Positions 1 through 64,000 of a stretch of 64,000 nucleotides of DNA are shown in pieces. Each line of letters begins with the position of its first letter. The stretch's first letter is position 1. The notes under the pieces were generated by a model. The model saw only the letters and a list, made by a program, of their open reading frames with translations. It had not been told where the DNA came from and searched no databases. A program made the position numbers and the translations under genes. The DNA comes from an uncultured Pseudomonadota bacterium (GTDB lineage Bacteria; Pseudomonadota; Gammaproteobacteria; Steroidobacterales; Steroidobacteraceae): contig CAIOHZ010000223.1 of NCBI GenBank assembly GCA_903858165.1, positions 25,184 through 89,183 of the forward strand, in the 5' to 3' direction.

Positions 1-125
1 AGGCCGATATGCGGGTCCGCCTTCTGGATGACCTCGCCGTCCATCTCCAGCACCAAGCGCAGCACGCCGTGGGCTGCTGGATGTTGCGGGCCGAAATTCA
101 GCGTGAAATTGCGAAATTCGCTCAT
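1..125 (-). CDS. nuoD: NADH-quinone oxidoreductase subunit D, N-terminal fragment (continues past the left edge)
   Basis: The reverse complement of 1-125 reads [42 protein letters not shown], the conserved NuoD N-terminus. ATG at 125, 9 nt after the nuoC stop. Confidence 0.9.
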
Positions 126-134
126 ATTGCTGCC

Positions 135-893
135 TCAGCCGCGGCCGGCCGGACGGGCGGTGAGACCCGGGGCGTAACGGTTGTCGTCGCGCAGGGTCTT
201 CGGGACCACCACACGCGGCTCAATGGAAACGGGCTCGTAAACCACACGCTGCCGGTTCGGGTCGTAGCGGACCTCGACATAGCCAGCCAGCGGGAAGTCC
301 TTGCGGAAGGGATGACCGATAAAGCCGTAGTCGGTGAGGATACGGCGCAGGTCCGGGTGGTCGTTGAAGAGAATGCCGTACAGGTCGAACGCTTCGCGCT
401 CATACCAGTTGGCCGACGGCCACACCTCGATGATGGAGTCGATAATGGGCACTTCGCCGCCAGCGCAAGGGCACTGCACGCGAACGCGCCAGTTGTGCGT
501 CACCGAAAGCAGGTGAACCACCACGGCGTAGCGCGCGGATTGAGCGGTTTCGGCTGGAGCATCCGCGCCAAGCCCGACGAAGCGGGTACCGCCCCGGCTG
601 AAACCCGAACGGGTGGCACTTTCCGTCTTCCACTCGGCAATACCGTAGTGCAGGTAGTCGATGCCGGAGAGGTCCACCAACTGCTCGAAGCAAAGCTCAG
701 GAGCATCGCGCAGTTCAGCGCAGACCGCGCGCCAGTCCGCGGCTGTCACTTCGATAGCCACTTCGCCGGCGACGGCCGGCAGCGCCTTGACGCGCTCGCC
801 AAAACGTTCCGCCAGCGCCGCCTTCAGGCGGGCAACCGGGGTGGCGGGCACTTCTACCACAGCTTCGGCAGGCGCTTCGGTTGGGTTGGTCAT
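135..893 (-). CDS. nuoC: NADH-quinone oxidoreductase subunit C
   Basis: ORF 135..1124(-) trimmed to the ATG at 893 (MTNPTEAP...). It carries the NuoC core [48 protein letters not shown]. The upstream part of the ORF overlaps nuoB. Confidence 0.9.
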
Positions 894-948
894 GGGCCTT
901 CTCGTGCTCGACTTCTGGGGGGCCAGGCGTGGGAACCGCAGCGCTGCC

Positions 949-1491
949 TTAAGGCCGCGCGATGGTGCTCGTGCGGCGAATCTTCTTCTGCAATTGGATG
1001 ATGCCGTACAGCAGTGCCTCGGCAGTGGGCGGGCAGCCCGGCACATACACGTCCACGGGGACGATACGATCGCAGCCACGAACCACGGCGTAGGAGTAGT
1101 GGTAATAGCCGCCACCGTTGGCACAGGAACCCATGCTGATAACCCAGCGCGGCTCCGGCATCTGGTCGTAAACCTTGCGCAGCGCCGGCGCCATCTTGTT
1201 CACCAGCGTGCCGGCGACAATCATGACGTCCGACTGGCGGGGACTGGGGCGGAACACCACACCGAACCGGTCGAGGTCATACCGGGCAGCGCCGGCATGC
1301 ATCATCTCTACGGCACAGCAGGCCAGACCGAAGGTCATGGGCCACAGCGAACCGGTGCGAGCCCAGTTCATGACGGCGTCGACAGTCGTGGTGAGGAAGC
1401 CCTTGCCGGCCACCCCGCCCTCTTCCATCGCATCGCCCTGCACGAGGTCGCGGGGATCGGCCACGGCCGACACGCTGGCGGTCAATCCCAT
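949..1491 (-). CDS. nuoB: NADH-quinone oxidoreductase subunit B
   Basis: Motifs [19 protein letters not shown] and [10 protein letters not shown] are present. ATG at 1491 is preceded by AAGGGG-N7 and overlaps the nuoA stop by 10 nt. An alternative ATG at 1512 lacks an SD. Confidence 0.9.
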
Positions 1492-1838
1492 TCCAGGGCC
1501 CCTTTCTTCCATTCGTAGATGAAGCCGACCACGAGTACACCGAGGAAAATTCCCATGGACGCCAGGCCGAAGGTGCCAATGGCATCTAGCGATACCGCCC
1601 AAGGAAACAAAAAGGCGATTTCGAGATCAAAAATGATGAACAGAATGGCGACGAGGTAGTACCGCACGTCGAACTTCATGCGGGTGTCCTCGAAGGGCTC
1701 AAAGCCGCACTCGTAGGTAGAGGACTTTCCCGTATCCGGGTTGCTCGGGCCCAGCAAAAAGCCGAGACCGACCAGCACCACCGCGAGGCCGCCGGCCACC
1801 ACGAGGAAAATGAGAATGGGCAGATAGTTAGCGAGCAT
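1482..1838 (-). CDS. nuoA: NADH-quinone oxidoreductase subunit A
   Basis: 118 aa, three TM segments, YECGFEPF...[22 protein letters not shown] signature. First gene of the nuo operon. Confidence 0.93.
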
Positions 1839-1977
1839 ATCCAGCCTGTAGGACAGGGTTGCACAAGGCCCCGTAAAGCGGGCGCATTCTAATGCATCGC
1901 CGCAGTGTCATGTAAGTCATATTTGTACGCATCGCCTACTTTGCCTTTGCTGCCCCGGAATGGTGCGGAGCAGGCAT

Positions 1978-2002
1978 AAAAAAACCCGGCACTGGGCCGG
2001 GT
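1978..2002 (-). terminator. Rho-independent terminator downstream of tRNA-Leu
   Basis: On the minus strand: stem CCCGGC/GCCGGG (1985-1990 / 1996-2001), 5-nt loop, then T7 (plus-strand A run 1978-1984). Confidence 0.7.
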
Positions 2003-2025
2003 TTCTTGCTGGAGTTCTAATCGAC

Positions 2026-2110
2026 TGGTGCCTTCGGCCGGACTCGAACCGGCACGGGTTACCCCACTAACACCTCAAGCTAGCGCGTCTACCAATTCCG
2101 CCACGAAGGC
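2026..2110 (-). tRNA. tRNA-Leu (anticodon GAG), class II with long variable arm
   Basis: Reverse complement is GCCTTCGTGGCGGAATTGGTAGACGCGCTAGCTTGAGGTGTTAGTGGGGTAACCCGTGCCGGTTCGAGTCCGGCCGAAGGCACCA. Acceptor GCCTTCG/CGAAGGC, anticodon loop TTGAGGT, T-arm GGTTCGAGTCC, encoded CCA. Confidence 0.93.
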
Positions 2111-2138
2111 AGTCGAGGAACTCCGGAAAACAGTGAAA

Positions 2139-2504
2139 TTAAGGAGCAACCGGAGCTGCGGGGGCAGGCGCCACCGGAGCCGGAGCGACTGGCAACGGCA
2201 GGGCCGCTGCGGGCACGGCCGGGCCTGCGGGGGCCGCCTTGTCCAGCACGCTGTCCACGGCAACCTTGGGGCGATGCGCCGCCATGTACGCCAGGGACAT
2301 GCTGGTGAGGAAGAACAGCGTGGCGAGCACGGCTGTGGTCTTCGACAGAAAGGTAGCCGAACCGCGCGCGCCGAACACCGTGCCGGAAGCGCCCGAGCCA
2401 AAGCCGGCACCGGCATCGGCACCTTTGCCCTTCTGCATGAGCACCACGCCGATGATGGCCAACGCCAGCACCGCATGGACGAAAACGATGAACGACTGCA
2501 ACAC
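2139..2504 (-). CDS. secG: preprotein translocase subunit SecG with an Ala/Pro-rich C-terminal tail
   Basis: N-terminus MLQSFIVFVHAVLALAIIGVVLMQKGKGADAGAGFGSGASGTVFGARG is typical SecG. Sits in the conserved tpiA-secG-tRNA-Leu-nuo context. Confidence 0.9.
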   Translation of the reverse strand: MLQSFIVFVHAVLALAIIGVVLMQKGKGADAGAGFGSGASGTVFGARGSATFLSKTTAVLATLFFLTSMSLAYMAAHRPKVAVDSVLDKAAPAGPAVPAAALPLPVAPAPVAPAPAAPVAP

Positions 2505-2542
2505 TAGTAGCGACTACCTTGTTGAACCGGCCAGACCGCGGC

Positions 2543-3292
2543 TTAAGCCGCGGCCACCACCCGCAAGAACTCTTCCGCTTGCAATGAAGCCCCACCAACG
2601 AGGCCACCATCGACATCCGGTTGGGCGAACAGTTCGCTGGCGTTGGACGCCTTCACACTGCCACCGTAAAGAATCCTTATCTGGCCGCCAAGTATAGCAT
2701 CTTTCTCCACGATGCGAGCGCGCAACAGGGCGTGAACTTCCTGCGCCTGCGCAGGACTGGCCGTCTTGCCAGTGCCAATGGCCCAGACCGGTTCATAGGC
2801 AAGCACTGCCTTGGCGAATGCACCAATGCCGGCCAAACCAACCACCGCTTCCAACTGCCGCAGGATGACGGTGGCCGTCGCACCAGCCTCCCGTTCCTCC
2901 AGGGTTTCGCCAACACACAGGATAGGCGTCAACCCGGCCGCCTGTGCGGCCATGAATTTGCGGGCTACCAGCGCGTCGTCCTCGCCGTATAGAGCGCGGC
3001 GCTCAGAGTGCCCCACGAGGGCATGGGTGCATCCAATATCCCGCAGCATGGTGGCAGACACTTCGCCCGTGAAAGCACCCTGCGCTTCGGCACAAACCGA
3101 CTGCGCGCCGACTTGAACGGGGCTTCCCTTCACGGCGCGAGCGATCTCGGCCAAGTACGGGAACGGCGGGCAAACCAGCACTTCCGCCCGCGGATCCTCG
3201 AGACTCTCGAGCAAGGTATCAATGAGTTTGGCGTTCTCCGCACGGGAGCCGTGCATCTTCCAATTGCCAGCGACGAAAGGACGACGGACCAT
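2543..3292 (-). CDS. tpiA: triose-phosphate isomerase
   Basis: 249 aa with FVAGNWKMHG, VGHSERR, AYEPVWAIGTGKTA and ILYGGSV motifs. Confidence 0.95.
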   Translation of the reverse strand: MVRRPFVAGNWKMHGSRAENAKLIDTLLESLEDPRAEVLVCPPFPYLAEIARAVKGSPVQVGAQSVCAEAQGAFTGEVSATMLRDIGCTHALVGHSERRALYGEDDALVARKFMAAQAAGLTPILCVGETLEEREAGATATVILRQLEAVVGLAGIGAFAKAVLAYEPVWAIGTGKTASPAQAQEVHALLRARIVEKDAILGGQIRILYGGSVKASNASELFAQPDVDGGLVGGASLQAEEFLRVVAAA

Positions 3293-3402
3293 GCACTACT
3301 CCAGGGGATGTGAGGCGGCGCGCATCCTATGCCTGCGCCACCCTGAAAGCAATCGACAACCAAGGTCCCACTCGGCGGAACCGACTTGCACTGGCGACGG
3401 AA

Positions 3403-4740
3403 TTAGGCCGCGGCGGCACTCACGGCAACTGCCAGCGCCTCGGCTTCAGCCCGTGCGGTATCTGCATCGCTGGCCTCAACCATCACCCGGATGACCGGTT
3501 CAGTTCCCGAGGCACGCAACACCACACGCCCAGCACCGGCGAGCCGCGCTTCCACTTCCGCTTGCACGCGTTGCACGCCCGCCTCGGCCTTCAGGTCGAC
3601 CCGCTTCGCAGTGCGTACGTTGATAAGCACCTGCGGATACTTCTCCATACCAGACACCAACTGCGCCAAGGAGCGGCCCGTGTGCTTCATGACAGCCAGC
3701 ACTTGCAGGGCGCTGACCAAACCGTCGCCGGTGGTAGTACGGTCGAGGCAGAGCAGATGCCCAGAGGTCTCCCCACCGAGAATTCCGCCCTCTTCACGCA
3801 GCAACCCCAGCACATACCGGTCGCCGACGTTGGCGCGACGGAACGGGATGCCGAGTGTACCCAAGGCTTTTTCGAGTCCGAAATTGCTCATGAGCGTACC
3901 CACCACGGGGCCGCGAAGCGTTCCATCGTCCTGACGTGCCCGGGCCAGCACGTAAAGCAGTTGGTCGCCGTCCACGAGGCGGCCAAGATGGTCGACCATG
4001 ACCAGTCGGTCACCGTCACCATCCAGCGCAATACCCACGTGTGCGCGGGTACCCGCCACCGTGAGCTGGAGCAAGTCCGGGTCCGTAGAGCCACAGCCGG
4101 AGTTGATGTTGCGGCCGTTAGGCGAGCAGCCGATGGGAATCATCTCGGCTCCAAGGTCGGCGAGTACCCGCGGCGCCACCTTGTAGCCGGCGCCGTTAGC
4201 GCAGTCCACCACGACCTTGAAGCCCTCGAGGTTCATGCCTCGGGGCAGCGTGGAGCGACAGAACGCTCCATAGTCATCCACCGCCCGCTCTACCCGGCTG
4301 GCTCGGCCCAGCGCAATGCTCTCGAGTGTCACCGGGGGCTCTTCAATGAGCGCCTCGATGGCCTCCTCGATGTCGTCCGACAACTTACCGCCGGCGCCGT
4401 CGAAGAACTTGATGCCGTTGTCATCAAACGCATTGTGCGAAGCGGAGATAACCACACCGAAGTTGCAGCCCAAGTGCTGCGTCATGAAGGCAATGCCGGG
4501 CGTGGGCAGCGGGCCAATGAGCTTCACATCGACGCCCGCGGCGACGAAGCCCGCCTCCAGCGCGCTCTCGAACAGGTAGCCAGACACCCGAGTGTCTTTG
4601 CCGATGAGCACCGAGCCGCCACCTTCCGGCACCAATACCCGCGCTGCCGCACTGGCAAGCCGCAAGGCAAAGTCCACGGTCATGGGGTGAGTTCCCACCC
4701 GGCCACGAACACCATCAGTACCGAAATACTTGCGAGCCAC
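3403..4740 (-). CDS. glmM: phosphoglucosamine mutase
   Basis: ARKYFGTDGVRG N-terminus, active-site SASHNAFDDNGIK, GDGDR metal loop. GTG at 4740 is preceded by GGGGAG-N6. The longest ORF starts at ATG 4776. Confidence 0.93.
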   Translation of the reverse strand: MARKYFGTDGVRGRVGTHPMTVDFALRLASAAARVLVPEGGGSVLIGKDTRVSGYLFESALEAGFVAAGVDVKLIGPLPTPGIAFMTQHLGCNFGVVISASHNAFDDNGIKFFDGAGGKLSDDIEEAIEALIEEPPVTLESIALGRASRVERAVDDYGAFCRSTLPRGMNLEGFKVVVDCANGAGYKVAPRVLADLGAEMIPIGCSPNGRNINSGCGSTDPDLLQLTVAGTRAHVGIALDGDGDRLVMVDHLGRLVDGDQLLYVLARARQDDGTLRGPVVGTLMSNFGLEKALGTLGIPFRRANVGDRYVLGLLREEGGILGGETSGHLLCLDRTTTGDGLVSALQVLAVMKHTGRSLAQLVSGMEKYPQVLINVRTAKRVDLKAEAGVQRVQAEVEARLAGAGRVVLRASGTEPVIRVMVEASDADTARAEAEALAVAVSAAAA

Positions 4741-4794
4741 TTGCTTCTCCCCACCTGCGCCGATTTCCGGCGTCATCGAAACCCATCTACTGGT

Positions 4795-5667
4795 TCAACC
4801 AACTGCAGCACGTACCGCAGCAGCGAGCTTCACCGCATCCACAGTGGCCGCCACATCATGGGCACGCACTATATGCGCTCCGGCGCGAACCGCCAGCGCT
4901 GCTGCCGCCACACTTCCCGCTAAACGTTGGTCCACGGGCCTGCCGGTGACCGCACCGACCGTAGATTTCCGGGACAGTCCCACTAGCACCGGCACTCCGG
5001 ACGGCGTCGCCGCCGGCAGTTCGGCTAGCAAGCGGAGATTGTGATCCAGGTTTTTGCCGAAACCGAAGCCCGGGTCGACCAGCAGACGGTCTTCCGCCAT
5101 ACCCAGCGCACGGCAAGCCTCGAGCCGGGCCTGCAACCAAGCGCGCACCTCGGCAACCACATCCGTGTAGTACGGGGACTGTTGCATGGTGCCCGGCTCG
5201 CCCTGCATGTGCATCAGGCAAACCGCTGCACTGGAAGCCGCGGCCGCCTCCAAAGCGCCGGGCAAACGCAAGCCACGAACGTCGTTGATGAGGTGCGCGC
5301 CTGCCGCCGTGACCGCGCGGATAACCGCAGGCTGGCTAGTGTCCACGGAAATGATGACGTCGAGCTCATGCCGGAGCGCTTCAACCACCGGCACCACTCG
5401 CTGGAGTTCCTCTTCCACAGGAACGGCAGCAGCCCCGGGACGGGTGGACTCACCGCCTACATCGATGATACCAGCGCCCTCCTCCACCATGCGGCGCGCA
5501 TGCGCAAGGGCAGCAGCCACGCCTTGGTGACGACCGCCGTCCGAGAAGGAATCGGGAGTAACGTTCAGCACGCCCATGACTACGGGCGCGCTGAGGGCGA
5601 GGCGGCGTTCGCCGCAGGCCAATTCCCCGCGGGCCGATTCCCCGCGGAACAAATCTCCGCGGGCCAC
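4795..5667 (-). CDS. folP: dihydropteroate synthase
   Basis: VMGVLNVTPDSFSDGG, IIDVGGESTRPG and DPGFGFGK motifs. The start is uncertain: GTG 5667 lies 5 nt after the ftsH stop and the N-terminus is built from three 15-bp repeats. Confidence 0.9.
   Translation of the reverse strand: MARGDLFRGESARGELACGERRLALSAPVVMGVLNVTPDSFSDGGRHQGVAAALAHARRMVEEGAGIIDVGGESTRPGAAAVPVEEELQRVVPVVEALRHELDVIISVDTSQPAVIRAVTAAGAHLINDVRGLRLPGALEAAAASSAAVCLMHMQGEPGTMQQSPYYTDVVAEVRAWLQARLEACRALGMAEDRLLVDPGFGFGKNLDHNLRLLAELPAATPSGVPVLVGLSRKSTVGAVTGRPVDQRLAGSVAAAALAVRAGAHIVRAHDVAATVDAVKLAAAVRAAVG
5621..5665. repeat. Imperfect 15-bp x3 tandem repeat at the folP 5' end
   Basis: Units AATTCCCCGCGGGCC / GATTCCCCGCGGAAC / AAATCTCCGCGGGCC. 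On the coding strand they read ARGDL-FRGES-ARGEL. Confidence 0.8.
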
Positions 5668-5672
5668 GGCGA

Positions 5673-7595
5673 TCAGTGCTGGCCCGCCGGGCTGCTCACG
5701 TCCGGCGTTGCCGTAGGCGTGCCATCCGAAGGAGGCGCCGACGGCGGGATATCTTCCCAGCCGACCGGAACACGCGCTTCACCACCCGCCATGATGTCGG
5801 CGATCTGGTGCTCGTCGATGGTTTCGTACTTGATGAGCGCTTCCGCCATCTTGTGCAGTTTGACGACGTTATCCGTGAGGATTTTGCGAGTGCGTTCGTA
5901 ATTGGAGTCGATGAGGCGACGGACTTCTTCGTCGATGATGCGCGCGGTATCGTCCGAGACCTGCTTGTGCTGACCCATGGAGCGGCCGAGGAAGACTTCG
6001 CCCTCTTCTTCCGTGTAGGTCTGCGGGCCGAGACGGTCCGAAAGGCCCCAGCGCGTGACCATGTTGCGAGCCAACTCCGTGGCGCGCTCGATGTCGTTGG
6101 AAGCGCCCGTGGTGACTGCATCGAGGCCGAAAATAAGTTCTTCGGCAACGCGGCCACCAAACAGGGTGGAGATACGGCTTTCCAGGCTGCGCTTGCTGCT
6201 GCTGTACCGGTCTTGCTCGGGCAGGAACATGGTGACACCCAGTGCGCGACCACGGGGAATGATGGTGACCTTGTAGACCGGGTCGTGCTCTGGAACGACA
6301 AGGCCCACGATGGCGTGACCGGCCTCGTGATAAGCGGTATTGCGCTTTTCCGTGTCGCTCATGACCATGGACTTGCGCTCGGCGCCCATCATGATCTTGT
6401 CTTTGGCGCGGTCGAATTCTTCCATGGTGACCACGCGCTTGTTGAAACGGGCAGCGAACAGCGCCGCCTCGTTCACCAAGTTGGCGAGGTCCGCACCGGA
6501 GAAGCCCGGCGTACCACGAGCGATGACGCTCGGCTTCACGTCGTCGCCCAACGGCACCTTACGCATATGGACTTTGAGGATTTGCTCGCGACCACGCACA
6601 TCGGGGAGGCCGACCACTACCTGGCGGTCGAAACGGCCCGGGCGTAACAGCGCCGGGTCCAGCACGTCTGGGCGGTTCGTGGCGGCGATAACGATAATGC
6701 CCTCGTTACCTTCAAAGCCGTCCATCTCGACGAGCAGTTGGTTCAAGGTTTGCTCACGCTCGTCATGACCGCCGCCGAGACCGGCACCGCGGTGACGACC
6801 CACGGCATCGATTTCGTCGATGAAAATGATGCACGGCGCATGCTTTTTGGCCTGCTCGAACATGTCGCGTACGCGCGAGGCGCCTACGCCTACGAACATT
6901 TCCACGAAGTCCGAACCGGAGATGGTGAAAAACGGCACCTTAGCCTCGCCAGCGATGGCGCGGGCGAGGAGCGTCTTACCCGTACCCGGGCTGCCCACCA
7001 TGAGCACGCCCTTGGGAATCTTGCCGCCGAGCTTCTGGAACTTCGCGGGGTCCTTGAGGAAATCGACGATTTCCTTAACCTCTTCCTTGGCCTCGTCCAC
7101 ACCAGCAACGTCGGCAAAGGTGACGGTGATTTGATCTTCGCTGAGCATGCGGGCGCGGCTCTTGCCGAAGGACATGGCACCCCGGCCATTTCCGCCCCCC
7201 TGCATCTGGCGCATGAAATAGACCCAAAGGCCGATGAGCAGTAGCACCGGGAAGCTGTTCAGGAACAGCTGCATGATGAGGCTGGGCTTTTCCGGGGGAA
7301 CGCCCTGGAAGTTCACGCCGTGGGAACGGAGTTCACCGACGAGCGCCGTGGGGTTACCGCTTTCGACGTTGACGGTTTGAAACGACTGACCACTGGCCGT
7401 CTTGCCGACGATGATTTCGCCGCGCTCACCGCGGAACTCCACCGTGCGCACGTTGTTGTTCTTGACCTCCGCCAAGAACTGCGAATAGGTCATGGGCTCG
7501 GGAGCAGCCGTTTTGCCATTAAAGGTCTGGACGATCATGAGGAGAGCCACCGCGATGGCTACCCAGATGAAAATATTCTTGGTCAGGTCTTTCAA
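5673..7595 (-). CDS. ftsH: ATP-dependent zinc metalloprotease FtsH
   Basis: 640 aa with Walker A GPPGTGKT-like [14 protein letters not shown] region, and zinc site HEAGHA. Confidence 0.97.
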
Positions 7596-7649
7596 CTTTG
7601 CTCCTCGGGCAGCAAGGCCCGGCGCCGCCGTGGCGCACCAGAAACGACT

Positions 7650-8294
7650 CTACACCCCACGCCGGCCCGTCGCCAGCAAGTAGACTTCTGAACTTCGAGC
7701 CCGTGACGCCTTTGGCTTTTTCAGCTTGACGGCACCATATTGGGACCGGGCGGCCTTGACGAACGTGTCGAAACCCTCTCCTTGGAACACCTTCGACAGA
7801 AAAGCGCCCCCCGGTTTGAGTGCTTTGGCAGCGAACTCGAGCGCGAGTTCCGCCAAATACATGGACCGAGGCTGGTCGACGGCGTCTAATCCAGACATGT
7901 TGGGGGCCATGTCAGACAAAACAAGGTCAACCGGACGCCCGCCCAAGAGAGCCAAGAATTCGTCATAAACCTGCTCCTCCCGAAAGTCGCCTTCCACGAA
8001 GGTGACCCCGTTAACCCCCTCCATGGGGAGGATGTCGAGGGCGAAAATGGCTCCCTTGCCGTCACCCTTCCCCGACCCCAACAGGTAGCGGGCCACGTAC
8101 TGGCTCCAGCCGCCCGGGGCAGCACCGAGGTCCACCACCACCATACCTGGGCGGAACAGTTTCTCAGCGCGGGCAATTTCTTCGAGTTTGTAGACAGCCC
8201 GCGAACGCCAACCCTCGGCGCGGGCGCGCTTCACGAACTCGTCGTTGTGGTGTTCGTCTAGCCAGCGGCTACTGCTCTTGCTGCGAATCGTCAT
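7650..8294 (-). CDS. rlmE: 23S rRNA (U2552-2'-O)-methyltransferase RlmE/FtsJ
   Basis: WLDEHHNDEFVKRA...YRSRAVYKLEE...VVDLGAAPGGWSQY pattern. Conserved rlmE-ftsH pairing. Confidence 0.93.
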   Translation of the reverse strand: MTIRSKSSSRWLDEHHNDEFVKRARAEGWRSRAVYKLEEIARAEKLFRPGMVVVDLGAAPGGWSQYVARYLLGSGKGDGKGAIFALDILPMEGVNGVTFVEGDFREEQVYDEFLALLGGRPVDLVLSDMAPNMSGLDAVDQPRSMYLAELALEFAAKALKPGGAFLSKVFQGEGFDTFVKAARSQYGAVKLKKPKASRARSSEVYLLATGRRGV

Positions 8295-8325
8295 GGGTCA
8301 ACCTGCCCTGCCGTATACTGCCGTC

Positions 8326-8625
8326 ATGGAACTTTCGGAAAACCAGAAAAAACACCTGCGCCGCTTGGGGCATGCCCTGAAGCCGGTCGTCATGCTCGGC
8401 CAACACGGCTTGACCGAGGCTGTCACCCGCGAAATGGACTTGGCCTTGGCCCACCACGAGCTCATCAAGGTGACCGCCCGAGTGGGCGAACGCGAGGACC
8501 GCGACACCGCGCTGCAGATGCTCGCAGACCGCACCCAGAGCACACTGGTAAAGCGCATCGGTAATGTCGGGCTGTTCTTCCGGCCAAAGCCGAAACTCAG
8601 CCGCATCGTCCTGCCGTCCACTTGA
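8326..8625 (+). CDS. yhbY: CRM-domain RNA-binding protein YhbY
   Basis: ORF 8245.. trimmed to ATG 8326. MELSENQKKHLRRLGHALKPVVMLGQHGLTEAV...IKV is typical YhbY. Divergent from rlmE as in many proteobacteria. Confidence 0.85.
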   Translation: MELSENQKKHLRRLGHALKPVVMLGQHGLTEAVTREMDLALAHHELIKVTARVGEREDRDTALQMLADRTQSTLVKRIGNVGLFFRPKPKLSRIVLPST

Positions 8626-8680
8626 ATCCCCCGGGCAAACGTCCCGGTAGAGTTACCAAGGTTGGGTCCCTGCGCGCCAC

Positions 8681-9157
8681 TCACCGCGCGCGGCGCACCA
8701 CCAGCCAAGCGAGCGCCGCGCTGGCTAGCAGGTAAAGCACAGCGGATTCGCCGTGTAGCAAGGCAAACGCTTGGTTCAACGAAGCGTTCTGCTGCCCGGC
8801 GGCGTGGGCTGCCGCCCGCGCAATAGCCATTTTCGGCCGCAGGTAATTCTCGCTGACCAATGGCGCGGCCATGGCCAGCAGCAGTACCCAGAGCGTCAGG
8901 CGGTCGAGTCGGCGCTCGCGGTACCAAGCGTAAGCAGTCAACAGGCCGGCCACCAACCCGCCCCAAGCCAGGCCGCGAAACAGAACGCCGGCCACCTCAC
9001 CCGCCAACACCGCGCCTGCGTCCGGTTCCACCACGCGGAAGACCGCCGGGGCTACCCACGCCACCACGGCCCAAGTAGCGCCTGCCCAAGCGGTGAGCGC
9101 CAGACGGGCAGCGCCTTCGAGCAAAGCAGCGGCACGAATTTGCAGGGAGCCGCTCAC
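8681..9157 (-). CDS. DUF4149-like integral membrane protein
   Basis: 158 aa with 4 hydrophobic segments. Its start overlaps the greA stop by 4 nt. Family assignment is from memory of greA-neighbour genes and was not searched. Confidence 0.6.
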
Positions 9158-9633
9158 TCGTAGCGGACACCGACGATGACGAACGACTGCCGTCCACCGG
9201 GGGCGTCGAACTCCACCTCGTCGTCCTTCAGCTTGCCGATGAGGGCACGCGCGATGGGCGAAGTGATGGCGATGAGATTCATGCGGATATCCGCCTCATC
9301 CTCGCCGACCACTTGGTAGGTGGTGCATTTCCCGGTCTCGTTGTCTTCGATCTCTACCGTGGCCCCGAAGATGACCTTGCCGCTCTGGGGCAACTTGGCG
9401 ACATCGATAATTTCCGCCATCGACAAGCGACCCTCGATCTCGCCGATGCGGCCCTCGATGAAGCTCTGCTGATCGCGGGCGGCGTGGTATTCCGCGTTCT
9501 CGGACAGGTCACCGTGGCCTCGCGCCTCGGCGATGGCCTTGATGACCGTCGGACGGTCTTCACTCTTCAGTTTTTTCAGTTCCGCACGCAGACGCTCGGC
9601 GCCGCGGGCAGTGATGGGACGACGATTACTCAC
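9154..9633 (-). CDS. greA: transcription elongation factor GreA
   Basis: 159 aa. [18 protein letters not shown]...[16 protein letters not shown] is the GreA coiled-coil signature. Confidence 0.95.
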
Positions 9634-12600
9634 GCTTCCAACTCCCGATGCAGGTCCTGCAGGCGATTGACCGCCACCTCATCCAGATGATCGAGCGCAT
9701 CGCAGGTAGCCAGCGCGCCCGGCAGGGTGGTGTAGTAAGTCACACGACGGGCAACGGCCTCGCGGCGGATGGAACGCGATTCGCGTACCGCCTGCTTGCC
9801 TTCCGTCGTATTCACGATGAGCTGGATCTCGTCGTTCATGATCATGTCGACGCAGTGCGGCCGGCCCTCGCGGACTTTGTTCACTCGCCGGCAGACAAGG
9901 CCAGCAGCTTCGAGCACGTCGGCGGTACCGTGGGTCGCAACAATCTCGAAGTCGTGGGCTATCAAGCGCCGCGCCAGCTCGACGGCAGCGGTTTTGTCGC
10001 GGTCACGCAGCGACAGAAAGGCCCGGCCACTACGCGGCAGTGTCACATTCGAGCCGGACTGTGCTTTGGCGTAAGCCTCACCAAAGCTGCGACCCGTGCC
10101 CATCACCTCGCCCGTGGACTTCATCTCGGGCCCAAGGATGGGGTCCGCATCCGGAAATTTGTTGAACGGAAATACCGCTTCCTTCACGGAGAAAAATGGC
10201 GGGATGCGTTCATTCAGACTGCCCTGCTCGGCCAGCGTTCGACCCGTCATGACTCGTGCCGCCACTTTGGCGAGCGGCCGACCGATGGCCTTGGAGACGA
10301 ACGGCACCGTGCGGGAAGCACGCGGGTTCACCTCAAGTACGTACACCACGCCATTTTGGATGGCGAACTGCACATTCATGAGCCCAACCACCTTGAGTGC
10401 CAGCGCCATTTTTCGAGTCTGGTCACGCAGTTCGTCTTGCACTGCCGCCGACAGCGAATACGGGGGCAGCGAGCAACTCGAGTCACCCGAGTGAACTCCG
10501 GCCTGCTCGATATGTTCCATGATGCCGCCGATGAGCACGTCCTTGCCGTCGCAGATAGCATCGACGTCGACCTCGATGGCCAAGTCCAGGAAGCGATCTA
10601 GCAGCACGGGGTTGTCGTTGGACACCTTCATCGCTTCGGTCATGTACACGCGCAGATCATCTTCGTTGAAGACGACTTCCATGGCACGCCCGCCCAGCAC
10701 ATAGCTGGGACGAACGACCAGCGGGTAACCGACTTCACGCGCCAGACGTACGGCAGATTCTTCATCGCGCGCCGTGGCATTGGCCGGCTGCTTCAGCCCC
10801 AGTTCTTGAATGAGCACCTGAAAGCGCTCACGGTCTTCGGCCACGTCGATCGCGTCCGGCGAGGTGCCGATGATAGGCGCACCAGCGGCGGCTAGCGCGC
10901 GCGATAGCTTCAGCGGAGTCTGACCGCCGTATTGGACGATAACGCCAACCGGCTTTTCCTTGGTGATGATTTCCATCACGTCTTCGAATGTCAGCGGCTC
11001 AAAGTACAAGCGGTCAGAGGTGTCGTAGTCCGTGGATACAGTCTCCGGATTACAGTTCACCATGATGGTCTCGTAGCCGTCCTCGCGCAGTGCGAGGGCG
11101 GCATGGACGCAGCAGTAGTCGAACTCGATACCCTGCCCGATTCGATTCGGACCACCACCGAGGATCATGATTTTCTTGCGGTCAGACGGCGCCGCCTCGC
11201 ACTCCTCTTCGTAGGTGGAGTAGAGATACGCGGTCGATGTAGCGAACTCGGCAGCACAGGTGTCGACGCGCTTGTAGACCGGATGCAAACCGAAAGCGAT
11301 ACGTCGATCGCGCAGGGCGGACTCGGGAATTCCGAGCAGTTTCGCCAAGCGCGAGTCGGCAAAGCCCTTGCGCTTCAGGGCGCGCAGGCGAACGACATCG
11401 AGCGCCGCCAGCCCGCCGGCGACCACGGCTGCTTCCTCAACCATGAGATCCTCGATTTGCGCAAGGAACCAAGGGTCGATGGCAGTAGCAGCAAATACCT
11501 GTGCTCGCGTCCAGCCGTCACGGAAAGCGTCGGCCACATAGAGCAAGCGGTCCGGGCCGGCATGCCGCAGTTCGTAGTCCAGCTTCTCGCGCTGGTCCAC
11601 CGTGAGTGCCTGACGCCCAGCGTTGGGGAAGCGCTCCGTGAAACCATCTAGACCCGTCTCGAGACTCCGCAGCGCCTTGTGCAGGCTCTCCTGAAGGGTA
11701 CGGCCGATAGCCATGGCCTCGCCCACCGACTTCATCTGCGTCGTCAAGCGAATATTGGCACCAGGGAACTTCTCGAACGTGAAACGCGGCACCTTAGTGA
11801 CGACGTAGTCGATGGCAGGCTCAAAGGAGGCTGGCGTTGCGCCGCCCGTGATTTCGTTGCGCAGTTCGTCGAGCGTATAGCCCACGGCCAGCTTGGCCGC
11901 CACCTTCGCAATAGGGAAACCCGTAGCCTTAGAAGCCAGCGCCGATGAGCGCGATACTCGCGGGTTCATCTCGATGACGATCATCTCGCCATTAGCCGGG
12001 TTGATGGCGAACTGCACGTTCGAACCACCAGTATCGACACCAATCTTGCGCAGCACCGCGAGACTCGCGTCGCGCATGCGCTGGTATTCCTTGTCCGTCA
12101 GCGTCTGTGCTGGCGCCACCGTAATGGAGTCGCCAGTGTGCACGCCCATCGGATCAATATTCTCGATGGAGCAAATGATGATGCAGTTGTCCGCACGGTC
12201 GCGGACCACTTCCATCTCGTACTCCTTCCATCCCAGCACGCTCTGCTCAAGCAGCACTTCGCTGGTGGGCGAAGCAGCCAGGCCGCGCCCGACAATAGCC
12301 TCGAATTCCTGCCGATTGTAGGCAATACCACCGCCCGACCCGCCCATGGTGAACGACGGGCGAATGACCGTCGGGTAGCCGATGTCGGGCTGAGCGGCGA
12401 TGGCCTCTTCCATGGTGTGTGCCGCGCGCGCCAGCGGCGTAGCCAAGCCGATGTCGGTCATCGCCTGTTTGAACAGTGCGCGATCCTCGGCCATGTCGAT
12501 GGCCTCGCGAGAGGCACCGATGAGTTCGCAACCGAACTTCTCGAGCACGCCTTCACGCACCAAGTCGAGCGCGCAGTTCAGCGCGGTCTGGCCGCCCATC

Positions 12601-12866
12601 GTCGGCAGTAACGCATCGGGCCGCTCTTTTTCGATGATGCTGGCGACCGTACGCCAGTTCACCGGTTCAATGTAGATGGCGTCGGCGCTCTCCGGGTCCG
12701 TCATGATGGTGGCGGGGTTGGAGTTGACGAGGATGACCCGGAAACCTTCCTCGCGCAGCGCCTTGCACGCCTGGGCGCCGGAGTAGTCGAACTCGCAGGC
12801 CTGCCCGATGACGATAGGGCCTGCGCCGATGATGAGAATGCTGTGGATGTCGTTACGTTTTGGCAT
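9630..12866 (-). CDS. carB: carbamoyl-phosphate synthase large subunit
   Basis: 1078 aa with duplicated ATP-grasp halves ([21 protein letters not shown] / [21 protein letters not shown]) and a C-terminal MGS-like domain. Confidence 0.97.
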
Positions 12867-12869
12867 GGC

Positions 12870-14057
12870 TCAGCCCTCACCCGCCGGACGCGCCGGCGTA
12901 CGCCCGCGACGTTCCAGGCGGCGCTGCATCAATTCAAGGAAATGGTTAAAGAGTGGCCGCACATCGCGCGGCCCGGGAGCGGCTTCCGGGTGGCCTTGGA
13001 AACTGAACGCCGGGCGATCAGTGAGTTCGATGCCCTGCAAGGAACCATCGAACAGTGACCGGTGCGTGGCGCGAACATTGGCAGGTAAAGTGGCGTCGTC
13101 CACAGCGAAACCGTGGTTCTGGCTGGTGATGAGCACCTGGCCAGTACGCAAATCTTGCACGGGGTGGTTCGCCCCATGGTGGCCGAACTTCATCTTCAGC
13201 GTCTTCGCGCCCGTGGCCAGGCCCAGCAATTGGTGCCCAAGGCAGATGCCGAACACCGGGATGTCGGTCATGAGGAAGTCGCGGATGGCATTGATAGCGT
13301 AGGTGCAGGGCTCCGGGTCGCCGGGACCATTCGAGAGGAAGATGCCGTCCGGCTGCATGGCTAGCACTTCCGCTGCCGGCGTCTGCGCCGGCACCACCGT
13401 GATACGGATGTTGAGGTCCGCGAGATAGCGCAGAATATTTCGCTTGATACCAAAGTCGTAGGCGACGACATGCAGGCGCTCGCTGGTCCTTAGCGACGGG
13501 TGCAAGGGAGCCGAAGTGGTCTCGTCGTGCCACACGCTGCCCTCATTCCACGCATACGGCTCGCGCGTGGAAACGACTTTCGCGAGGTCCATGCCCTTCA
13601 AGCCTGGAAACAAGCGCGCCGCGCGCACCGCGGCTGCTTCGTCCACATTTTCTCCGGTCATGATGCAACCGGCCTGAGCACCCTTTTCGCGCAGTAGACG
13701 AGTGAGGCGACGGGTATCGATGTCGGCGATAGCGACTATCTTGCCGCGTTCGAGAAAGCTCTGGAGGGACTCTGCGGCGCGCCAGCTGCTGTGCAACAGG
13801 GGCAGGTCGCGGATGATGAGACCAGCGGCATGAATAGCGCTGGATTCCATGTCCTCAGTATTGGCACCGGTGTTACCAATGTGGGGATAGGTAAGGGTTA
13901 CCATCTGCCGGGAGTAAGAAGGGTCCGTGAGGACTTCCTGATAACCGGTCATGGCGGTGTTGAATACCACCTCGCCCGTGGTATTTCCTCTAGACCCGAC
14001 CGAAACGCCTCGGAAGATCGCACCGTCTTCCAAGGCCAACACTGCAGGTATCGTCAC
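12870..14057 (-). CDS. carA: carbamoyl-phosphate synthase small (glutaminase) subunit
   Basis: [14 protein letters not shown]-terminus and catalytic [12 protein letters not shown] 14057 is preceded by GGAG-N5. The longest ORF reaches 14117. Confidence 0.92.
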
Positions 14058-14194
14058 GGGCGCTCCAACCGTCAAGGGGCGGTACGCACGGCGCTCAGCG
14101 TCGGACGCGGCGCGCATACGAAAAGCGGGTGGAACCGTAAGGCCCCGCCCGCTATACCACCGAAGAACTGAACTCTTGCGATTAGGGAAACAGT

Positions 14195-15040
14195 TTACCG
14201 CCCCAGACCCAGAACGTCACGCATTGAATACAACCCGGGGCCTCTTTCGGCAGCCAGCCATTGGGCGGCGCGCAAAGCCCCCCGGGCGAAAGTGAGGCGA
14301 TCGGTGGCCCGGTGGCCCAGTTCCAGCCGTTCACCGGTGCCGCAGAAGAGCACCGTATGCTCGCCGACGATGTCCCCGGCACGGACTGTGGCAAAGCCAA
14401 TGGCCCCGGGTGGGCGGGCCCCGGTCTGGCCTTCGCGGACATACACGGCGCTAGCAGCGAGGCTGCTTCCCCGGGCATTGGCCGCCACCTGCCCTAGCCG
14501 GACGGCAGTGCCCGAAGGCGCGTCCAACTTGTGCTTGTGGTGGGCCTCGAAAATCTCGATGTCGTAGTCTGCCGGCAAGGCGGCGGCGGCCTGCGCCACC
14601 AACTCGAGGAGCAGGTTCACGCCCAGACTCATGTTCGGGGCGTGGAGTACCGGAATACGGACTGCCGCCGTCGCCATGGCGTTTTCCGCCGGAAGATCCA
14701 GACCCGTCGTGCCCACCACCACCGGCACCCCGACCGCAACGCAGGCGGCCAGGTTGGCGTGCAGCGCCGCGGGCAGCGTGAAATCGATAGCCACGGCGGC
14801 CCCGGCCAGGGCCTGTGCACGGTCGGCCGTAATAGCAATACCCGTCACCGGCGCTTGGGAAGGAGCGCCGGCGTCTTGGCCGAGAAAGGGGCTGCCACTG
14901 GATGCCAGCGCACCACTCAGGCGCAGGCCCAGTGCTTGGGCAGCGGGCTCCTGCAAGGCGCGAACCAATGCCTGACCCATACGGCCGCTGATGCCGAGAA
15001 CGGCAATACCGCCGCCAGCAACGCCCTGACGGCTGTTCAC
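14195..15040 (-). CDS. dapB: 4-hydroxy-tetrahydrodipicolinate reductase
   Basis: GISGRMG nucleotide loop, [15 protein letters not shown] signature. The exact start is uncertain. Confidence 0.9.
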
Positions 15041-16203
15041 TTGCCCTTCCCCTCGGCGTCGAACAAATTGCGCTCGAAGAACTTCTTCACGCCGCTCAGC
15101 CAGCTTTCCTCACGGGGCGCATGGCTTCCGCCGGAACCGCGCAGGCTGTCATCAAACTTGCGCAGCAGGTCCTTCTGCTCGCTGGTGAGCTTGACTGGTG
15201 TTTCCACCACCACGGTGCAGTGCAGGTCACCCTGCGGCCCACCGCGGACCGGAGAGACGCCTTTGCCGCGCAGACGGAAGACCTTGCCGGACTGGGTTTC
15301 TGCCGGAATGGAGATATTTGCCTGCCCGTCCAACGTGGGTACTTCAATCTTGCCGCCCAATGCCGCCGTAGCGAACGGAATGGGAACTTCGCAGAAAAGG
15401 TGAGCCTCTTCGCGAGTGAAGATGGGGTGGTCGCGAACGACGATGTCCACGTAGAGGTCGCCGGCGGGGCCGCCATTGCGCCCAGAACCGCCCTTACCGG
15501 ACTCGCGTAGACGGTCGCCGGTATCGACACCCGCTGGAATGCGTACCTGCAGCGTCTTGGAGAGGTTGCGACGACCTTGCCCATAGCAGTTGTCACAAGG
15601 CTGCTTGATGATGCTGCCGCGGCCACGGCACTGTGGGCAGGGTTGCTGCACCACGAACGGGCCCTGGCGCATGCGCACCTGCCCCTGACCAGCACAACTT
15701 TCGCACTGCACCGGCTTGTGGCCCTTGGCCGCGCCCGTACCGCTACAGATTTCGCATTCGCAGGGAACTTCGATGCTGAACTCGGCGGTATGACCGAACA
15801 CTGCTTGCTCAAGGTCGAGGACCAACTCGTAGCGGAGGTCTTCGCCGCGGTAAACCTGACGCCCGCCGCCGCCGCCACCACGACGAGCACCACCGAAGAT
15901 GTCGCCAAAAACTTCACCGAACAGGTCGCCGAAGGCATCGGCGCCACCACCGCCAAAACCGCCGCCGCCACGCGACTGGTCCAACCCGGCATGACCATGA
16001 CGATCGTAGATGGCCCGCTTTTGGGTATCGGACAGGACCTCGTAAGCTTCCTTGGCTTCCTTAAAGGTCTCCTCGGCTTCTTTGTTGTCCGGGTTGCGGT
16101 CAGGATGGTGCTTCTGAGCCAGCCGACGATAGGCCTTCTTGAGGTCAACCTCCGGCGCATTCTTCGCAACACCTAGAACTTCGTAATAGTCGCGCTTCGA
16201 CAT
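15037..16203 (-). CDS. dnaJ: molecular chaperone DnaJ
   Basis: J-domain with HPD (KHHPDRNP), G/F-rich linker, and four CxxCxGxG zinc-finger repeats. Confidence 0.97.
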
Positions 16204-16369
16204 GCCCTTCCCCGCCTGTCACCTTGAACGTGACGAGGCCGGAAGCGGTTACCCGCCCCCGGCCCATGACCTAGCCTACTGGCCCGAGTCCCGCAAACCG
16301 CCTGTTATTTCAGGCTGTTATTGCGAGCTTGTATCCCGAGCCCGAATTCCCGAACGCAGGATCGTGCGC

Positions 16370-18292
16370 TCAGTCCTTCTTCTTTACTTCCTCGAACTCG
16401 GCGTCGAGGACATCGTCCTGACCCGCAGCGCTAGCCGCAGCACCTTCAGCGCCCGGGGCACCTTCGGCAGCACCCGGCTGAGCGTACTGCATCAGACCGG
16501 CAGCCGCCTGCGCCAAAGCTTCCGCCTTGGTCTTGATGGGTTCGATCTCGTCCTTGCCCATGGCGTCCTTAACGTCGCCCATGGCAGCTTCGACCTTGCC
16601 GCGGTCAGCCGCAGGCACCTTCTCGCCGAGATCCTTCAACGTGGACTGCACCTGGTGCACCAGAGCGTCCGCCTTGTTGCGCTCTTCCACCAGCGCGCGG
16701 AAGCGCTTGTCTTCCTCGGCGTGGGCTTCGGCGTCACGCACCATGCGTTGAATCTCTTCGTCCGACAGACCGGAAGACGCCTTGATGACGATCTTCTGCT
16801 CCTTGCCAGTGCCCTTGTCCTTCGCCGACACGTTCAGGATGCCGTTGGCGTCAATGTCGAAGGCGACCTCGATTTGCGGCATGCCGCGCGGGGCCGGCGG
16901 AATGTCTTGGAGGTCAAAGCGGCCGAGCAGCTTGTTATCGGCAGCGCGTTCACGCTCGCCCTGCAGCACCTGAATGGTGACCGCCGGCTGGTTGTCGTCC
17001 GCCGTAGAGAAAACCTGCTGCGCCTTGGTGGGGATGGTGGTGTTCTTCTCGATGAGCTTCGTCATGACGCCACCCAGGGTTTCAATACCCAGCGACAGCG
17101 GTGTGACGTCGAGCAGCAGCACGTCCTTGACTTCACCGGCCAGTACACCGCCCTGCACCGCAGCGCCTACCGCCACAGCTTCGTCAGGGTTCACGTCCTT
17201 ACGCGGCTCCTTGCCGAAGAAGTCCTTCACGCGGGCCTGCACCAAAGGCATGCGCGTCTGGCCACCCACGAGGATGACCTCGGCGACGTCATTGGTGGAG
17301 ATGCCAGCGTCCTTGAGCGCAATACGGCAGGGTTCAATCGTGCGAGCCACGAGTTCTTCCACCAGACTTTCCAGCTTGGCACGCGTGACCTTGATGGCCA
17401 GATGCTTCGGGCCGGAAGCATCCGCCGTGATGTACGGCAGATTGATTTCCGTCTGCTGCGCCGAGGAAAGCTCAATCTTCGCCTTCTCACCGGCTTCCTT
17501 CAGGCGTTGCATGGCCAGTGGGTCCTTCCGGACATCCACGCCGGATTCCTTCTTGAACTCTTCGGCGATGAAGTCGGTGACGCACTGGTCGAAGTCTTCA
17601 CCACCCAGAAAGGTGTCGCCGTTGGTGGAGAGCACTTCGAACTGGCGCTCACCATCCACTTCAGCGATTTCGATGATGGACACGTCAAAGGTGCCGCCGC
17701 CGAGGTCGTACACAGCAATCTTGCGGTCGCCGCCGGACTTGTCGAGGCCATAAGCCAGCGCGGCCGCGGTCGGCTCGTTGATGATGCGCTTCACCTCAAG
17801 ACCGGCGATGCGACCGGCGTCCTTAGTGGCCTGACGCTGCGAGTCGTTGAAGTAAGCCGGCACCGTGATGACGGCTTCAGTGACCGTCTCGCCAAGGAAG
17901 TCTTCGGCGGTCTTCTTCATCTTCATGAGAATACGGGCGGCCACCTCGGGCGGCGCCATGGCCTTGCCCTGTGCTTCTACCCAGGCATCACCGTTCGCGT
18001 TCTCGACGATTTTGAACGGCGAGTGCTGCAGGGACTTCGCCACTTCCTTGTCCTTGAAGCGGCGGCCAATGAGGCGCTTGACCGCGTACAGGGTGTTCTG
18101 GGGGTTGGTGACGGCCTGACGCTTGGCGGACTGACCCACCAGCACTTCATCATCTTTGGTGAAAGCGACGATGGACGGCGTGGTGCGGTCGCCCTCGCTG
18201 TTCTCGATGACGCGCGGCTTGCCGCCTTCCATGATTGCCACACACGAATTCGTGGTGCCGAGGTCGATACCGATAACCTTGCCCATGCTCAT
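16370..18292 (-). CDS. dnaK: molecular chaperone DnaK (Hsp70)
   Basis: 640 aa with [20 protein letters not shown] and [11 protein letters not shown] motifs. Confidence 0.98.
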
Positions 18293-18349
18293 TCCTCCAC
18301 AAGAAACTGATTTATTCGTTGACCGGACAATGCCGGGGATTGATTGGCG

Positions 18350-18377
18350 TTATGGGGGGCAACCCCGAAGCTTCAAG
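18350..18377 (-). promoter_or_regulatory. Candidate sigma32 (RpoH) heat-shock promoter for dnaK
   Basis: The minus strand reads CTTGAAG-N13-CCCCATAA, compared with the consensus CTTGAA-N13-17-CCCCATnT. It lies about 55 nt upstream of the dnaK start, and the -35 element overlaps the grpE stop codon. Confidence 0.6.
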
Positions 18378-18972
18378 GGGCGCGGGCGACGATGACGCGC
18401 GCAGGACGCACCAGACGACCATGCAACAACCAGCCTCGCTGCACTACCGTGATGACGGTGTCCGGCGGCACTTCGCTGGTAGGCTGGGCCACCATGGCCT
18501 CATGGTGTTCCGGATTGAACGGCTGGCCGGTGGGGTCTACCACCTGCAAACCGGCGGACTCGAACGACTTCTCCAGCAGCCGCAGGGTGGCCTGCTGGCC
18601 CTCTAGCAGGCTCTTGGCGTCCGCGTTCTGCTGGGCACCAGCGAGCAGCAGACTATCCGCCACGGGCAGCAGGTCCTTCACGAACCGCTCGACTGCGAAG
18701 TTGCGCGCCTGCTCCACCTCGCGCGCAGTGCGGCGGCGAATATTTTCTTGCTCGGCCACGGCGCGCAGGGTCTGGTCCTGGGCGGCAGCAGCTTTTTCCT
18801 CCGCGGCCGCCAAGCGCGCTGCGAGGTCCTCGAGGCTACCCGGAAATGGGACGACGTTATCCGGCGCGACATCGCCCCCCTCGTAATAAGGGGAATCAGG
18901 CTGGACGGGGGGCAATTCGGACATGGTGCTTGGCTCCGGCTCGACAGGACGAGCCGCGGAGGATGGGGCCAC
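18373..18972 (-). CDS. grpE: nucleotide exchange factor GrpE
   Basis: C-terminal ...GQPFNPEHHEAMV...V..V.Q.GW.L.GRL.RPA.V signature. An alternative ATG start exists at 18924. Confidence 0.92.
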   Translation of the reverse strand: MAPSSAARPVEPEPSTMSELPPVQPDSPYYEGGDVAPDNVVPFPGSLEDLAARLAAAEEKAAAAQDQTLRAVAEQENIRRRTAREVEQARNFAVERFVKDLLPVADSLLLAGAQQNADAKSLLEGQQATLRLLEKSFESAGLQVVDPTGQPFNPEHHEAMVAQPTSEVPPDTVITVVQRGWLLHGRLVRPARVIVARAP

Positions 18973-19003
18973 CAGCCCCGCAATTCAAGCACGCCCGCCC
19001 GCT

Positions 19004-20110
19004 TCAGACACCGCGCAGGGCGGAACTCAGCAATTTCGCCGTAATGTCTACGATGGGAATGACCCGCTCGTAGGCCATGCGGGTGGGGCCAATGACGCCC
19101 AGCACTCCCACCACCTGGTCGTCCACGGCGTACGGCGCCGTGACCAAGCTTAGGTCGTCCAGCAGCCCATAGCCGCTTTCCTGCCCGATGAAAATCTGCA
19201 CGCCCTCGGCGTGGACGCACTGGTCCAGCAGGTGGAGCAAATCGCGCTTTTCGTTGAAAGCCTCGAACAGCCTACGCAAGCGGTCGACATTCGACAGCCC
19301 CCCGTAACCCATGAGGTTGGTCTCGCCCGCCACCAGCATGTCCACCTCGGGCATCGCTGAACGCGCCGGCTGAAACACCTGCTGCGCCATGGAAATGGCG
19401 TCCTGCATCATCTGGTTCATGGTGCTGCGGGTGTCCTGCAACTCGCGCAGCAAGGATTCACGCACGTGGTGGACTTCCCGGCCGCGGAATTGTTCATTCA
19501 ACCAGCCCGCCGCCCGCCGCAGCTCTTCGGGGCTAAAGCGTCGCTCCACCTGCAGAATGCGGTTCTGCACCTCGGTGCCGTTCACCACCAGGATAGCCAG
19601 CACGCGGTTTTCAGACAGCGGCAGGAATTCGATTTGGCTCACCGCCATGTGGGCAGGACGCGGTAGCGTTACCACGCCGGCCATATGCGTCAGGTGCGAC
19701 AGCATCTGGGAAGCGGTAACCACCAGCGATTTCGGCGCATCCAGGCCGGGCTGCAGGCGGCGCTCGAGTTCGGCAGCCTCGGGAGCGCTTTCCGCCATGG
19801 CAGCACCGCCACCGTGGCGCATCAGGGCATCCACGAAAAACCGGTAGCCCTTGTCGGTAGGTACGCGTCCCGCCGAAGTGTGGGGCGACGCCACGAAGCC
19901 TAAATCCTCGAGATCCGCCATGACATTGCGGATGGTAGCGCTGCTGATGGTGAGGCCGGATTCACGGGAAAGCGTGCGGGACCCGACGGGCTCGCCGTCG
20001 CGGATATAGCTTTCCACCAGCACCCGCAACAAGTGCGAGGACCGTTCGTTCAGCTCGTCGCCACCTTCAGTTCGCATACGCAGTTCGCATAGGGCAAGCG
20101 AGCCCTCCAC
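19004..20110 (-). CDS. hrcA: heat-inducible transcription repressor HrcA
   Basis: LNERSSHLLRVLVESYIRDGEPVGSRTL winged-helix N-terminus. The longest ORF starts at GTG 20110 and ATG 20077 is equally plausible. Confidence 0.9.
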   Translation of the reverse strand: MEGSLALCELRMRTEGGDELNERSSHLLRVLVESYIRDGEPVGSRTLSRESGLTISSATIRNVMADLEDLGFVASPHTSAGRVPTDKGYRFFVDALMRHGGGAAMAESAPEAAELERRLQPGLDAPKSLVVTASQMLSHLTHMAGVVTLPRPAHMAVSQIEFLPLSENRVLAILVVNGTEVQNRILQVERRFSPEELRRAAGWLNEQFRGREVHHVRESLLRELQDTRSTMNQMMQDAISMAQQVFQPARSAMPEVDMLVAGETNLMGYGGLSNVDRLRRLFEAFNEKRDLLHLLDQCVHAEGVQIFIGQESGYGLLDDLSLVTAPYAVDDQVVGVLGVIGPTRMAYERVIPIVDITAKLLSSALRGV

Positions 20111-20226
20111 TAGCCCGACGACTGACCGCCGTGTTTCCCATCATACCCCGCAAGAATGCGCTGTCCCGCCTGACATCGCCGCATGATATAAGTTTGCTCT
20201 AACGCGACCTGTTTCCGGTCGCGTCA

Positions 20227-21144
20227 TTGCAGGTTGCTCGCGTGTTCCAAACCGTCGCCCTGGTGGGCCGTGCCGACGACGAACGCATCACCACTTTGGT
20301 GGCGGATATCGCCAGCCATCTGCACGCCCGTGGGCGACAAGTACTGGTCGACCCGGCACTGGCTAACGGCTTGCCGGCCTACGTTAACCGCGTTCCCGAG
20401 GCGCATTTCGCCAACACGGCGGAATTGCTGCTGGCCATCGGCGGCGACGGCACCTTGCTTCATGCGGCGCGCCTGGCTTTGGCTGCCCCCGAGCCCTGCC
20501 CGGTGCTCGGCGTGAACCGTGGTCGCCTCGGCTTTCTGGCGGACATCCGCCCCGGGGAAATGGCTGAACGTTTGGACGAAGTACTCGACGGTGATTTCGA
20601 ACGTGACGAACGCCGGTTACTGGAAGCCCGACTGGAAACGCCCGGTACGGCCGCTCGCTCCATGCTCGCCCTGAACGATGTGGTGCTGCAGAACGACCAG
20701 CCCGGCCGCATGCTCGACCTCGAGTCTTCGGTGGACGGCCGCTATGTCAACACCCACGGCGGCGACGGACTCATCGTCGCCACGGCCACCGGCTCCACTG
20801 CCTATGCGCTGTCCTGTGGCGGCCCCATTCTCCAACCAGATCTCGACGTCATCGTGGTGGTCCCCATCTGCCCCCACACCCTAAGCGACCGCCCCCTGGT
20901 GCTACGACGCGAGTCTCGGGTAGAGGTGCGCTTGGTGCCTCGCGTTCGGGCGCGCGCTGTTGTCATCTGCGACGGCATCACGCTGGGCGAAATGGTTCCC
21001 GGGGGATTGCTAACCGTTGGCCCCTCTTCCGCCCGGCTAGCGCTGCTGCATCCGCCCGGCTACGACTACTTCCGCGTACTGCGTTCGAAGCTCCACTGGG
21101 GCCGCGGCGCGCACCCGGCACCCCAGGACGGCCCCGCGGACTAA
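20227..21144 (+). CDS. nadK: NAD+ kinase
   Basis: GGDGTLL and NRGRLGFL motifs. TTG 20227 is the longest ORF. GTG 20242 (VFQTVALVG) matches typical N-termini better. Confidence 0.9.
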   Translation: MQVARVFQTVALVGRADDERITTLVADIASHLHARGRQVLVDPALANGLPAYVNRVPEAHFANTAELLLAIGGDGTLLHAARLALAAPEPCPVLGVNRGRLGFLADIRPGEMAERLDEVLDGDFERDERRLLEARLETPGTAARSMLALNDVVLQNDQPGRMLDLESSVDGRYVNTHGGDGLIVATATGSTAYALSCGGPILQPDLDVIVVVPICPHTLSDRPLVLRRESRVEVRLVPRVRARAVVICDGITLGEMVPGGLLTVGPSSARLALLHPPGYDYFRVLRSKLHWGRGAHPAPQDGPAD

Positions 21145-21159
21145 CCCCCGCCAAACGCC

Positions 21160-22944
21160 ATGCTCACCCATCTCTCCATCCGCGATTTCGCCATCATCGA
21201 CGCCGTCGACCTCGAACTGCGGTCCGGGCTGACGGCGCTCACCGGCGAAACTGGCGCCGGTAAATCCATCTTGGTGGACGCCGTCATGCTGGCCATTGGC
21301 GGCCGGGCTACAGCCGATGTAGTTCGTCACGGCGCCGAGCGCGCCGAGGTCACCGCAACATTCGACCCGCGCGGATTGGAGGGCGTGGCCGAGTGGCTGG
21401 AGGCACAGTCCATCGCGGCAGAAGATGAACTGCTGCTGCGACGGGTCATCGGGTCTGAAGGCCGCTCCCGCGTCTGGGTGAATGGGCAACTGTTACCGCT
21501 GAGCGCCGTTCGCGAACTCGGCCAATTGCTCATCGATATTCACGGCCAACAAGAATTCTTGTCGCTCATGCGTCGCGACGCTCAGCGCGGGCTGCTGGAT
21601 GCCCACGGCGACCACAGTGCCTTGCTGGCACCAGTACAGAAATTGGCGAAGGAACACCGCGCGCTGGCAGCGGAAGTGGCTGCGCTGCGCACCGCCGCGG
21701 CGGACCGCGACTCTCGCCTCGAATTGCTGCGTTATCAAGTGCGCGAACTGGAAGCGCTGGGTCTCAAGGAAGGCGAGGTCGCCGAACTCCTCGCCGAACA
21801 TGCGCGCCTGGCGAATCGGTCTCGTCTGGCCGAGGCGGCACAGGCAGCGCTGGCACTGACGTACGAAGGTGACAACCAGGACGCCCACGCCCTGGCCAGC
21901 CGTGCGCTCGCCCAAGTTCGCACGGTGAGCGAGTTCGACAGCAAGTTACAGCCTGTGGAAACCCTGCTGGCTGAAGCTCTCATCCAGCTGAAGGAAGCCG
22001 GTGCGGCGCTGTCGGGGTATCTGGACACGCTTGAAGTAGACCCACGGCGACAGGCTTATGTGGAAAACCGTATCGGCTCCGTCGACGAACTGGGCCGTAA
22101 GCACCGCTTGAAGCCTGAGGACCTGCCGACACAACTGCTGGCACTGCATACCGAGTTGGCACGGCTGGAAAATGCCGAGACGACGGTCGTAGCCCTCGAA
22201 CAGCAGTTGTCCGCGCTACGCAAGAACTACGGGCGTGCCGCTACCGCCCTCACACAGTCGCGCCATGCAGCCGGCACAGACCTCGGGCAACAAGTCACTT
22301 CGCTGATGAAAGTGCTCGGCATGCCCGGCGGCACGTTCGCCATTGAGGTACGCCCGCGGGAGGGCGCTGAACCCGCTCCGGAGGGCTTAGATGAAGTGGA
22401 GTTTCTGGTCTCTGCCAACCCGGGGCAACCCCCGAAGCCGGTGGCCAAGGTGGCCTCCGGCGGCGAACTCTCACGAATCAGCTTGGCGGTGCAAGTAGCC
22501 GCGGCCACCGGCAGCCAAGGGCGCCTGTGCATGATTTTCGACGAAGTGGACGCCGGCGTTGGTGGTGGCGTGGCGGAGCGCGTGGGCCGCCAACTCCATG
22601 CTTTGGGCACCCGCGGCCAAGTGCTATGCGTTACGCACTTGGCACAAGTGGCTAGCCAGGCAGACCATCACGTGCGCGTGGCCAAACTGACGGATGGCAA
22701 GACCAGCCGCACCACGTTGGCAGCACTAGGCGCTGAGGAACGCGTCGAAGAACTGGCGCGCATGCTAGGGGGCGTGGAACTTACCCAAGCTGCCCGCGAA
22801 CACGCCCGCGAAATGCTGGGCGCCCGCGAGCGGGAAGCCGCCACGGGCAACCCGCAGGTTAAGACTGAAACGCGGGCTAAACCGTTGGTGGCACCGCGGC
22901 GCGGTACGGGCAATTCTCGCGGCGGCAGTGCGCGTAAAGAATAA
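21160..22944 (+). CDS. recN: DNA repair protein RecN (SMC-like ATPase) with a ~40-aa C-terminal extension
   Basis: MLTHLSIRDFAIID...LTGETGAGKSIL Walker A, long coiled coil, ASGGELSR signature, FDEVDAGVGG Walker B. The tail overlaps the fur 3' end. Confidence 0.93.
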   Translation: MLTHLSIRDFAIIDAVDLELRSGLTALTGETGAGKSILVDAVMLAIGGRATADVVRHGAERAEVTATFDPRGLEGVAEWLEAQSIAAEDELLLRRVIGSEGRSRVWVNGQLLPLSAVRELGQLLIDIHGQQEFLSLMRRDAQRGLLDAHGDHSALLAPVQKLAKEHRALAAEVAALRTAAADRDSRLELLRYQVRELEALGLKEGEVAELLAEHARLANRSRLAEAAQAALALTYEGDNQDAHALASRALAQVRTVSEFDSKLQPVETLLAEALIQLKEAGAALSGYLDTLEVDPRRQAYVENRIGSVDELGRKHRLKPEDLPTQLLALHTELARLENAETTVVALEQQLSALRKNYGRAATALTQSRHAAGTDLGQQVTSLMKVLGMPGGTFAIEVRPREGAEPAPEGLDEVEFLVSANPGQPPKPVAKVASGGELSRISLAVQVAAATGSQGRLCMIFDEVDAGVGGGVAERVGRQLHALGTRGQVLCVTHLAQVASQADHHVRVAKLTDGKTSRTTLAALGAEERVEELARMLGGVELTQAAREHAREMLGAREREAATGNPQVKTETRAKPLVAPRRGTGNSRGGSARKE

Positions 22945-23317
22945 GCGCGTGGTCGGCTATCTCGAACCCACGCTCCGCCGCAATGGCGTCCTGCCGCTGT
23001 TCAATGCCATGGTCGCTGAACTCTTCGACCCGCCCGCAGTCCACGCAAACGATATGGTCGTGATGCTCGCCGCGGTTCAGTTCGAAGACGGCCATGCCAC
23101 CTTCGAAATGGTGGCGTGATACCAGCCCAGCAGCCTCGAACTGCGTCAGTACGCGGTAAACGGTTGCAAGCCCAATATCCTCGTTGGACTCGAGCAACTG
23201 TCGGTAGATATCTTCAGCGCTGAGGTGCCGGGCGGCATTGCCCGCGAGGATGTCGAGGATCTTCACCCGCGGTATTGTTACCTTCAGCCCGGCATTGCGC
23301 AGGTCTTGTTGTTCCAC
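22877..23317 (-). CDS. fur: ferric uptake regulator Fur
   Basis: LKVTIPRVKILDIL...HLSAEDIY...ATVYRVLTQFE...HHDHIVCVDCG. GTG 23317 is preceded by AAGGAG-N7. The longest ORF reaches 23398. Confidence 0.9.
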   Translation of the reverse strand: MEQQDLRNAGLKVTIPRVKILDILAGNAARHLSAEDIYRQLLESNEDIGLATVYRVLTQFEAAGLVSRHHFEGGMAVFELNRGEHHDHIVCVDCGRVEEFSDHGIEQRQDAIAAERGFEIADHALILYAHCRRENCPYRAAVPPTV

Positions 23318-23357
23318 GGCACCACTCCTTCGCGCCCCCACGGGGCACTCCTCGGGT

Positions 23358-23753
23358 ATGATGAGCGACACCATGAACCGCCGCAACCTGTCTGCCAAGC
23401 TTCCCCGTGCCGGCCTCGTGCTGGCGCTGGCCCTCGCCGTCCTACCGCTGGCCGGCTGCGTCTACCGGGTGAACATCCCGCAGGGGAATTTCCTCGAACA
23501 GAAGACCGTGGACCAAGTGCAGGTCGGCATGACCCGCGCACAGGTGCGGTTCCTGCTCGGAACCCCGCAAGTTCCGGACCTGTTCAACAACAACCGGTGG
23601 GAATATCTCTACCTGTTCCACGACGGCAAGGCCCGCAAGACGGAGCGCCGCGAGTTCGTGGTGCACTTTGATAACGACAAGGTAGCCAAGATGGAACTGC
23701 CTACCGGCACGCTCCCCAACGACGCTCCCCGCGCGCCCGTCAACGGTGCCTGA
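23358..23753 (+). CDS. bamE: outer-membrane assembly lipoprotein BamE (OmlA/SmpA)
   Basis: Lipobox LPLAGC followed by VYRVNIPQGNFLEQ...VGMTRAQVRFLLGTP. Divergent from fur, the classic omlA-fur pair. ATG 23373 is an alternative start. Confidence 0.85.
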   Translation: MMSDTMNRRNLSAKLPRAGLVLALALAVLPLAGCVYRVNIPQGNFLEQKTVDQVQVGMTRAQVRFLLGTPQVPDLFNNNRWEYLYLFHDGKARKTERREFVVHFDNDKVAKMELPTGTLPNDAPRAPVNGA

Positions 23754-23768
23754 AGCCAGCCTTTCGCT

Positions 23769-23790
23769 AGTCGGGAGTTTGCTCCCGACT
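23769..23790. terminator. Hairpin between convergent bamE and smpB (possible bidirectional terminator)
   Basis: AGTCGGGAG-TTTG-CTCCCGACT: a perfect 9-bp stem with a 4-nt loop. There is no strong T-tract. Confidence 0.45.
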
Positions 23791-23798
23791 CACCACGG

Positions 23799-24320
23799 CT
23801 AGCGATTCCGGTCCTTCAGCACACGGCTCTTCTCGCGCTTCCAATCCTTGTCCTTCTCCGTGGCGCGCTTGTCGTGTTCCGCCTTGCCCTTGGCCAGGCC
23901 TAGTTCTAGTTTGGCGCGGCCGTCCTTCCAGTAAAGGCTCAGCGGTACGAGGGTGTAGCCCTTGCGGTCCACCGCGCCCACCAAATGGTCGAGTTCGCGC
24001 CGCTTCATCAGCAGCTTGCGGTTACGCGTGGGGGTGGCGATAACATGCGTAGAGGCGCTGTTGAGCGGCGTCAGGTGCGCACCCACCAGCCAACCTTCCT
24101 CGTTTTTTATCACCACGTAGGCTTCGGCCAACTGGACGCGCCCAGCGCGCAGGCTCTTCACTTCCCAGCCGGCCAACATCAGCCCCGCCTCGTACTTTTC
24201 CTCAATGAAATAGTCGTGCCGCGCCCGCCGGTTCACGGCGATGCTGCCGAACTGGCCGGTGCGTTCTTTCTTTTCGGGCGTCTTGCCCTGTTTGGCGGTC
24301 TGGTTAGGCTTGCCAGCCAT
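23799..24320 (-). CDS. smpB: SsrA-binding protein SmpB
   Basis: [32 protein letters not shown]...[12 protein letters not shown] signature. Confidence 0.95.
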
Positions 24321-24363
24321 GGCCGTGCTCGTGATGGTCGGGCGCGTAATTTACACTCTCCGC

Positions 24364-24813
24364 ATGCGCGAAGTACGAAGACAGGCTCTGGTGCCCTATA
24401 CCCCGTCCGAAATGGACGCCTTGGTGAACGACGTTCCTCGTTACCCGGAGTTCCTGCCGTGGTGCCCCAGCGCCCGTATTCTCAAGGACGAGGGTGACAC
24501 CATCGAGGCCGCCATCGACATCGCCAAGGGCCCCCTAGGGTCCAGCTTCACCACCCGGAATACGCGAACGCTAGGTGAACGGTTGGAAATGCGGCTGCTG
24601 GACGGGCCGTTCAAGACCCTGGAGGGTACTTGGCAGTTCCGCCCCTTGGGCGACCCGACCGCGCCGCAGGGCTGCAAGGTGGAACTGCTGATGCGCTTTG
24701 AGTTCAAGTCGGGAATGCTGGGCATGGCGCTCTCGCCGGTGTTCGAGGCCAGCTGCAATACGCTGGTAGATGCGTTCGTGCAGCGCGCTCGGCAAGTCTA
24801 CGGGCCGCGCTGA
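24364..24813 (+). CDS. ratA: SRPBCC-family RatA/Coq10-like protein
   Basis: VPYTPSEMDALVNDVPRYPEFLPWC motif. Conserved smpB-divergent ratA-rnfH arrangement. The ORF was trimmed to ATG 24364. Confidence 0.8.
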   Translation: MREVRRQALVPYTPSEMDALVNDVPRYPEFLPWCPSARILKDEGDTIEAAIDIAKGPLGSSFTTRNTRTLGERLEMRLLDGPFKTLEGTWQFRPLGDPTAPQGCKVELLMRFEFKSGMLGMALSPVFEASCNTLVDAFVQRARQVYGPR

Positions 24814-24815
24814 AG

Positions 24816-25142
24816 ATGGAACCCACACCACTGCGCGTAGAAGTAGCGTACGCAGAGCCAGCCCGACAATTAGTGCAGGCTTTGGACCTTCCCGCCGAAG
24901 CGACTATCGGGGACGCAGTGAACGCTGCCCTACCCGCCCTACAAGCAGCCTTTCCTAACTTGGACTTCACCACGCTGGCCGTCGGTGTTTGGGGTGAGAC
25001 CGCTAACCGCGAGCGCTTGCTGCAGGCAGGTGACCGCGTGGAGCTTTACCGCCCACTGTCGGCGGACCCGAAACTGGCCCGCCGCACGCGCGTGGACCAA
25101 GCGGCGAAACGCCGTGCGCCCGGCAGAGTCTTCCGTCAATGA
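24816..25142 (+). CDS. rnfH: RnfH-family ubiquitin-fold protein (RatB/YfjF-like)
   Basis: 108 aa, VEVAYA...GDRVELYRPL..DPK..RR pattern, immediately after ratA. Confidence 0.8.
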   Translation: MEPTPLRVEVAYAEPARQLVQALDLPAEATIGDAVNAALPALQAAFPNLDFTTLAVGVWGETANRERLLQAGDRVELYRPLSADPKLARRTRVDQAAKRRAPGRVFRQ

Positions 25143-25167
25143 AATCACCAGACCTGGTGGGAAGGCG

Positions 25168-26109
25168 ATGAAGCAACGCCCCGCCTGGTTGGCGGTGTTG
25201 AACCCGCAGGCCGGGCACCGCCGCGCGCGAAAAACATGGGCGCGGCTGGAAACGCACCTCGAAGAATGCAACGTTTCCTTTCAGTTGCGCGAGACGCAAG
25301 GCCCCGGCGATGCAACACGCTTGACCCGACTGGGGTGGGAAGAAGGCTTTAGGCATTTCCTGGCGGTAGGCGGCGACGGCACCGTCAACGAAGTGCTGAA
25401 CGGTCTTGAAGCGGTAGTTTTGCCGGGCGCCGCCACCCTGCCCGTGATGGCGGTGTTACCTGCCGGCACCGGCAACGACTGGGCACGCGTGCTGGCCTTG
25501 CCGAAGCACCCACGCGTACTGGCCGCCACGCTGGCGGAAGCACTACAAGGAAAAACCCGCCAGCAAGACGTTGGGGAACTCACCTTCCCCGATGGCCGCG
25601 TTCACCTGTTCATCGAAGAGGCAGGTGCCGGTTTCGATGCTCATGTATTGCAACGGCTCAGTCGCAAGGGGCCCCGGGCACTGGCGTATGTACTGGCGTT
25701 ACTGCGCAGCGTCAGCAGTTACCGGGCGCCGAAGTTGACGCTGCAGCCCGATGGAGCATCCCAGCCGCTGCTAGTACCGAGTGCATTTCTCGCCTTGGGC
25801 GCCAACGGCCCTTGGACGGGTGGCGGCATGCGCATTGCCCCGTACGCAGAGCACGACGATGGCTGGCTGGACTTTGTGACCGTCCGCTCACTCGGCTGGT
25901 TCGAATTGCTGCGCAAGTTGCCAAAGCTGTTCAATGGCCGGCTGCTGGACGACGAAGCCGTGCGCTGGTGCCGAGCGAGTGGCGCAGAGCTAACACTAGA
26001 ACCGCCCGGCGGCGTGCAGGCCGACGGGCAGATTGTCGGTGTGACGCCGGTGAGGTTTAGTTTGCGCCGCGCCGCACTGCAAGTTCCTCTGCCGGAATCA
26101 AGCCAATAA
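25168..26109 (+). CDS. diacylglycerol/lipid kinase family protein (YegS-like)
   Basis: ORF trimmed to ATG 25168 (MKQRPAWLAVLNPQAG). GGDGTVNEVLNG catalytic-domain motif and LPAGTGNDWAR. Confidence 0.8.
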   Translation: MKQRPAWLAVLNPQAGHRRARKTWARLETHLEECNVSFQLRETQGPGDATRLTRLGWEEGFRHFLAVGGDGTVNEVLNGLEAVVLPGAATLPVMAVLPAGTGNDWARVLALPKHPRVLAATLAEALQGKTRQQDVGELTFPDGRVHLFIEEAGAGFDAHVLQRLSRKGPRALAYVLALLRSVSSYRAPKLTLQPDGASQPLLVPSAFLALGANGPWTGGGMRIAPYAEHDDGWLDFVTVRSLGWFELLRKLPKLFNGRLLDDEAVRWCRASGAELTLEPPGGVQADGQIVGVTPVRFSLRRAALQVPLPESSQ

Positions 26110-26838
26110 GAACTTGCCTGCCGCTACCAGCAACACCACCGCTAGGCAGAGCCGTAGACCGCGGCTGTCAAAGCGCTTCAACCCGAGCCGCGTGCCAATG
26201 ACCGCACCCGCCAGCACGGCAACACCATAGACCGGCAAGGCCGCAGGCAACGACCGCACCGCGCTGATATTCCCCAGCAGTCCAAACACGGAATTGGCGA
26301 GGATGAATACCGCGGCGGTCCCTGACGCTTGCTGAATGGTCGTCCAGCGCCGGAACACCAGAATGGGCGACAGGAAAATTCCACCCCCTGTACCCGTCAG
26401 GCCGGAGAGCAGACCGATGGCCGCGCCAGTGCCCATCCCCATCGCCGTGGAAGGCGGAGTGGCCGAGTCATAGGACTCATTCCGCGGTGCCACGAGGAGG
26501 CGGAGGGCAGAGAGAAGCAAAACGACGCCGACCAAGGGCTTGTAGTACGCCCCCGGTAACTGCCAGTACCCACCGAGAAAAGCAGCAGGGATAGCACCCG
26601 CCACCACCAGCAGCGCCACCGGCCGGCTAAAGTACCCACTCTTCACATAACGGTAACTGATGAACGCCGACACCAAGATGTTCAGCGTGAGCGCAGTGGG
26701 CTTGATGACCCCGGCGGACAAGCCGAACAGGGTCATGATGGCGATATAGGCCGAAGCGCCGGCGTGCCCGACCGAGGTGTAGAGAACTGCCCCCAGCAAC
26801 AGGGCCAAGGGCAGCAGGTACTCAGTGGCTTCAGGCAT
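26098..26838 (-). CDS. TauE/SafE family sulfite/anion exporter membrane protein
   Basis: 246 aa with about 7-8 TM segments. The N-terminal VGHAGASAYIAIM motif and internal duplication are typical of DUF81/TauE. Confidence 0.75.
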   Translation of the reverse strand: MPEATEYLLPLALLLGAVLYTSVGHAGASAYIAIMTLFGLSAGVIKPTALTLNILVSAFISYRYVKSGYFSRPVALLVVAGAIPAAFLGGYWQLPGAYYKPLVGVVLLLSALRLLVAPRNESYDSATPPSTAMGMGTGAAIGLLSGLTGTGGGIFLSPILVFRRWTTIQQASGTAAVFILANSVFGLLGNISAVRSLPAALPVYGVAVLAGAVIGTRLGLKRFDSRGLRLCLAVVLLVAAGKFLLA

Positions 26839-26847
26839 ACAGCACCT

Positions 26848-27195
26848 TTACCGCGCTGCGACGACCTGGATTTCCACCTTGTAGTCGGGCGTGGCCAGCT
26901 TGGCCTCCACCGTGGCGCGCGCCGGCAGATGGCCCTGCGGCACCCAGACGTCCCATACGCTGTTCATATCGCCAAAGGTGGCGATATCTGCGAGGTAAAT
27001 GGTGGTGGACAAAATCTGCGTCTTGTCGGTGCCGGCGGCGGCAAGCAGCCGGTCGATTTCACCCAGAATTTGGCGGGTTTGCCCGGCCACATCGGCAGAC
27101 GGGTCCGTGGCGACTTGACCGGCCAGAAACACGAGGTTGCCATAGGCCACGGCCTGGCTCATGCGCTTGCCGGATTCGATGCGGGAGATGCTCAT
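26848..27195 (-). CDS. RidA/YjgF family reactive-intermediate deaminase
   Basis: Trimmed to ATG 27195, preceded by GAAGGAAG-N7. AVAYGNLVFLAGQV...IYLADI...F..MN..W..W....PAR..VEA pattern. Confidence 0.85.
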   Translation of the reverse strand: MSISRIESGKRMSQAVAYGNLVFLAGQVATDPSADVAGQTRQILGEIDRLLAAAGTDKTQILSTTIYLADIATFGDMNSVWDVWVPQGHLPARATVEAKLATPDYKVEIQVVAAR

Positions 27196-27258
27196 CTTGA
27201 AACTTCCTTCAGGAGACCAATACAGGGAGGTGCCGGGGCGGTATACTGCCACGGACAC

Positions 27259-27612
27259 GGGGGTGATCGGGTTCGACATGGACTGCGAAACTCCAAGTGC
27301 ATGCCGAGGTGCAAGATACCTCGTAAAACTACTTGCAAACTTCTAGCTGCGAACGACAACAGCTACGCACTGGCGGCTTAAGCCCCGCCAACTCCATCCT
27401 CGCCCGTGCCTGTGCGGAGGGGAATGGGGTCGCAATCATAGGATCGTAAACCGCGCGTGTTTCGGGTAGCGGCGAACTAAAAAGGACGAAGCTGGATTGG
27501 GGTGCTCCCTGCTCACCGGGTAGCCTCTTTCGAGAACAGTAGGTGGGACAAGCATGTAGATCTTGTAGCGTAGGGTTCGTGGACGGGGGTTCAATTCCCC
27601 CCACCTCCACCA
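27259..27612 (+). ncRNA. ssrA: tmRNA (ssrA), tag peptide ANDNSYALAA
   Basis: 5' GGGGGTGATCGGGTTCGAC pairs with 3' ...GGTTCAATTCCCCCCACCTCCACCA, with a G3:U pair in the acceptor stem. The tag ORF GCG AAC GAC AAC AGC TAC GCA CTG GCG GCT TAA lies at 27349-27381, after TAGCT. Confidence 0.93.
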
Positions 27613-27621
27613 ACAAGCAAA

Positions 27622-27652
27622 CCCCAACCGGCAACGGTTGGGGTTTTTTATT
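27622..27652 (+). terminator. Rho-independent terminator of ssrA
   Basis: CCCCAACCG-GCAA-CGGTTGGGG (9-bp stem) followed by TTTTTTATT. Confidence 0.85.
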
Positions 27653-27973
27653 GTCTGAATGCGGGGATTCCTGCGTGTTACTGGGGATTCGCGCGGAAGG
27701 TTACGGACTGCGCCGATGTGCCATCCGGCCGGTAGGCGGCCACCTTTCGCTCTCTCCGGGTCGTTATTCTCTCCGGAGCGCGGCCAGAAAAAAGGCCGAA
27801 GTCCCGAAGCACGGGAAATTCTCGTCTTTAGATTCAGCAGTTTACGCGCGGACGAATCGAGCGGTTGATTCGCGGCATTGGGTGGCGCAGGAACCTGTTC
27901 TGCCTTGATGCGCCGAAGCGCCACAATGCTTCGATCGGCGGTTGCTCAATGGCACTTATCCTGAGGCTGAAAC

Positions 27974-29101
27974 CTACAGGGCGCGGGAGATCAGCATCCG
28001 TTGAATGTCCGACGTGCCTTCATAGACCTGACAAACACGCACGTCACGGCAAATCTTCTCTACACCAAAGTCGGCCACGTACCCGTAGCCGCCTAGCGTT
28101 TGCAGCGCTGCCGAACAAACAACGTCAGCGGTTTCAGATGCCACAAGTTTGGCCATTGAGGCCTCGATGAGACAGGATTGGCCGTGGTCTTTAAGGCTGG
28201 CAGCATGCAGTACCAACTGCCGTGCCGCTTCGAGCCGCGCCGCCGAATCTGCTAGTCGAAATCCAACCGCCTGATGTTCCATGATCGTCTTGCCCATAGA
28301 CCGCCGACTTTTCGCAAATCCGATGGCAATCTCTAGAGCGGCCTGAGCCATGCCGACCGCCTGCGCCGCAATACCGATACGACCCGCCTCTAGATTGGAG
28401 AGCGCGACGCTATAGCCGGCTCCAAGCCGGCCAAACACCAGCGCGTCCTCTACAAAAACATCATCAAATCGCAGCGCGCAGGTGTCCGAAGCGCGTTGGC
28501 CCATTTTCCGCTCGATTTTTTCCACAATATAGCCAGGCGACGATGTTGGAATCAAAAACGCACTCATCCCGCGCTTCCCCGCACCAGGCTCCGACACCGC
28601 AATAACCATCGCCACGTCGGCCAACTGGCCCGAGGTGATGAATTGCTTGGCGCCATTGACCTGCCATCCACCAGCCACGCGGGTCGCCAGCGTTCGAATC
28701 GCCGCGGCATCCGACCCAGCATCGGGCTCCGTTAGGGCAAAGGCACCAATGAGATCCCCCGAGATTAATCCAGGTAGGAATCGTTCTTTTTGCGCTTCAG
28801 TACCGTCTCTCAAGATACCCGAGACCATGATGCTGTTCTGGATCGACAAAATGGTGGACAACGCCCCATCGGCGGCCGCCACCTCCATCAACGCCAGTGC
28901 GTACGACACATAGTCCGCGCCAGCGCCGCCCCACTTCTCCGGCGCCGTCATGCCCATCAAACCAAGGCCGGCGAGCTCTCGGAACAGGCTGCGGGGATAA
29001 GCTCCAGCTGCCTCGAACTCAGCCGCTCGAGGACGAATCTCGTGTTGCGAAAATGCTCGAACCGCGTCCCTGATCGCCACTTGTGTGTCAGAAAGAACCA
29101 T
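27974..29101 (-). CDS. acyl-CoA dehydrogenase (short/branched-chain type)
   Basis: 375 aa with FALTEPDAGSDA, QFITSG, and C-terminal YEGTSDIQRMLISRAL containing the catalytic Glu. Confidence 0.9.
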   Translation of the reverse strand: MVLSDTQVAIRDAVRAFSQHEIRPRAAEFEAAGAYPRSLFRELAGLGLMGMTAPEKWGGAGADYVSYALALMEVAAADGALSTILSIQNSIMVSGILRDGTEAQKERFLPGLISGDLIGAFALTEPDAGSDAAAIRTLATRVAGGWQVNGAKQFITSGQLADVAMVIAVSEPGAGKRGMSAFLIPTSSPGYIVEKIERKMGQRASDTCALRFDDVFVEDALVFGRLGAGYSVALSNLEAGRIGIAAQAVGMAQAALEIAIGFAKSRRSMGKTIMEHQAVGFRLADSAARLEAARQLVLHAASLKDHGQSCLIEASMAKLVASETADVVCSAALQTLGGYGYVADFGVEKICRDVRVCQVYEGTSDIQRMLISRAL

Positions 29102-29205
29102 AGAGGGTGAATATCCTAGCGTCCGGAAGTTTGCTTTGAAAATGTCGCGCGGCCAGCATGAAGTCCGCTGCCGGTGTCGGGGACCACTCGGTGGATGGCG
29201 TTAAG

Positions 29206-30102
29206 TCATCCGCCGTTTACGATGCGGGAGCGTCGTTTCAACTCGACAAACAGGCCACTGTGATCCAGACCTTCGAGGCCGTTTCCGCACATGTCCGCGT
29301 AGAGCGTTCTCACCAGCGCCGAGGTGGGAAGTCCAATCCCAAGGTCCGTCGCCATGTCCAATGCGGTACGCATATCCTTCAGTTGCACATGGGCATGAGC
29401 GCCCGGCACGAAATTGCCGTTCACCATCCGTTCACCGTGCTGCCTGAGGATCGTCGAATCTGCGAATCCACCAATCAGGGCCTCGCGCACGCTTTGTGGG
29501 TCAGCACCGCCCGCCTCCACCAGCAACAGGGCTTCCGCCACTGCTGCAATGGTGATCCCAACAATGAGTTGGTTGGCCAACTTGGCCAACTGCCCGGACC
29601 CACAGGGACCCACGTGCGTCAATCGTCCCAGCGGACGCAAGTACTCCTGCACCAGCGCTATCGTCTCCACCTCCCCTCCGGCCATAATGGTCAGCGTTCC
29701 GGCGATCGCGCCCCGTTCTCCGCCGGACACCGGGGCATCCACATACGCATGCCCCAGCGCGTATAGCCGCCGGGCATGGTCTCGAGCGACTGAGACTGGA
29801 ATTGAGCTCATCACCACGACCGGGATGCCTGCCGGCAGTCTCGAGGCCACCGTGTCACCGGATGCAGACGCACCGAAGAGCACCTCTTCGATCACCACAC
29901 CGGTACTCAACATCACAATGAGCAGATCAGCGTTGCTGACCGCCTCTCGTGGATCGGCGAACGGACGAACGCCACTACTGACGAGGGCCGCGGACTTCTC
30001 AGCACTGCGATTCCACGCGTTGACATTTAGGCCCACCGACGCGAGATTTTTCGCCATCGGTCCGCCCATGATTCCAGTACCCAACAGCGCAACCGTCCGC
30101 AT
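29206..30102 (-). CDS. NAD(P)-dependent beta-hydroxyacid dehydrogenase (3-hydroxyisobutyrate / tartronate-semialdehyde reductase family)
   Basis: ATG 30102 is preceded by GGAGGGAGG. It has the LLGTGIMGGPMAKNL Rossmann loop, DAPVSGG, and GSGQLAKLANQ with the catalytic Lys. Confidence 0.85.
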   Translation of the reverse strand: MRTVALLGTGIMGGPMAKNLASVGLNVNAWNRSAEKSAALVSSGVRPFADPREAVSNADLLIVMLSTGVVIEEVLFGASASGDTVASRLPAGIPVVVMSSIPVSVARDHARRLYALGHAYVDAPVSGGERGAIAGTLTIMAGGEVETIALVQEYLRPLGRLTHVGPCGSGQLAKLANQLIVGITIAAVAEALLLVEAGGADPQSVREALIGGFADSTILRQHGERMVNGNFVPGAHAHVQLKDMRTALDMATDLGIGLPTSALVRTLYADMCGNGLEGLDHSGLFVELKRRSRIVNGG

Positions 30103-30138
30103 AACCCCTCCCTCCAAAACTCCCTGGTCCCCCAACCG

Positions 30139-31560
30139 TCAACCCGCCACGGCGCGCGCTCGCCTGGCAGCACCCCGACGCCACACCACGTAACCGAGGA
30201 CACTCCACCCCAGGATGACGTAGAGCTCCGATGGGAACGACTCGCCCGTATTCGAAAACATTCCAAACAGCGAGGTGCACACCAAGAGCAACGAGAGCAC
30301 GATGCCGCCATAAATCGTTGCGGTACCCCCTGGCACCTCGTAGGGCGCCCGCACCAGGTCCTGGCTACGGCGTCGTACGAGGCAGGCGATGCAAACGAAG
30401 AGAAATAGCAGCGTTACCACTAGACCTGCCACCGATACGATGGGCAGCAGGAGGGGACGACCGATCAACGCTCCGACCATACAGGCCAAGAACATCAACA
30501 GCACTGGCGCCACCCGACTCTGCTGAGGATCACGACGCAGGATCCATTTCCCATCAATCAGCCCTTCACTCGCCATTCCCTCGAGAACGCGAATACCTGC
30601 AAAAAATGTCGCATTCCAGACCGTCATTAGCCCGAGGAGCGCCATGATCAGCACCACATTGGTGATTGCACGCATCCCGAACGCCGCGTCAAACGCCTGC
30701 ACGGCTGGCAGATCGTAGCTGGCTAAACGCGCTGATGGCACCAAGCCGGCGACCACTACAATAATCAAGAGATAGAACAACATGGCCGAGAGAATAACGG
30801 CGATGAGGATGCGTCCCAGACGAGCATATTCCTGCGGCTTTGCCTCCCCTATTGCCTGAGTGATCATGCCGAAACCTGCAAAGTACAGCGGCGTGGAGCC
30901 CAGCAACACAAAAAAAGCCGCAAGGGATTGCGCTCCCTCTTTTGCACCGAATAGAGGCGCGAAATTTTCGAGATGCGACGCCTTTAATCCAAACCCAATA
31001 AACACGGCCGCAATGACAATTTTACCGATGGTCAGAAAATCCTGCAGTCGGCCTGCGGATTGCGCCCCACGATAATTGGTCAGCGCAATGGCAATGCTGA
31101 ATCCCAACCCCAGCAATACCGCCCCAAGATGAATGTCAGCGCCCCCCACCGAGTACAAGGTAGGACCCAACAGCCCAGAAAACATGGCCCCAATAATCCA
31201 GGACACAGAGACGGCTTCGAAACCAACGAGCGCCAGATACAACAGGACCAATCCCCAGCCAACTGCGTGCGCAGTGGCGGTGCCGAAAATGCGTTTCGCA
31301 AACACCAGTTCGCCACCAATCACTGGATAACGACTGGCCAGTTCGGCGTAGGAAAAGCCCACCACCAGCGCCTCAATGCCGCCGATAGCAAAAGCGACCG
31401 CAGCACCGGCGGGACCGGCCAGTAACAGCCAAGTTCCCACCAGAACGATCCAGCTCCCACCGATCGTCGCTCCGAATGCAAACGCATAGAGCTGCCATGC
31501 GCCGAGCAGGCGCGCGCCAACCCCGTCGCTGTTCACATTTCCAGTCGGTTCGCTGTTCAT
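30139..31560 (-). CDS. APC-superfamily amino-acid permease
   Basis: About 12 TM segments. ATG 31560 forms an ATGA overlap with the upstream gene's stop. The longest ORF starts at 31599. Confidence 0.8.
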   Translation of the reverse strand: MNSEPTGNVNSDGVGARLLGAWQLYAFAFGATIGGSWIVLVGTWLLLAGPAGAAVAFAIGGIEALVVGFSYAELASRYPVIGGELVFAKRIFGTATAHAVGWGLVLLYLALVGFEAVSVSWIIGAMFSGLLGPTLYSVGGADIHLGAVLLGLGFSIAIALTNYRGAQSAGRLQDFLTIGKIVIAAVFIGFGLKASHLENFAPLFGAKEGAQSLAAFFVLLGSTPLYFAGFGMITQAIGEAKPQEYARLGRILIAVILSAMLFYLLIIVVVAGLVPSARLASYDLPAVQAFDAAFGMRAITNVVLIMALLGLMTVWNATFFAGIRVLEGMASEGLIDGKWILRRDPQQSRVAPVLLMFLACMVGALIGRPLLLPIVSVAGLVVTLLFLFVCIACLVRRRSQDLVRAPYEVPGGTATIYGGIVLSLLLVCTSLFGMFSNTGESFPSELYVILGWSVLGYVVWRRGAARRARAVAG

Positions 31561-32396
31561 TGGCCGTACTCCTGGTGGGTTGACAGCTCTGAGAGCCAAC
31601 GTAGTGAATGGTTGGTGTCGGTGCTCGGCCTATATTCAGCCGCCATCCAATGTCGGTACTCGACGCGTACCAATTCACTCCAAATAGCCGTGAAGTCGAT
31701 AACTCCACTGCCTGGTTCTCCACGCCCTGGGGCGTCGGAGAACTGTAGATGGTCGATACGTCCAGCCCAGCGGGCAATCTCGCTACCTACGTCGCCGCCT
31801 GCCATCGCTTCGTGATAGCAGTCGAACTGCAAGCCAAGGCCCGGAGCGTCTGCATGGTCGATGGCGTCGACAGCCTCTGCCACGTTACCGATCAACATGC
31901 CGGGCGCATCGTGTCGGTTCACCGCTTCGACCAGCGGGCGGCATCCCACATCGCGCAGGCGGTGTGTGGCCAAGCGTAGATTGGCGTAAAACACTTCCAG
32001 ACACTGCTCACGCTCGGTTCCATCCGGCACACGGCTCTGGCCGATCTGTACGCAGGCGCCAGGCAAAGCCTCTCCCAGTTGGCAAGCCTGGTCTAGTGCA
32101 ACGGCGAACTCGCTCTGCCGTCCGGGTACCCCAATCAGGCCCACTCCACCCGTGAGCAAGTCGCCCGGCCAGGCATTGAACAGCGCCACCGCCACACCGG
32201 CGTCCCGTGCCACCGCCGCGATCACGGCGGGCGAATGCCCCTGCGCTGAATGAAACTCAATGGCTCCGAACCCAGCCAGACGAGCAGCCAGTGGTCGGTC
32301 TAAAAACGGGAGATCAGTGAAGAGCCAACTGATGTTAGCGCACAGTTTCAGCACGTCGGGCCCGCTCCGCGGCGCGGCAAGACGACCGTGAGGCAA
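31557..32396 (-). CDS. hydroxypyruvate-isomerase-like TIM-barrel protein (xylose isomerase-like fold)
   Basis: LKLCANISWLFTDLPFLDR N-terminus resembles Hyi. Also ...FDCYH...HLQFSD.PGRGEPG. An alternative GTG start is at 32354. Confidence 0.7.
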   Translation of the reverse strand: MPHGRLAAPRSGPDVLKLCANISWLFTDLPFLDRPLAARLAGFGAIEFHSAQGHSPAVIAAVARDAGVAVALFNAWPGDLLTGGVGLIGVPGRQSEFAVALDQACQLGEALPGACVQIGQSRVPDGTEREQCLEVFYANLRLATHRLRDVGCRPLVEAVNRHDAPGMLIGNVAEAVDAIDHADAPGLGLQFDCYHEAMAGGDVGSEIARWAGRIDHLQFSDAPGRGEPGSGVIDFTAIWSELVRVEYRHWMAAEYRPSTDTNHSLRWLSELSTHQEYGQ

Positions 32397-32411
32397 GCCG
32401 CGTTCACGTGC

Positions 32412-33395
32412 CTATCCCCACAGTGATGGTCGCAGACTGTGGACCTGATTCCCGTCATAGCGAAGGCCCTCTGCAATATCATTCGCTAATAACAGCGGCG
32501 CATCGAGATCTGCGAGGTCACAACGCTGGCCGAGAACAAACGCTGGGGCTATCGCCAAGGAGGTGCCCAGCATGCATCCGACCATGACTCCCATCTTCAT
32601 GCTCCTGGCGATAGACACCATACGCAGCGCTTCTGTCAGACCACCGGTCTTATCGAGCTTGAGATTCACCCACTGATATTTCGCTGACAGCCCGGCGAGG
32701 GAGTCGGAGGCCTGACAGGACTCGTCAGCACAGAAAGGGATCGGGCTGACGATGTCACGCAGCACATCATCTTGTCCGACCGGCAAGGGCTGCTCGATCA
32801 AGGACACTCCGAGACGTGCCAGTTCCTTGGGATACTCCTGCACCTGACGCTCTGACCACCCCTGATTCGCATCCACAATAATCCGTGCCAGAGGGTGTGC
32901 CGCCCGAACCGCACTGACCCGCTCCAGATCCCCGGCCCCGGCCAACTTTAGCTTGAGCAAATCGAGCCCGCGTACCGCCGCCACCCGGGCGCTAGCGGCC
33001 ATGGCCTCGGGTGTTCCAACGCCGATCGTATACGCGGTCGTCAACGGGCGGACAGTCGGCAGGCCAGCCAACACCCAGGCTCGCGTGCCCGTACGCTTTG
33101 ACTCTAGATCCCACAGCGCGCAATCCAGCGCATTACGGGCGCCTCCGGCCGGCAGCAATGCGCAGAGGGCTTCGCGACTGATGCCTCGCTCGAGCGCAGG
33201 GCGCACAGCTTCGATAGCACTCACCATCGTGTCGACGGTTTCCCCGCGATAGAAGATCCCGTTGCTCTCACCGCGACCGCGGAGGTTGCCGTCATGTATT
33301 TCAACGACCATGGTTTTCGCACAGGGAAATACGGCGTTTGAAATCCGCAACGGCGTCGCGAGATCCCAATCGGCCATGCGCACCTCAATGTCCAT
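32412..33395 (-). CDS. enolase-superfamily dipeptide epimerase / N-acyl-amino-acid racemase-like protein (DgcA-like)
   Basis: 327 aa with a KLKL... Lys pair, the metal ligands IIVDANQGW, LIEQP and CADES, and a second catalytic KLDKTGG. This is the MLE-subgroup AE-epimerase architecture. Confidence 0.8.
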   Translation of the reverse strand: MDIEVRMADWDLATPLRISNAVFPCAKTMVVEIHDGNLRGRGESNGIFYRGETVDTMVSAIEAVRPALERGISREALCALLPAGGARNALDCALWDLESKRTGTRAWVLAGLPTVRPLTTAYTIGVGTPEAMAASARVAAVRGLDLLKLKLAGAGDLERVSAVRAAHPLARIIVDANQGWSERQVQEYPKELARLGVSLIEQPLPVGQDDVLRDIVSPIPFCADESCQASDSLAGLSAKYQWVNLKLDKTGGLTEALRMVSIARSMKMGVMVGCMLGTSLAIAPAFVLGQRCDLADLDAPLLLANDIAEGLRYDGNQVHSLRPSLWG

Positions 33396-34416
33396 AAGCC
33401 AACTTCAGCGCCGTGACTAAGCGCGCTACACCGGTTCTGATCGGGTCCACGCACGGCAATCCGAGTTGCTGCTCGGTTTGCGCCAACACCTCGAGGGACG
33501 CGGTCGCACTGAGCTTGGAGGTATTTAATGCCACGCCAAGGAGCCGTGCCTGAGGATTCGTGAGCTGCGCGGCGCCCAGATAACTTGCCATCGCAGCCTC
33601 CAGCGAGGGAATACGAAAGCCAGGATAGCCCCCAATCTCGTGCCTCGTGGGATCGTGACAGAGCACTAATGCGTCTGGCTGAGATCCATGCACCAGAGCC
33701 AGTGTCACCCCCGCATATCCAGGATGGAACAGAGAGCCTTGGCCCTCAATGACGTCCCAGTGATTGGGCGCGTTGGCCGGCGACAAGCACTCCGCGGCCC
33801 CAGCAGCAAAGTCGACCACCACGGCATCGAGCGGTATGCCGCTGCCCGAGATCAAGATCCCCGTCTGTCCGGTCGCACGAAAGTCCGCGTCCAAGCCCTG
33901 CGCTTGCATCTCGCGCGCCAACGCCAATGCGGTGTACTTCTTGCCTAATGCGCAGTCAGTTCCGACCGTCAGTAAGCGATGACCGGAGCGCTTTTTCCCG
34001 GTGGCGACTGGATACGTCCGTCCGTTGTGGCGCACATCGTGGAGGTGCAACCCTAGCGCCTGCGAAAGTTCGCGCAGGAAGGGAGCATCCACGAGCCGCT
34101 GATGCATGCCTGACGCCACATGCAGGCCGGCGCGCATCGCTACAGCCAAATCGTCGATCCAGACCGCGGGCAAGCCGCCGCCGACCGACGCCACGCCAAT
34201 CACTAAGGTCTTCGCCCCCGCGAGGACGGCCTCGGCTGGCGTCATATCTGGCAATTGGGCGTCCACCACGCAACCGGCACGACGAAACTGCCCCACGCAA
34301 GCGCCGGGGAGCCAATCGCGCAGTCCAAAGGCCGTCTTCGCATACAAGTCGTTCGCGACGTCCCCGAGGTACAGTAGGTAGGGCTTTTCAATTTGCAATG
34401 GGGCGGCCGCATTCAT
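33385..34416 (-). CDS. DUF1611-family protein (DgcN-like putative D-amino-acid N-acetyltransferase)
   Basis: 343 aa with TVGTDCALGKKYTAL P-loop-like segment, ...IEGQGSL.HP.Y.GVTL.L.HG..P. Overlaps its neighbours by 4 and 11 nt. Confidence 0.7.
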   Translation of the reverse strand: MNAAAPLQIEKPYLLYLGDVANDLYAKTAFGLRDWLPGACVGQFRRAGCVVDAQLPDMTPAEAVLAGAKTLVIGVASVGGGLPAVWIDDLAVAMRAGLHVASGMHQRLVDAPFLRELSQALGLHLHDVRHNGRTYPVATGKKRSGHRLLTVGTDCALGKKYTALALAREMQAQGLDADFRATGQTGILISGSGIPLDAVVVDFAAGAAECLSPANAPNHWDVIEGQGSLFHPGYAGVTLALVHGSQPDALVLCHDPTRHEIGGYPGFRIPSLEAAMASYLGAAQLTNPQARLLGVALNTSKLSATASLEVLAQTEQQLGLPCVDPIRTGVARLVTALKLAYGH

Positions 34417-36290
34417 TTCATCTCTCCGTCGTCGCCTATCGGCGCGACCACCGGCACCGTGAGACTCGACACAAAAGCTTGCTCCCGGTGAATCTTGATC
34501 GTGGGGAACCCGCGCGTCGGATACCGATGAAACGCATCCTGGTCATGTCCGGCAATCGCCAGACGCAGCGAAAATCCCTGCGGAATCCTTACCGACGTCG
34601 GCAGCAAGGTGATAGCGATCTCGGCTACCTCGCCAGGGCGCAGCGGCATTGCATCCTGCCGCTTAAAGGTGTGATACGCCCCAAAGGTCGGATAAGGGCT
34701 AGGCGCCGAGGACACCCGTCGGTGGATCAAACGTAGCTGTCCCTCCGTGATCATATGCACGGCGCCTTGCGGAGACACGGCTTCCAGATACACGATGATG
34801 GCGCCATCCGGATGCGTCGAGGAAACTTGGAGCGTGACCGAGGGGTGGCCAGTGATCTCTGTAACGACCGCCAAGGGCGCGCTGGTGTAGGTCAACAACT
34901 TCTGATCCGCCAAACGCCGGTCGCCATAAATGACGTCGGGGCCACCCACCTGGGTAGCCCATCGCGAGTTCCGACCCGTCCGCGCCGAGTAATCTACCTT
35001 GTAGATGTCCGTGCCGCCGGCGCGCGTCGGCCCAACGCTCAGCAGACGTTGCTCGGGTCCGAGGTACCAGACCTGATCGGCAGTGCCCTTGGGCGGCCAC
35101 TGCTCGGTTTGCTTCCAGCGTTTCTCACCCATCGTGTAATAGCGGAGCACGGGTCGGCTGGAGCGGCTCACCGCGCTGGCGTTGAGGAAAGGCTGGAGGT
35201 AGTCAATCACGCCCTGAATCTGCGCCGGTACGCTCGGGGCTACTGGCGTGTCCGCGGGCGCAAAAATGTCCGCATCAAACGCGGCGCCGTGCGACCACGC
35301 GCCAATCACATACTCGCCGGCGCCCGCATCGCCCACGAAGCGCGCCAGTACCCCTGCTGCCGTACCCGCGTCCATCCAGCTGCCCCAGTGCAGCATGGGC
35401 AGTGATCTTCGCGTCGGATTCTGGAGAAACTGGTAGGGCGCCACCATGTGATCGCAGCGAGCAGACAAAGCCGCCGCAAATTTCAGATCGTCACGGAATT
35501 CGGCCTTCATGAGCCAACGCGAGACATCAAGGTTCGAATGGTGCTGCGCCACGGCAGCCTTCAATTGCTGGCCGTCAGTGTCGCCTTGCACCGGTTGCAC
35601 GCCGAGCAAACGCGGCCCAGTCGACTTGCCGCTACGCCATTCTCCCTGCGGCACTTCATTCCGGTCCAGCGCCTGAACCCCCGCGCCCCAGACACCACTG
35701 ATGAAGGCATTGCGCAACCCACCTGGGAACAGGATCGAGCTGTAAGCATCAAAATCGGTGAACAGCGCTACCGCCGCCACCAACGCCGACGAGGGAGCAA
35801 TCGCCGCTGCTTCCGCGGTATTTCCAGAGTACGACTCGCCGTACGTGGCCACCCGTCCATTAGACCAGGCCTGCGCCGCAACCCAATCAACGACCGGCCC
35901 GAAGTCGCGCACCTCACAGGTCGAAAACTCGGTGTCGCGACGACCGAAAGAGGCGCCGCTACCCCGCGCGTCGATGATCACCACCACAGCACCGGCGGCA
36001 GTCATGGCATCGATGACCGGATCGGCATCGCGTTGCGCAGGGTCGAAGGACCGAGATCGCCAGTACCGCGTGAAACTCACTACGGCCGGGACCTTGGTCT
36101 GCAGAGCGCTTTCCGGTGGCCACCAAAGATCGGCCGCCAGCCGCGTCCCATCCGGCATGGGGATGTAGACCGACCCCGGACGTGGAGCCGAAATCTCGGC
36201 GGCGCTCACGGATGCTAGTGAGAACACCGCGATGCTCAGAACGACTGCCGATGCCGCGCGGACGATCACAGACGAACGCGCCGCGCTCAT
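34413..36290 (-). CDS. secreted CocE/NonD-family hydrolase (peptidase S15, X-Pro dipeptidyl-peptidase-like)
   Basis: Signal peptide ...LASVSAAE, D.RG.G.S.G segment (IIDARGSGASFG), and nucleophile motif GESYSG. Confidence 0.8.
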   Translation of the reverse strand: MSAARSSVIVRAASAVVLSIAVFSLASVSAAEISAPRPGSVYIPMPDGTRLAADLWWPPESALQTKVPAVVSFTRYWRSRSFDPAQRDADPVIDAMTAAGAVVVIIDARGSGASFGRRDTEFSTCEVRDFGPVVDWVAAQAWSNGRVATYGESYSGNTAEAAAIAPSSALVAAVALFTDFDAYSSILFPGGLRNAFISGVWGAGVQALDRNEVPQGEWRSGKSTGPRLLGVQPVQGDTDGQQLKAAVAQHHSNLDVSRWLMKAEFRDDLKFAAALSARCDHMVAPYQFLQNPTRRSLPMLHWGSWMDAGTAAGVLARFVGDAGAGEYVIGAWSHGAAFDADIFAPADTPVAPSVPAQIQGVIDYLQPFLNASAVSRSSRPVLRYYTMGEKRWKQTEQWPPKGTADQVWYLGPEQRLLSVGPTRAGGTDIYKVDYSARTGRNSRWATQVGGPDVIYGDRRLADQKLLTYTSAPLAVVTEITGHPSVTLQVSSTHPDGAIIVYLEAVSPQGAVHMITEGQLRLIHRRVSSAPSPYPTFGAYHTFKRQDAMPLRPGEVAEIAITLLPTSVRIPQGFSLRLAIAGHDQDAFHRYPTRGFPTIKIHREQAFVSSLTVPVVAPIGDDGEMK

Positions 36291-37249
36291 ATGAGCGTGT
36301 TCTCGCTTCCCTTGGTGCGAAGGATCTCGCGTGCCTCTGCAGGCGTGGCCACTTCTAGCGACAGTTCCTCCAGAATGCGGTGAATACGTCGCACCTGAGC
36401 CGCGTTAGAAGGTGCCAGTTCGCCCGGACCGAGCCAAAGACTGTCCTCTAGCCCCACCCGGACGTGACCACCCAGTATGGCCGCCATCGTCACAATCGCC
36501 ATTTGGTTGGACCCCGCCGCCAAGCAGGACCACTCATAGTTATCGCCAAACAAATCGTCCGCCGTCTGCTTGGCGTGCAGCACATGCTTCGGGTTCGCGC
36601 CCAGCCCACCTGGAAATCCGAAAATGGACTGGATCAGTACCGGACCTTTGATCCAACCCTGATCCATAATAAATTTTAGCGTGTACAAATGGCCGATATC
36701 AAAGCATTCGAATTCAAAACGCACGCCGCGTTGATCGCCTAACTCCCGGGCGATGTACTCCATATTGTGGTAGTTGTTAATCATGGTGATCCCCTTGGTC
36801 GCCACCATGAACTGCCGTTCCCAGTCATATTTGTACTGACCTTCATAGCGGTCAGCATAGGCCCATAGGCCGGGATTAAATGGCCCCATATTGAACGAGC
36901 ACAGTTCAGGGGCGAACCGCATCGGGGCCGATAAGCGCCGGGTAAACATCGCCACCGGATCTGGATTCACCAGCGCCTCGCGGTCAGGCTGGCCCGTAGT
37001 GATATTGATAATCGCGTCGCAGCCTTCCTTGATTGGACGCAGAAACTTCGCGTAGACATCCGGATCGGTCGTTGGGAACCCATCCTTCGGATCCCGTGCA
37101 TGCAGATGAATGATCGCCGCCCCTGCATTGGCAGCCTCTATGGCCTGGGCGGCAATGTCCTCTGGCGTAATCGGCAAATACGGCGACATGCAAGGTGTGT
37201 GCGCTGCGCCGGTAATAGCACAGGTGATAATAACCTTTCGCTTTGCCAC
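36287..37249 (-). CDS. beta-keto acid cleavage enzyme (BKACE/DUF849, 3-keto-5-aminohexanoate cleavage family)
   Basis: VIITCAITGA...TPEDIA..A.EA..AGAAIIHLHARDP...VRVGLED signature. GTG 37249 is preceded by AGGGAG-N5. Confidence 0.85.
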   Translation of the reverse strand: MAKRKVIITCAITGAAHTPCMSPYLPITPEDIAAQAIEAANAGAAIIHLHARDPKDGFPTTDPDVYAKFLRPIKEGCDAIINITTGQPDREALVNPDPVAMFTRRLSAPMRFAPELCSFNMGPFNPGLWAYADRYEGQYKYDWERQFMVATKGITMINNYHNMEYIARELGDQRGVRFEFECFDIGHLYTLKFIMDQGWIKGPVLIQSIFGFPGGLGANPKHVLHAKQTADDLFGDNYEWSCLAAGSNQMAIVTMAAILGGHVRVGLEDSLWLGPGELAPSNAAQVRRIHRILEELSLEVATPAEAREILRTKGSENTLI

Positions 37250-37259
37250 GTTCACTCCC

Positions 37260-38597
37260 TTAGAGCGGCCGCATCGCATTGGCGACGACCGCATCGATTG
37301 ATTGCTCTAGCACCTCAACGAGGCGGTCTATTTCTTCGGTAGTAATGACGAACGCCGGCGCGATACAAATAACATCGCGATGCTCTCCAGTACCACCAAA
37401 GTAGAACAAAACCCCTCTCTCGACTCCCGCTCGAATGATGTCCAAGGTCACGCCAGCAGTCTCTGGGAACTGTTCCAAGGTGGTTTTGTTACGCACAATC
37501 TCCACCGCCCAGAGCAGGCCGCGACCACGCACCTCGGCCACCTGCGGATGTGCCCGAAGTCGGCTCAGCTTGTTAGCGAGGTACACGCCGAGTTGTGCCG
37601 CTCGCTCTACCAACGCTTCGCGTTCCAGAATCTCGAGTACCTTATCCGCCACGGCGCAGGCCGCCGGGTGACCGCCGAAGGTATGGAACATGATCGACTG
37701 ATTGGAGGCAAGCAGCGGCCCGATTACCCTTTGCGTCGTAATGAGAGCCGCCAGCGCGGCATAGCCGCCAGTGAACCCCTTCGCCACCAACACCATGTCG
37801 GGCTTGAGGTCCCAATGCTGAAAGGCGAACTTACGCCCCGTTCGACCAAATCCCGTAATCACCTCGTCTACGATCAGCAACACCTGATGCCGACGACAGA
37901 TCTCTTGCACCCGCGGCCAGTAATCATCGGGCGGCACCAAGGCACCACCGCTGGTACCGACAATGGGCTCAGCGATAAATGCCGCAATGCTATCGGCACC
38001 CTCCCGTTCGATGAGCGCCTCGAGGCCCTCAGCACATTGCAAGGAACAGCGCCTGGTCGACGCACAATGACGACACCGCAGCGGGTAACAGGCCGGTGCG
38101 AGAGGGACGGTGGAAAGCAGCGGCTCCAACCCACGCCGCCGTTGCGTATGCCCGGACACACCGAGGGCGCCGATGGTCACACCGTGATAGGATGCCTCAC
38201 GGCCGATAACCTTCCACTTGCCGGGCCGACCGGAGGCCAAGTGATGCTGTCGCGCCAGCCGAATCGCGGCATCCACCGCCTCTGACCCGCTATTGACGAA
38301 GTGAATACGGTGCAGCTCCGGTGGCAGCCATGCCTCGGTTAACCGTTGTACAAGACGTATGCGTTGCGGCGTCTGGACCGGCGGCAGAGCATGGGTGAGG
38401 CTCAGCAACGCCTTAGCCGCCACGTCAGCCACGTCCGCGCGACCGTACCCAATATTGGAGACGCAGGCCTGGCCGCCGGCATCAAGAATCCGCTGCCCGC
38501 CTGCCGTTACCAAATAGACACCATCGGCGCTCACGAGCCCGGGCAGGGCCGTGAACGGGATGGCTGGAAACCCATCAGCAGTCGATGCATCCGACAT
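37260..38597 (-). CDS. class-III (omega) PLP-dependent aminotransferase
   Basis: 445 aa with FVNSGSEAVDAAIRLAR, LIVDEVITGFGRTG and PLP-lysine VAKGFTGGY. Its start overlaps the TBDR stop (TAATG). Confidence 0.88.
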   Translation of the reverse strand: MSDASTADGFPAIPFTALPGLVSADGVYLVTAGGQRILDAGGQACVSNIGYGRADVADVAAKALLSLTHALPPVQTPQRIRLVQRLTEAWLPPELHRIHFVNSGSEAVDAAIRLARQHHLASGRPGKWKVIGREASYHGVTIGALGVSGHTQRRRGLEPLLSTVPLAPACYPLRCRHCASTRRCSLQCAEGLEALIEREGADSIAAFIAEPIVGTSGGALVPPDDYWPRVQEICRRHQVLLIVDEVITGFGRTGRKFAFQHWDLKPDMVLVAKGFTGGYAALAALITTQRVIGPLLASNQSIMFHTFGGHPAACAVADKVLEILEREALVERAAQLGVYLANKLSRLRAHPQVAEVRGRGLLWAVEIVRNKTTLEQFPETAGVTLDIIRAGVERGVLFYFGGTGEHRDVICIAPAFVITTEEIDRLVEVLEQSIDAVVANAMRPL

Positions 38598-40870
38598 TAG
38601 AAGTTGACCCTTACCTGAAACCCGATGGTGCGCGGACGGTTGCGAGTAATGCGCTCAGTTACCGCCGCATTGTCGACCAGCACGATCGCGCGCTTGTCCG
38701 CCACGTTATCCACGAACAAGGTCGCGCTCCATTGTTCCTTTTCAATACCCAACCGCAGGTTCAACAGGCTATACGCCGGCGGCGTGAAGTAGCTCGGCAG
38801 TCTGTTCGCCCTACTCAGTGCGTTAAAGGTCGTGGTGCTGCCGCCGGTATGGCTCACATCCACACGAGCAAACGCGCTTAGATCAGCGATCGACAAGGGC
38901 ACCGTATATTGCGCAAATGCCGACAGATTGACGTCCGGAACACCCGGCAGCCGGTCTCCCTTGAACCCGGGGTTGGTGTCACCGGACGCGGTCGGTGTGT
39001 CTTCCGTCAATTGGCCATCGTTATAGCCCAAATTAAAGCCCAATTCGAGCGCGGGCACGGGACGGACAAGTAACTCGAGTTCACCCCCCAGGATCCGCGC
39101 ACGGCCAGCGTTGACGGTCGCTCGCGCTGTGCCTAAGGGCACAGACAACTGGATGTCCGACCATTTGATGTAATACAGCGCCGAAGTAACGCTCAGTCGG
39201 TTTTCAAACGCTGAAAACCGCGTGCCAAACTCGTAGTTCCACAGCGTGTCGGACTGGTAGGCAATCTCGCTATCCAGGATCCCCGGTGTGGTGTTGGTGC
39301 CGCCTGCGCGAAACCCTTGAGAGGCGGTTGCCCACAACAGCAGGTGATCGCGTGGGGCATAACTGAGGCTGAACTTCGGGATGACATTGGCCTCACTCGC
39401 TTTGCGGACACCATCGGTCAGACCAAGGCCAAGGAAGTTCGGGCCGTTGTTGACCAAGGTATCCTTTTGCTTGATATCAAAGTATCGCAGCCCGACCGTA
39501 GCTTTGAGTTTTTCGGTCAGGGCGTAATTGACTTCACCGAATACCGCATACTGAGTTTCCTCGCTCCTGCCAGTTTGATCCAGCAGTTGCCGCGGATCCG
39601 TCGCCGGCACACCGAAGAAATTGGCGACCGCTAGAAACGCGGAGGACTTGTCTTGGAGAATCTGATCAAAGCCGTTGTTTTTACGCACAAAGAAGCCACC
39701 GAGGATCCACTCCAGCTTGCCTTGGCTCGTCGACGTGAGCCGAATTTCTTGGCTGACGATGTTTTGACGATCGATGTCCTCGGTCGAACTGCCCGGCAGC
39801 CGCAACCCCGGTACGACACCCTCGCCTAGATCGTTAGTGTCGAACGCATGGCGAAGGGTTCGCTTGTAATAGGACGACGAGGACATCAACTCGGCGCCCT
39901 CAAGGGTGAACTTGACGGTCAGGTTGGCCAGGTCAAACTGGTCATTCACTTTCTCTGGAATGATCGTGTTCGTCATGAGATCGCCGACGCCAGCCACTTC
40001 GATATTGCGGTCGTTGGCCTTGGCCTGCTGCGTGAGCAGGTTGAGCTGAACCTCCGTGTGGTCGTTCGGCAACCAACGCACGGCGGCTCGACCCGCCGTG
40101 ACTTCCTCTCCATTAATGTCTTTCTGGCCAGCCAACGGACCGGTGTTGACAATGGGCACAGTGCCCGCAGCTAGCCCAAAGAGCGCATTCAGATCCAGGC
40201 TGACGCCACCAGGACGCGCAATGCGGTCAATATAGCCGGCGCTCGAATGCCTCAGCGCCGTCAGGCGCAGCGCGAGCACATTTTCGACCAGCGGGAGATT
40301 CAGCATCCCGTTCAACTGGTAACCGTCGCCACCATTCTCCGTCACCGAATAACTCGTATCGACCTTCGCGTGGAAGCCCGTCACGTCCGGTGGGGTGGAA
40401 ATCATCCTGAGCGTGCCGCCGATGGACCCTTCTCCGTACAGGGTTCCCTGCGGGCCACGCAGTACCTCCACACGTTGCAGGTCAAACAACTGGGGGTCCG
40501 GCTGGAAGTTGCCAAAACTCACTGGCATTTCATCGAGATAGACACCGACGCTGGCAGCGCCCTGTGTCGCCAGACCTGATGAGATGCCGCGGATGGAATA
40601 CTGTCGCATGCCGATACCGCGATCGACGACCGCAAAATTTGGAACCTGACGGTAGTAGTCATTGATCTGGCTGGCGCCTATCTGCTCCAAAGACTCGCCC
40701 GTGATGGCCTGCATCGATAACGGCACATCTGCCAGCGACACCGACCGCTTAGTCGCCGTCACTACGATTTCCTCCAGCTCCGTTGGAGGTCGCTGGGCGT
40801 TGGCGACCGACGCCACAGCCATGGTTAATACCGTAAACACTTGCAGTTTCAGCGAATGCGAATATTGCAC
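38597..40870 (-). CDS. TonB-dependent outer-membrane receptor
   Basis: Signal peptide ...SVANAQ, plug start EEIVVTATKR, RVEVLRGPQGTLYGEGSIGG, and a C-terminal ...FQVRVNF aromatic residue. GTG start with GGGGAG-N9. Confidence 0.92.
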   Translation of the reverse strand: MQYSHSLKLQVFTVLTMAVASVANAQRPPTELEEIVVTATKRSVSLADVPLSMQAITGESLEQIGASQINDYYRQVPNFAVVDRGIGMRQYSIRGISSGLATQGAASVGVYLDEMPVSFGNFQPDPQLFDLQRVEVLRGPQGTLYGEGSIGGTLRMISTPPDVTGFHAKVDTSYSVTENGGDGYQLNGMLNLPLVENVLALRLTALRHSSAGYIDRIARPGGVSLDLNALFGLAAGTVPIVNTGPLAGQKDINGEEVTAGRAAVRWLPNDHTEVQLNLLTQQAKANDRNIEVAGVGDLMTNTIIPEKVNDQFDLANLTVKFTLEGAELMSSSSYYKRTLRHAFDTNDLGEGVVPGLRLPGSSTEDIDRQNIVSQEIRLTSTSQGKLEWILGGFFVRKNNGFDQILQDKSSAFLAVANFFGVPATDPRQLLDQTGRSEETQYAVFGEVNYALTEKLKATVGLRYFDIKQKDTLVNNGPNFLGLGLTDGVRKASEANVIPKFSLSYAPRDHLLLWATASQGFRAGGTNTTPGILDSEIAYQSDTLWNYEFGTRFSAFENRLSVTSALYYIKWSDIQLSVPLGTARATVNAGRARILGGELELLVRPVPALELGFNLGYNDGQLTEDTPTASGDTNPGFKGDRLPGVPDVNLSAFAQYTVPLSIADLSAFARVDVSHTGGSTTTFNALSRANRLPSYFTPPAYSLLNLRLGIEKEQWSATLFVDNVADKRAIVLVDNAAVTERITRNRPRTIGFQVRVNF

Positions 40871-40946
40871 AGACTACTCCCCTAATTTACTAAACCGGTG
40901 AGGCGGTGGTCGCCACTCTGTTGCGTCTTCTCGCGCGACTGTTACA

Positions 40947-40966
40947 AAATGACCATACGGTCATTT
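40947..40966. promoter_or_regulatory. Perfect palindrome AAATGACC-ATAC-GGTCATTT (candidate operator just downstream of the putative TBDR promoter)
   Basis: 8-bp arms with a 4-nt spacer. It lies 5 nt downstream of a possible TTTACA-N18-TAGCAT promoter on the minus strand (40972-41001). Confidence 0.5.
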
Positions 40967-41055
40967 CTGCCATGCTATTCCTACTTTGGTTGCTTTGTAA
41001 ATAAGCTTTTTGACCATTACTTCGGCCTGCCAATCTGGCATCGCCGGTCTAACGG

Positions 41056-41071
41056 ATGACTGAAGAGTCAT
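41056..41071. promoter_or_regulatory. Perfect palindrome ATGACT-GAAG-AGTCAT (second candidate operator, upstream of the S12 genes)
   Basis: It has the same ATGAC(Y)-N4-(R)GTCAT architecture as 40947-40966. TTTTGACC half-site-like copies occur at 41007-41014 and 41071-41078. Confidence 0.45.
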
Positions 41072-41079
41072 TTTGACCT

Positions 41080-41487
41080 ATGATCCGGGCATTACAGTCT
41101 CTGCTCGGACGGGCAGTCTCCATGCGCAATCGCTCGTCGAAAGTGTTCGGTCCGGTCATTGCCCTGTTACTGGCCGGCGCTCTCACCTGCCCCCCATCGC
41201 CCGCCAGGGCAGACCCGCTCGACGCGCAGGAAGTCGAAGCTTCGGCAGACGCCACGTTCGACGGTGCCTTTGCTGCCCATCGGTTTTCGGGCCTAGTGAT
41301 CTCGGTCGTACAGAACGATCGGGTGCTCTTCACCAAAGGGTATGGGTTTGCCGATTACGCGGCGCGGACGTCGGGAACGCTGTCGGTCTATTCCAACTAT
41401 GAGATCGGGCTGTTAGGACAACTTGCTAGGTCTGCATTTACCGCACAGCGGTTAGAGGCGTATCACGTGGAGGAGACAGCACCATGA
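41080..41487 (+). pseudogene. N-terminal fragment of a beta-lactamase-fold (S12) serine hydrolase, lacking SxxK
   Basis: Signal-like VFGPVIALLLAGAL plus FSGLVISVVQNDRVLFTKGYGFAD parallels PGLAIVIVENDQILLAKGYG of the next gene. Similarity ends before the SxxK motif. Its stop overlaps the next start (ATGA). Confidence 0.45.
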
Positions 41488-43016
41488 AGAAATCCGTTGG
41501 CCTCTGGGCACTGCTCGGCGTACTGCTCAGTACCGTGGCTGTAGCTCAAGACTCACGATTGGCTGATCTTGATACCTTGATTGAGTCCGTGATGAAGGAC
41601 GGGAACGTGCCCGGACTGGCGATCGTGATCGTAGAGAACGATCAGATTTTACTGGCCAAGGGCTATGGCAACCGTCGACGCGGCGAACCCTCCCCCGTCG
41701 ACGCGCACACCTTGTTCGGCATTGCCTCCATGACCAAGGCCTTTACAGCCTCCGCCATTGGAATCCTCGTGGATCGCGGCGCCGTGCGTTTGGATGAGCC
41801 AATGGCAACGGCCTTGCCAGGATTCCAACTGGCCGACTCCTATGTTGGGAGCTACGCCACCGTACGGGATGCACTCGCCCACCGAACCGGCGCCGCTGCC
41901 GAGGACCTGCTGTGGTACACGAACCCCCAAGCGAGCGCAGCAACGCTCATTGCTAGCATGGCAGCACTCCCGCAGGAAGCCCCCCTACGGGAGCAGTTCA
42001 TTTACAACAACCTGATGTACGTCGTGGCCGGCGCCATCATCCCGGAGAAGACGGGCAAGAGCTGGGAAGCGTTTGTGTCCTCCGAATTACTGGCGCCCAT
42101 CGGCATGAGCGACACGTCAGTGCAGCTGAATGACCTTCACCGCCAAGGTAACATCGCCATCCCTTATATCCGCGCCGGCGCAGACCTGCTGGAGGTCCCG
42201 CACTATGCGTACCAGAACACCGCGCCCTCTGGCGGCATTTATTCCTCCGCAGCGGACTTGGGACGCTGGATTCGATTTCTGCTGAATGGCGGCGCGATCG
42301 ACGGCAAAAAAATCCTCAGCGCAGACTTCCTAGCAGAAGCCATGCGACCCCAAACGCTCATCAGGCACGAACGCCAAGTCGACGATCTGGCGTTTCCGAA
42401 TGCCAATTTCGTGGCTTATGGCCTCGGGTGGTTCATCAGTGATTATGAGGGGCAGAAAGTCCTCAGTCATTCAGGCGGCATTGATGGAATGGCCTCATTC
42501 ATCGCTTTAATCCCTGATCGGAAATTTGGAATCGCCATCCTCGAGAATGTCGAGTCGGATAGGGCGCGCATGGCCATTCGAAATTTTATCTTTGACCGCG
42601 TGTTGTCGCGTGCGAATCGGGATTGGGGGAAACGCTATGCGGCGTGGCTCACGAAAGCGAAACTTAACGTCGAAGATTCTCCGCAACCCGCAGCAGCGAG
42701 CGCGCAGAGCGATAGCGGCAGCGCCAGAACGCTCGCGCAGTACGCGGGAACCTACGCCAATCCGCTGCTGGGCAGCGCCAGGGTCCGCAGCACCGCGGAT
42801 GGCGTACTGACTTGTCAGTTGGGTACATTGGCGGCCATGCCACTAACGCTGCTCGACCACGACCGCTTTCAACTCACCTGGCCAGCCATGAACCTGAACG
42901 TTCAGGGAACCACTCTGGTGACTTTCAAGTTCGACGCCGCGGCCAAGCCCATCAGCTTCCAGATTGCCGGGCCCATGCTCGAGCGCGAGACGGTGTATTA
43001 TGTAGCGGTCGATTGA
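41484..43016 (+). CDS. secreted beta-lactamase-fold serine hydrolase (peptidase S12 / D-aminopeptidase-like) with extra C-terminal domain
   Basis: Signal peptide ...TVAVAQD, SxxK = IASMTKAF, a YxN-like region (FIYNNLMY), and HSGGIDG as the KTG/HxG equivalent. Strong SD GGAGGAG. Confidence 0.85.
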   Translation: MKKSVGLWALLGVLLSTVAVAQDSRLADLDTLIESVMKDGNVPGLAIVIVENDQILLAKGYGNRRRGEPSPVDAHTLFGIASMTKAFTASAIGILVDRGAVRLDEPMATALPGFQLADSYVGSYATVRDALAHRTGAAAEDLLWYTNPQASAATLIASMAALPQEAPLREQFIYNNLMYVVAGAIIPEKTGKSWEAFVSSELLAPIGMSDTSVQLNDLHRQGNIAIPYIRAGADLLEVPHYAYQNTAPSGGIYSSAADLGRWIRFLLNGGAIDGKKILSADFLAEAMRPQTLIRHERQVDDLAFPNANFVAYGLGWFISDYEGQKVLSHSGGIDGMASFIALIPDRKFGIAILENVESDRARMAIRNFIFDRVLSRANRDWGKRYAAWLTKAKLNVEDSPQPAAASAQSDSGSARTLAQYAGTYANPLLGSARVRSTADGVLTCQLGTLAAMPLTLLDHDRFQLTWPAMNLNVQGTTLVTFKFDAAAKPISFQIAGPMLERETVYYVAVD

Positions 43017-43038
43017 GTGGATTCTCGATATACTCAGC

Positions 43039-43065
43039 ATCGTCTGCTGTTGAATAGCAGATGAT
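43039..43065. promoter_or_regulatory. Imperfect inverted repeat ATCGTCTGCT-N7-AGCAGATGAT between the S12 gene and tetR
   Basis: 9/10 complementary arms. It could be a terminator for the S12 gene or a TetR auto-operator. Confidence 0.35.
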
Positions 43066-43088
43066 CAGAACTCATCAGCCTGATTACC

Positions 43089-43820
43089 ATGTCCTTGATT
43101 ATTAATTTCGCGGGGTACCTGCAAGGCAAAATGACGGCCCGTAGCACAACGGGACCGGTAGCCTCTGCACTCAAGCTCGAAATTGCTGCCATCTCGCTAC
43201 TCGAGAGTCCCGGCTTTCATGCCATGACGATTGAGGAAATCTGCACCAAAGCGAAGTTGGCGAAGGGCACCTTCTACCTGCACTTCGATTCCAAACAAGC
43301 GATTACGCTGTCGATTTTGGCGGATTTTGTGAAATTACAGGCGCGGCTGGCGCCGGTCATCGAGCGCGACCAACACTTGTTCGAAAATCTCCGGACGTTT
43401 GTTGGGTGGGTAGCCGCCGTATTCCAGGAAAACATCGGCTTGCAACGCAGCCTGACGCAACTCGCGGACACCATCCCGGAGGTTGCCGCCATCTGGGAGC
43501 GCCACACGATGTTTTTAGCAAACCACGTGCGTGCGATGATCGAGCATGAGTTGCAGACCAAGAAAGTGGGCGATGATCTGATCGGTCTGACTATTTACCT
43601 CGTCGGCAATATGCTCGACCAGTTGCTCTATGCGACACAAGCGGTGCATCGTCAGTCGGATCTTGAACGCCTTGCTGGATCCGCCGAGCACGCAGTGGAA
43701 GTGGTCTCGTTGCTTTGGTACCGCGCCCTATGCGCCGAAAACCCTCCCGCGCATTTCCTCCAGTCTTCGGCACCCCTGTTGGCGTTAAAGCGCAAGGTGG
43801 CTGGGACGGTGGAGTCTTAA
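43089..43820 (+). CDS. TetR/AcrR-family transcriptional regulator
   Basis: HTH region FHAMTIEEICTKAKLAKGTFYLHFDSKQAI. ATG 43131 is an alternative start. Confidence 0.85.
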   Translation: MSLIINFAGYLQGKMTARSTTGPVASALKLEIAAISLLESPGFHAMTIEEICTKAKLAKGTFYLHFDSKQAITLSILADFVKLQARLAPVIERDQHLFENLRTFVGWVAAVFQENIGLQRSLTQLADTIPEVAAIWERHTMFLANHVRAMIEHELQTKKVGDDLIGLTIYLVGNMLDQLLYATQAVHRQSDLERLAGSAEHAVEVVSLLWYRALCAENPPAHFLQSSAPLLALKRKVAGTVES

Positions 43821-43869
43821 GCACTGCGGAGCCCGCAGGGTCGACTAGGCGAAACGTGGTGCCGGCGGC

Positions 43870-45408
43870 TCAGACTGGTATCCACAGCGCCGGCAGTGCC
43901 GGCAGGGTGCGCAAGATGTGGGCCAGTTCACCACCGCGCACCAGGCTGCTGGCAGCTTCAATGTCGGGCGCCAGATAACGGTCTTCCATCATGCTGGGGC
44001 ACTGTGCGCGCAACAAGGCGTGCACCTGTTCCAGCGCAGGTGAGCTTTGCAGCGGCCGCAGGAAGTCGATGCCCTGCGCCGCAGCCAGCAGTTCAATGCT
44101 CAGGATGTACGCCACGTTGGCGATCATGGCCTGCAGCCGGCGTGCGGCGAAGGTGGCCATGCTGACGTGGTCTTCCTGGTTGGCGCTGGTGGGCAGGCTG
44201 TCCACGCTGGCCGGGTGTGCCAGGCTTTTGTTCTCGCTGGCCAGTGCAGCGGCCGTCACGTGCGCGATCATGAAACCGCTGTTCAGGCCGGCGTTGGGCG
44301 TCAGGAAGGGCGGCAGGCGCGAGACGCCGCTGTCAATCAGCATCGCAATGCGCCGCTCGGCGATGGCGCCCACTTCGGCAATGGCGCAGGCCATGGCGTC
44401 GGCCGCCAGCGCCACGGGCTCGGCGTGGAAGTTGCCGCCGGAAATCATGGCGCCGTCCTCAGCAAAGACCAGTGGGTTATCGGTGACCGCATTGGCTTCG
44501 CGTAGCAACACCAGTGCGGCGTGCCGCAGCTGATCTAGGCAGGCGCCCACCACCTGCGGTTGGCAGCGCAGGCAATAAGGGTCTTGTACCCGGTCGTCGC
44601 CTTCTTCGTGGCTGGCGCGAATGGCGCTGCCTTGCAGCAAGGCGCGGTAGTACTGGGCCACGTCGATCTGGCCAGGCTGGCCACGCAGCGCGTGGATGCG
44701 CGGATCAAACGGGCCGTCGCTGCCGCGTGCGGCGTCCACCGTCAACGCACCTATGACCAAGGCCGACTCCAGCACCGGCTCAAAACTGAACAGCGCATGC
44801 AGCGCCAGCGCGGTGCTGGTCTGCGTGCCGTTGATCAACGCCAAGCCCTCTTTGGCTTGCAGCTGCAGGGGCGCAATCTTCTTGGCCAGCAGCGCTGCCG
44901 CAGCGGGCTGGCGTTGGCCGTCCACCAAGAAGTCCCCTTCGCCCAGCAGTGCCAAGGTCAGGTGTGACAAGGGCGCTAGGTCGCCGCTGGCTCCCACCGA
45001 GCCTTGCGAGGGCACATAGGGAATGAGCCCGGCGTTGTGCACCGCCAGCAGCGTGTCGATAACCACCGGCCGCACCCCACTGTGCCCACGCGCCAGGCTG
45101 GCGGCCTTGATGGCCAGCATCAAGCGCACCACAGCCGGTGCCAGAGGCTCGCCCACGCCCACGCTGTGGCTGCGGATGAGGTTGAGCTGCAGCGTGGCCA
45201 GGTCAGTTTCACTGATGCGCGTGCTGGCCAGCTTGCCAAAGCCGGTATTAACACCGTAGACCGGCACGGACCCTTCGGCCGCACGGCGTACCACGGCGGC
45301 ACTGGCCTCGATGCCGGGCAGGGCCTGCGGGTCCATCACCAAAGATTCACACCCCGCGTGGATGGCGTGCAGCTCGTCCAGCGTGATGTGGGCGGGGCGC
45401 AGCAGCAT
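43870..45408 (-). CDS. hutH: histidine ammonia-lyase
   Basis: Trimmed to ATG 45408, which overlaps the hutU stop (TGATG). MIO-forming [14 protein letters not shown] and [11 protein letters not shown] motifs. Confidence 0.95.
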
Positions 45409-47132
45409 CAGGCGATCTTTCCAGCGTGGCCGCGGTGGATCATGGGCAGGTTCAGGCCTTGCTCCTGCGCGCAAGCCACGGCGACGTCGTAGCCGGCATC
45501 GGCATGGCGCATCACGCCCGTGCCAGGGTCGTTCCACAGCACACGTTCAATACGCCGGGCGGCCTCAGCGGTGCCGTCACACACGATCACCACGCCGCTG
45601 TGCTGGCTGTAGCCCATGCCCACACCACCGCCGTGGTGCAAACTGACCCAGGTGGCGCCGCTGGCGGTGTTGAGCAAGGCGTTGAGCAAGGGCCAGTCGC
45701 TGACGGCGTCGCTGCCATCCCGCATGCTTTCGGTTTCGCGGTTGGGGCTGGCCACGCTGCCGCTGTCTAGGTGGTCGCGGCCGATGACGATGGGGGCCTT
45801 GAGCTCGCCGCTCTTGACCATTTCATTGAACGCCAGGCCCGCGCGGTGGCGCTCGCCCAGGCCGATCCAGCAGATGCGTGCAGGCAGGCCTTGGAAGGCG
45901 ATGCGCTCACCGGCCATGTCGAGCCAGCGGTGCAGGGGCGCATCGGCCGGGAACAGCTCTTTCATCTTGGCGTCGGTCTTGCGGATGTCTTCCGGGTCGC
46001 CACTGAGTGCCACCCAGCGGAAAGGGCCCTTGCCGCGGCAAAACAGCGGCCGCACATAGGCGGGCACAAAACCGGGAAAGTTGAAGGCGTTTTTCACGCC
46101 GGCGTCAAACGCCACCTGACGGATATTGTTGCCGTAGTCCACCGTGGGCACCCCCGCGGCCTGGAAGTCGAGCATGGCCTGCACGTGCACCGCGCAGCTC
46201 TGAGCAGCGGCCTGACGCAGTTCCGCGTGCTGGCTGGTGTCGGCCTGCGCCGCACGCCAACGCGCCACGGACCAGCCAGCGGGCAGGTAGCCGTTGACCA
46301 GGTCGTGGGCACTGGTCTGGTCGGTGACGAAGTCGGGCCGCACACCACGGCGCACCATCTCGGGCAACAGTTCAGCCGCGTTGCCCAGCAGCGCGATGCT
46401 AATGGCTTGTTTGTCGGCAGTGTAACGCTGAAGGCGGGCCAGGGCGTCGTCCAGGCTGGTGGCTTGTTCGTCCACGTACTTGCTGCGCAGGCGAAAGTCG
46501 ATACGGCTTTGCTGGCACTCGATGTTCAGGCTGCAGGCACCGGCAAAGGTGGCAGCCAGGGGCTGTGCGCCACCCATGCCGCCCAGGCCGGCGGTGAGCA
46601 CCCAGCGCCCCGCCCAGCTGCCGTGGTAGTGCTGCTTGCCGGCCTCGACCAAGGTCTCAAACGTGCCCTGCACAATGCCCTGGCTGCCGATGTAGATCCA
46701 GCTGCCGGCCGTCATCTGGCCGTACATCATCAAGCCCTTGCGGTCCAGCTCGCTGAAGTGTTCCCAGGTGGCCCACTTGGGCACCAGGTTGCTGTTGGCC
46801 AGCAGGACACGCGGCGCGCCTTCGTGGGTGCGGAACACGCCCACCGGCTTGCCGCTTTGGATGAGCAGGGTCTCGTCGGGCCGCAGGCGACGCAGGGACT
46901 CGAGGATGGCCTCATAACATTCCCAATTGCGCGCCGCCTTGCCGATGCCGCCGTAGACCACCAGTGCGTCGGGGTTTTCGGCAACTTCGGGGTCGAGGTT
47001 GTTTTGCAGCATACGGTAGGCCGCTTCGATCAGCCAGTTGGCACAGGTGAGGGTGCTGCCACGCGGTGCGCGCACGGGGTGCGGCTGGGCCGGCGTCTTG
47101 GCCAGTGGGCGAATGGCGGAGTGATCGGTCAT
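45408..47132 (-). CDS. hutU: urocanate hydratase
   Basis: 574 aa with [32 protein letters not shown] and [12 protein letters not shown] motifs. Confidence 0.96.
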
Positions 47133-47165
47133 GAGGTGTTCTCAGGGATTTCAGGGCTTGACTCT

Positions 47166-47181
47166 ACTTGTCTAGACAACT
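47166..47181. promoter_or_regulatory. HutC/GntR-type operator ACTTGTCTAGACAACT in the hutU-hutC divergent region
   Basis: Perfect 12-bp palindrome TTGTCTAGACAA (47168-47179). It matches the GT-N-TA-N-AC core typical of HutC/FarR-subfamily operators. Confidence 0.65.
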
Positions 47182-47202
47182 CTATGCAAGTAGCATAGTC
47201 GG

Positions 47203-47973
47203 ATGGTTTCCCCGCGTATGACTCCGCCCCGGGCAGCGGCCACCCCTCGCGCTGCCAGCACCAGCGGCACGGGCCCGGGTGCGCCCTACACCCGTGTCAA
47301 GCAGCACCTGAAAGACGGTCTGGCTGCTGACCAGTGGCCGTCTGGCGCGCTGATGCCTTCAGAAGCGGAACTGGTGGCGCAGTTTGGTGTGAGCCGCATG
47401 ACGGTCAACCGCGCGCTGCGCGAACTGCAGGCTGAAGGTCTGGTGGAGCGCATTCAGGGCGTGGGCACGTTTGCGGCGCAGTTGCACAAGGTGAGCAGCA
47501 CCTTGACAATCGTCGACCTGCACGAAGAGATCGTAGGTCGCGGCCACCACCACGAGTCGCGCGTCCACCTGCAGCGCAGCGAGCCTGCCAGCATCGAACT
47601 GGCCCCGCAACTCGAGGTCGCACCGGGCAGCGCGGTCTTCCACACCTTGATCGTGCACCTGGAAAACGGCGTGCCCTTGCAGTGCGAAGACCGCTATGTG
47701 AACCCAGCCGTGGCGCCACGCTACCTACAGGCCGACTTCACCCGCATCACGCCCACGCACGAACTCTTCCGGACCACCGCTTTATGGCGCGCGCAGTACA
47801 GCATCGAAGCAGCTCAGGCCACGCGACAAGAGGCGCGGCTGCTGGGCGTAGCTGCAGACACCGCCTGCCTGATCCTGGTGCGGCGCACCTTCACCCGTGA
47901 AGCCCCCATCACCATCGCGCGACTGGTCCACCCCGGCAACCGCTACAGCTTGCATGGCGAGTTCCAACCATGA
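47203..47973 (+). CDS. hutC: histidine utilization repressor (GntR/HutC family)
   Basis: LPSEAELVAQFGVSRMTVNRALRELQAEGLVERIQGVGTFAA HTH plus a UTRA C-terminal domain. Confidence 0.9.
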   Translation: MVSPRMTPPRAAATPRAASTSGTGPGAPYTRVKQHLKDGLAADQWPSGALMPSEAELVAQFGVSRMTVNRALRELQAEGLVERIQGVGTFAAQLHKVSSTLTIVDLHEEIVGRGHHHESRVHLQRSEPASIELAPQLEVAPGSAVFHTLIVHLENGVPLQCEDRYVNPAVAPRYLQADFTRITPTHELFRTTALWRAQYSIEAAQATRQEARLLGVAADTACLILVRRTFTREAPITIARLVHPGNRYSLHGEFQP

Positions 47974-48566
47974 TCCACACCGTGCAGCGGCAAGACGTGC
48001 TACCCCAGCCTTGGCGCAACGGCGGCGGCAGCACCTGCGAGTTGCTGGCCTGGCCACCGGGTGCTGACTGGCAATGCCGCATCAGCGTGGCCCGCATCGA
48101 AAGCCACGGGCCGTTCAGTTCCTACGCGGGGGTCGAACGCTGGATTGCCGTGGTGCAAGGTGAAGGCATGGTGCTGCATTTTGCCAACCGGCGCGTGCGG
48201 CTCAGCATGGGCAGTGCACCACTGCGTTTTGACGGTGCATCAGCGCCGCAATGCGGGTTGCTGGGCGGCGCCACGCAAGACCTCAACCTGATGGCGCAAA
48301 ACGCCGCGGGCCACGCGGACATGTTCACGGTGCAGGCGCAGGAAGACTGGGCCAGCAGCGCTGCGCTGCGGGCGGTGTACACCGCCACTGCGGCCACGCT
48401 GCAAGTGGACGACGGACCCGGCTTGAACCTGCCAGCCCACACCTTGGCCTACAGCGAGCAGGCGTCCCTGCAACGTTGGCGTCTGACGCCTGCGCCCACG
48501 GCCGCCACTGGCCAACCGGTCGCCCACGGTGCTTGGTGGCTGCAATTCACGGCACGCCCGTCGTGA
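47970..48566 (+). CDS. hutD: HutD-family protein
   Basis: [16 protein letters not shown] and [21 protein letters not shown] motifs. Located between hutC and hutI. Confidence 0.75.
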
Positions 48567-49789
48567 ACACCCCAGTAGCCGCAACCGTCGTGTGGCGCCA
48601 CGCTCGACTGGCCACCATGGCACCCGGCAGCGCCTGGGGCTGGGTGGACGACGGTGCCGTGGTCACGCAAGGCGAGCGTATCGTGTGGCTGGGCGCTGAC
48701 GCCGAGTTGCCGCGCACACTGCAGCCCAATGCCGAACAGGATCTGCAAGGCGCACTGGTTACGCCGGGCCTGATCGACGCCCACACCCATCTGGTCTATG
48801 GCGGCGACCGTGCGGCCGAGTTCGAGCTGCGCCTGCAGGGTGCCAGCTACGAGGAGATTGCGCGTGCCGGCGGTGGTATTCGCAGCACCGTGTCCGCCAC
48901 GCGCGCTGCCAGCGACGACAGCCTGTTTGCCAGCGCCGCCGGGCGCGCCCGGGCACTGATGAAGGAAGGCGTCACCACGCTGGAAATTAAGTCCGGCTAC
49001 GGCCTGAGCGCCGAGCACGAAGCGCGCTGCCTAGGCGTGGCGCGCCGCATCGGGCGCGAGTTGCCGGTGAGCGTTCGCACCACGTCCTTGGCGGCCCACG
49101 CGCTGCCGCCCGAGTACACCGGCCGCGCCGACGCCTACATCGAAGACGCCTGCACTTGGCTAGCGGCACAACACGCCGCCGGTCTGGTCGATGCGGTGGA
49201 TGCCTTCTGCGACCACATCGGGTTCAGCCCGGCGCAAACCGAGCGCCTCTTTCAAACTGCAACAAGCTTGGGCCTGCCCGTCAAGCTGCACGCCGAACAA
49301 CTCAGCGACCAGGGCGGTGCGGCACTGGCCGCGGCCTATGGCGCACTCAGCTGCGACCACCTGGAGCACTTATCACCCAGCGGCATCGCCGCCATGCGCC
49401 AACACGGCAGCGTGGCCATGCTGCTGCCGGGCGCCTACTACTTCTTGCGTGAAACCCAGCTACCGCCAGTGCAGGCGCTGCGCGACGCGGGTGTCCCTAT
49501 CGCCATCGCCACCGACCATAATCCGGGTTCATCACCGGCCTTGAGCTTGTTGCTGATGCTGAACATGGCCTGCACGCTGTTTCGCCTGACGCCCGAAGAA
49601 GCCTGGCACGGCATCACGCTGCACGCCGCCAGGGCTTTGGGCTTGACGGACCGCGGCACCCTGGCCGCGGGCCAGCGCGCGGACTTTGTTATCTGGGACG
49701 CTGAACACCCACGCGAACTGGCCTACCGCTTTGGCCACAACCCCTGCCACTGCGTTGTCTTCGCCGGCACACCCAGGCCCACCGCATGA
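48563..49789 (+). CDS. hutI: imidazolonepropionase
   Basis: GTG 48563 overlaps the hutD stop (GTGA). [21 protein letters not shown] and [12 protein letters not shown] motifs. The longer ORF from 48251 lies inside hutD. Confidence 0.92.
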
Positions 49790-50583
49790 ACCGCCACCAC
49801 GTCTACACCCTGCAGCCTGGCCACACACCGCTGTTGATCAGCTTGCCCCACGTGGGCAGTGCCATCCCGGACGAGCTGCAAGGGCGCTACACTGAACGCG
49901 CGCTGCAGGCCGAAGACACCGACTGGTTTCTGGATCGCCTGTACAGCTTTGCGCAAGAGCTGGGCGCCAGCCTCGTGGTGCCGCGCTATAGCCGCTACGT
50001 GGTAGACCTCAACCGCTCCAGCGATAACGCACCACTGTACCCCGGGCAGAACCACACCGAGCTGTGCCCAACGCGCCACTTCACTGGCGACCCGCTATAC
50101 CGCGACGGCATGGCGCCAACGCCCACCGAGATAGCCCAGCGGGTGGCTACTTATTGGCAGCCCTACCACGACGCGCTGCGTGAGCAACTGGCGCAGCTCA
50201 AGTCCATCCACGGCCACGCAGTGCTGTTAGACGCGCACAGCATTAAGAGCGAATTGCCCTGGCTCTTTGCCGGCACGCTGCCACACCTGAACCTGGGCTG
50301 CGCTAATGGCAGCAGCTGCGCGCCCAGTCTGCGCGACGCAGTGGCCGCGGTGTTTACGGCGCAGTCCGACTACAGCCACGTGGTGGACGGGCGCTTCAAG
50401 GGCGGCCACATCACCCGCCACTATGGCCAACCTCAGCAAGGCGTACATGCGGTGCAGCTCGAGCTGTGCTGGCGCGCTTATATGCACGAGGCACCACCCT
50501 ACCGCTGGCACGACGCGCGTGCTGCACAGATTTCACCCTTGCTGCGCCGCATGGTGCAGACCTTGCTGGACTGGCAACCATGA
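49786..50583 (+). CDS. hutG: N-formylglutamate deformylase
   Basis: 265 aa. [13 protein letters not shown]...[10 protein letters not shown]...RYVVDLNR...LDAHS is the FGase family pattern. Confidence 0.85.
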
Positions 50584-51938
50584 GCCACACCTTGTGGGCA
50601 CCACGGGCCTGGGTGCAAGGCGCCTGGGCGAGCGAGGTGTTGATGACGGTGGACAGCGCAGGCCGTTGGTCCAGTATTCAGACCCACGCACCGGCTCCCG
50701 CGCACGCCCAGCGCTTGTCGGGCCCTGCCCTGCCCGCCTTGGTCAACGCTCACAGCCACGCCTTCCAGCGCGCCTTTGTTGGTCTAGCAGAACGCCGCGA
50801 CAGCGCGCAAGACGACTTCTGGAGCTGGCGCGACCGCATGTACGGCGTGGCGCTGCGCATCACACCCGAACAGCTGCACGCCCTGGCCGTGCACCTTTAC
50901 ACCGAGCTGCTGGCCGGCGGCTACACGCACACCTGCGAATTCCACTACCTGCACCACCGCGAAAGCGGCCAGCCCTATGCCGACGAGGCCACCATGAGCC
51001 GCGCGCTGGCACAGGCCGCGGTGGACACCGGCATGGGCTTGACCTTGCTGCCGGTGCTCTACGAACGCGCCGGCTTTGCTCAAGCAGCACTGCGCCACGA
51101 CCAACGCCGCTTTGCCACCGACGTGGCCCGCGTGCTGCGCCTGCGCGACGCGGTGCGCTCTTGGCGATTGCCCCACGTGGACGCTGGCGTGGCCATCCAC
51201 TCCTTGCGTGCGGCCACGCCGGCGTCGCTGCTAGAGCTAACGCGTTTGCTGCAGGGCGACCCCGGCCCCATCCACATCCACATCGCCGAGCAAACTAGCG
51301 AAGTAACCGACTGTCTGGCCAGCACGGGCGCCCGACCCATCGCGTGGCTGGCCCGCGAGCTGCCACTGGATGCGCGCTGGCAACTGGTACACGCCACCCA
51401 CGCCACAGCGGAGGAAATTCAGGCAGTGGCGGCCAGTGGCGCCGGTGTGGTCCTCTGCCCTAGCACCGAAGCCAACTTGGGCGACGGCCGGTGCGACCTG
51501 CCCGCCTGGCTGGCCAGTAGCACGCCGCTATCCGTGGGCAGCGACAGCCAAGTCACCCGCCACTGGACCGAAGAGCTGCGATGGCTCGAGTATGGCCAGC
51601 GCCTGGCCCTGCGCCAACGCAACGTAGCCGCAGACAGCGACGGCCACAGCGCCACGGCAGCGCGTTTGTTCCAGCGCCTGTTGAGCGGCGGCGCTGCCGC
51701 GGCCGGCTGGAACGCCAGCGGTCTGGCCGTGGGTGCCCGGGCGGACCTGCTGGTGTTGAACACCGCCGATGCGGCGTTGATAGGTATACCCGACAGCCAC
51801 TTGCTAGATGCCGTCGTCTTTGCCGCTGGCAGCCAGCCCTTTGTCAGCACTTGGGTGGCCGGACAACGCTTACCACCCGGCGAGACAGCACCCGCCATGC
51901 AGCATGCCATGCGCCAGCTCTGGTCTACAGCTACCTGA
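50580..51938 (+). CDS. hutF: formimidoylglutamate deiminase
   Basis: ATG 50580 overlaps the hutG stop (ATGA). Amidohydrolase HxH (NAHSHAFQR), IHIHIAEQ, and SDS near the C-terminus. Confidence 0.85.
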   Translation: MSHTLWAPRAWVQGAWASEVLMTVDSAGRWSSIQTHAPAPAHAQRLSGPALPALVNAHSHAFQRAFVGLAERRDSAQDDFWSWRDRMYGVALRITPEQLHALAVHLYTELLAGGYTHTCEFHYLHHRESGQPYADEATMSRALAQAAVDTGMGLTLLPVLYERAGFAQAALRHDQRRFATDVARVLRLRDAVRSWRLPHVDAGVAIHSLRAATPASLLELTRLLQGDPGPIHIHIAEQTSEVTDCLASTGARPIAWLARELPLDARWQLVHATHATAEEIQAVAASGAGVVLCPSTEANLGDGRCDLPAWLASSTPLSVGSDSQVTRHWTEELRWLEYGQRLALRQRNVAADSDGHSATAARLFQRLLSGGAAAAGWNASGLAVGARADLLVLNTADAALIGIPDSHLLDAVVFAAGSQPFVSTWVAGQRLPPGETAPAMQHAMRQLWSTAT

Positions 51939-51951
51939 TACCCCTTCTCGG

Positions 51952-54057
51952 TCAACCGCCTAGGGAGTCGGTGCCGCCCGCTTGGTCGGGTATGGAATGG
52001 ATGCTCACCATCGTCAGCACCTCGTAGGCGGCGACCGTCTCGCCGTCCTGATTGCTGATCTCAGTGTCCCAGCGCACCTCGCCCCAACCCTTTTCCGGTC
52101 GCAGCGACTTTTGTTTACACGCGATGCGAACCCGGATGCTATCGCCGGGCTTCACGGGTTTAACGAAGCGCAACGCCTCGAGCCCATAATTGCCCAGCAC
52201 CGGGCCGTAGTCGGGGTCGACAAACAAGCCTGCCGCGGCGCTAATCAAGAAATATCCATGCGCCACTCGGCCACCGAACAGCGGATTGCGAGCCGCTTCA
52301 GTTTCCGACATATGCGCGTAAAACTGGTCTCCCGATAGCGCCGCGAAGGCTTCAATATCGGCCACCGTGATTTCCCGTTCTGCGGATTCGAAGCTATCGC
52401 CCAACGCCAGTTCAAAGAACGGGAGGCGGAATGGGTGCGCGCGCGGCGAACGGGTGGTCGCTCCGCGAATGAAGCGCCCACCGATGCGACTCAAGGTCTC
52501 GGGGGATCCTTGGATGGCGGTGCGCTGCATGTAATGCAAGAGGCCGCGCATGCCGCCCATCTCCTCAGAGCCCCCGGCGCGACCCGGCCCCCCATGTACG
52601 AGGGTGGCTAAGGGCGAGCCATGGCCGGTGGACTCCGCCGCACAGTGACGATTCACCACCAACAAGCGCCCGTGGTAAGGCGCCAGACCCAACACCAGTT
52701 CTTCAGCCACGGCATCATCCGCCGTGAATACCGAACTGACCAAACTGCCCTCGCCCCGCCGGGCCCAGGTCACCGCTTCGCTCAAGTCGCGATAGGGCAA
52801 GAGCGTCGCGACTGGGCCGAAGGCCTCCACGGTATGCACCACCTGCGCACGCGCGGCATCAACGCTGCGCAGCAGCACGGGCGACATGAACGCGCCCAGC
52901 GCGCGCTGACCGGTGGCACCACGTTCTGCCTCTACATCGCCGGCGACCACCTCCGCTTCGGCGCGCAGCGCCTGCAGGGCCGCCAATACATCCGTCCGTT
53001 GCGCCAGCGTCGCCAGCGGACCCATACGCACGCCCGCGTCTCTCGGGTCGCCAACCGTGATCGTCGCCAGACGCGCCGCAATTGCCGCGGCGATCGGTTC
53101 CGCCAACGCCTCCGGGACGATGACTTTGCGAATGGCGGTACATTTTTGCCCCGCCTTCGCTGTCATCTCGCGCACCACCTCGCGCACTAACAACTCAAAT
53201 TCTGGTGTGCCCGGTTGCGCATCCGGTCCGAGCAGTGCGCAGTTCAACGAATCAGTTTCAGCCAAGAAGCGTACGGATTCGGAGACCACGCGTGGATGGG
53301 TCCGCAAACGCATAGCCGTGGCAGCAGAACCCGTGAACGACACCACGTCCTGGCAGGTCAGATGGGAAAACAAATCTCCCACCGAGCCCACCACGAGTTG
53401 CAAAGCTCCCGCCGGCAAGATGTCCAGCGCAATGATCTGGCGCACCACTGCCTCGGTCAGATAGGACGTGGCGGTGGCCGGCTTCACAATCACGGGCATG
53501 CCGGCCAAGATTGCCGGCGCCAGTTTTTCCAAGAGTCCCCAGACTGGAAAATTGAATGCGTTGATGTGGATCGCTGCCCCTTCGAAGGGCAAATGCACGT
53601 GCTGCGCCACAAAGGTGCCCTGTTTGGACAAGCGCTCGACTTCACCGTCGAGTAGCACGCGGGCATTCGGCAAATCGCGCCCACCACGGCTCGCGTAGGT
53701 GAGCAAAGTCCCAATTCCCCCTTCGATATCCACCCACGCATCCGCGCGGGTAGCGCCTGTCGCCCAGGACTGCGCGTAAAAGGCCTCTTTCAGTTCCAGC
53801 AGGCGCTTACCGACGCTACGCAAGGCCGCCGCCCGCTCGGTGAAGGTGAGCCGTCGCAAGGCCGGGCCGCCCACGTGACGGGCGTACCGTAACAGCGCCT
53901 CCGTATCGAGGCCCTCACTCACGACGGTTGCCACGCCCTCGAAGGTACTGGCGTCGCGCAACACCACGCCCTCGCCGGGCGCGCGCCACCAGCGGCCCGC
54001 GATATAACTTTCCAGTGGGCGCGCGCTCACCGGCGATCTCGCCGGTGCAGAGCGCAA
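51952..54057 (-). CDS. paaZ: bifunctional oxepin-CoA hydrolase / 3-oxo-5,6-dehydrosuberyl-CoA semialdehyde dehydrogenase
   Basis: N-terminal aldehyde dehydrogenase domain (...GQKCTAIRK... with the catalytic Cys) plus a C-terminal MaoC hot-dog domain. The likely start is GTG 54030 (SARPLESYIAGRWW). Confidence 0.88.
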   Translation of the reverse strand: MRSAPARSPVSARPLESYIAGRWWRAPGEGVVLRDASTFEGVATVVSEGLDTEALLRYARHVGGPALRRLTFTERAAALRSVGKRLLELKEAFYAQSWATGATRADAWVDIEGGIGTLLTYASRGGRDLPNARVLLDGEVERLSKQGTFVAQHVHLPFEGAAIHINAFNFPVWGLLEKLAPAILAGMPVIVKPATATSYLTEAVVRQIIALDILPAGALQLVVGSVGDLFSHLTCQDVVSFTGSAATAMRLRTHPRVVSESVRFLAETDSLNCALLGPDAQPGTPEFELLVREVVREMTAKAGQKCTAIRKVIVPEALAEPIAAAIAARLATITVGDPRDAGVRMGPLATLAQRTDVLAALQALRAEAEVVAGDVEAERGATGQRALGAFMSPVLLRSVDAARAQVVHTVEAFGPVATLLPYRDLSEAVTWARRGEGSLVSSVFTADDAVAEELVLGLAPYHGRLLVVNRHCAAESTGHGSPLATLVHGGPGRAGGSEEMGGMRGLLHYMQRTAIQGSPETLSRIGGRFIRGATTRSPRAHPFRLPFFELALGDSFESAEREITVADIEAFAALSGDQFYAHMSETEAARNPLFGGRVAHGYFLISAAAGLFVDPDYGPVLGNYGLEALRFVKPVKPGDSIRVRIACKQKSLRPEKGWGEVRWDTEISNQDGETVAAYEVLTMVSIHSIPDQAGGTDSLGG

Positions 54058-54143
54058 ACCGCGCCAATCAACCTGGGAGCGCCCGTACGCTGGGTGCGAT
54101 CTGGTGAATCGTCTGACATATCCCCTCCTCGTCGTGCGCCGAG

Positions 54144-54932
54144 TTAACGGCCGGTAAATTGCGGGATGCGCTTGTCACGGAACGCGGCAACGCCTTCCGC
54201 ATAGTCGGCCGAGCGACCGAGTTCTTGTTGCAAATCGCGCTCGACATCGAGTTGCTCGGACAGGCTGTGTTGCCAGCCGCCGTAGATCGCTTCTTTGGTA
54301 CGCGCCAGTCCTCTCGTGGGACCTTGGGCCAACCGTTGCGCGAGAGCATCGACCGTCTCAGCCAGCAGCGCATCATCCACACATTGCCAAATCAATCCCC
54401 ACGCTGCGGCTTGTTCGCCGCTCACCTTGTCACCGAGCAACATCAAGCCCAAAGCGCGCGCATTACCGACCAGTCGGGGCAACAACCAGGTTCCACCACA
54501 ATCGGGGACGAGGCCTAGTTTATTGAACCCTTGCACGAAGACCGCCGAGCGCGCCGCCACCACCACATCGCAGGCCAGCGCCAAGTTGGCGCCCGCACCA
54601 GCGGCAACCCCGTTGACTGCGGCCAACACTGGTAGCGGCAGCGCGCGTAGCGTTCGCACCAAGGGCGCGTAGTCACGCGCTATCGACTCGCCCAGATCGA
54701 CCGGCGCGCCGCCCGGCGCCACCGCACGATCACTGAGATCCTGACCGGCACAAAAGGCTCGCCCGCTGCCAGTCAGCACCAGCACCCGCGCCCCCTCCGG
54801 GCCGAGGCGTGCGAGAGCGTCACGCACCTCGCCGTGCATCTGCGCCGTAAATGCATTGAGTTTGTCCGGCCGGTGCAGTGTGAGCCGCGCAATGCCATCG
54901 ACGCAGCTGTACAGAATCGAGGTGTAGGTCAT
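54144..54932 (-). CDS. paaG: 2-(1,2-epoxy-1,2-dihydrophenyl)acetyl-CoA isomerase (crotonase family)
   Basis: 262 aa crotonase fold (LTGSGRAFCAGQDL, AAVNGVAAGAGANLALACD). Positioned between paaE and paaZ. Confidence 0.8.
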   Translation of the reverse strand: MTYTSILYSCVDGIARLTLHRPDKLNAFTAQMHGEVRDALARLGPEGARVLVLTGSGRAFCAGQDLSDRAVAPGGAPVDLGESIARDYAPLVRTLRALPLPVLAAVNGVAAGAGANLALACDVVVAARSAVFVQGFNKLGLVPDCGGTWLLPRLVGNARALGLMLLGDKVSGEQAAAWGLIWQCVDDALLAETVDALAQRLAQGPTRGLARTKEAIYGGWQHSLSEQLDVERDLQQELGRSADYAEGVAAFRDKRIPQFTGR

Positions 54933-54941
54933 CGGAGAGCC

Positions 54942-56012
54942 TTAAATGTCATCGTAGGTGAGGTGAATCTTGTCGGTCGTAGGTCTGGCCTGGCAGCACA
55001 ACACATAGCCGGCTGCGACCTCCCAGTCCTCCAGCGCCTGATTGCGCTCCATTGCCACCGCACCCGCCACCACCCGGGTACGACAGGTTGAGCAAATACC
55101 CGCCCGGCAGGAGAACGGCAGGCGCAGTCCGGCGGCTTCGGCCGCCGCCAGCACCGACTGCTGTCGGTCCATCAAAAAGTGCCGCTCGCGCCCGTCCATG
55201 GTGACCGTCACCGCTACCACCTGCGCATCGGTCACGAGCAGAGGTGCCGGCGCTGGACGTGCCCGCGCACGACTACCGAACCGCTCGGCGTGGATGCGCC
55301 CCGGCACGCCGCTTTCTTTCAAGGCGCCGGTCAGATCCGCGAGCATGCTGTCAGGACCACACACATACCATTCATCGACCGTCACGCTATCCAGATCACT
55401 GGCAAGCACGCGGCGCACCATTGCCGCGTCGATCCGGCCTTCGTGGCGTTCCAGCTCTTGCTGCTCCTGGCTCATCAGAAAGTGCAACGTGAAGCGGCCC
55501 AGATAGCGATTTTTCAAGGCCAGCAACGCCTCAGCAAACATGGTGCGCGACAGCGTTTGGTTGCCGTAATAGAGCGCTACCCGCGCCGCCGGCTCCGCTG
55601 CCAAGACAGCCGTGATGATCGCCAACACCGGCGTGATGCCAGAGCCGGCGGCAAAGGCTACATGCGAGCGCGGCCGCGTGGCATCGATGACTGCGCGGAA
55701 GCGACCGGTCGGGGGCATGACCTCTATCGTTGCGCCCACGGGAAGTGCCGCCAAGTGCTGCGACATCACCCCTTGCACACGCACGCCCAAGACCAACGAG
55801 TCGTGGCCGCGGTCCACGATCGAGTACGTGCGTCGTACGTCTTGGCCCGCCAGGACGGCGCGCACTGGCAAGTGTTGTCCACCCTCAAATTGAAACCAGG
55901 GAGCCAGCGCGGCCGGCAGTTGGAACTCCAACAGCACAGCGGCCTCAGCGAGTGGCTCACGGCGGATGAGTGTCAATGGATGGTAGGTCAGCACCGCAGC
56001 TCTCAAAGGCAC
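54942..56012 (-). CDS. paaE: phenylacetyl-CoA 1,2-epoxidase reductase subunit (FNR-like plus plant-type 2Fe-2S)
   Basis: RTYSI flavin motif, GSGITP NAD motif, and C-terminal CRAGICSTCR...C ferredoxin cluster. Confidence 0.9.
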   Translation of the reverse strand: MPLRAAVLTYHPLTLIRREPLAEAAVLLEFQLPAALAPWFQFEGGQHLPVRAVLAGQDVRRTYSIVDRGHDSLVLGVRVQGVMSQHLAALPVGATIEVMPPTGRFRAVIDATRPRSHVAFAAGSGITPVLAIITAVLAAEPAARVALYYGNQTLSRTMFAEALLALKNRYLGRFTLHFLMSQEQQELERHEGRIDAAMVRRVLASDLDSVTVDEWYVCGPDSMLADLTGALKESGVPGRIHAERFGSRARARPAPAPLLVTDAQVVAVTVTMDGRERHFLMDRQQSVLAAAEAAGLRLPFSCRAGICSTCRTRVVAGAVAMERNQALEDWEVAAGYVLCCQARPTTDKIHLTYDDI

Positions 56013-56503
56013 TTGAAGCGATCGAAGGGTTCTTGGCAGGCGCAGCAGCGATGCAGCGCTTTACACGGCGTCGAGCCAAACTCCGAGAGCAACTCCGTCT
56101 GGCGACTGGCGCAGCGCGGGCAGGCCGGCGCGACCGCCTCCTCGAGCAAGGCGGCGACACGACCGACGGGGAACTCGGGCGGTGCAATGCCATAGGCGCG
56201 CAATTTCTCGCAACCCTCTAGGGTGATCCACGCACTGCTCCACGGCGGCGACAGAACGTCGTGCACCTGCGCCACGTAGCCGGCCAGTTGCAGCGCCGCG
56301 GCCACATCGCTTTTGATCACCGCCGTCGCCGGGCAACCGGAATAGGTCGGCGTAATGCCGACCACCACGTGCCGCCCCTGCACCGACACCTCGCGGATCA
56401 CGCCGAGGTCTAATAAAGAAAGCACCGGAATCTCAGGATCGGGCACCGTACGCAGCACCGCCCACACGGCCGATGCCTCAGGACTGGCCAGTGCCGTCAC
56501 CAC
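56003..56503 (-). CDS. paaD: phenylacetyl-CoA epoxidase subunit PaaD
   Basis: 166 aa. VPDPEIPVLSLLDLGVIR, TPTYSGCPA and the C-terminal Cys cluster CPRC...C..C..PF..FK. Confidence 0.88.
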   Translation of the reverse strand: MVTALASPEASAVWAVLRTVPDPEIPVLSLLDLGVIREVSVQGRHVVVGITPTYSGCPATAVIKSDVAAALQLAGYVAQVHDVLSPPWSSAWITLEGCEKLRAYGIAPPEFPVGRVAALLEEAVAPACPRCASRQTELLSEFGSTPCKALHRCCACQEPFDRFKCL

Positions 56504-57273
56504 TGCGCCCCAGGGTGTGCCCGATGCAAGGACTGCAGCTCCGCCAGGAGATGGCTGAGGTGCTCGCTGTGCTGCGCGCGCTTGCCAAACCAGCGATAGT
56601 CCACGTTGCTCGGTCGGGTCAAAGTCGCCGCACGGAGGATCGGCGCTAAGCGCGCTTCAAAGCCGGCCTGCACCGCGGCAACCGAGGGCACCACGCCGCG
56701 CTCCGCCAGCGCCTGCTCAAGCGCATCTTCAGCGAACCACTCAGCGACATAGGGCCAGAGCATGACCAGCGCGGTGGCCACCCGCTGGTGGCTTTCGTCT
56801 GTGCCATCCCCGAGACGGACCAGCCAACCACTGCTGTAGCGACCGTGGTAACGGATTTCCTTGACCGCTTTCGCGGCAATCTGCGCCAGCCGCATATCCG
56901 TGGACTGCGTTAACTGTTCGAACAGTTCGAGCCGCCACAGGTCCAGCAAACACTGCCGCACGATGGTCTGGCCAAAATCGCCATTCGGCAGTTCTGCCAT
57001 CGTGGCATTGAGAAAGTCACATTCCTCGCGCAAGTATGCGAAGTCGTCTTCGGTGCGCCCGGCGCCTTCGAGTTCACCGGCATAAGCGTAGAGTAGTCGC
57101 GCTTGTCCGAGTAGGTCGAGCGAGATATTCGCACAACCCAGATCTTCTTCAATCGCCGGTCCGTGACCGATCCACGCCGAGAGTCGCTGCGCGAGCACCA
57201 AAGAGGTATCGGCGAGGCGCAACACGTAGGTCGTTAACTCACGGGCAGTGGCGGGAGTGGTCACCGCGTTCAC
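56497..57273 (-). CDS. paaC: phenylacetyl-CoA epoxidase structural subunit PaaC
   Basis: 258 aa. YVLRLADTSLVLAQRLS.W.GH.P..EED.. is a PaaC-like ferritin fold. Overlaps its neighbours by 4-7 nt. Confidence 0.88.
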   Translation of the reverse strand: MNAVTTPATARELTTYVLRLADTSLVLAQRLSAWIGHGPAIEEDLGCANISLDLLGQARLLYAYAGELEGAGRTEDDFAYLREECDFLNATMAELPNGDFGQTIVRQCLLDLWRLELFEQLTQSTDMRLAQIAAKAVKEIRYHGRYSSGWLVRLGDGTDESHQRVATALVMLWPYVAEWFAEDALEQALAERGVVPSVAAVQAGFEARLAPILRAATLTRPSNVDYRWFGKRAQHSEHLSHLLAELQSLHRAHPGAQW

Positions 57274-57560
57274 AAGGTCTCCACGTCTTTGGGAATGTCA
57301 TAGAAGGTGGGATGGCGATAGATTTTGTCTTCGGCCGGGTCGAAGAACGCCGCCGCATCTTCTGGAGCGGAGGCGACGATGTCGGCCGATTTGACGACCC
57401 ACAGGCTCACGCCTTCCTGCCGACGTGTATAGAGATCGCGTGCATGCTCGATAGCCATGGCCGCGTCCGCGGCATGCAGACTACCGACATGTTTGTGGTC
57501 GAGCCCGCGCTTGGCACGGACGAAGACTTCATAGAGTGCCCAATCTTGGGGAAGTGTCAT
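57270..57560 (-). CDS. paaB: phenylacetyl-CoA epoxidase subunit PaaB
   Basis: Trimmed to ATG 57560. MTLPQDWALYEVFVRAKRGLDHKHVGSLHAAD...IYRHPTFY is the PaaB signature. Confidence 0.9.
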   Translation of the reverse strand: MTLPQDWALYEVFVRAKRGLDHKHVGSLHAADAAMAIEHARDLYTRRQEGVSLWVVKSADIVASAPEDAAAFFDPAEDKIYRHPTFYDIPKDVETL

Positions 57561-57579
57561 GGCAATGGCTCCGTAGACC

Positions 57580-58563
57580 TTAAGCGACTGCACGCGCGGC
57601 ACGCTTGGCCGCATGGGCGATGGCCGCCTCACGGACCCAAGCGCCCGCGGCATGGGCCTCGCGGCGTTCCGCAATGCGCTCGGCATTGCACGGACCGTTG
57701 CCCTTGAGCACCGCATTGAATTCGCTCCAGTCTAGTGGCCCGGTCTGGTAGTGGCCATCCTCGTCCTGATGCAATTGCGCATCCGGGACCGTCAATCCCA
57801 AAAACTGCGCCTGCGGCACGGTGAAGTCGACAAACTTCTGTCGCAGTTCGTCGTTGGTAAAGCGCTTGATTTTCCAGCGCACCGACAGCGCCGTATGCTG
57901 CGAGGCGGTGTCCGGCGGACCGAACATCATGAGCGCGGGCCACCACCAACGATTCAGCGCGTCCTGCGCCATCCGCTGTTGCGCCGGCGTGCCACGCGCT
58001 AGCGACAGCATCGCGTGGTACCCCTGCCGTTGATGAAAACTCTCTTCCTTGCAGACTCGCACCATGGCGCGCGCATAAGGCCCGTAAGAGCAGCGGCATA
58101 AAGGAACCTGATTCATGATCGCTGCGCCATCGACCAACCAACCGATCGCCGCGACATCCGCCCAGGTCGGGGTCGGGTAATTGAAAATAGACGAATACTT
58201 GGCGCGCCCGGACAGTAACTGCTCAATCAGTTCGCTGCGCGCAATGCCGAGCGTCTCGGCTGCGCTGTATAGGTAAGCGCCATGACCACCTTCGTCTTGC
58301 ACTTTGGCGATCAGGATCGATTTGCGTAGCAACGAGGGCGCGCGCGAGATCCAGTGGCCCTCAGGCAGCATGCCGACGATTTCTGAGTGGGCGTGTTGGG
58401 AGATCTGACGGATTAAGGTCTGCCGATAGGCCTCCGGCATCCAATCTTTCGGCTCAATTTTTTCCTCGGCATCAATGCGGGCCTGGAAGTGCGCCATCCG
58501 CTCGCTATCCTCCACCGCACTTGCCGCCTTCGGCGGGGCCTCTAGTAATCCTTGGGTATACAT
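57580..58563 (-). CDS. paaA: phenylacetyl-CoA 1,2-epoxidase catalytic subunit PaaA
   Basis: [39 protein letters not shown] and QDEGGHG di-iron motifs. Start ATG 58563 (MYTQG...). The longest ORF reaches 58593. Confidence 0.93.
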
Positions 58564-58627
58564 CCCCGCCCCCCGTTGCGAACTTTGGGCCACACCTCAG
58601 CGTGAGGCGACTCCCCTTGCGCCGATC

Positions 58628-58668
58628 GTGACACGACTTATTCGACTTAACAAGTTTTTCAGTGTCAC
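58628..58668. promoter_or_regulatory. Inverted repeat GTGACAC-N27-GTGTCAC in the paaA-paaX divergent region (candidate PaaX operator)
   Basis: 7-bp perfect arms at 58628-58634 and 58662-58668 with an exact 27-nt spacer. The spacer contains a CGACTTA direct repeat and an ATTCGA core. Confidence 0.45.
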
Positions 58669-58686
58669 AATTACTGCCAGACTACG

Positions 58687-59604
58687 ATGACTCCCATGCC
58701 CATGACCGATCCCGTCCTCACCCTGCGCAACACCTTCCAAGCGCAACGGCCCCTGCGAGGCGGCTCGCTGATCGTCACGGTGTTCGGCGACTCGTTGGCA
58801 CCCCGCGGCGGCGCCATTACCCTTGGCAGTCTCATTCGTCTCATGGCTCCCTTCGGCTTGACCGATAGACTGGTGCGTACCTCCGTCAGCCGCTTGGTGG
58901 ACGATGACTGGTTAATGTACCGGCGATCGGGGCGCCTGTCGGAATACGCGCTGTCCGCCACCGGCCGACAACGCTTCGCGAAAGCCACAGGCCGCATTTA
59001 TGGTGGCCCGGTCCCGGTTGGCGATGGACGCTGGACCACGGTGGTCTTACCCCCTGCTGCCCTGGGTGACCGGCAACGCTTACGCGAATTACTGCGCCTG
59101 GAAGGCTTCGGTGAGCTGGATCCGGGGGTCTATGTGCATCCCGCTGTCGCACCGGACGATGCCGTCGCGGCGCTGGCGACACACGGCATGACGAATGTGT
59201 TGGTGTTTGCCGCGGACCTTGTGGCTGGCGCCAACGCCGCCGCGCTAATTGCTCGTGGTTGGGACTTGTCCGCCCTTGATACGCGTTACCGGCGTTTTGG
59301 CGCGTCCTTTCAGCCGGTCGCCGACCACCTTGCGACCCACGGACCACAAGACCCTGCGCACGCCTTCGTCACCCGCACACTGCTGATCCACGACTACCGC
59401 CGCATCCATCTACGCGACCCGCGGTTGCCGCGGGCCCTGTTGCCACCGGAATGGGCCGGCCATGCGGCCTATGCGCTGTGCCGACGCCTCTATGAGGCGG
59501 TCTTCGCCAGCGCCGAACAGCACCTCGATGCGGTAGCCACCCGCCTCGATGGCCCACTACCACCCGCGCAGGCCAGCAGCCCACCGCGCTTCCCCGCCCC
59601 GTAA
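58687..59604 (+). CDS. paaX: phenylacetic acid degradation operon negative regulator PaaX
   Basis: 305 aa. SLIVTVFGDSLAPRGG...LIRLMAPFGLTDRLVRTSVSRLV.D.WL...R.GR.S.Y.LS..G is the PaaX family pattern. Confidence 0.88.
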   Translation: MTPMPMTDPVLTLRNTFQAQRPLRGGSLIVTVFGDSLAPRGGAITLGSLIRLMAPFGLTDRLVRTSVSRLVDDDWLMYRRSGRLSEYALSATGRQRFAKATGRIYGGPVPVGDGRWTTVVLPPAALGDRQRLRELLRLEGFGELDPGVYVHPAVAPDDAVAALATHGMTNVLVFAADLVAGANAAALIARGWDLSALDTRYRRFGASFQPVADHLATHGPQDPAHAFVTRTLLIHDYRRIHLRDPRLPRALLPPEWAGHAAYALCRRLYEAVFASAEQHLDAVATRLDGPLPPAQASSPPRFPAP

Positions 59605-59800
59605 GGGCAACAAGGTCGACTCTTGGCGGCCCGCAGGCTCGCTGGCAGCCCGCACGGCCGCTGCCCAGTTAACGGCGTACACTGTAGCGCCCACATCGTG
59701 CCTGCGCACGATGAAAGCGCTCGCCCGCTCCGCCTGGCTCAAGAGAACACTTCCCGGAAAGATTATTTCGCGAGAAGATTTTGCATCGCGCTGAGTTTCC

Positions 59801-60301
59801 ATGAGTTCCGCCCACCTACACGCCATGGCTCTATCTAAACGCCTGCTGCTCGCCTGTCTCTGCGCGCTCGCCATTCAGCCGGTGCTTTTTGCTGGCTGGG
59901 TCGGGCTGCTCTACCTCTGGGTCGGGGAGAAGGTTCCGTTGGCCGAACTCTTGATGCTCTCGCTTATCATTTTGTTCATCGCTGGAGTTCATCTGCTGTT
60001 TCTTGGCTTACCCACCTTCTGGGCGTTGCACCGTACAGCAAGGCTTACCCGCCTGAACATGGCCCTTGCAGGATTTTTCATCGGCAGTCTGGGCGCTGCC
60101 TTGCTTTTATGGCCCGTACATCAAGACGGCGGCTCGTTTTCAGCCACCTGGCACGGCGAGTTCCGGGAGTTCACCGTGAATGGGAGACCTACCCTCGCCG
60201 CCTGGCTCCTCTATCTGGAAAGCGTGTCACTGTACGGAACCCATGGTTTGGTTGGTGCCTTGGTGTTCGACTACGTGTGGCGTCGTCACGAGACAACCTG
60301 A
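59801..60301 (+). CDS. hypothetical membrane protein (about 4 TM)
   Basis: The ORF has four hydrophobic segments and no recognisable motif. It may be co-transcribed with the next gene. Confidence 0.5.
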   Translation: MSSAHLHAMALSKRLLLACLCALAIQPVLFAGWVGLLYLWVGEKVPLAELLMLSLIILFIAGVHLLFLGLPTFWALHRTARLTRLNMALAGFFIGSLGAALLLWPVHQDGGSFSATWHGEFREFTVNGRPTLAAWLLYLESVSLYGTHGLVGALVFDYVWRRHETT

Positions 60302-60403
60302 AACAGGGCACCGCACGCGAAGATCAGCCCGATCTGTTCGGGTTTGGGCTTTGCCATCGTCCGGCGCACAATGGCTCCCCATTCCGAAGGCCAATTGCCA
60401 GCC

Positions 60404-61477
60404 ATGTCACGCCGCCCTGCCACCTCGCCGTCACTGCTCCAAAACGCAGTGTGCCCCATTGCCGCTCGCTACCGGAGTGCACTGCGTTTTGTGGCTTTAG
60501 TAGGGTTGATGTTGCTGCCCTTCAGCGCGCTTGCCCAGACGCCCTCCCCACCCGTGGCGGCAATTCCAACCCAGCCAGCTGCCACGCCGCCTTCGCGGGT
60601 CGAAGAGGTAGTCGTCTCCGCACCAGAACCGCGCTATGTCGCGCCCACCACACGCGACCACATCGGGCGCATCTGGGCGCCGGTCATGATCAACGGCAAG
60701 GGCCCGTATCGCTTGGTGCTCGACACGGGCGCCACCCGCTCGGCCATCATGCAGCGCGTGGTCGATGACGCCAGGCTCCCACTCGAACCGAAACCCATTC
60801 GACTGCGCGGTGTCACGGGCACTCGCACCGTGCAAGCAGCACACGCCAAGACGCTGGCAGTCGGTGATCTCTTAATCGAAAACGTCACCTTGCCGATTGT
60901 GCCGGACGTCTTCGGGGGTGCGGATGGCGTCCTCGGCGGCGAAGGGCTAAAGGACAAACGCATCGCCATCGAATTTAGCAAGGACCGAATAAGCATCGCC
61001 CGTTCGCACGGCAAGCCGGCACCGCCCGGGTTTTCGGTGGTTCCCTTCAAGTACGCGAACAATCGGGGCATGCGTGCGATGGTGATGGTCGGCCCCATCC
61101 GTACCATCGCGCTGATCGATACGGGGTCACAGGCGACGGTCGGCAATCTCGCGCTGCGTCAGGCGCTGGCGCGCCGTAAAGACCCGCAGGATGTGTTCGA
61201 CTCAGGCGTCATCGGGGTGACCGAAGAACTACAGCACGCAACGCGTGTTCGCGTGCCGAGCATCTCGGCGGGAAGACTGCTGGTGAAAAATGCCGAAATC
61301 ATGTTCACGGACCTGCAAATCTTCGAGTACTGGCGTCTGACCGACGAACCGGCGCTACTCATTGGCATGGACGTGCTCGGCGTGGTCGATGCGCTGGTGA
61401 TTGACTACCGGCGCAGTGAACTGCATTTCCGCACGAAATCTGCCTTCGACATCGATCCGGCGAAAATCAGGCTTTGA
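60404..61477 (+). CDS. secreted protein with two retropepsin-like aspartic-protease domains
   Basis: Signal-like LMLLPFSALAQT. Two D-T-G active-site motifs: LVLDTGATRSAIM and ALIDTGSQATVGN. Alternative starts at 60344 and 60371. Confidence 0.7.
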   Translation: MSRRPATSPSLLQNAVCPIAARYRSALRFVALVGLMLLPFSALAQTPSPPVAAIPTQPAATPPSRVEEVVVSAPEPRYVAPTTRDHIGRIWAPVMINGKGPYRLVLDTGATRSAIMQRVVDDARLPLEPKPIRLRGVTGTRTVQAAHAKTLAVGDLLIENVTLPIVPDVFGGADGVLGGEGLKDKRIAIEFSKDRISIARSHGKPAPPGFSVVPFKYANNRGMRAMVMVGPIRTIALIDTGSQATVGNLALRQALARRKDPQDVFDSGVIGVTEELQHATRVRVPSISAGRLLVKNAEIMFTDLQIFEYWRLTDEPALLIGMDVLGVVDALVIDYRRSELHFRTKSAFDIDPAKIRL

Positions 61478-61486
61478 ACTAAACCG

Positions 61487-62263
61487 TCAACGACTGGGGG
61501 CGCCAGCGAGCGACCACGGCAGAAATACTAGTGAGAGCGCCAAGACAGAGCCAATCAGCACCAACGGCAACAGGTTACGGCGCAACCGACCGGCCGACCA
61601 ATAGCCGAACGTCAGCAACGCAAGCACGATCAAGGTGCGAAATAGCGCGCCGCCGTCGACCGGTTCACCGTTAGGTGCGAGCACCGGCCCACCTAACCAC
61701 AGAAAAAAGAACATGACGATGCGATAGACCGGCGCCGACTCCAGCAGCATGAAGGCCAGAAACATCGAATCGGCGTGCAGAACCTGGTCGCCATGCCAAA
61801 GCCCCATAAGCGCACGGACGACAGCGTAGAAAATCATGACCGGCAGCACGGTAAACATGACGTGATTGAACGGCGTGTGGATGACAGCCAAGCTCAACGC
61901 CAAGGCAAAAAAGAGAAATACGGGCAACAATGTGCCGAGAATAAGCGGCCCGAGAACCCTGTGAACCGCTACGGCTCTTGCCGACCGCACCTCGCGATGC
62001 GCCAAGACGAATTGAGCAAACATGGCGGCTGCAAGCGCCAAGGCGGCGGCCGCATGCCAAGCAATCAACGTATACGATTCAACACTGAACCCGAGTAAAG
62101 ACACCACGGAATCCGGTAGGTGATTCATGGCGGCATGCCCGCCCCACGTGCCTTGCATGACATGGGTGGAAATGGAGGGGATGAATACCAAATTGGCGAT
62201 GAACGCAAAGCAGATTAGCCGGAACTGGGTTCTGCTTAAGGCCAAGGTTTGTTTCGTCGACAT
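61487..62263 (-). CDS. hypothetical polytopic membrane protein
   Basis: About 7 hydrophobic segments. ATG 62263 is preceded by GGAG-N7. The longest ORF reaches 62314. Confidence 0.55.
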   Translation of the reverse strand: MSTKQTLALSRTQFRLICFAFIANLVFIPSISTHVMQGTWGGHAAMNHLPDSVVSLLGFSVESYTLIAWHAAAALALAAAMFAQFVLAHREVRSARAVAVHRVLGPLILGTLLPVFLFFALALSLAVIHTPFNHVMFTVLPVMIFYAVVRALMGLWHGDQVLHADSMFLAFMLLESAPVYRIVMFFFLWLGGPVLAPNGEPVDGGALFRTLIVLALLTFGYWSAGRLRRNLLPLVLIGSVLALSLVFLPWSLAGAPSR

Positions 62264-62439
62264 CGTTCCACTCCAATACCACTGCCTGCCGGACAAGAAG
62301 ACAAGCAAGTGCATCCAAAGGTAGCAAGACGCCTCTCAGCAATGAGGGCAAATCTAGTCGCCTTGTCAGGCCTCACCATGAGGGTAACATTGCGGGTAAT
62401 TCTGGTTCTTCCGCTTCTCCTTACCGGACAGTTACCCAT

Positions 62440-64000
62440 ATGGCCCGCACCGATCGTCGTTTCGATAAGCCCACCCGGAACCCAGCCATCCGAGCGGCAT
62501 TCACTGCGCTTAAGCAGCAAACGTTCGTCGCACTCGTCGTTCTGACCGCCGGTGTTTCGACGGCCACTGCCGCGCCGACACCGCCGGACCTCATCGTTCT
62601 TGGTTCGCGCATCGAAACCGTCGACTCTGCTCCCTCCGGCGCAAAGCCGGTCGAGGCCTTCGCCGTCACAGCCGGCAAGTTTTCCTACGTAGGGTCGGCC
62701 GCCGAGGCGCTGCGCCTTGCCGGCCCAACGACTCGCATCGAACGTGTCGGCGACAGACTCATCCTGCCCGGACTGGTCGATACGCACGTCCATGCCACGC
62801 GCATTATCGAACTCAACACCTGCGACCTGAAGAACGAATCCCGTTCGCTCGCGCAGATTGCCGACGTGGTTCGCGAATGCTTGATGCGCTTTCGTAAACA
62901 GCCGGGCGAGTGGTTGCGCGTCGCGCAGTGGTCCATCTACAGCGGCAATGAACCCGACGCAAAGCATCCGACGCTACGCGCCGCGCTCGACCTTGCAGCG
63001 CCTGCCAATCCCGTACAGCTGATGGGAACGGACGGTCACCACGCAGCGTTCAACTCGGCCGCCCTGCGCCTTGCTCACACGCCCGACGGGGAGATTGTGG
63101 GACTGAGCCGCGCCACACTGGCCGGCCCACTGGCGCACTACCGCCCCTTGGTGGACGTGGGCGCCGATGGCGAACCTACCGGCGGGGTCAATGAGGAAGC
63201 GCGGTATCTGGTGTTGCCGCTGCACCTGCAAGGCCAAGACCTCTCGGAAGTAACGCGTGAGCCGGGCCGTGTAACGAAGCGATTGAACTCAGTCGGCATT
63301 ACGGCCTTCCAGGACCCCTCCGTCCCGGCAACGTCCTTCGCCATCTACGACAAAATGCAGGCGCAAGGCGAACTGACCGCGCACGCCTCGCTGGCAACGC
63401 TGCAGGACCTCGACGCCGCAGAGCTACGCGTCGGCGGTCCAGACTGGGACGCGCTAGTGGCAGAGGCCGTGTCCTTTCGCGAGCGCTACCGGGACAACCC
63501 GCTCATCCGCGCCGATACGGTGAAGCTGTTTGCGGACGGCGTGATGGAGGGCAACCCTCTGGGTACCCCGCCGACGCTGCCGAATTCGCCATCACTGACG
63601 CCTTACCTACAACCAGTATTCGGCAAAGATGAGCGTGGCCGCGCGACGTTCAACGGGAAGTACCAGGACCCACAAGCGCCGGAGTGCCGGGCCATCGCCG
63701 CGCCCCCGCAATGCGCCGTCTCCTCGGGCCGTCTGCAGCATGGGCGCGCGGTCATCATGGAATACGCACGGCGAATGCACCAAGCCGGCTTCACGCTGCA
63801 CATCCATGCCATCAGCGATGCCGCCGTGCGCACGGCGCTGGACGCTATTGAGGCCGCTCGCGCCGAAGACAAGCCCGGCACCACGCGCCGCGCGGACACA
63901 CTGGCCCACGTGCAATTGGTACATCCGGACGACATGCCGCGTATCGGCCGTAATCAAGTATTTCTGGCCATGACCTACGCGTGGATTTACACCGACAAGG
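62440..64000 (+). CDS. amidohydrolase-family metal-dependent hydrolase (Amidohydro_3/YtcJ-like), partial, runs off the right edge
   Basis: This open frame is absent from the ORF track because it has no stop in the window. It reads MARTDRRF...VVLTAGVSTATA (signal-like), LILPGLVDTHVHA (HxH), MGTDGHH, and FTLHIHAISDAAV. Confidence 0.8.
   Translation, partial: MARTDRRFDKPTRNPAIRAAFTALKQQTFVALVVLTAGVSTATAAPTPPDLIVLGSRIETVDSAPSGAKPVEAFAVTAGKFSYVGSAAEALRLAGPTTRIERVGDRLILPGLVDTHVHATRIIELNTCDLKNESRSLAQIADVVRECLMRFRKQPGEWLRVAQWSIYSGNEPDAKHPTLRAALDLAAPANPVQLMGTDGHHAAFNSAALRLAHTPDGEIVGLSRATLAGPLAHYRPLVDVGADGEPTGGVNEEARYLVLPLHLQGQDLSEVTREPGRVTKRLNSVGITAFQDPSVPATSFAIYDKMQAQGELTAHASLATLQDLDAAELRVGGPDWDALVAEAVSFRERYRDNPLIRADTVKLFADGVMEGNPLGTPPTLPNSPSLTPYLQPVFGKDERGRATFNGKYQDPQAPECRAIAAPPQCAVSSGRLQHGRAVIMEYARRMHQAGFTLHIHAISDAAVRTALDAIEAARAEDKPGTTRRADTLAHVQLVHPDDMPRIGRNQVFLAMTYAWIYTDK

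Follow-up and report, generated by a model that had tools for sequence, protein, structure and literature searches.

A predicted TonB-receptor operon of a Steroidobacteraceae bacterium combining the D-glutamate genes dgcN/dgcA with orphan catabolic genes

Ten closely packed open reading frames on the minus strand (27974-40870), led by a TonB-dependent receptor gene, raise the question of which compound their products take up and degrade. They lie in the window, the whole stretch of 64,000 nucleotides analyzed here from an uncultured bacterium of the Steroidobacteraceae. A preliminary description proposed murein peptides or poly-gamma-glutamate fragments as substrates, processed by a combination of enzymes without a described pathway.

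Gene organization

Re-reading of the sequence confirmed ten same-strand genes with almost no spacing at these coordinates. The receptor and aminotransferase genes overlap in a TAATG at 38597. [quoted passage not shown] ATGA overlaps join the BKACE and S15 hydrolase genes (36287-36290), the S15 and DUF1611 genes (34413-34416), and the Hyi-like isomerase and APC permease genes (31557-31560). The DUF1611 and epimerase genes share 11 nt (33385-33395). Gaps of 36 nt and 104 nt separate the beta-hydroxyacid dehydrogenase gene from the permease and the acyl-CoA dehydrogenase genes, respectively. One junction differs from the preliminary description: the gap between the epimerase and Hyi-like genes is 57 nt, not 15, because the latter most probably starts at the GTG at 32354 rather than at the TTG at 32396. 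The hydroxypyruvate-isomerase HMM begins to align at residue 17 of the longer reading frame, and an independent gene call on a contig with 99 % identity yields a protein of 265 aa.

In HMM searches, all ten products matched named Pfam families far over threshold, in agreement with the families previously assigned to each gene. The proposed distribution over outer membrane, periplasm, inner membrane and cytoplasm is supported by signal peptides and hydrophobic segments. The first gene encodes the TonB-dependent outer-membrane receptor (38597..40870, minus strand; plug and beta-barrel), with a signal peptide, a TonB-box-like EEIVVTA and a C-terminal phenylalanine. The S15 (CocE/NonD) serine hydrolase (34413..36290, minus strand; Peptidase_S15 and PepX_C, TIGR00976 with 291 bits) carries a signal peptide and the nucleophile motif GESYSG (GxSYxG). 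A second secreted serine hydrolase, of family S12, is encoded divergently from the operon (41484..43016, plus strand; beta-lactamase fold and DUF3471 by HMM). It has a signal peptide, S82-x-x-K and Y174-x-N, and among its nearest relatives of solved structure are the protease Pab87 (D-Ala-D-Ala type), ClbP (specific for D-Asn) and a D-amino-acid amidase. A remnant of a deleted second S12 gene, S12b, is located at 41149..41421 (plus strand). Only about 225 nt and 50 nt are left of a 2-kb gene, as judged by blastn against the related locus L092; in locus L172 it is intact (667 aa). The inner-membrane APC-family amino-acid permease (30139..31560, minus strand; AA_permease_2) comprises 11 or more hydrophobic segments. 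Three related loci (L084, L114, L173) have a PTR2/MFS transporter in its place.

Related loci

About 90 related loci were compared. Independent contigs whose proteins are 56-99 % identical show the same order of genes, which is therefore not a chance arrangement. The backbone order is TBDR-AT3-BKACE-S15-(dgcNA)-Hyi-(permease)-HIBADH; TetR and S12 are encoded divergently. The conserved core consists of a TetR regulator and S12 hydrolase(s) facing the genes for receptor (TBDR), aminotransferase (AT3), BKACE, S15 hydrolase, Hyi-like isomerase, permease and beta-hydroxyacid dehydrogenase (HIBADH). In line with horizontal mobility, the block has a GC content of 59.4 % versus 63-64 % in its flanks and a GC3 of 0.62-0.72 versus 0.75-0.84; the flanks differ in L092, L172 and L082. 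Related loci additionally hold an M55 DppA D-aminopeptidase, a dipeptide-epimerase-like MR_MLE protein, and PTR2 or Opp peptide transporters. Together with the solved S12 relatives, these genes suggest a D-peptide theme. The general layout resembles TonB-dependent CUT/PUL-like loci of Proteobacteria, where a receptor and secreted hydrolases likewise occur with a transporter of the inner membrane, catabolic enzymes in the cytoplasm and a locally encoded repressor; here, however, the hydrolases are of the peptidase/amidase type and not glycoside hydrolases.

The D-glutamate gene pair

By sequence comparison, the DUF1611 and enolase-superfamily genes are assigned as dgcN, D-glutamate N-acetyltransferase (33385..34416, minus strand), and dgcA, N-acetyl-D-glutamate racemase (32412..33395, minus strand). 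The predicted racemase passes the NCBIfam model NF042940 (414.8 bits, cutoff 400). DgcN remains 7 bits short of the cutoff of NF041892 (472.6 versus 480 bits) and shares 52 % identity over 332 aa with PDB entry 7XRJ, the solved D-glutamate acetyltransferase (Yu et al., 2023, ISME J 17:537). Aligned to 4GFI, DgcA retains the catalytic motifs KxK, D, E, D and K. An identity as L-Ala-D/L-Glu epimerase, the murein-related reading of the preliminary description, was rejected: the protein fails that equivalog model (284 bits, cutoff 343) and passes NF042940.

In Pseudoalteromonas sp. CF6-2, DgcN/DgcA convert D-glutamate via N-acetyl-D-glutamate into N-acetyl-L-glutamate, a route discovered for D-glutamate derived from the cell wall (Yu et al., 2023, ISME J 17:537). 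The two systems share an adjacent, overlapping pair of DUF1611 N-acetyltransferase and enolase-superfamily racemase genes. In the window, in contrast, the pair sits inside a presumably TetR-controlled TonB-receptor/peptidase operon and is dispensable in close relatives. The 11-nt overlap is identical in a canonical-looking locus (L175), which has a LysR-type gene as neighbour. The regulator of the published system is reportedly DgcR. No N-acetyl-L-glutamate deacetylase gene was found within the operon.

The assignment supports the earlier inference of D-glutamate processing. It also places part of the locus in a known pathway, since the pair was published in 2023; for the locus as a whole, literature searches turned up no described pathway. 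The D-glutamate step is accordingly not new, while the four enzymes recurring with it in related bacteria correspond to no known pathway. The pair is absent from one Steroidobacteraceae relative and half-deleted in a strain with 98 % identity. It is an optional cassette inserted in a more widely conserved backbone. Because dgcNA or dgcA is lost in close relatives, D-glutamate processing is dispensable and cannot be the defining feature of the locus.

BKACE and associated enzymes

The BKACE (36287..37249, minus strand; PF05853, 317 bits) keeps the catalytic HxH (48/50), E181 and R264 of BKACE15 (8RIO). A 9-aa insertion after NITTGQP and the motif SFNMGP mark what is, by sequence, a distinct orthogroup; its identity to the nearest characterized group (BKACE15/3E02 type) is only about 50-56 %. 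BKACE15 accepts neutral C5-C6 beta-keto acids and malonate semialdehyde (PMC11961710). Kce lysine fermentation, dehydrocarnitine cleavage and oxidative 2-deoxyribonate catabolism employ the same family with the same catalytic residues. Their common logic is the formation of a beta-keto acid by a dehydrogenase or aminotransferase, followed by BKACE-catalyzed conversion with acetyl-CoA into an acyl-CoA and acetoacetate. The window enzyme differs from these in its orthogroup, insertion and altered pocket loops, and its orthogroup alone is tied to secreted S12/S15 hydrolases and a TonB-dependent receptor. It recurs with class-III aminotransferase, Hyi-like isomerase, S12 hydrolases and receptor in at least four architectures. 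Literature searches found no publication on this module.

The class-III (omega-amine:pyruvate type) aminotransferase (37260..38597, minus strand; Aminotran_3, 302 bits) has amine, putrescine, GABA and beta-alanine:pyruvate transaminases as nearest structures among the matches listed. Of 37 dereplicated loci, 68 % have a class-III aminotransferase gene in the vicinity of the orthogroup BKACE. Those of other architectures may be non-orthologues, as they are only 26-35 % identical to that of the window. The Hyi-like TIM-barrel protein (31557..32354, minus strand; AP_endonuc_2) appears related to hydroxypyruvate isomerase or 2-oxo-tetronate isomerase. Scores for TIGR03234 (210 bits) and OtnI (186 bits) are both under cutoff, and structural relatives are PDB 3NGF and 1K77 (YgbM). 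Its gene accompanies the orthogroup BKACE in 68 % of loci and, in types A and D, lies beside the beta-hydroxyacid dehydrogenase gene. This dehydrogenase (29206..30102, minus strand; NAD_binding_2 and NAD_binding_11; 255 bits to PDB 4DLL) is closest to tartronate-semialdehyde reductase (TIGR01505, 234 bits, cutoff 341). Neither protein reaches an NCBIfam equivalog cutoff. Translationally coupled isomerase and dehydrogenase genes also occur in the Hyi-GlxR (glyoxylate/tartronate semialdehyde) and OtnI-LtnD (tetronate) systems. These families score best for both window proteins, yet well under the equivalog cutoffs, and, unlike in those systems, a partner in the form of a glyoxylate carboligase, kinase or decarboxylase is missing. 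Attempts to place isomerase and dehydrogenase with BKACE in one coherent route yielded none that fitted.

The last gene encodes an acyl-CoA dehydrogenase (27974..29101, minus strand) with three ACAD Pfam domains and without an NCBIfam equivalog. Intact copies are confined to the window, L093 and L172; in L092 a toxin-antitoxin insertion truncates the gene, and the other type-A loci lack it. The dehydrogenase, previously taken as an integral part of the pathway, is a lineage-specific add-on restricted to the closest strains.

Regulation

A TetR-family regulator (43089..43820, plus strand; TetR_N) is presumed to act as repressor at two predicted operators, both perfect ATGAC-N6-GTCAT palindromes: O1 (ATGACCATACGGTCAT, 40949..40964) and O2 (ATGACTGAAGAGTCAT, 41056..41071). 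A -35/-10-like pair for the receptor operon (41001-40972) is closely followed by O1, and O2 overlaps a -35-like hexamer of the divergent promoter; promoter-like matches as such show no excess over chance (7 found, 6.2 expected). No other perfect site occurs in the 64 kb, and the pair falls within the region of the divergent promoters. When at most one mismatch was allowed, six matches were obtained versus 1.3 expected, a number reached in none of 100 shuffles. The O1 palindrome is invariant across six aligned loci, although the aligned intergenic regions are only 55 % identical overall. The motif occurs 38 times in 0.94 Mb of orthogroup loci versus once in 1.28 Mb of controls, and tetR and the operator are found together in every architecture.

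Candidate substrates

Utilization of murein stem peptides or poly-gamma-glutamate, with aminotransferase, BKACE, isomerase and dehydrogenase degrading meso-diaminopimelate or another wall amino acid, is unlikely. D-glutamate is a hallmark wall amino acid for which DgcN/DgcA were discovered, M55 DppA and an L-Ala-D/L-Glu-epimerase-like MR_MLE protein occur in related loci, and the best NCBIfam match of the S12 hydrolase is the DD-carboxypeptidase/endopeptidase AmpH; that match (94.9 bits), however, is far below the cutoff of 266. The window block and the related loci inspected contain no MurNAc-L-Ala amidase, LD-carboxypeptidase, MpaA-type gamma-D-Glu-DAP amidase or Mpl homologue, and relatives with missing or decayed dgcNA retain all else. 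Murein tripeptide recycling in E. coli (MppA/Opp, MpaA, YcjG, PepD, LdcA, AmpD) likewise handles wall peptides with D-glutamate, and DgcA is homologous to YcjG (1JPD, 241 bits). The window differs in the absence of all defining enzymes, the failed YcjG equivalog model and uptake via a TonB-dependent receptor. We know of no chemistry leading from meso-diaminopimelate or poly-gamma-glutamate to BKACE, nor of any obvious reaction sequence from diaminopimelate, D-alanine or glutamate to a beta-keto acid. The substrate proposed in the preliminary description is therefore not supported.

Quite unlikely is the catabolism of nonribosomal, cyanobacterial or lipopeptides containing D-residues as well as beta-amino or beta-hydroxy acids, for example microcystin/nodularin (Adda and D-glutamate) or iturin- and surfactin-type lipopeptides; aminotransferase and dehydrogenase would both feed BKACE. 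Transamination of beta-amino acids yields exactly the BKACE substrate class, and the resulting acyl-CoA suits ACAD or ECH. Many loci stem from lake and sediment metagenomes, and an MlrC-like gene adjoins a canonical dgcNA locus. Type-B relatives encode a CPBP/Rce1-like protease and an S12 hydrolase, and type A a PTR2 transporter, which we take to be the families of MlrA, MlrB and MlrD. The likeness to the mlr microcystin cluster (MlrA CPBP protease, MlrB S12, MlrC M81, MlrD PTR2), one of protein families, would extend to a target peptide with D-glutamate and a beta-amino acid. The window, however, lacks CPBP/MlrA and M81/MlrC homologues, and to our knowledge mlr clusters contain no BKACE, aminotransferase or TonB-dependent receptor. 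Furthermore, the solved relatives of the aminotransferase among the matches listed are amine/omega-amino-acid:pyruvate enzymes and include neither of the beta-transaminase entries 2YKU and 4AO9; the dehydrogenase family usually takes C3-C4 acids.

A non-peptide amide or ester (amino-sugar acid, lactone, beta-lactam type), which S12 and S15 would attack as amidases, esterases or beta-lactamases while dgcNA merely hitch-hikes, is very improbable. The S12 fold is that of class-C beta-lactamases/esterases, S15 includes cocaine esterase, and relatives hold penicillin amidase and C45 (acyl-CoA:6-APA acyltransferase family) genes. Type-B loci carry a GPH-type MFS_2 transporter, SMP-30 lactonase and SDR, sugar-like genes that fit a peptide substrate less well; the succession of lactonase, SDR and BKACE parallels a published oxidative route for deoxyribonate (bioRxiv 10.1101/205583). 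Against this stand the amino-acid/peptide-type transporters in the window's architecture (APC, PTR2), the recurrence of D-amino-acid enzymes (DgcN, DgcA, M55, MR_MLE) and the absence of sugar kinase, aldolase and glycosidase. Accretion of independent cassettes under a common promoter without a common substrate is hardly credible: dgcNA, S12b, ACAD and APC/PTR2 vary among close relatives, but stop and start codons overlap at four junctions, the backbone order is stable over 56-99 % identity, and one predicted operator is conserved across architectures.

Proposed function

The favoured reading, with a probability of roughly 0.55, is a TetR-repressed, horizontally mobile scavenging operon for a peptide-like compound with D-amino acids. 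The receptor would take the substrate across the outer membrane, and the secreted S12 (D-stereospecific peptidase/esterase fold) and S15 hydrolases would cut it in the periplasm. The pieces would enter via the APC permease, and two separable cytoplasmic modules would complete the breakdown. By homology to characterized enzymes, DgcN would acetylate D-glutamate with acetyl-CoA, and DgcA would racemize the product to N-acetyl-L-glutamate, to be deacetylated or to enter arginine synthesis elsewhere in the cell. In the second module, a beta-keto acid may be formed from an amino or hydroxy acid by the aminotransferase and/or the beta-hydroxyacid dehydrogenase, and the Hyi-like isomerase may shift the keto group beforehand. 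BKACE would use acetyl-CoA to split this keto acid into acetoacetate and a short acyl-CoA, which ACAD may oxidize in the window's lineage. We infer the link between aminotransferase and BKACE from chemistry only. TetR would sense the inducer, probably the substrate itself or an intermediate, at the two operators. The operon is best read as one known module, dgcNA, joined to one orphan module.

Operon Structure and Protein Families

The block at 27974-43820 comprises a ten-gene operon on the minus strand and the divergent S12 and TetR genes. All ten open reading frames lie at the coordinates of the preliminary description, and its junctions held on re-reading of the sequence with one exception. 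The genes for the TonB-dependent receptor (TBDR) and the class-III aminotransferase are joined by a TAATG overlap at 38597, and a 10-nt gap containing AGGGAG separates the aminotransferase gene from the BKACE gene. Three ATGA overlaps are located at 36287-36290, 34413-34416 and 31557-31560. The DUF1611 and epimerase genes overlap by 11 nt, and the last two gaps comprise 36 nt and 104 nt. The sole correction concerns the gap between the epimerase and Hyi-like genes, originally given as 15 nt. The HMM alignment of the Hyi-like protein starts at residue 17 of the long open reading frame, and in a contig of 99 % identity the gene was called independently with a product of 265 aa. Hence, the start is placed at GTG 32354 and the gap becomes 57 nt.

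All ten proteins match their Pfam families far above threshold. Signal peptides are visible in the sequences of the S15 protein, the divergent S12 protein and the TBDR. The S12 protein carries the motifs S82-x-x-K and Y174-x-N, the S15 protein the motif GESYSG. The APC permease has 11 hydrophobic segments. The receptor is a TBDR with Plug and 22-strand barrel domains, a signal peptide, a TonB-box-like motif and a C-terminal aromatic residue.

The D-Glutamate Cassette

The DUF1611 gene is dgcN, coding for a predicted D-glutamate N-acetyltransferase. The protein combines DUF1611_N (PF17396, 72 bits) with a DUF1611 P-loop domain (PF07755, 249 bits). It aligns to the NCBIfam equivalog NF041892 over the full length (1-326/326) with 472.6 bits at a cutoff of 480, and to PDB entry 7XRJ with 360 bits and 52 % identity over 332 aa. 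Public annotations of relatives read 'N-acetyltransferase DgcN [Steroidobacteraceae bacterium]' and 'D-glutamate N-acetyltransferase'.

The enolase-superfamily gene is dgcA, the product being a predicted N-acetyl-D-Glu racemase. It passes the equivalog NF042940 (414.8 bits, cutoff 400) and fails both models for L-Ala-D/L-Glu epimerases (PRK15129, 284 bits against a cutoff of 343; NF041118, 95 against 500); an assignment as L-Ala-D/L-Glu epimerase was rejected on these scores. The catalytic motifs LLKLKL, VDANQGW, IEQP, CADES and KLDKTGG align with 4GFI, with KxK, D, E, D and K kept. A Lys pair and Asp/Glu/Asp metal ligands have established roles in the MLE subgroup of the enolase superfamily. 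The 11-nt overlap of dgcN and dgcA recurs in the loci L172 and L175. In L175, a canonical-looking dgcN-dgcA pair with this overlap (4363-7281) is located beside an MlrC-like (DUF1485/MlrC_C) gene and a LysR regulator.

The DgcN and DgcA assignments agree with the earlier inference that the locus processes D-Glu. They also remove its novelty, since this part of the locus belongs to a described pathway. In papers citing Yu et al. (2023), D-Glu is acetylated by DgcN, and N-acetyl-D-Glu is racemised by DgcA, leading to L-Glu. According to a 2026 preprint, 7XRJ is the D-glutamate acetyltransferase that Yu et al. (2023) determined experimentally.

Related Loci and Gene Architectures

A family-wide BKACE motif scan of the genome collection was uninformative on this locus. 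Among the matches listed were mostly BKACEs of 50-56 % identity in unrelated contexts, taken to be nearer to the characterised BKACE15/3E02 type than the window orthogroup is. This identity and these contexts place the window BKACE in a separate orthogroup. Its signature comprises a 9-residue insertion after NITTGQP, SFNMGP replacing SLNMGS/T, and changed pocket loops. The family-wide motif was replaced by the orthogroup-specific segment INITTGQP...SFN[ML]GP as metagenome query. Eighty metagenomic loci with the signature were recovered, and homologue look-ups added further annotated contigs. In total, genome and metagenome collections provided 91 related loci, with at least four gene architectures. 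The window belongs to an uncultured Pseudomonadota bacterium, and MAGs of Steroidobacteraceae are its nearest named relatives.

In type A, the architecture of the window, BKACE identity is at least 75 %. The TetR gene, the S12 gene and optionally a second S12 hydrolase gene (S12b) are oriented to one side. The genes for the TBDR, the aminotransferase, BKACE and S15, optionally dgcN and dgcA, Hyi-like, optionally APC, the beta-hydroxyacid dehydrogenase (HIBADH), and optionally the PTR2 permease and the acyl-CoA dehydrogenase (ACAD) follow in this order in the divergent direction. Type B (L091, L143, L144, L148, L149, L157, L160-L163) contains TetR, an SMP-30 lactonase, an SDR, BKACE, one or two class-III aminotransferases, a CPBP/Rce1-like intramembrane protease, Hyi-like and S12, as well as a SnoaL-like protein, an alpha/beta hydrolase and an MFS_2 transporter; a TBDR is nearby. 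In type C, Hyi-like, TBDR and TetR genes, in this order, are divergent from BKACE and ECH. Type D combines a TBDR, an M55 DppA D-aminopeptidase, an S15-S12 fusion, ECH, BKACE, Hyi-like and HIBADH, with DgcN nearby.

Co-occurrence across genomes was checked in 37 dereplicated orthogroup loci with a flank of at least 9 kb. Frequent neighbours of BKACE were the class-III aminotransferase and the Hyi-like protein (68 % each), S12 (65 %) and the TBDR (59 %). Lower frequencies were observed for TetR (54 %), HIBADH (46 %), S15 (32 %), CPBP (30 %), MR_MLE (27 %), DgcN (22 %) and ACAD (19 %).

Loss of the D-Glu cassette has occurred more than once. A type-A locus from Steroidobacteraceae with a BKACE identity of 87 % is wholly devoid of dgcNA. 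In the 98 %-identical strain L093, a 1269-bp deletion around 6075-6080, corresponding to 32424-33692 of the window, has removed dgcA and the 3' third of dgcN. Locus L114 carries dgcN alone, and both genes are absent from L082. The S12b gene is intact in the 99 %-identical contig L172 (667 aa) and in L092, L094, L084 and L082. In the window only remnants of the deleted gene are left at 41149-41421, which accounts for the unusual length of the divergent intergenic region (613 nt). Within type A, the ACAD gene is limited to the closest strains (window, L093, L172). In L092, a 94 %-identical copy of the block, it breaks off after some 91 codons, where a toxin-antitoxin pair is inserted (region 17549-18515); the pair was assigned as CcdB/CcdA-like by eye from the translations. 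On the 1-Mb contig L173, the type-A aminotransferase and BKACE genes appear as fragments of 141, 161 and 173 aa (4852-6240), either pseudogenes or products of long-read frameshift errors.

A Shared, Probable TetR-Type Operator

An alignment of the TBDR-upstream regions of six type-A loci has a mean column identity of 55 %. It contains an invariant palindrome, ATGAC-N6-GTCAT, and a second copy towards the S12 side. Only two perfect sites occur in the 64-kb window, and the divergent region holds both of them (40949-40964 and 41056-41071). The first is located just downstream of a -35/-10-like pair (41001-40972), and the second coincides in part with the -35-like hexamer of the divergent promoter. 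With up to one mismatch, six matches are present in the window against 1.3 expected, a number reached in none of 100 shuffles. Sigma-70 promoter-like matches in general are not above chance (7 versus 6.2 expected) and provide no evidence for operon boundaries. Rfam matches in the window comprise only the tmRNA and one tRNA, tRNA-Leu(GAG) at 2026-2110; no riboswitch or other known RNA was found upstream of the TBDR gene.

Loci of the orthogroup contain 38 operator sites in 0.94 Mb, nearly all of them between genes and upstream of a TBDR, BKACE or S12 gene. A single site was found in 1.28 Mb of 79 control loci, with about one expected by chance. Type-B loci share the operator. The TetR gene adjoins the palindrome in the promoter region, and the arrangement is conserved across orthologous loci, as predicted for a TetR-operator regulon. 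The enrichment across orthogroup loci suggests that the architectures share one TetR-type regulon. Their inducers are probably related.

BKACE and the Orphan Module

The BKACE protein matches the family model PF05853 with 316.6 bits. Across the orthogroup, H48, H50, E181, R264 and E268 do not vary, and these residues align with 8RIO. The window protein has kept the Zn ligands of BKACE15 as well as its catalytic Glu and Arg (E171 corresponds to E181, R254 to R264). The score against NF053538, the equivalog of a 3,5-dioxohexanoate:acetyl-CoA acetone transferase, is 431.4 bits at a cutoff of 430. This activity was rejected as the physiological role on account of the borderline score, the differing context and the differing pocket.

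BKACEs convert a beta-keto acid and acetyl-CoA into an acyl-CoA and acetoacetate. Beta-keto acids arise by transamination of beta-amino acids or by oxidation of beta-hydroxy acids. The closest relatives of the aminotransferase, among the matches listed, are amine/omega-amino-acid:pyruvate transaminases. A beta-keto acid formed by the aminotransferase or the dehydrogenase may thus be the substrate of BKACE. The resulting acyl-CoA would proceed via ACAD in the window and via ECH in types C and D. The Hyi-like protein and HIBADH resemble the pair of hydroxypyruvate isomerase and tartronate-semialdehyde reductase as well as the OtnI/LtnD pair; both proteins score below all equivalog cutoffs. A single route via the aminotransferase, the Hyi-like protein, the dehydrogenase and BKACE was tried for D-Ser, D-Thr, DAP, DABA, isoserine, beta-alanine and statine-type units. 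No compound used all four enzymes convincingly.

Genomic Setting

The block is located between ssrA and a hut operon, with a paa cluster beyond the latter. The tmRNA gene ssrA (27259-27612, Rfam; tag peptide ANDNSYALAA) abuts the low-GC block and is directly followed by a terminator, a strong GC-rich hairpin of 12 bp (27619-27646). The hairpin is the only one to stand out among 25 terminator-like sites in the window (15.9 expected). An open reading frame of 162 aa overlapping ssrA (27436-27924) is probably spurious. Just before ssrA, genes for a TauE/SafE-family exporter (26098-26838) and a RidA/L-PSP family protein (26848-27279) are located.

The GC content of the block is 59.4 % compared with 63-64 % in the flanks, and GC3 is 0.62-0.72 compared with 0.75-0.84. 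The flanks of the same block differ in L092, L172 and L082. Together, the compositional offset and the differing flanks indicate that the block has moved horizontally. A classical ssrA-integrated island was rejected: the block abuts ssrA, but an integrase is absent, and no repeat of the ssrA 3'-end or att site was found at the far border.

The bordering histidine-utilisation cluster (43870-51938) is complete and comprises hutH, hutU, a GntR-type hutC, hutD, a hutF-like amidohydrolase, the N-formylglutamate amidohydrolase hutG and a hutI-like amidohydrolase. The phenylacetate cluster (51952-59604), about 8 kb from the block, encodes a PaaZ-like Aldedh-MaoC fusion, an enoyl-CoA hydratase, a PaaE-like reductase, PaaC, PaaA and PaaX. 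It is probably unrelated to the block because the flanks differ in other genomes. Elsewhere in the window, a plus-strand open reading frame (16202-18310) matches PF10712, 'NAD-specific glutamate dehydrogenase', with 674 bits. This family is a recognised artefact arising opposite dnaK, and the genuine gene is most likely an open reading frame of 640 aa on the minus strand (16370-18292), beside dnaJ (15037-16203) and hrcA (19004-20110).

Candidate Substrates

DgcN and DgcA point to peptides containing D-amino acids, as do relatives of the S12 protein with D-stereospecific activity (Pab87, ClbP, D-amino-acid amidase) and the genes of sister loci, which include an M55 D-aminopeptidase, a dipeptide-epimerase-like MR_MLE protein, and PTR2 or Opp peptide transporters.

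The CPBP protease and S12 hydrolase of type-B loci, together with PTR2, recall the protein families of MlrA, MlrB and MlrD of microcystin degraders. PTR2 is confined to L084, L114 and L173, and CPBP to type-B relatives. Of the families that make up the mlr microcystinase cluster (MlrA CPBP, MlrC M81, S12 MlrB, PTR2 MlrD), the window has S12 only.

The proposed breakdown of murein peptides or poly-gamma-glutamate gained no support from any defining enzyme. The block epimerase fails the YcjG model. A MurNAc-L-Ala amidase, an LD-carboxypeptidase, a gamma-D-Glu-DAP amidase (MpaA) and an L-Ala-D/L-Glu epimerase, which are expected of murein-peptide recycling, were absent among the block proteins and their neighbours.

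Carnosine (beta-Ala-His), hinted at by the adjoining hut operon, and a conversion of Adda to phenylacetate, hinted at by the paa cluster, were treated as coincidences because the flanks of the block differ in other genomes.

Conclusions

The locus is classified as a TonB-dependent utilisation locus joining a known D-amino-acid module to an uncharacterised BKACE route. Of the original interpretation, the handling of D-Glu is real; it is a known and optional cassette. The conserved core, consisting of TetR and its presumed operator, TBDR, S12/S15, aminotransferase, BKACE, Hyi-like protein and dehydrogenase, is an orphan catabolic module. A literature search found no paper on this core and none linking BKACE with Hyi, a TBDR or S12.

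As a tentative reading, with a probability of about one in three, the gene set under TetR and ATGAC-N6-GTCAT may represent an undescribed, widespread pathway that employs BKACE, the class-III aminotransferase, the Hyi-like protein, HIBADH, secreted S12/S15 hydrolases and the TBDR. The pathway would act on a non-proteinogenic unit, a beta-amino or beta-hydroxy compound released from D-amino-acid peptides. BKACE would serve as ATP-independent CoA activation. The D-residues that accompany the unit would be handled by several plug-in cassettes, dgcNA among them.

Peptides with D-amino acids, derived from cell walls as well as from nonribosomal products, represent a large reservoir of organic nitrogen in soil and water, broken down at a slow rate. 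To our knowledge, their capture and dismantling by Gram-negative bacteria are poorly known. In this locus, a D-Glu route discovered only recently is linked with uptake across the outer membrane and hydrolysis in the periplasm. An orphan module is brought to light as well: BKACE, the aminotransferase, the Hyi-like isomerase and the dehydrogenase form a conserved set with a presumed repressor and operator of their own. This orphan pathway is well defined, widely distributed and experimentally tractable, and does not contradict current concepts. Direct tests of the substrate are feasible with the defined operator, the few soluble enzymes and Pseudomaricurvus alkylphenolicus (GCA_011683955.1), a cultured organism with a locus of the related type B. 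Once identified, the substrate would provide a physiological role for one more BKACE subgroup.
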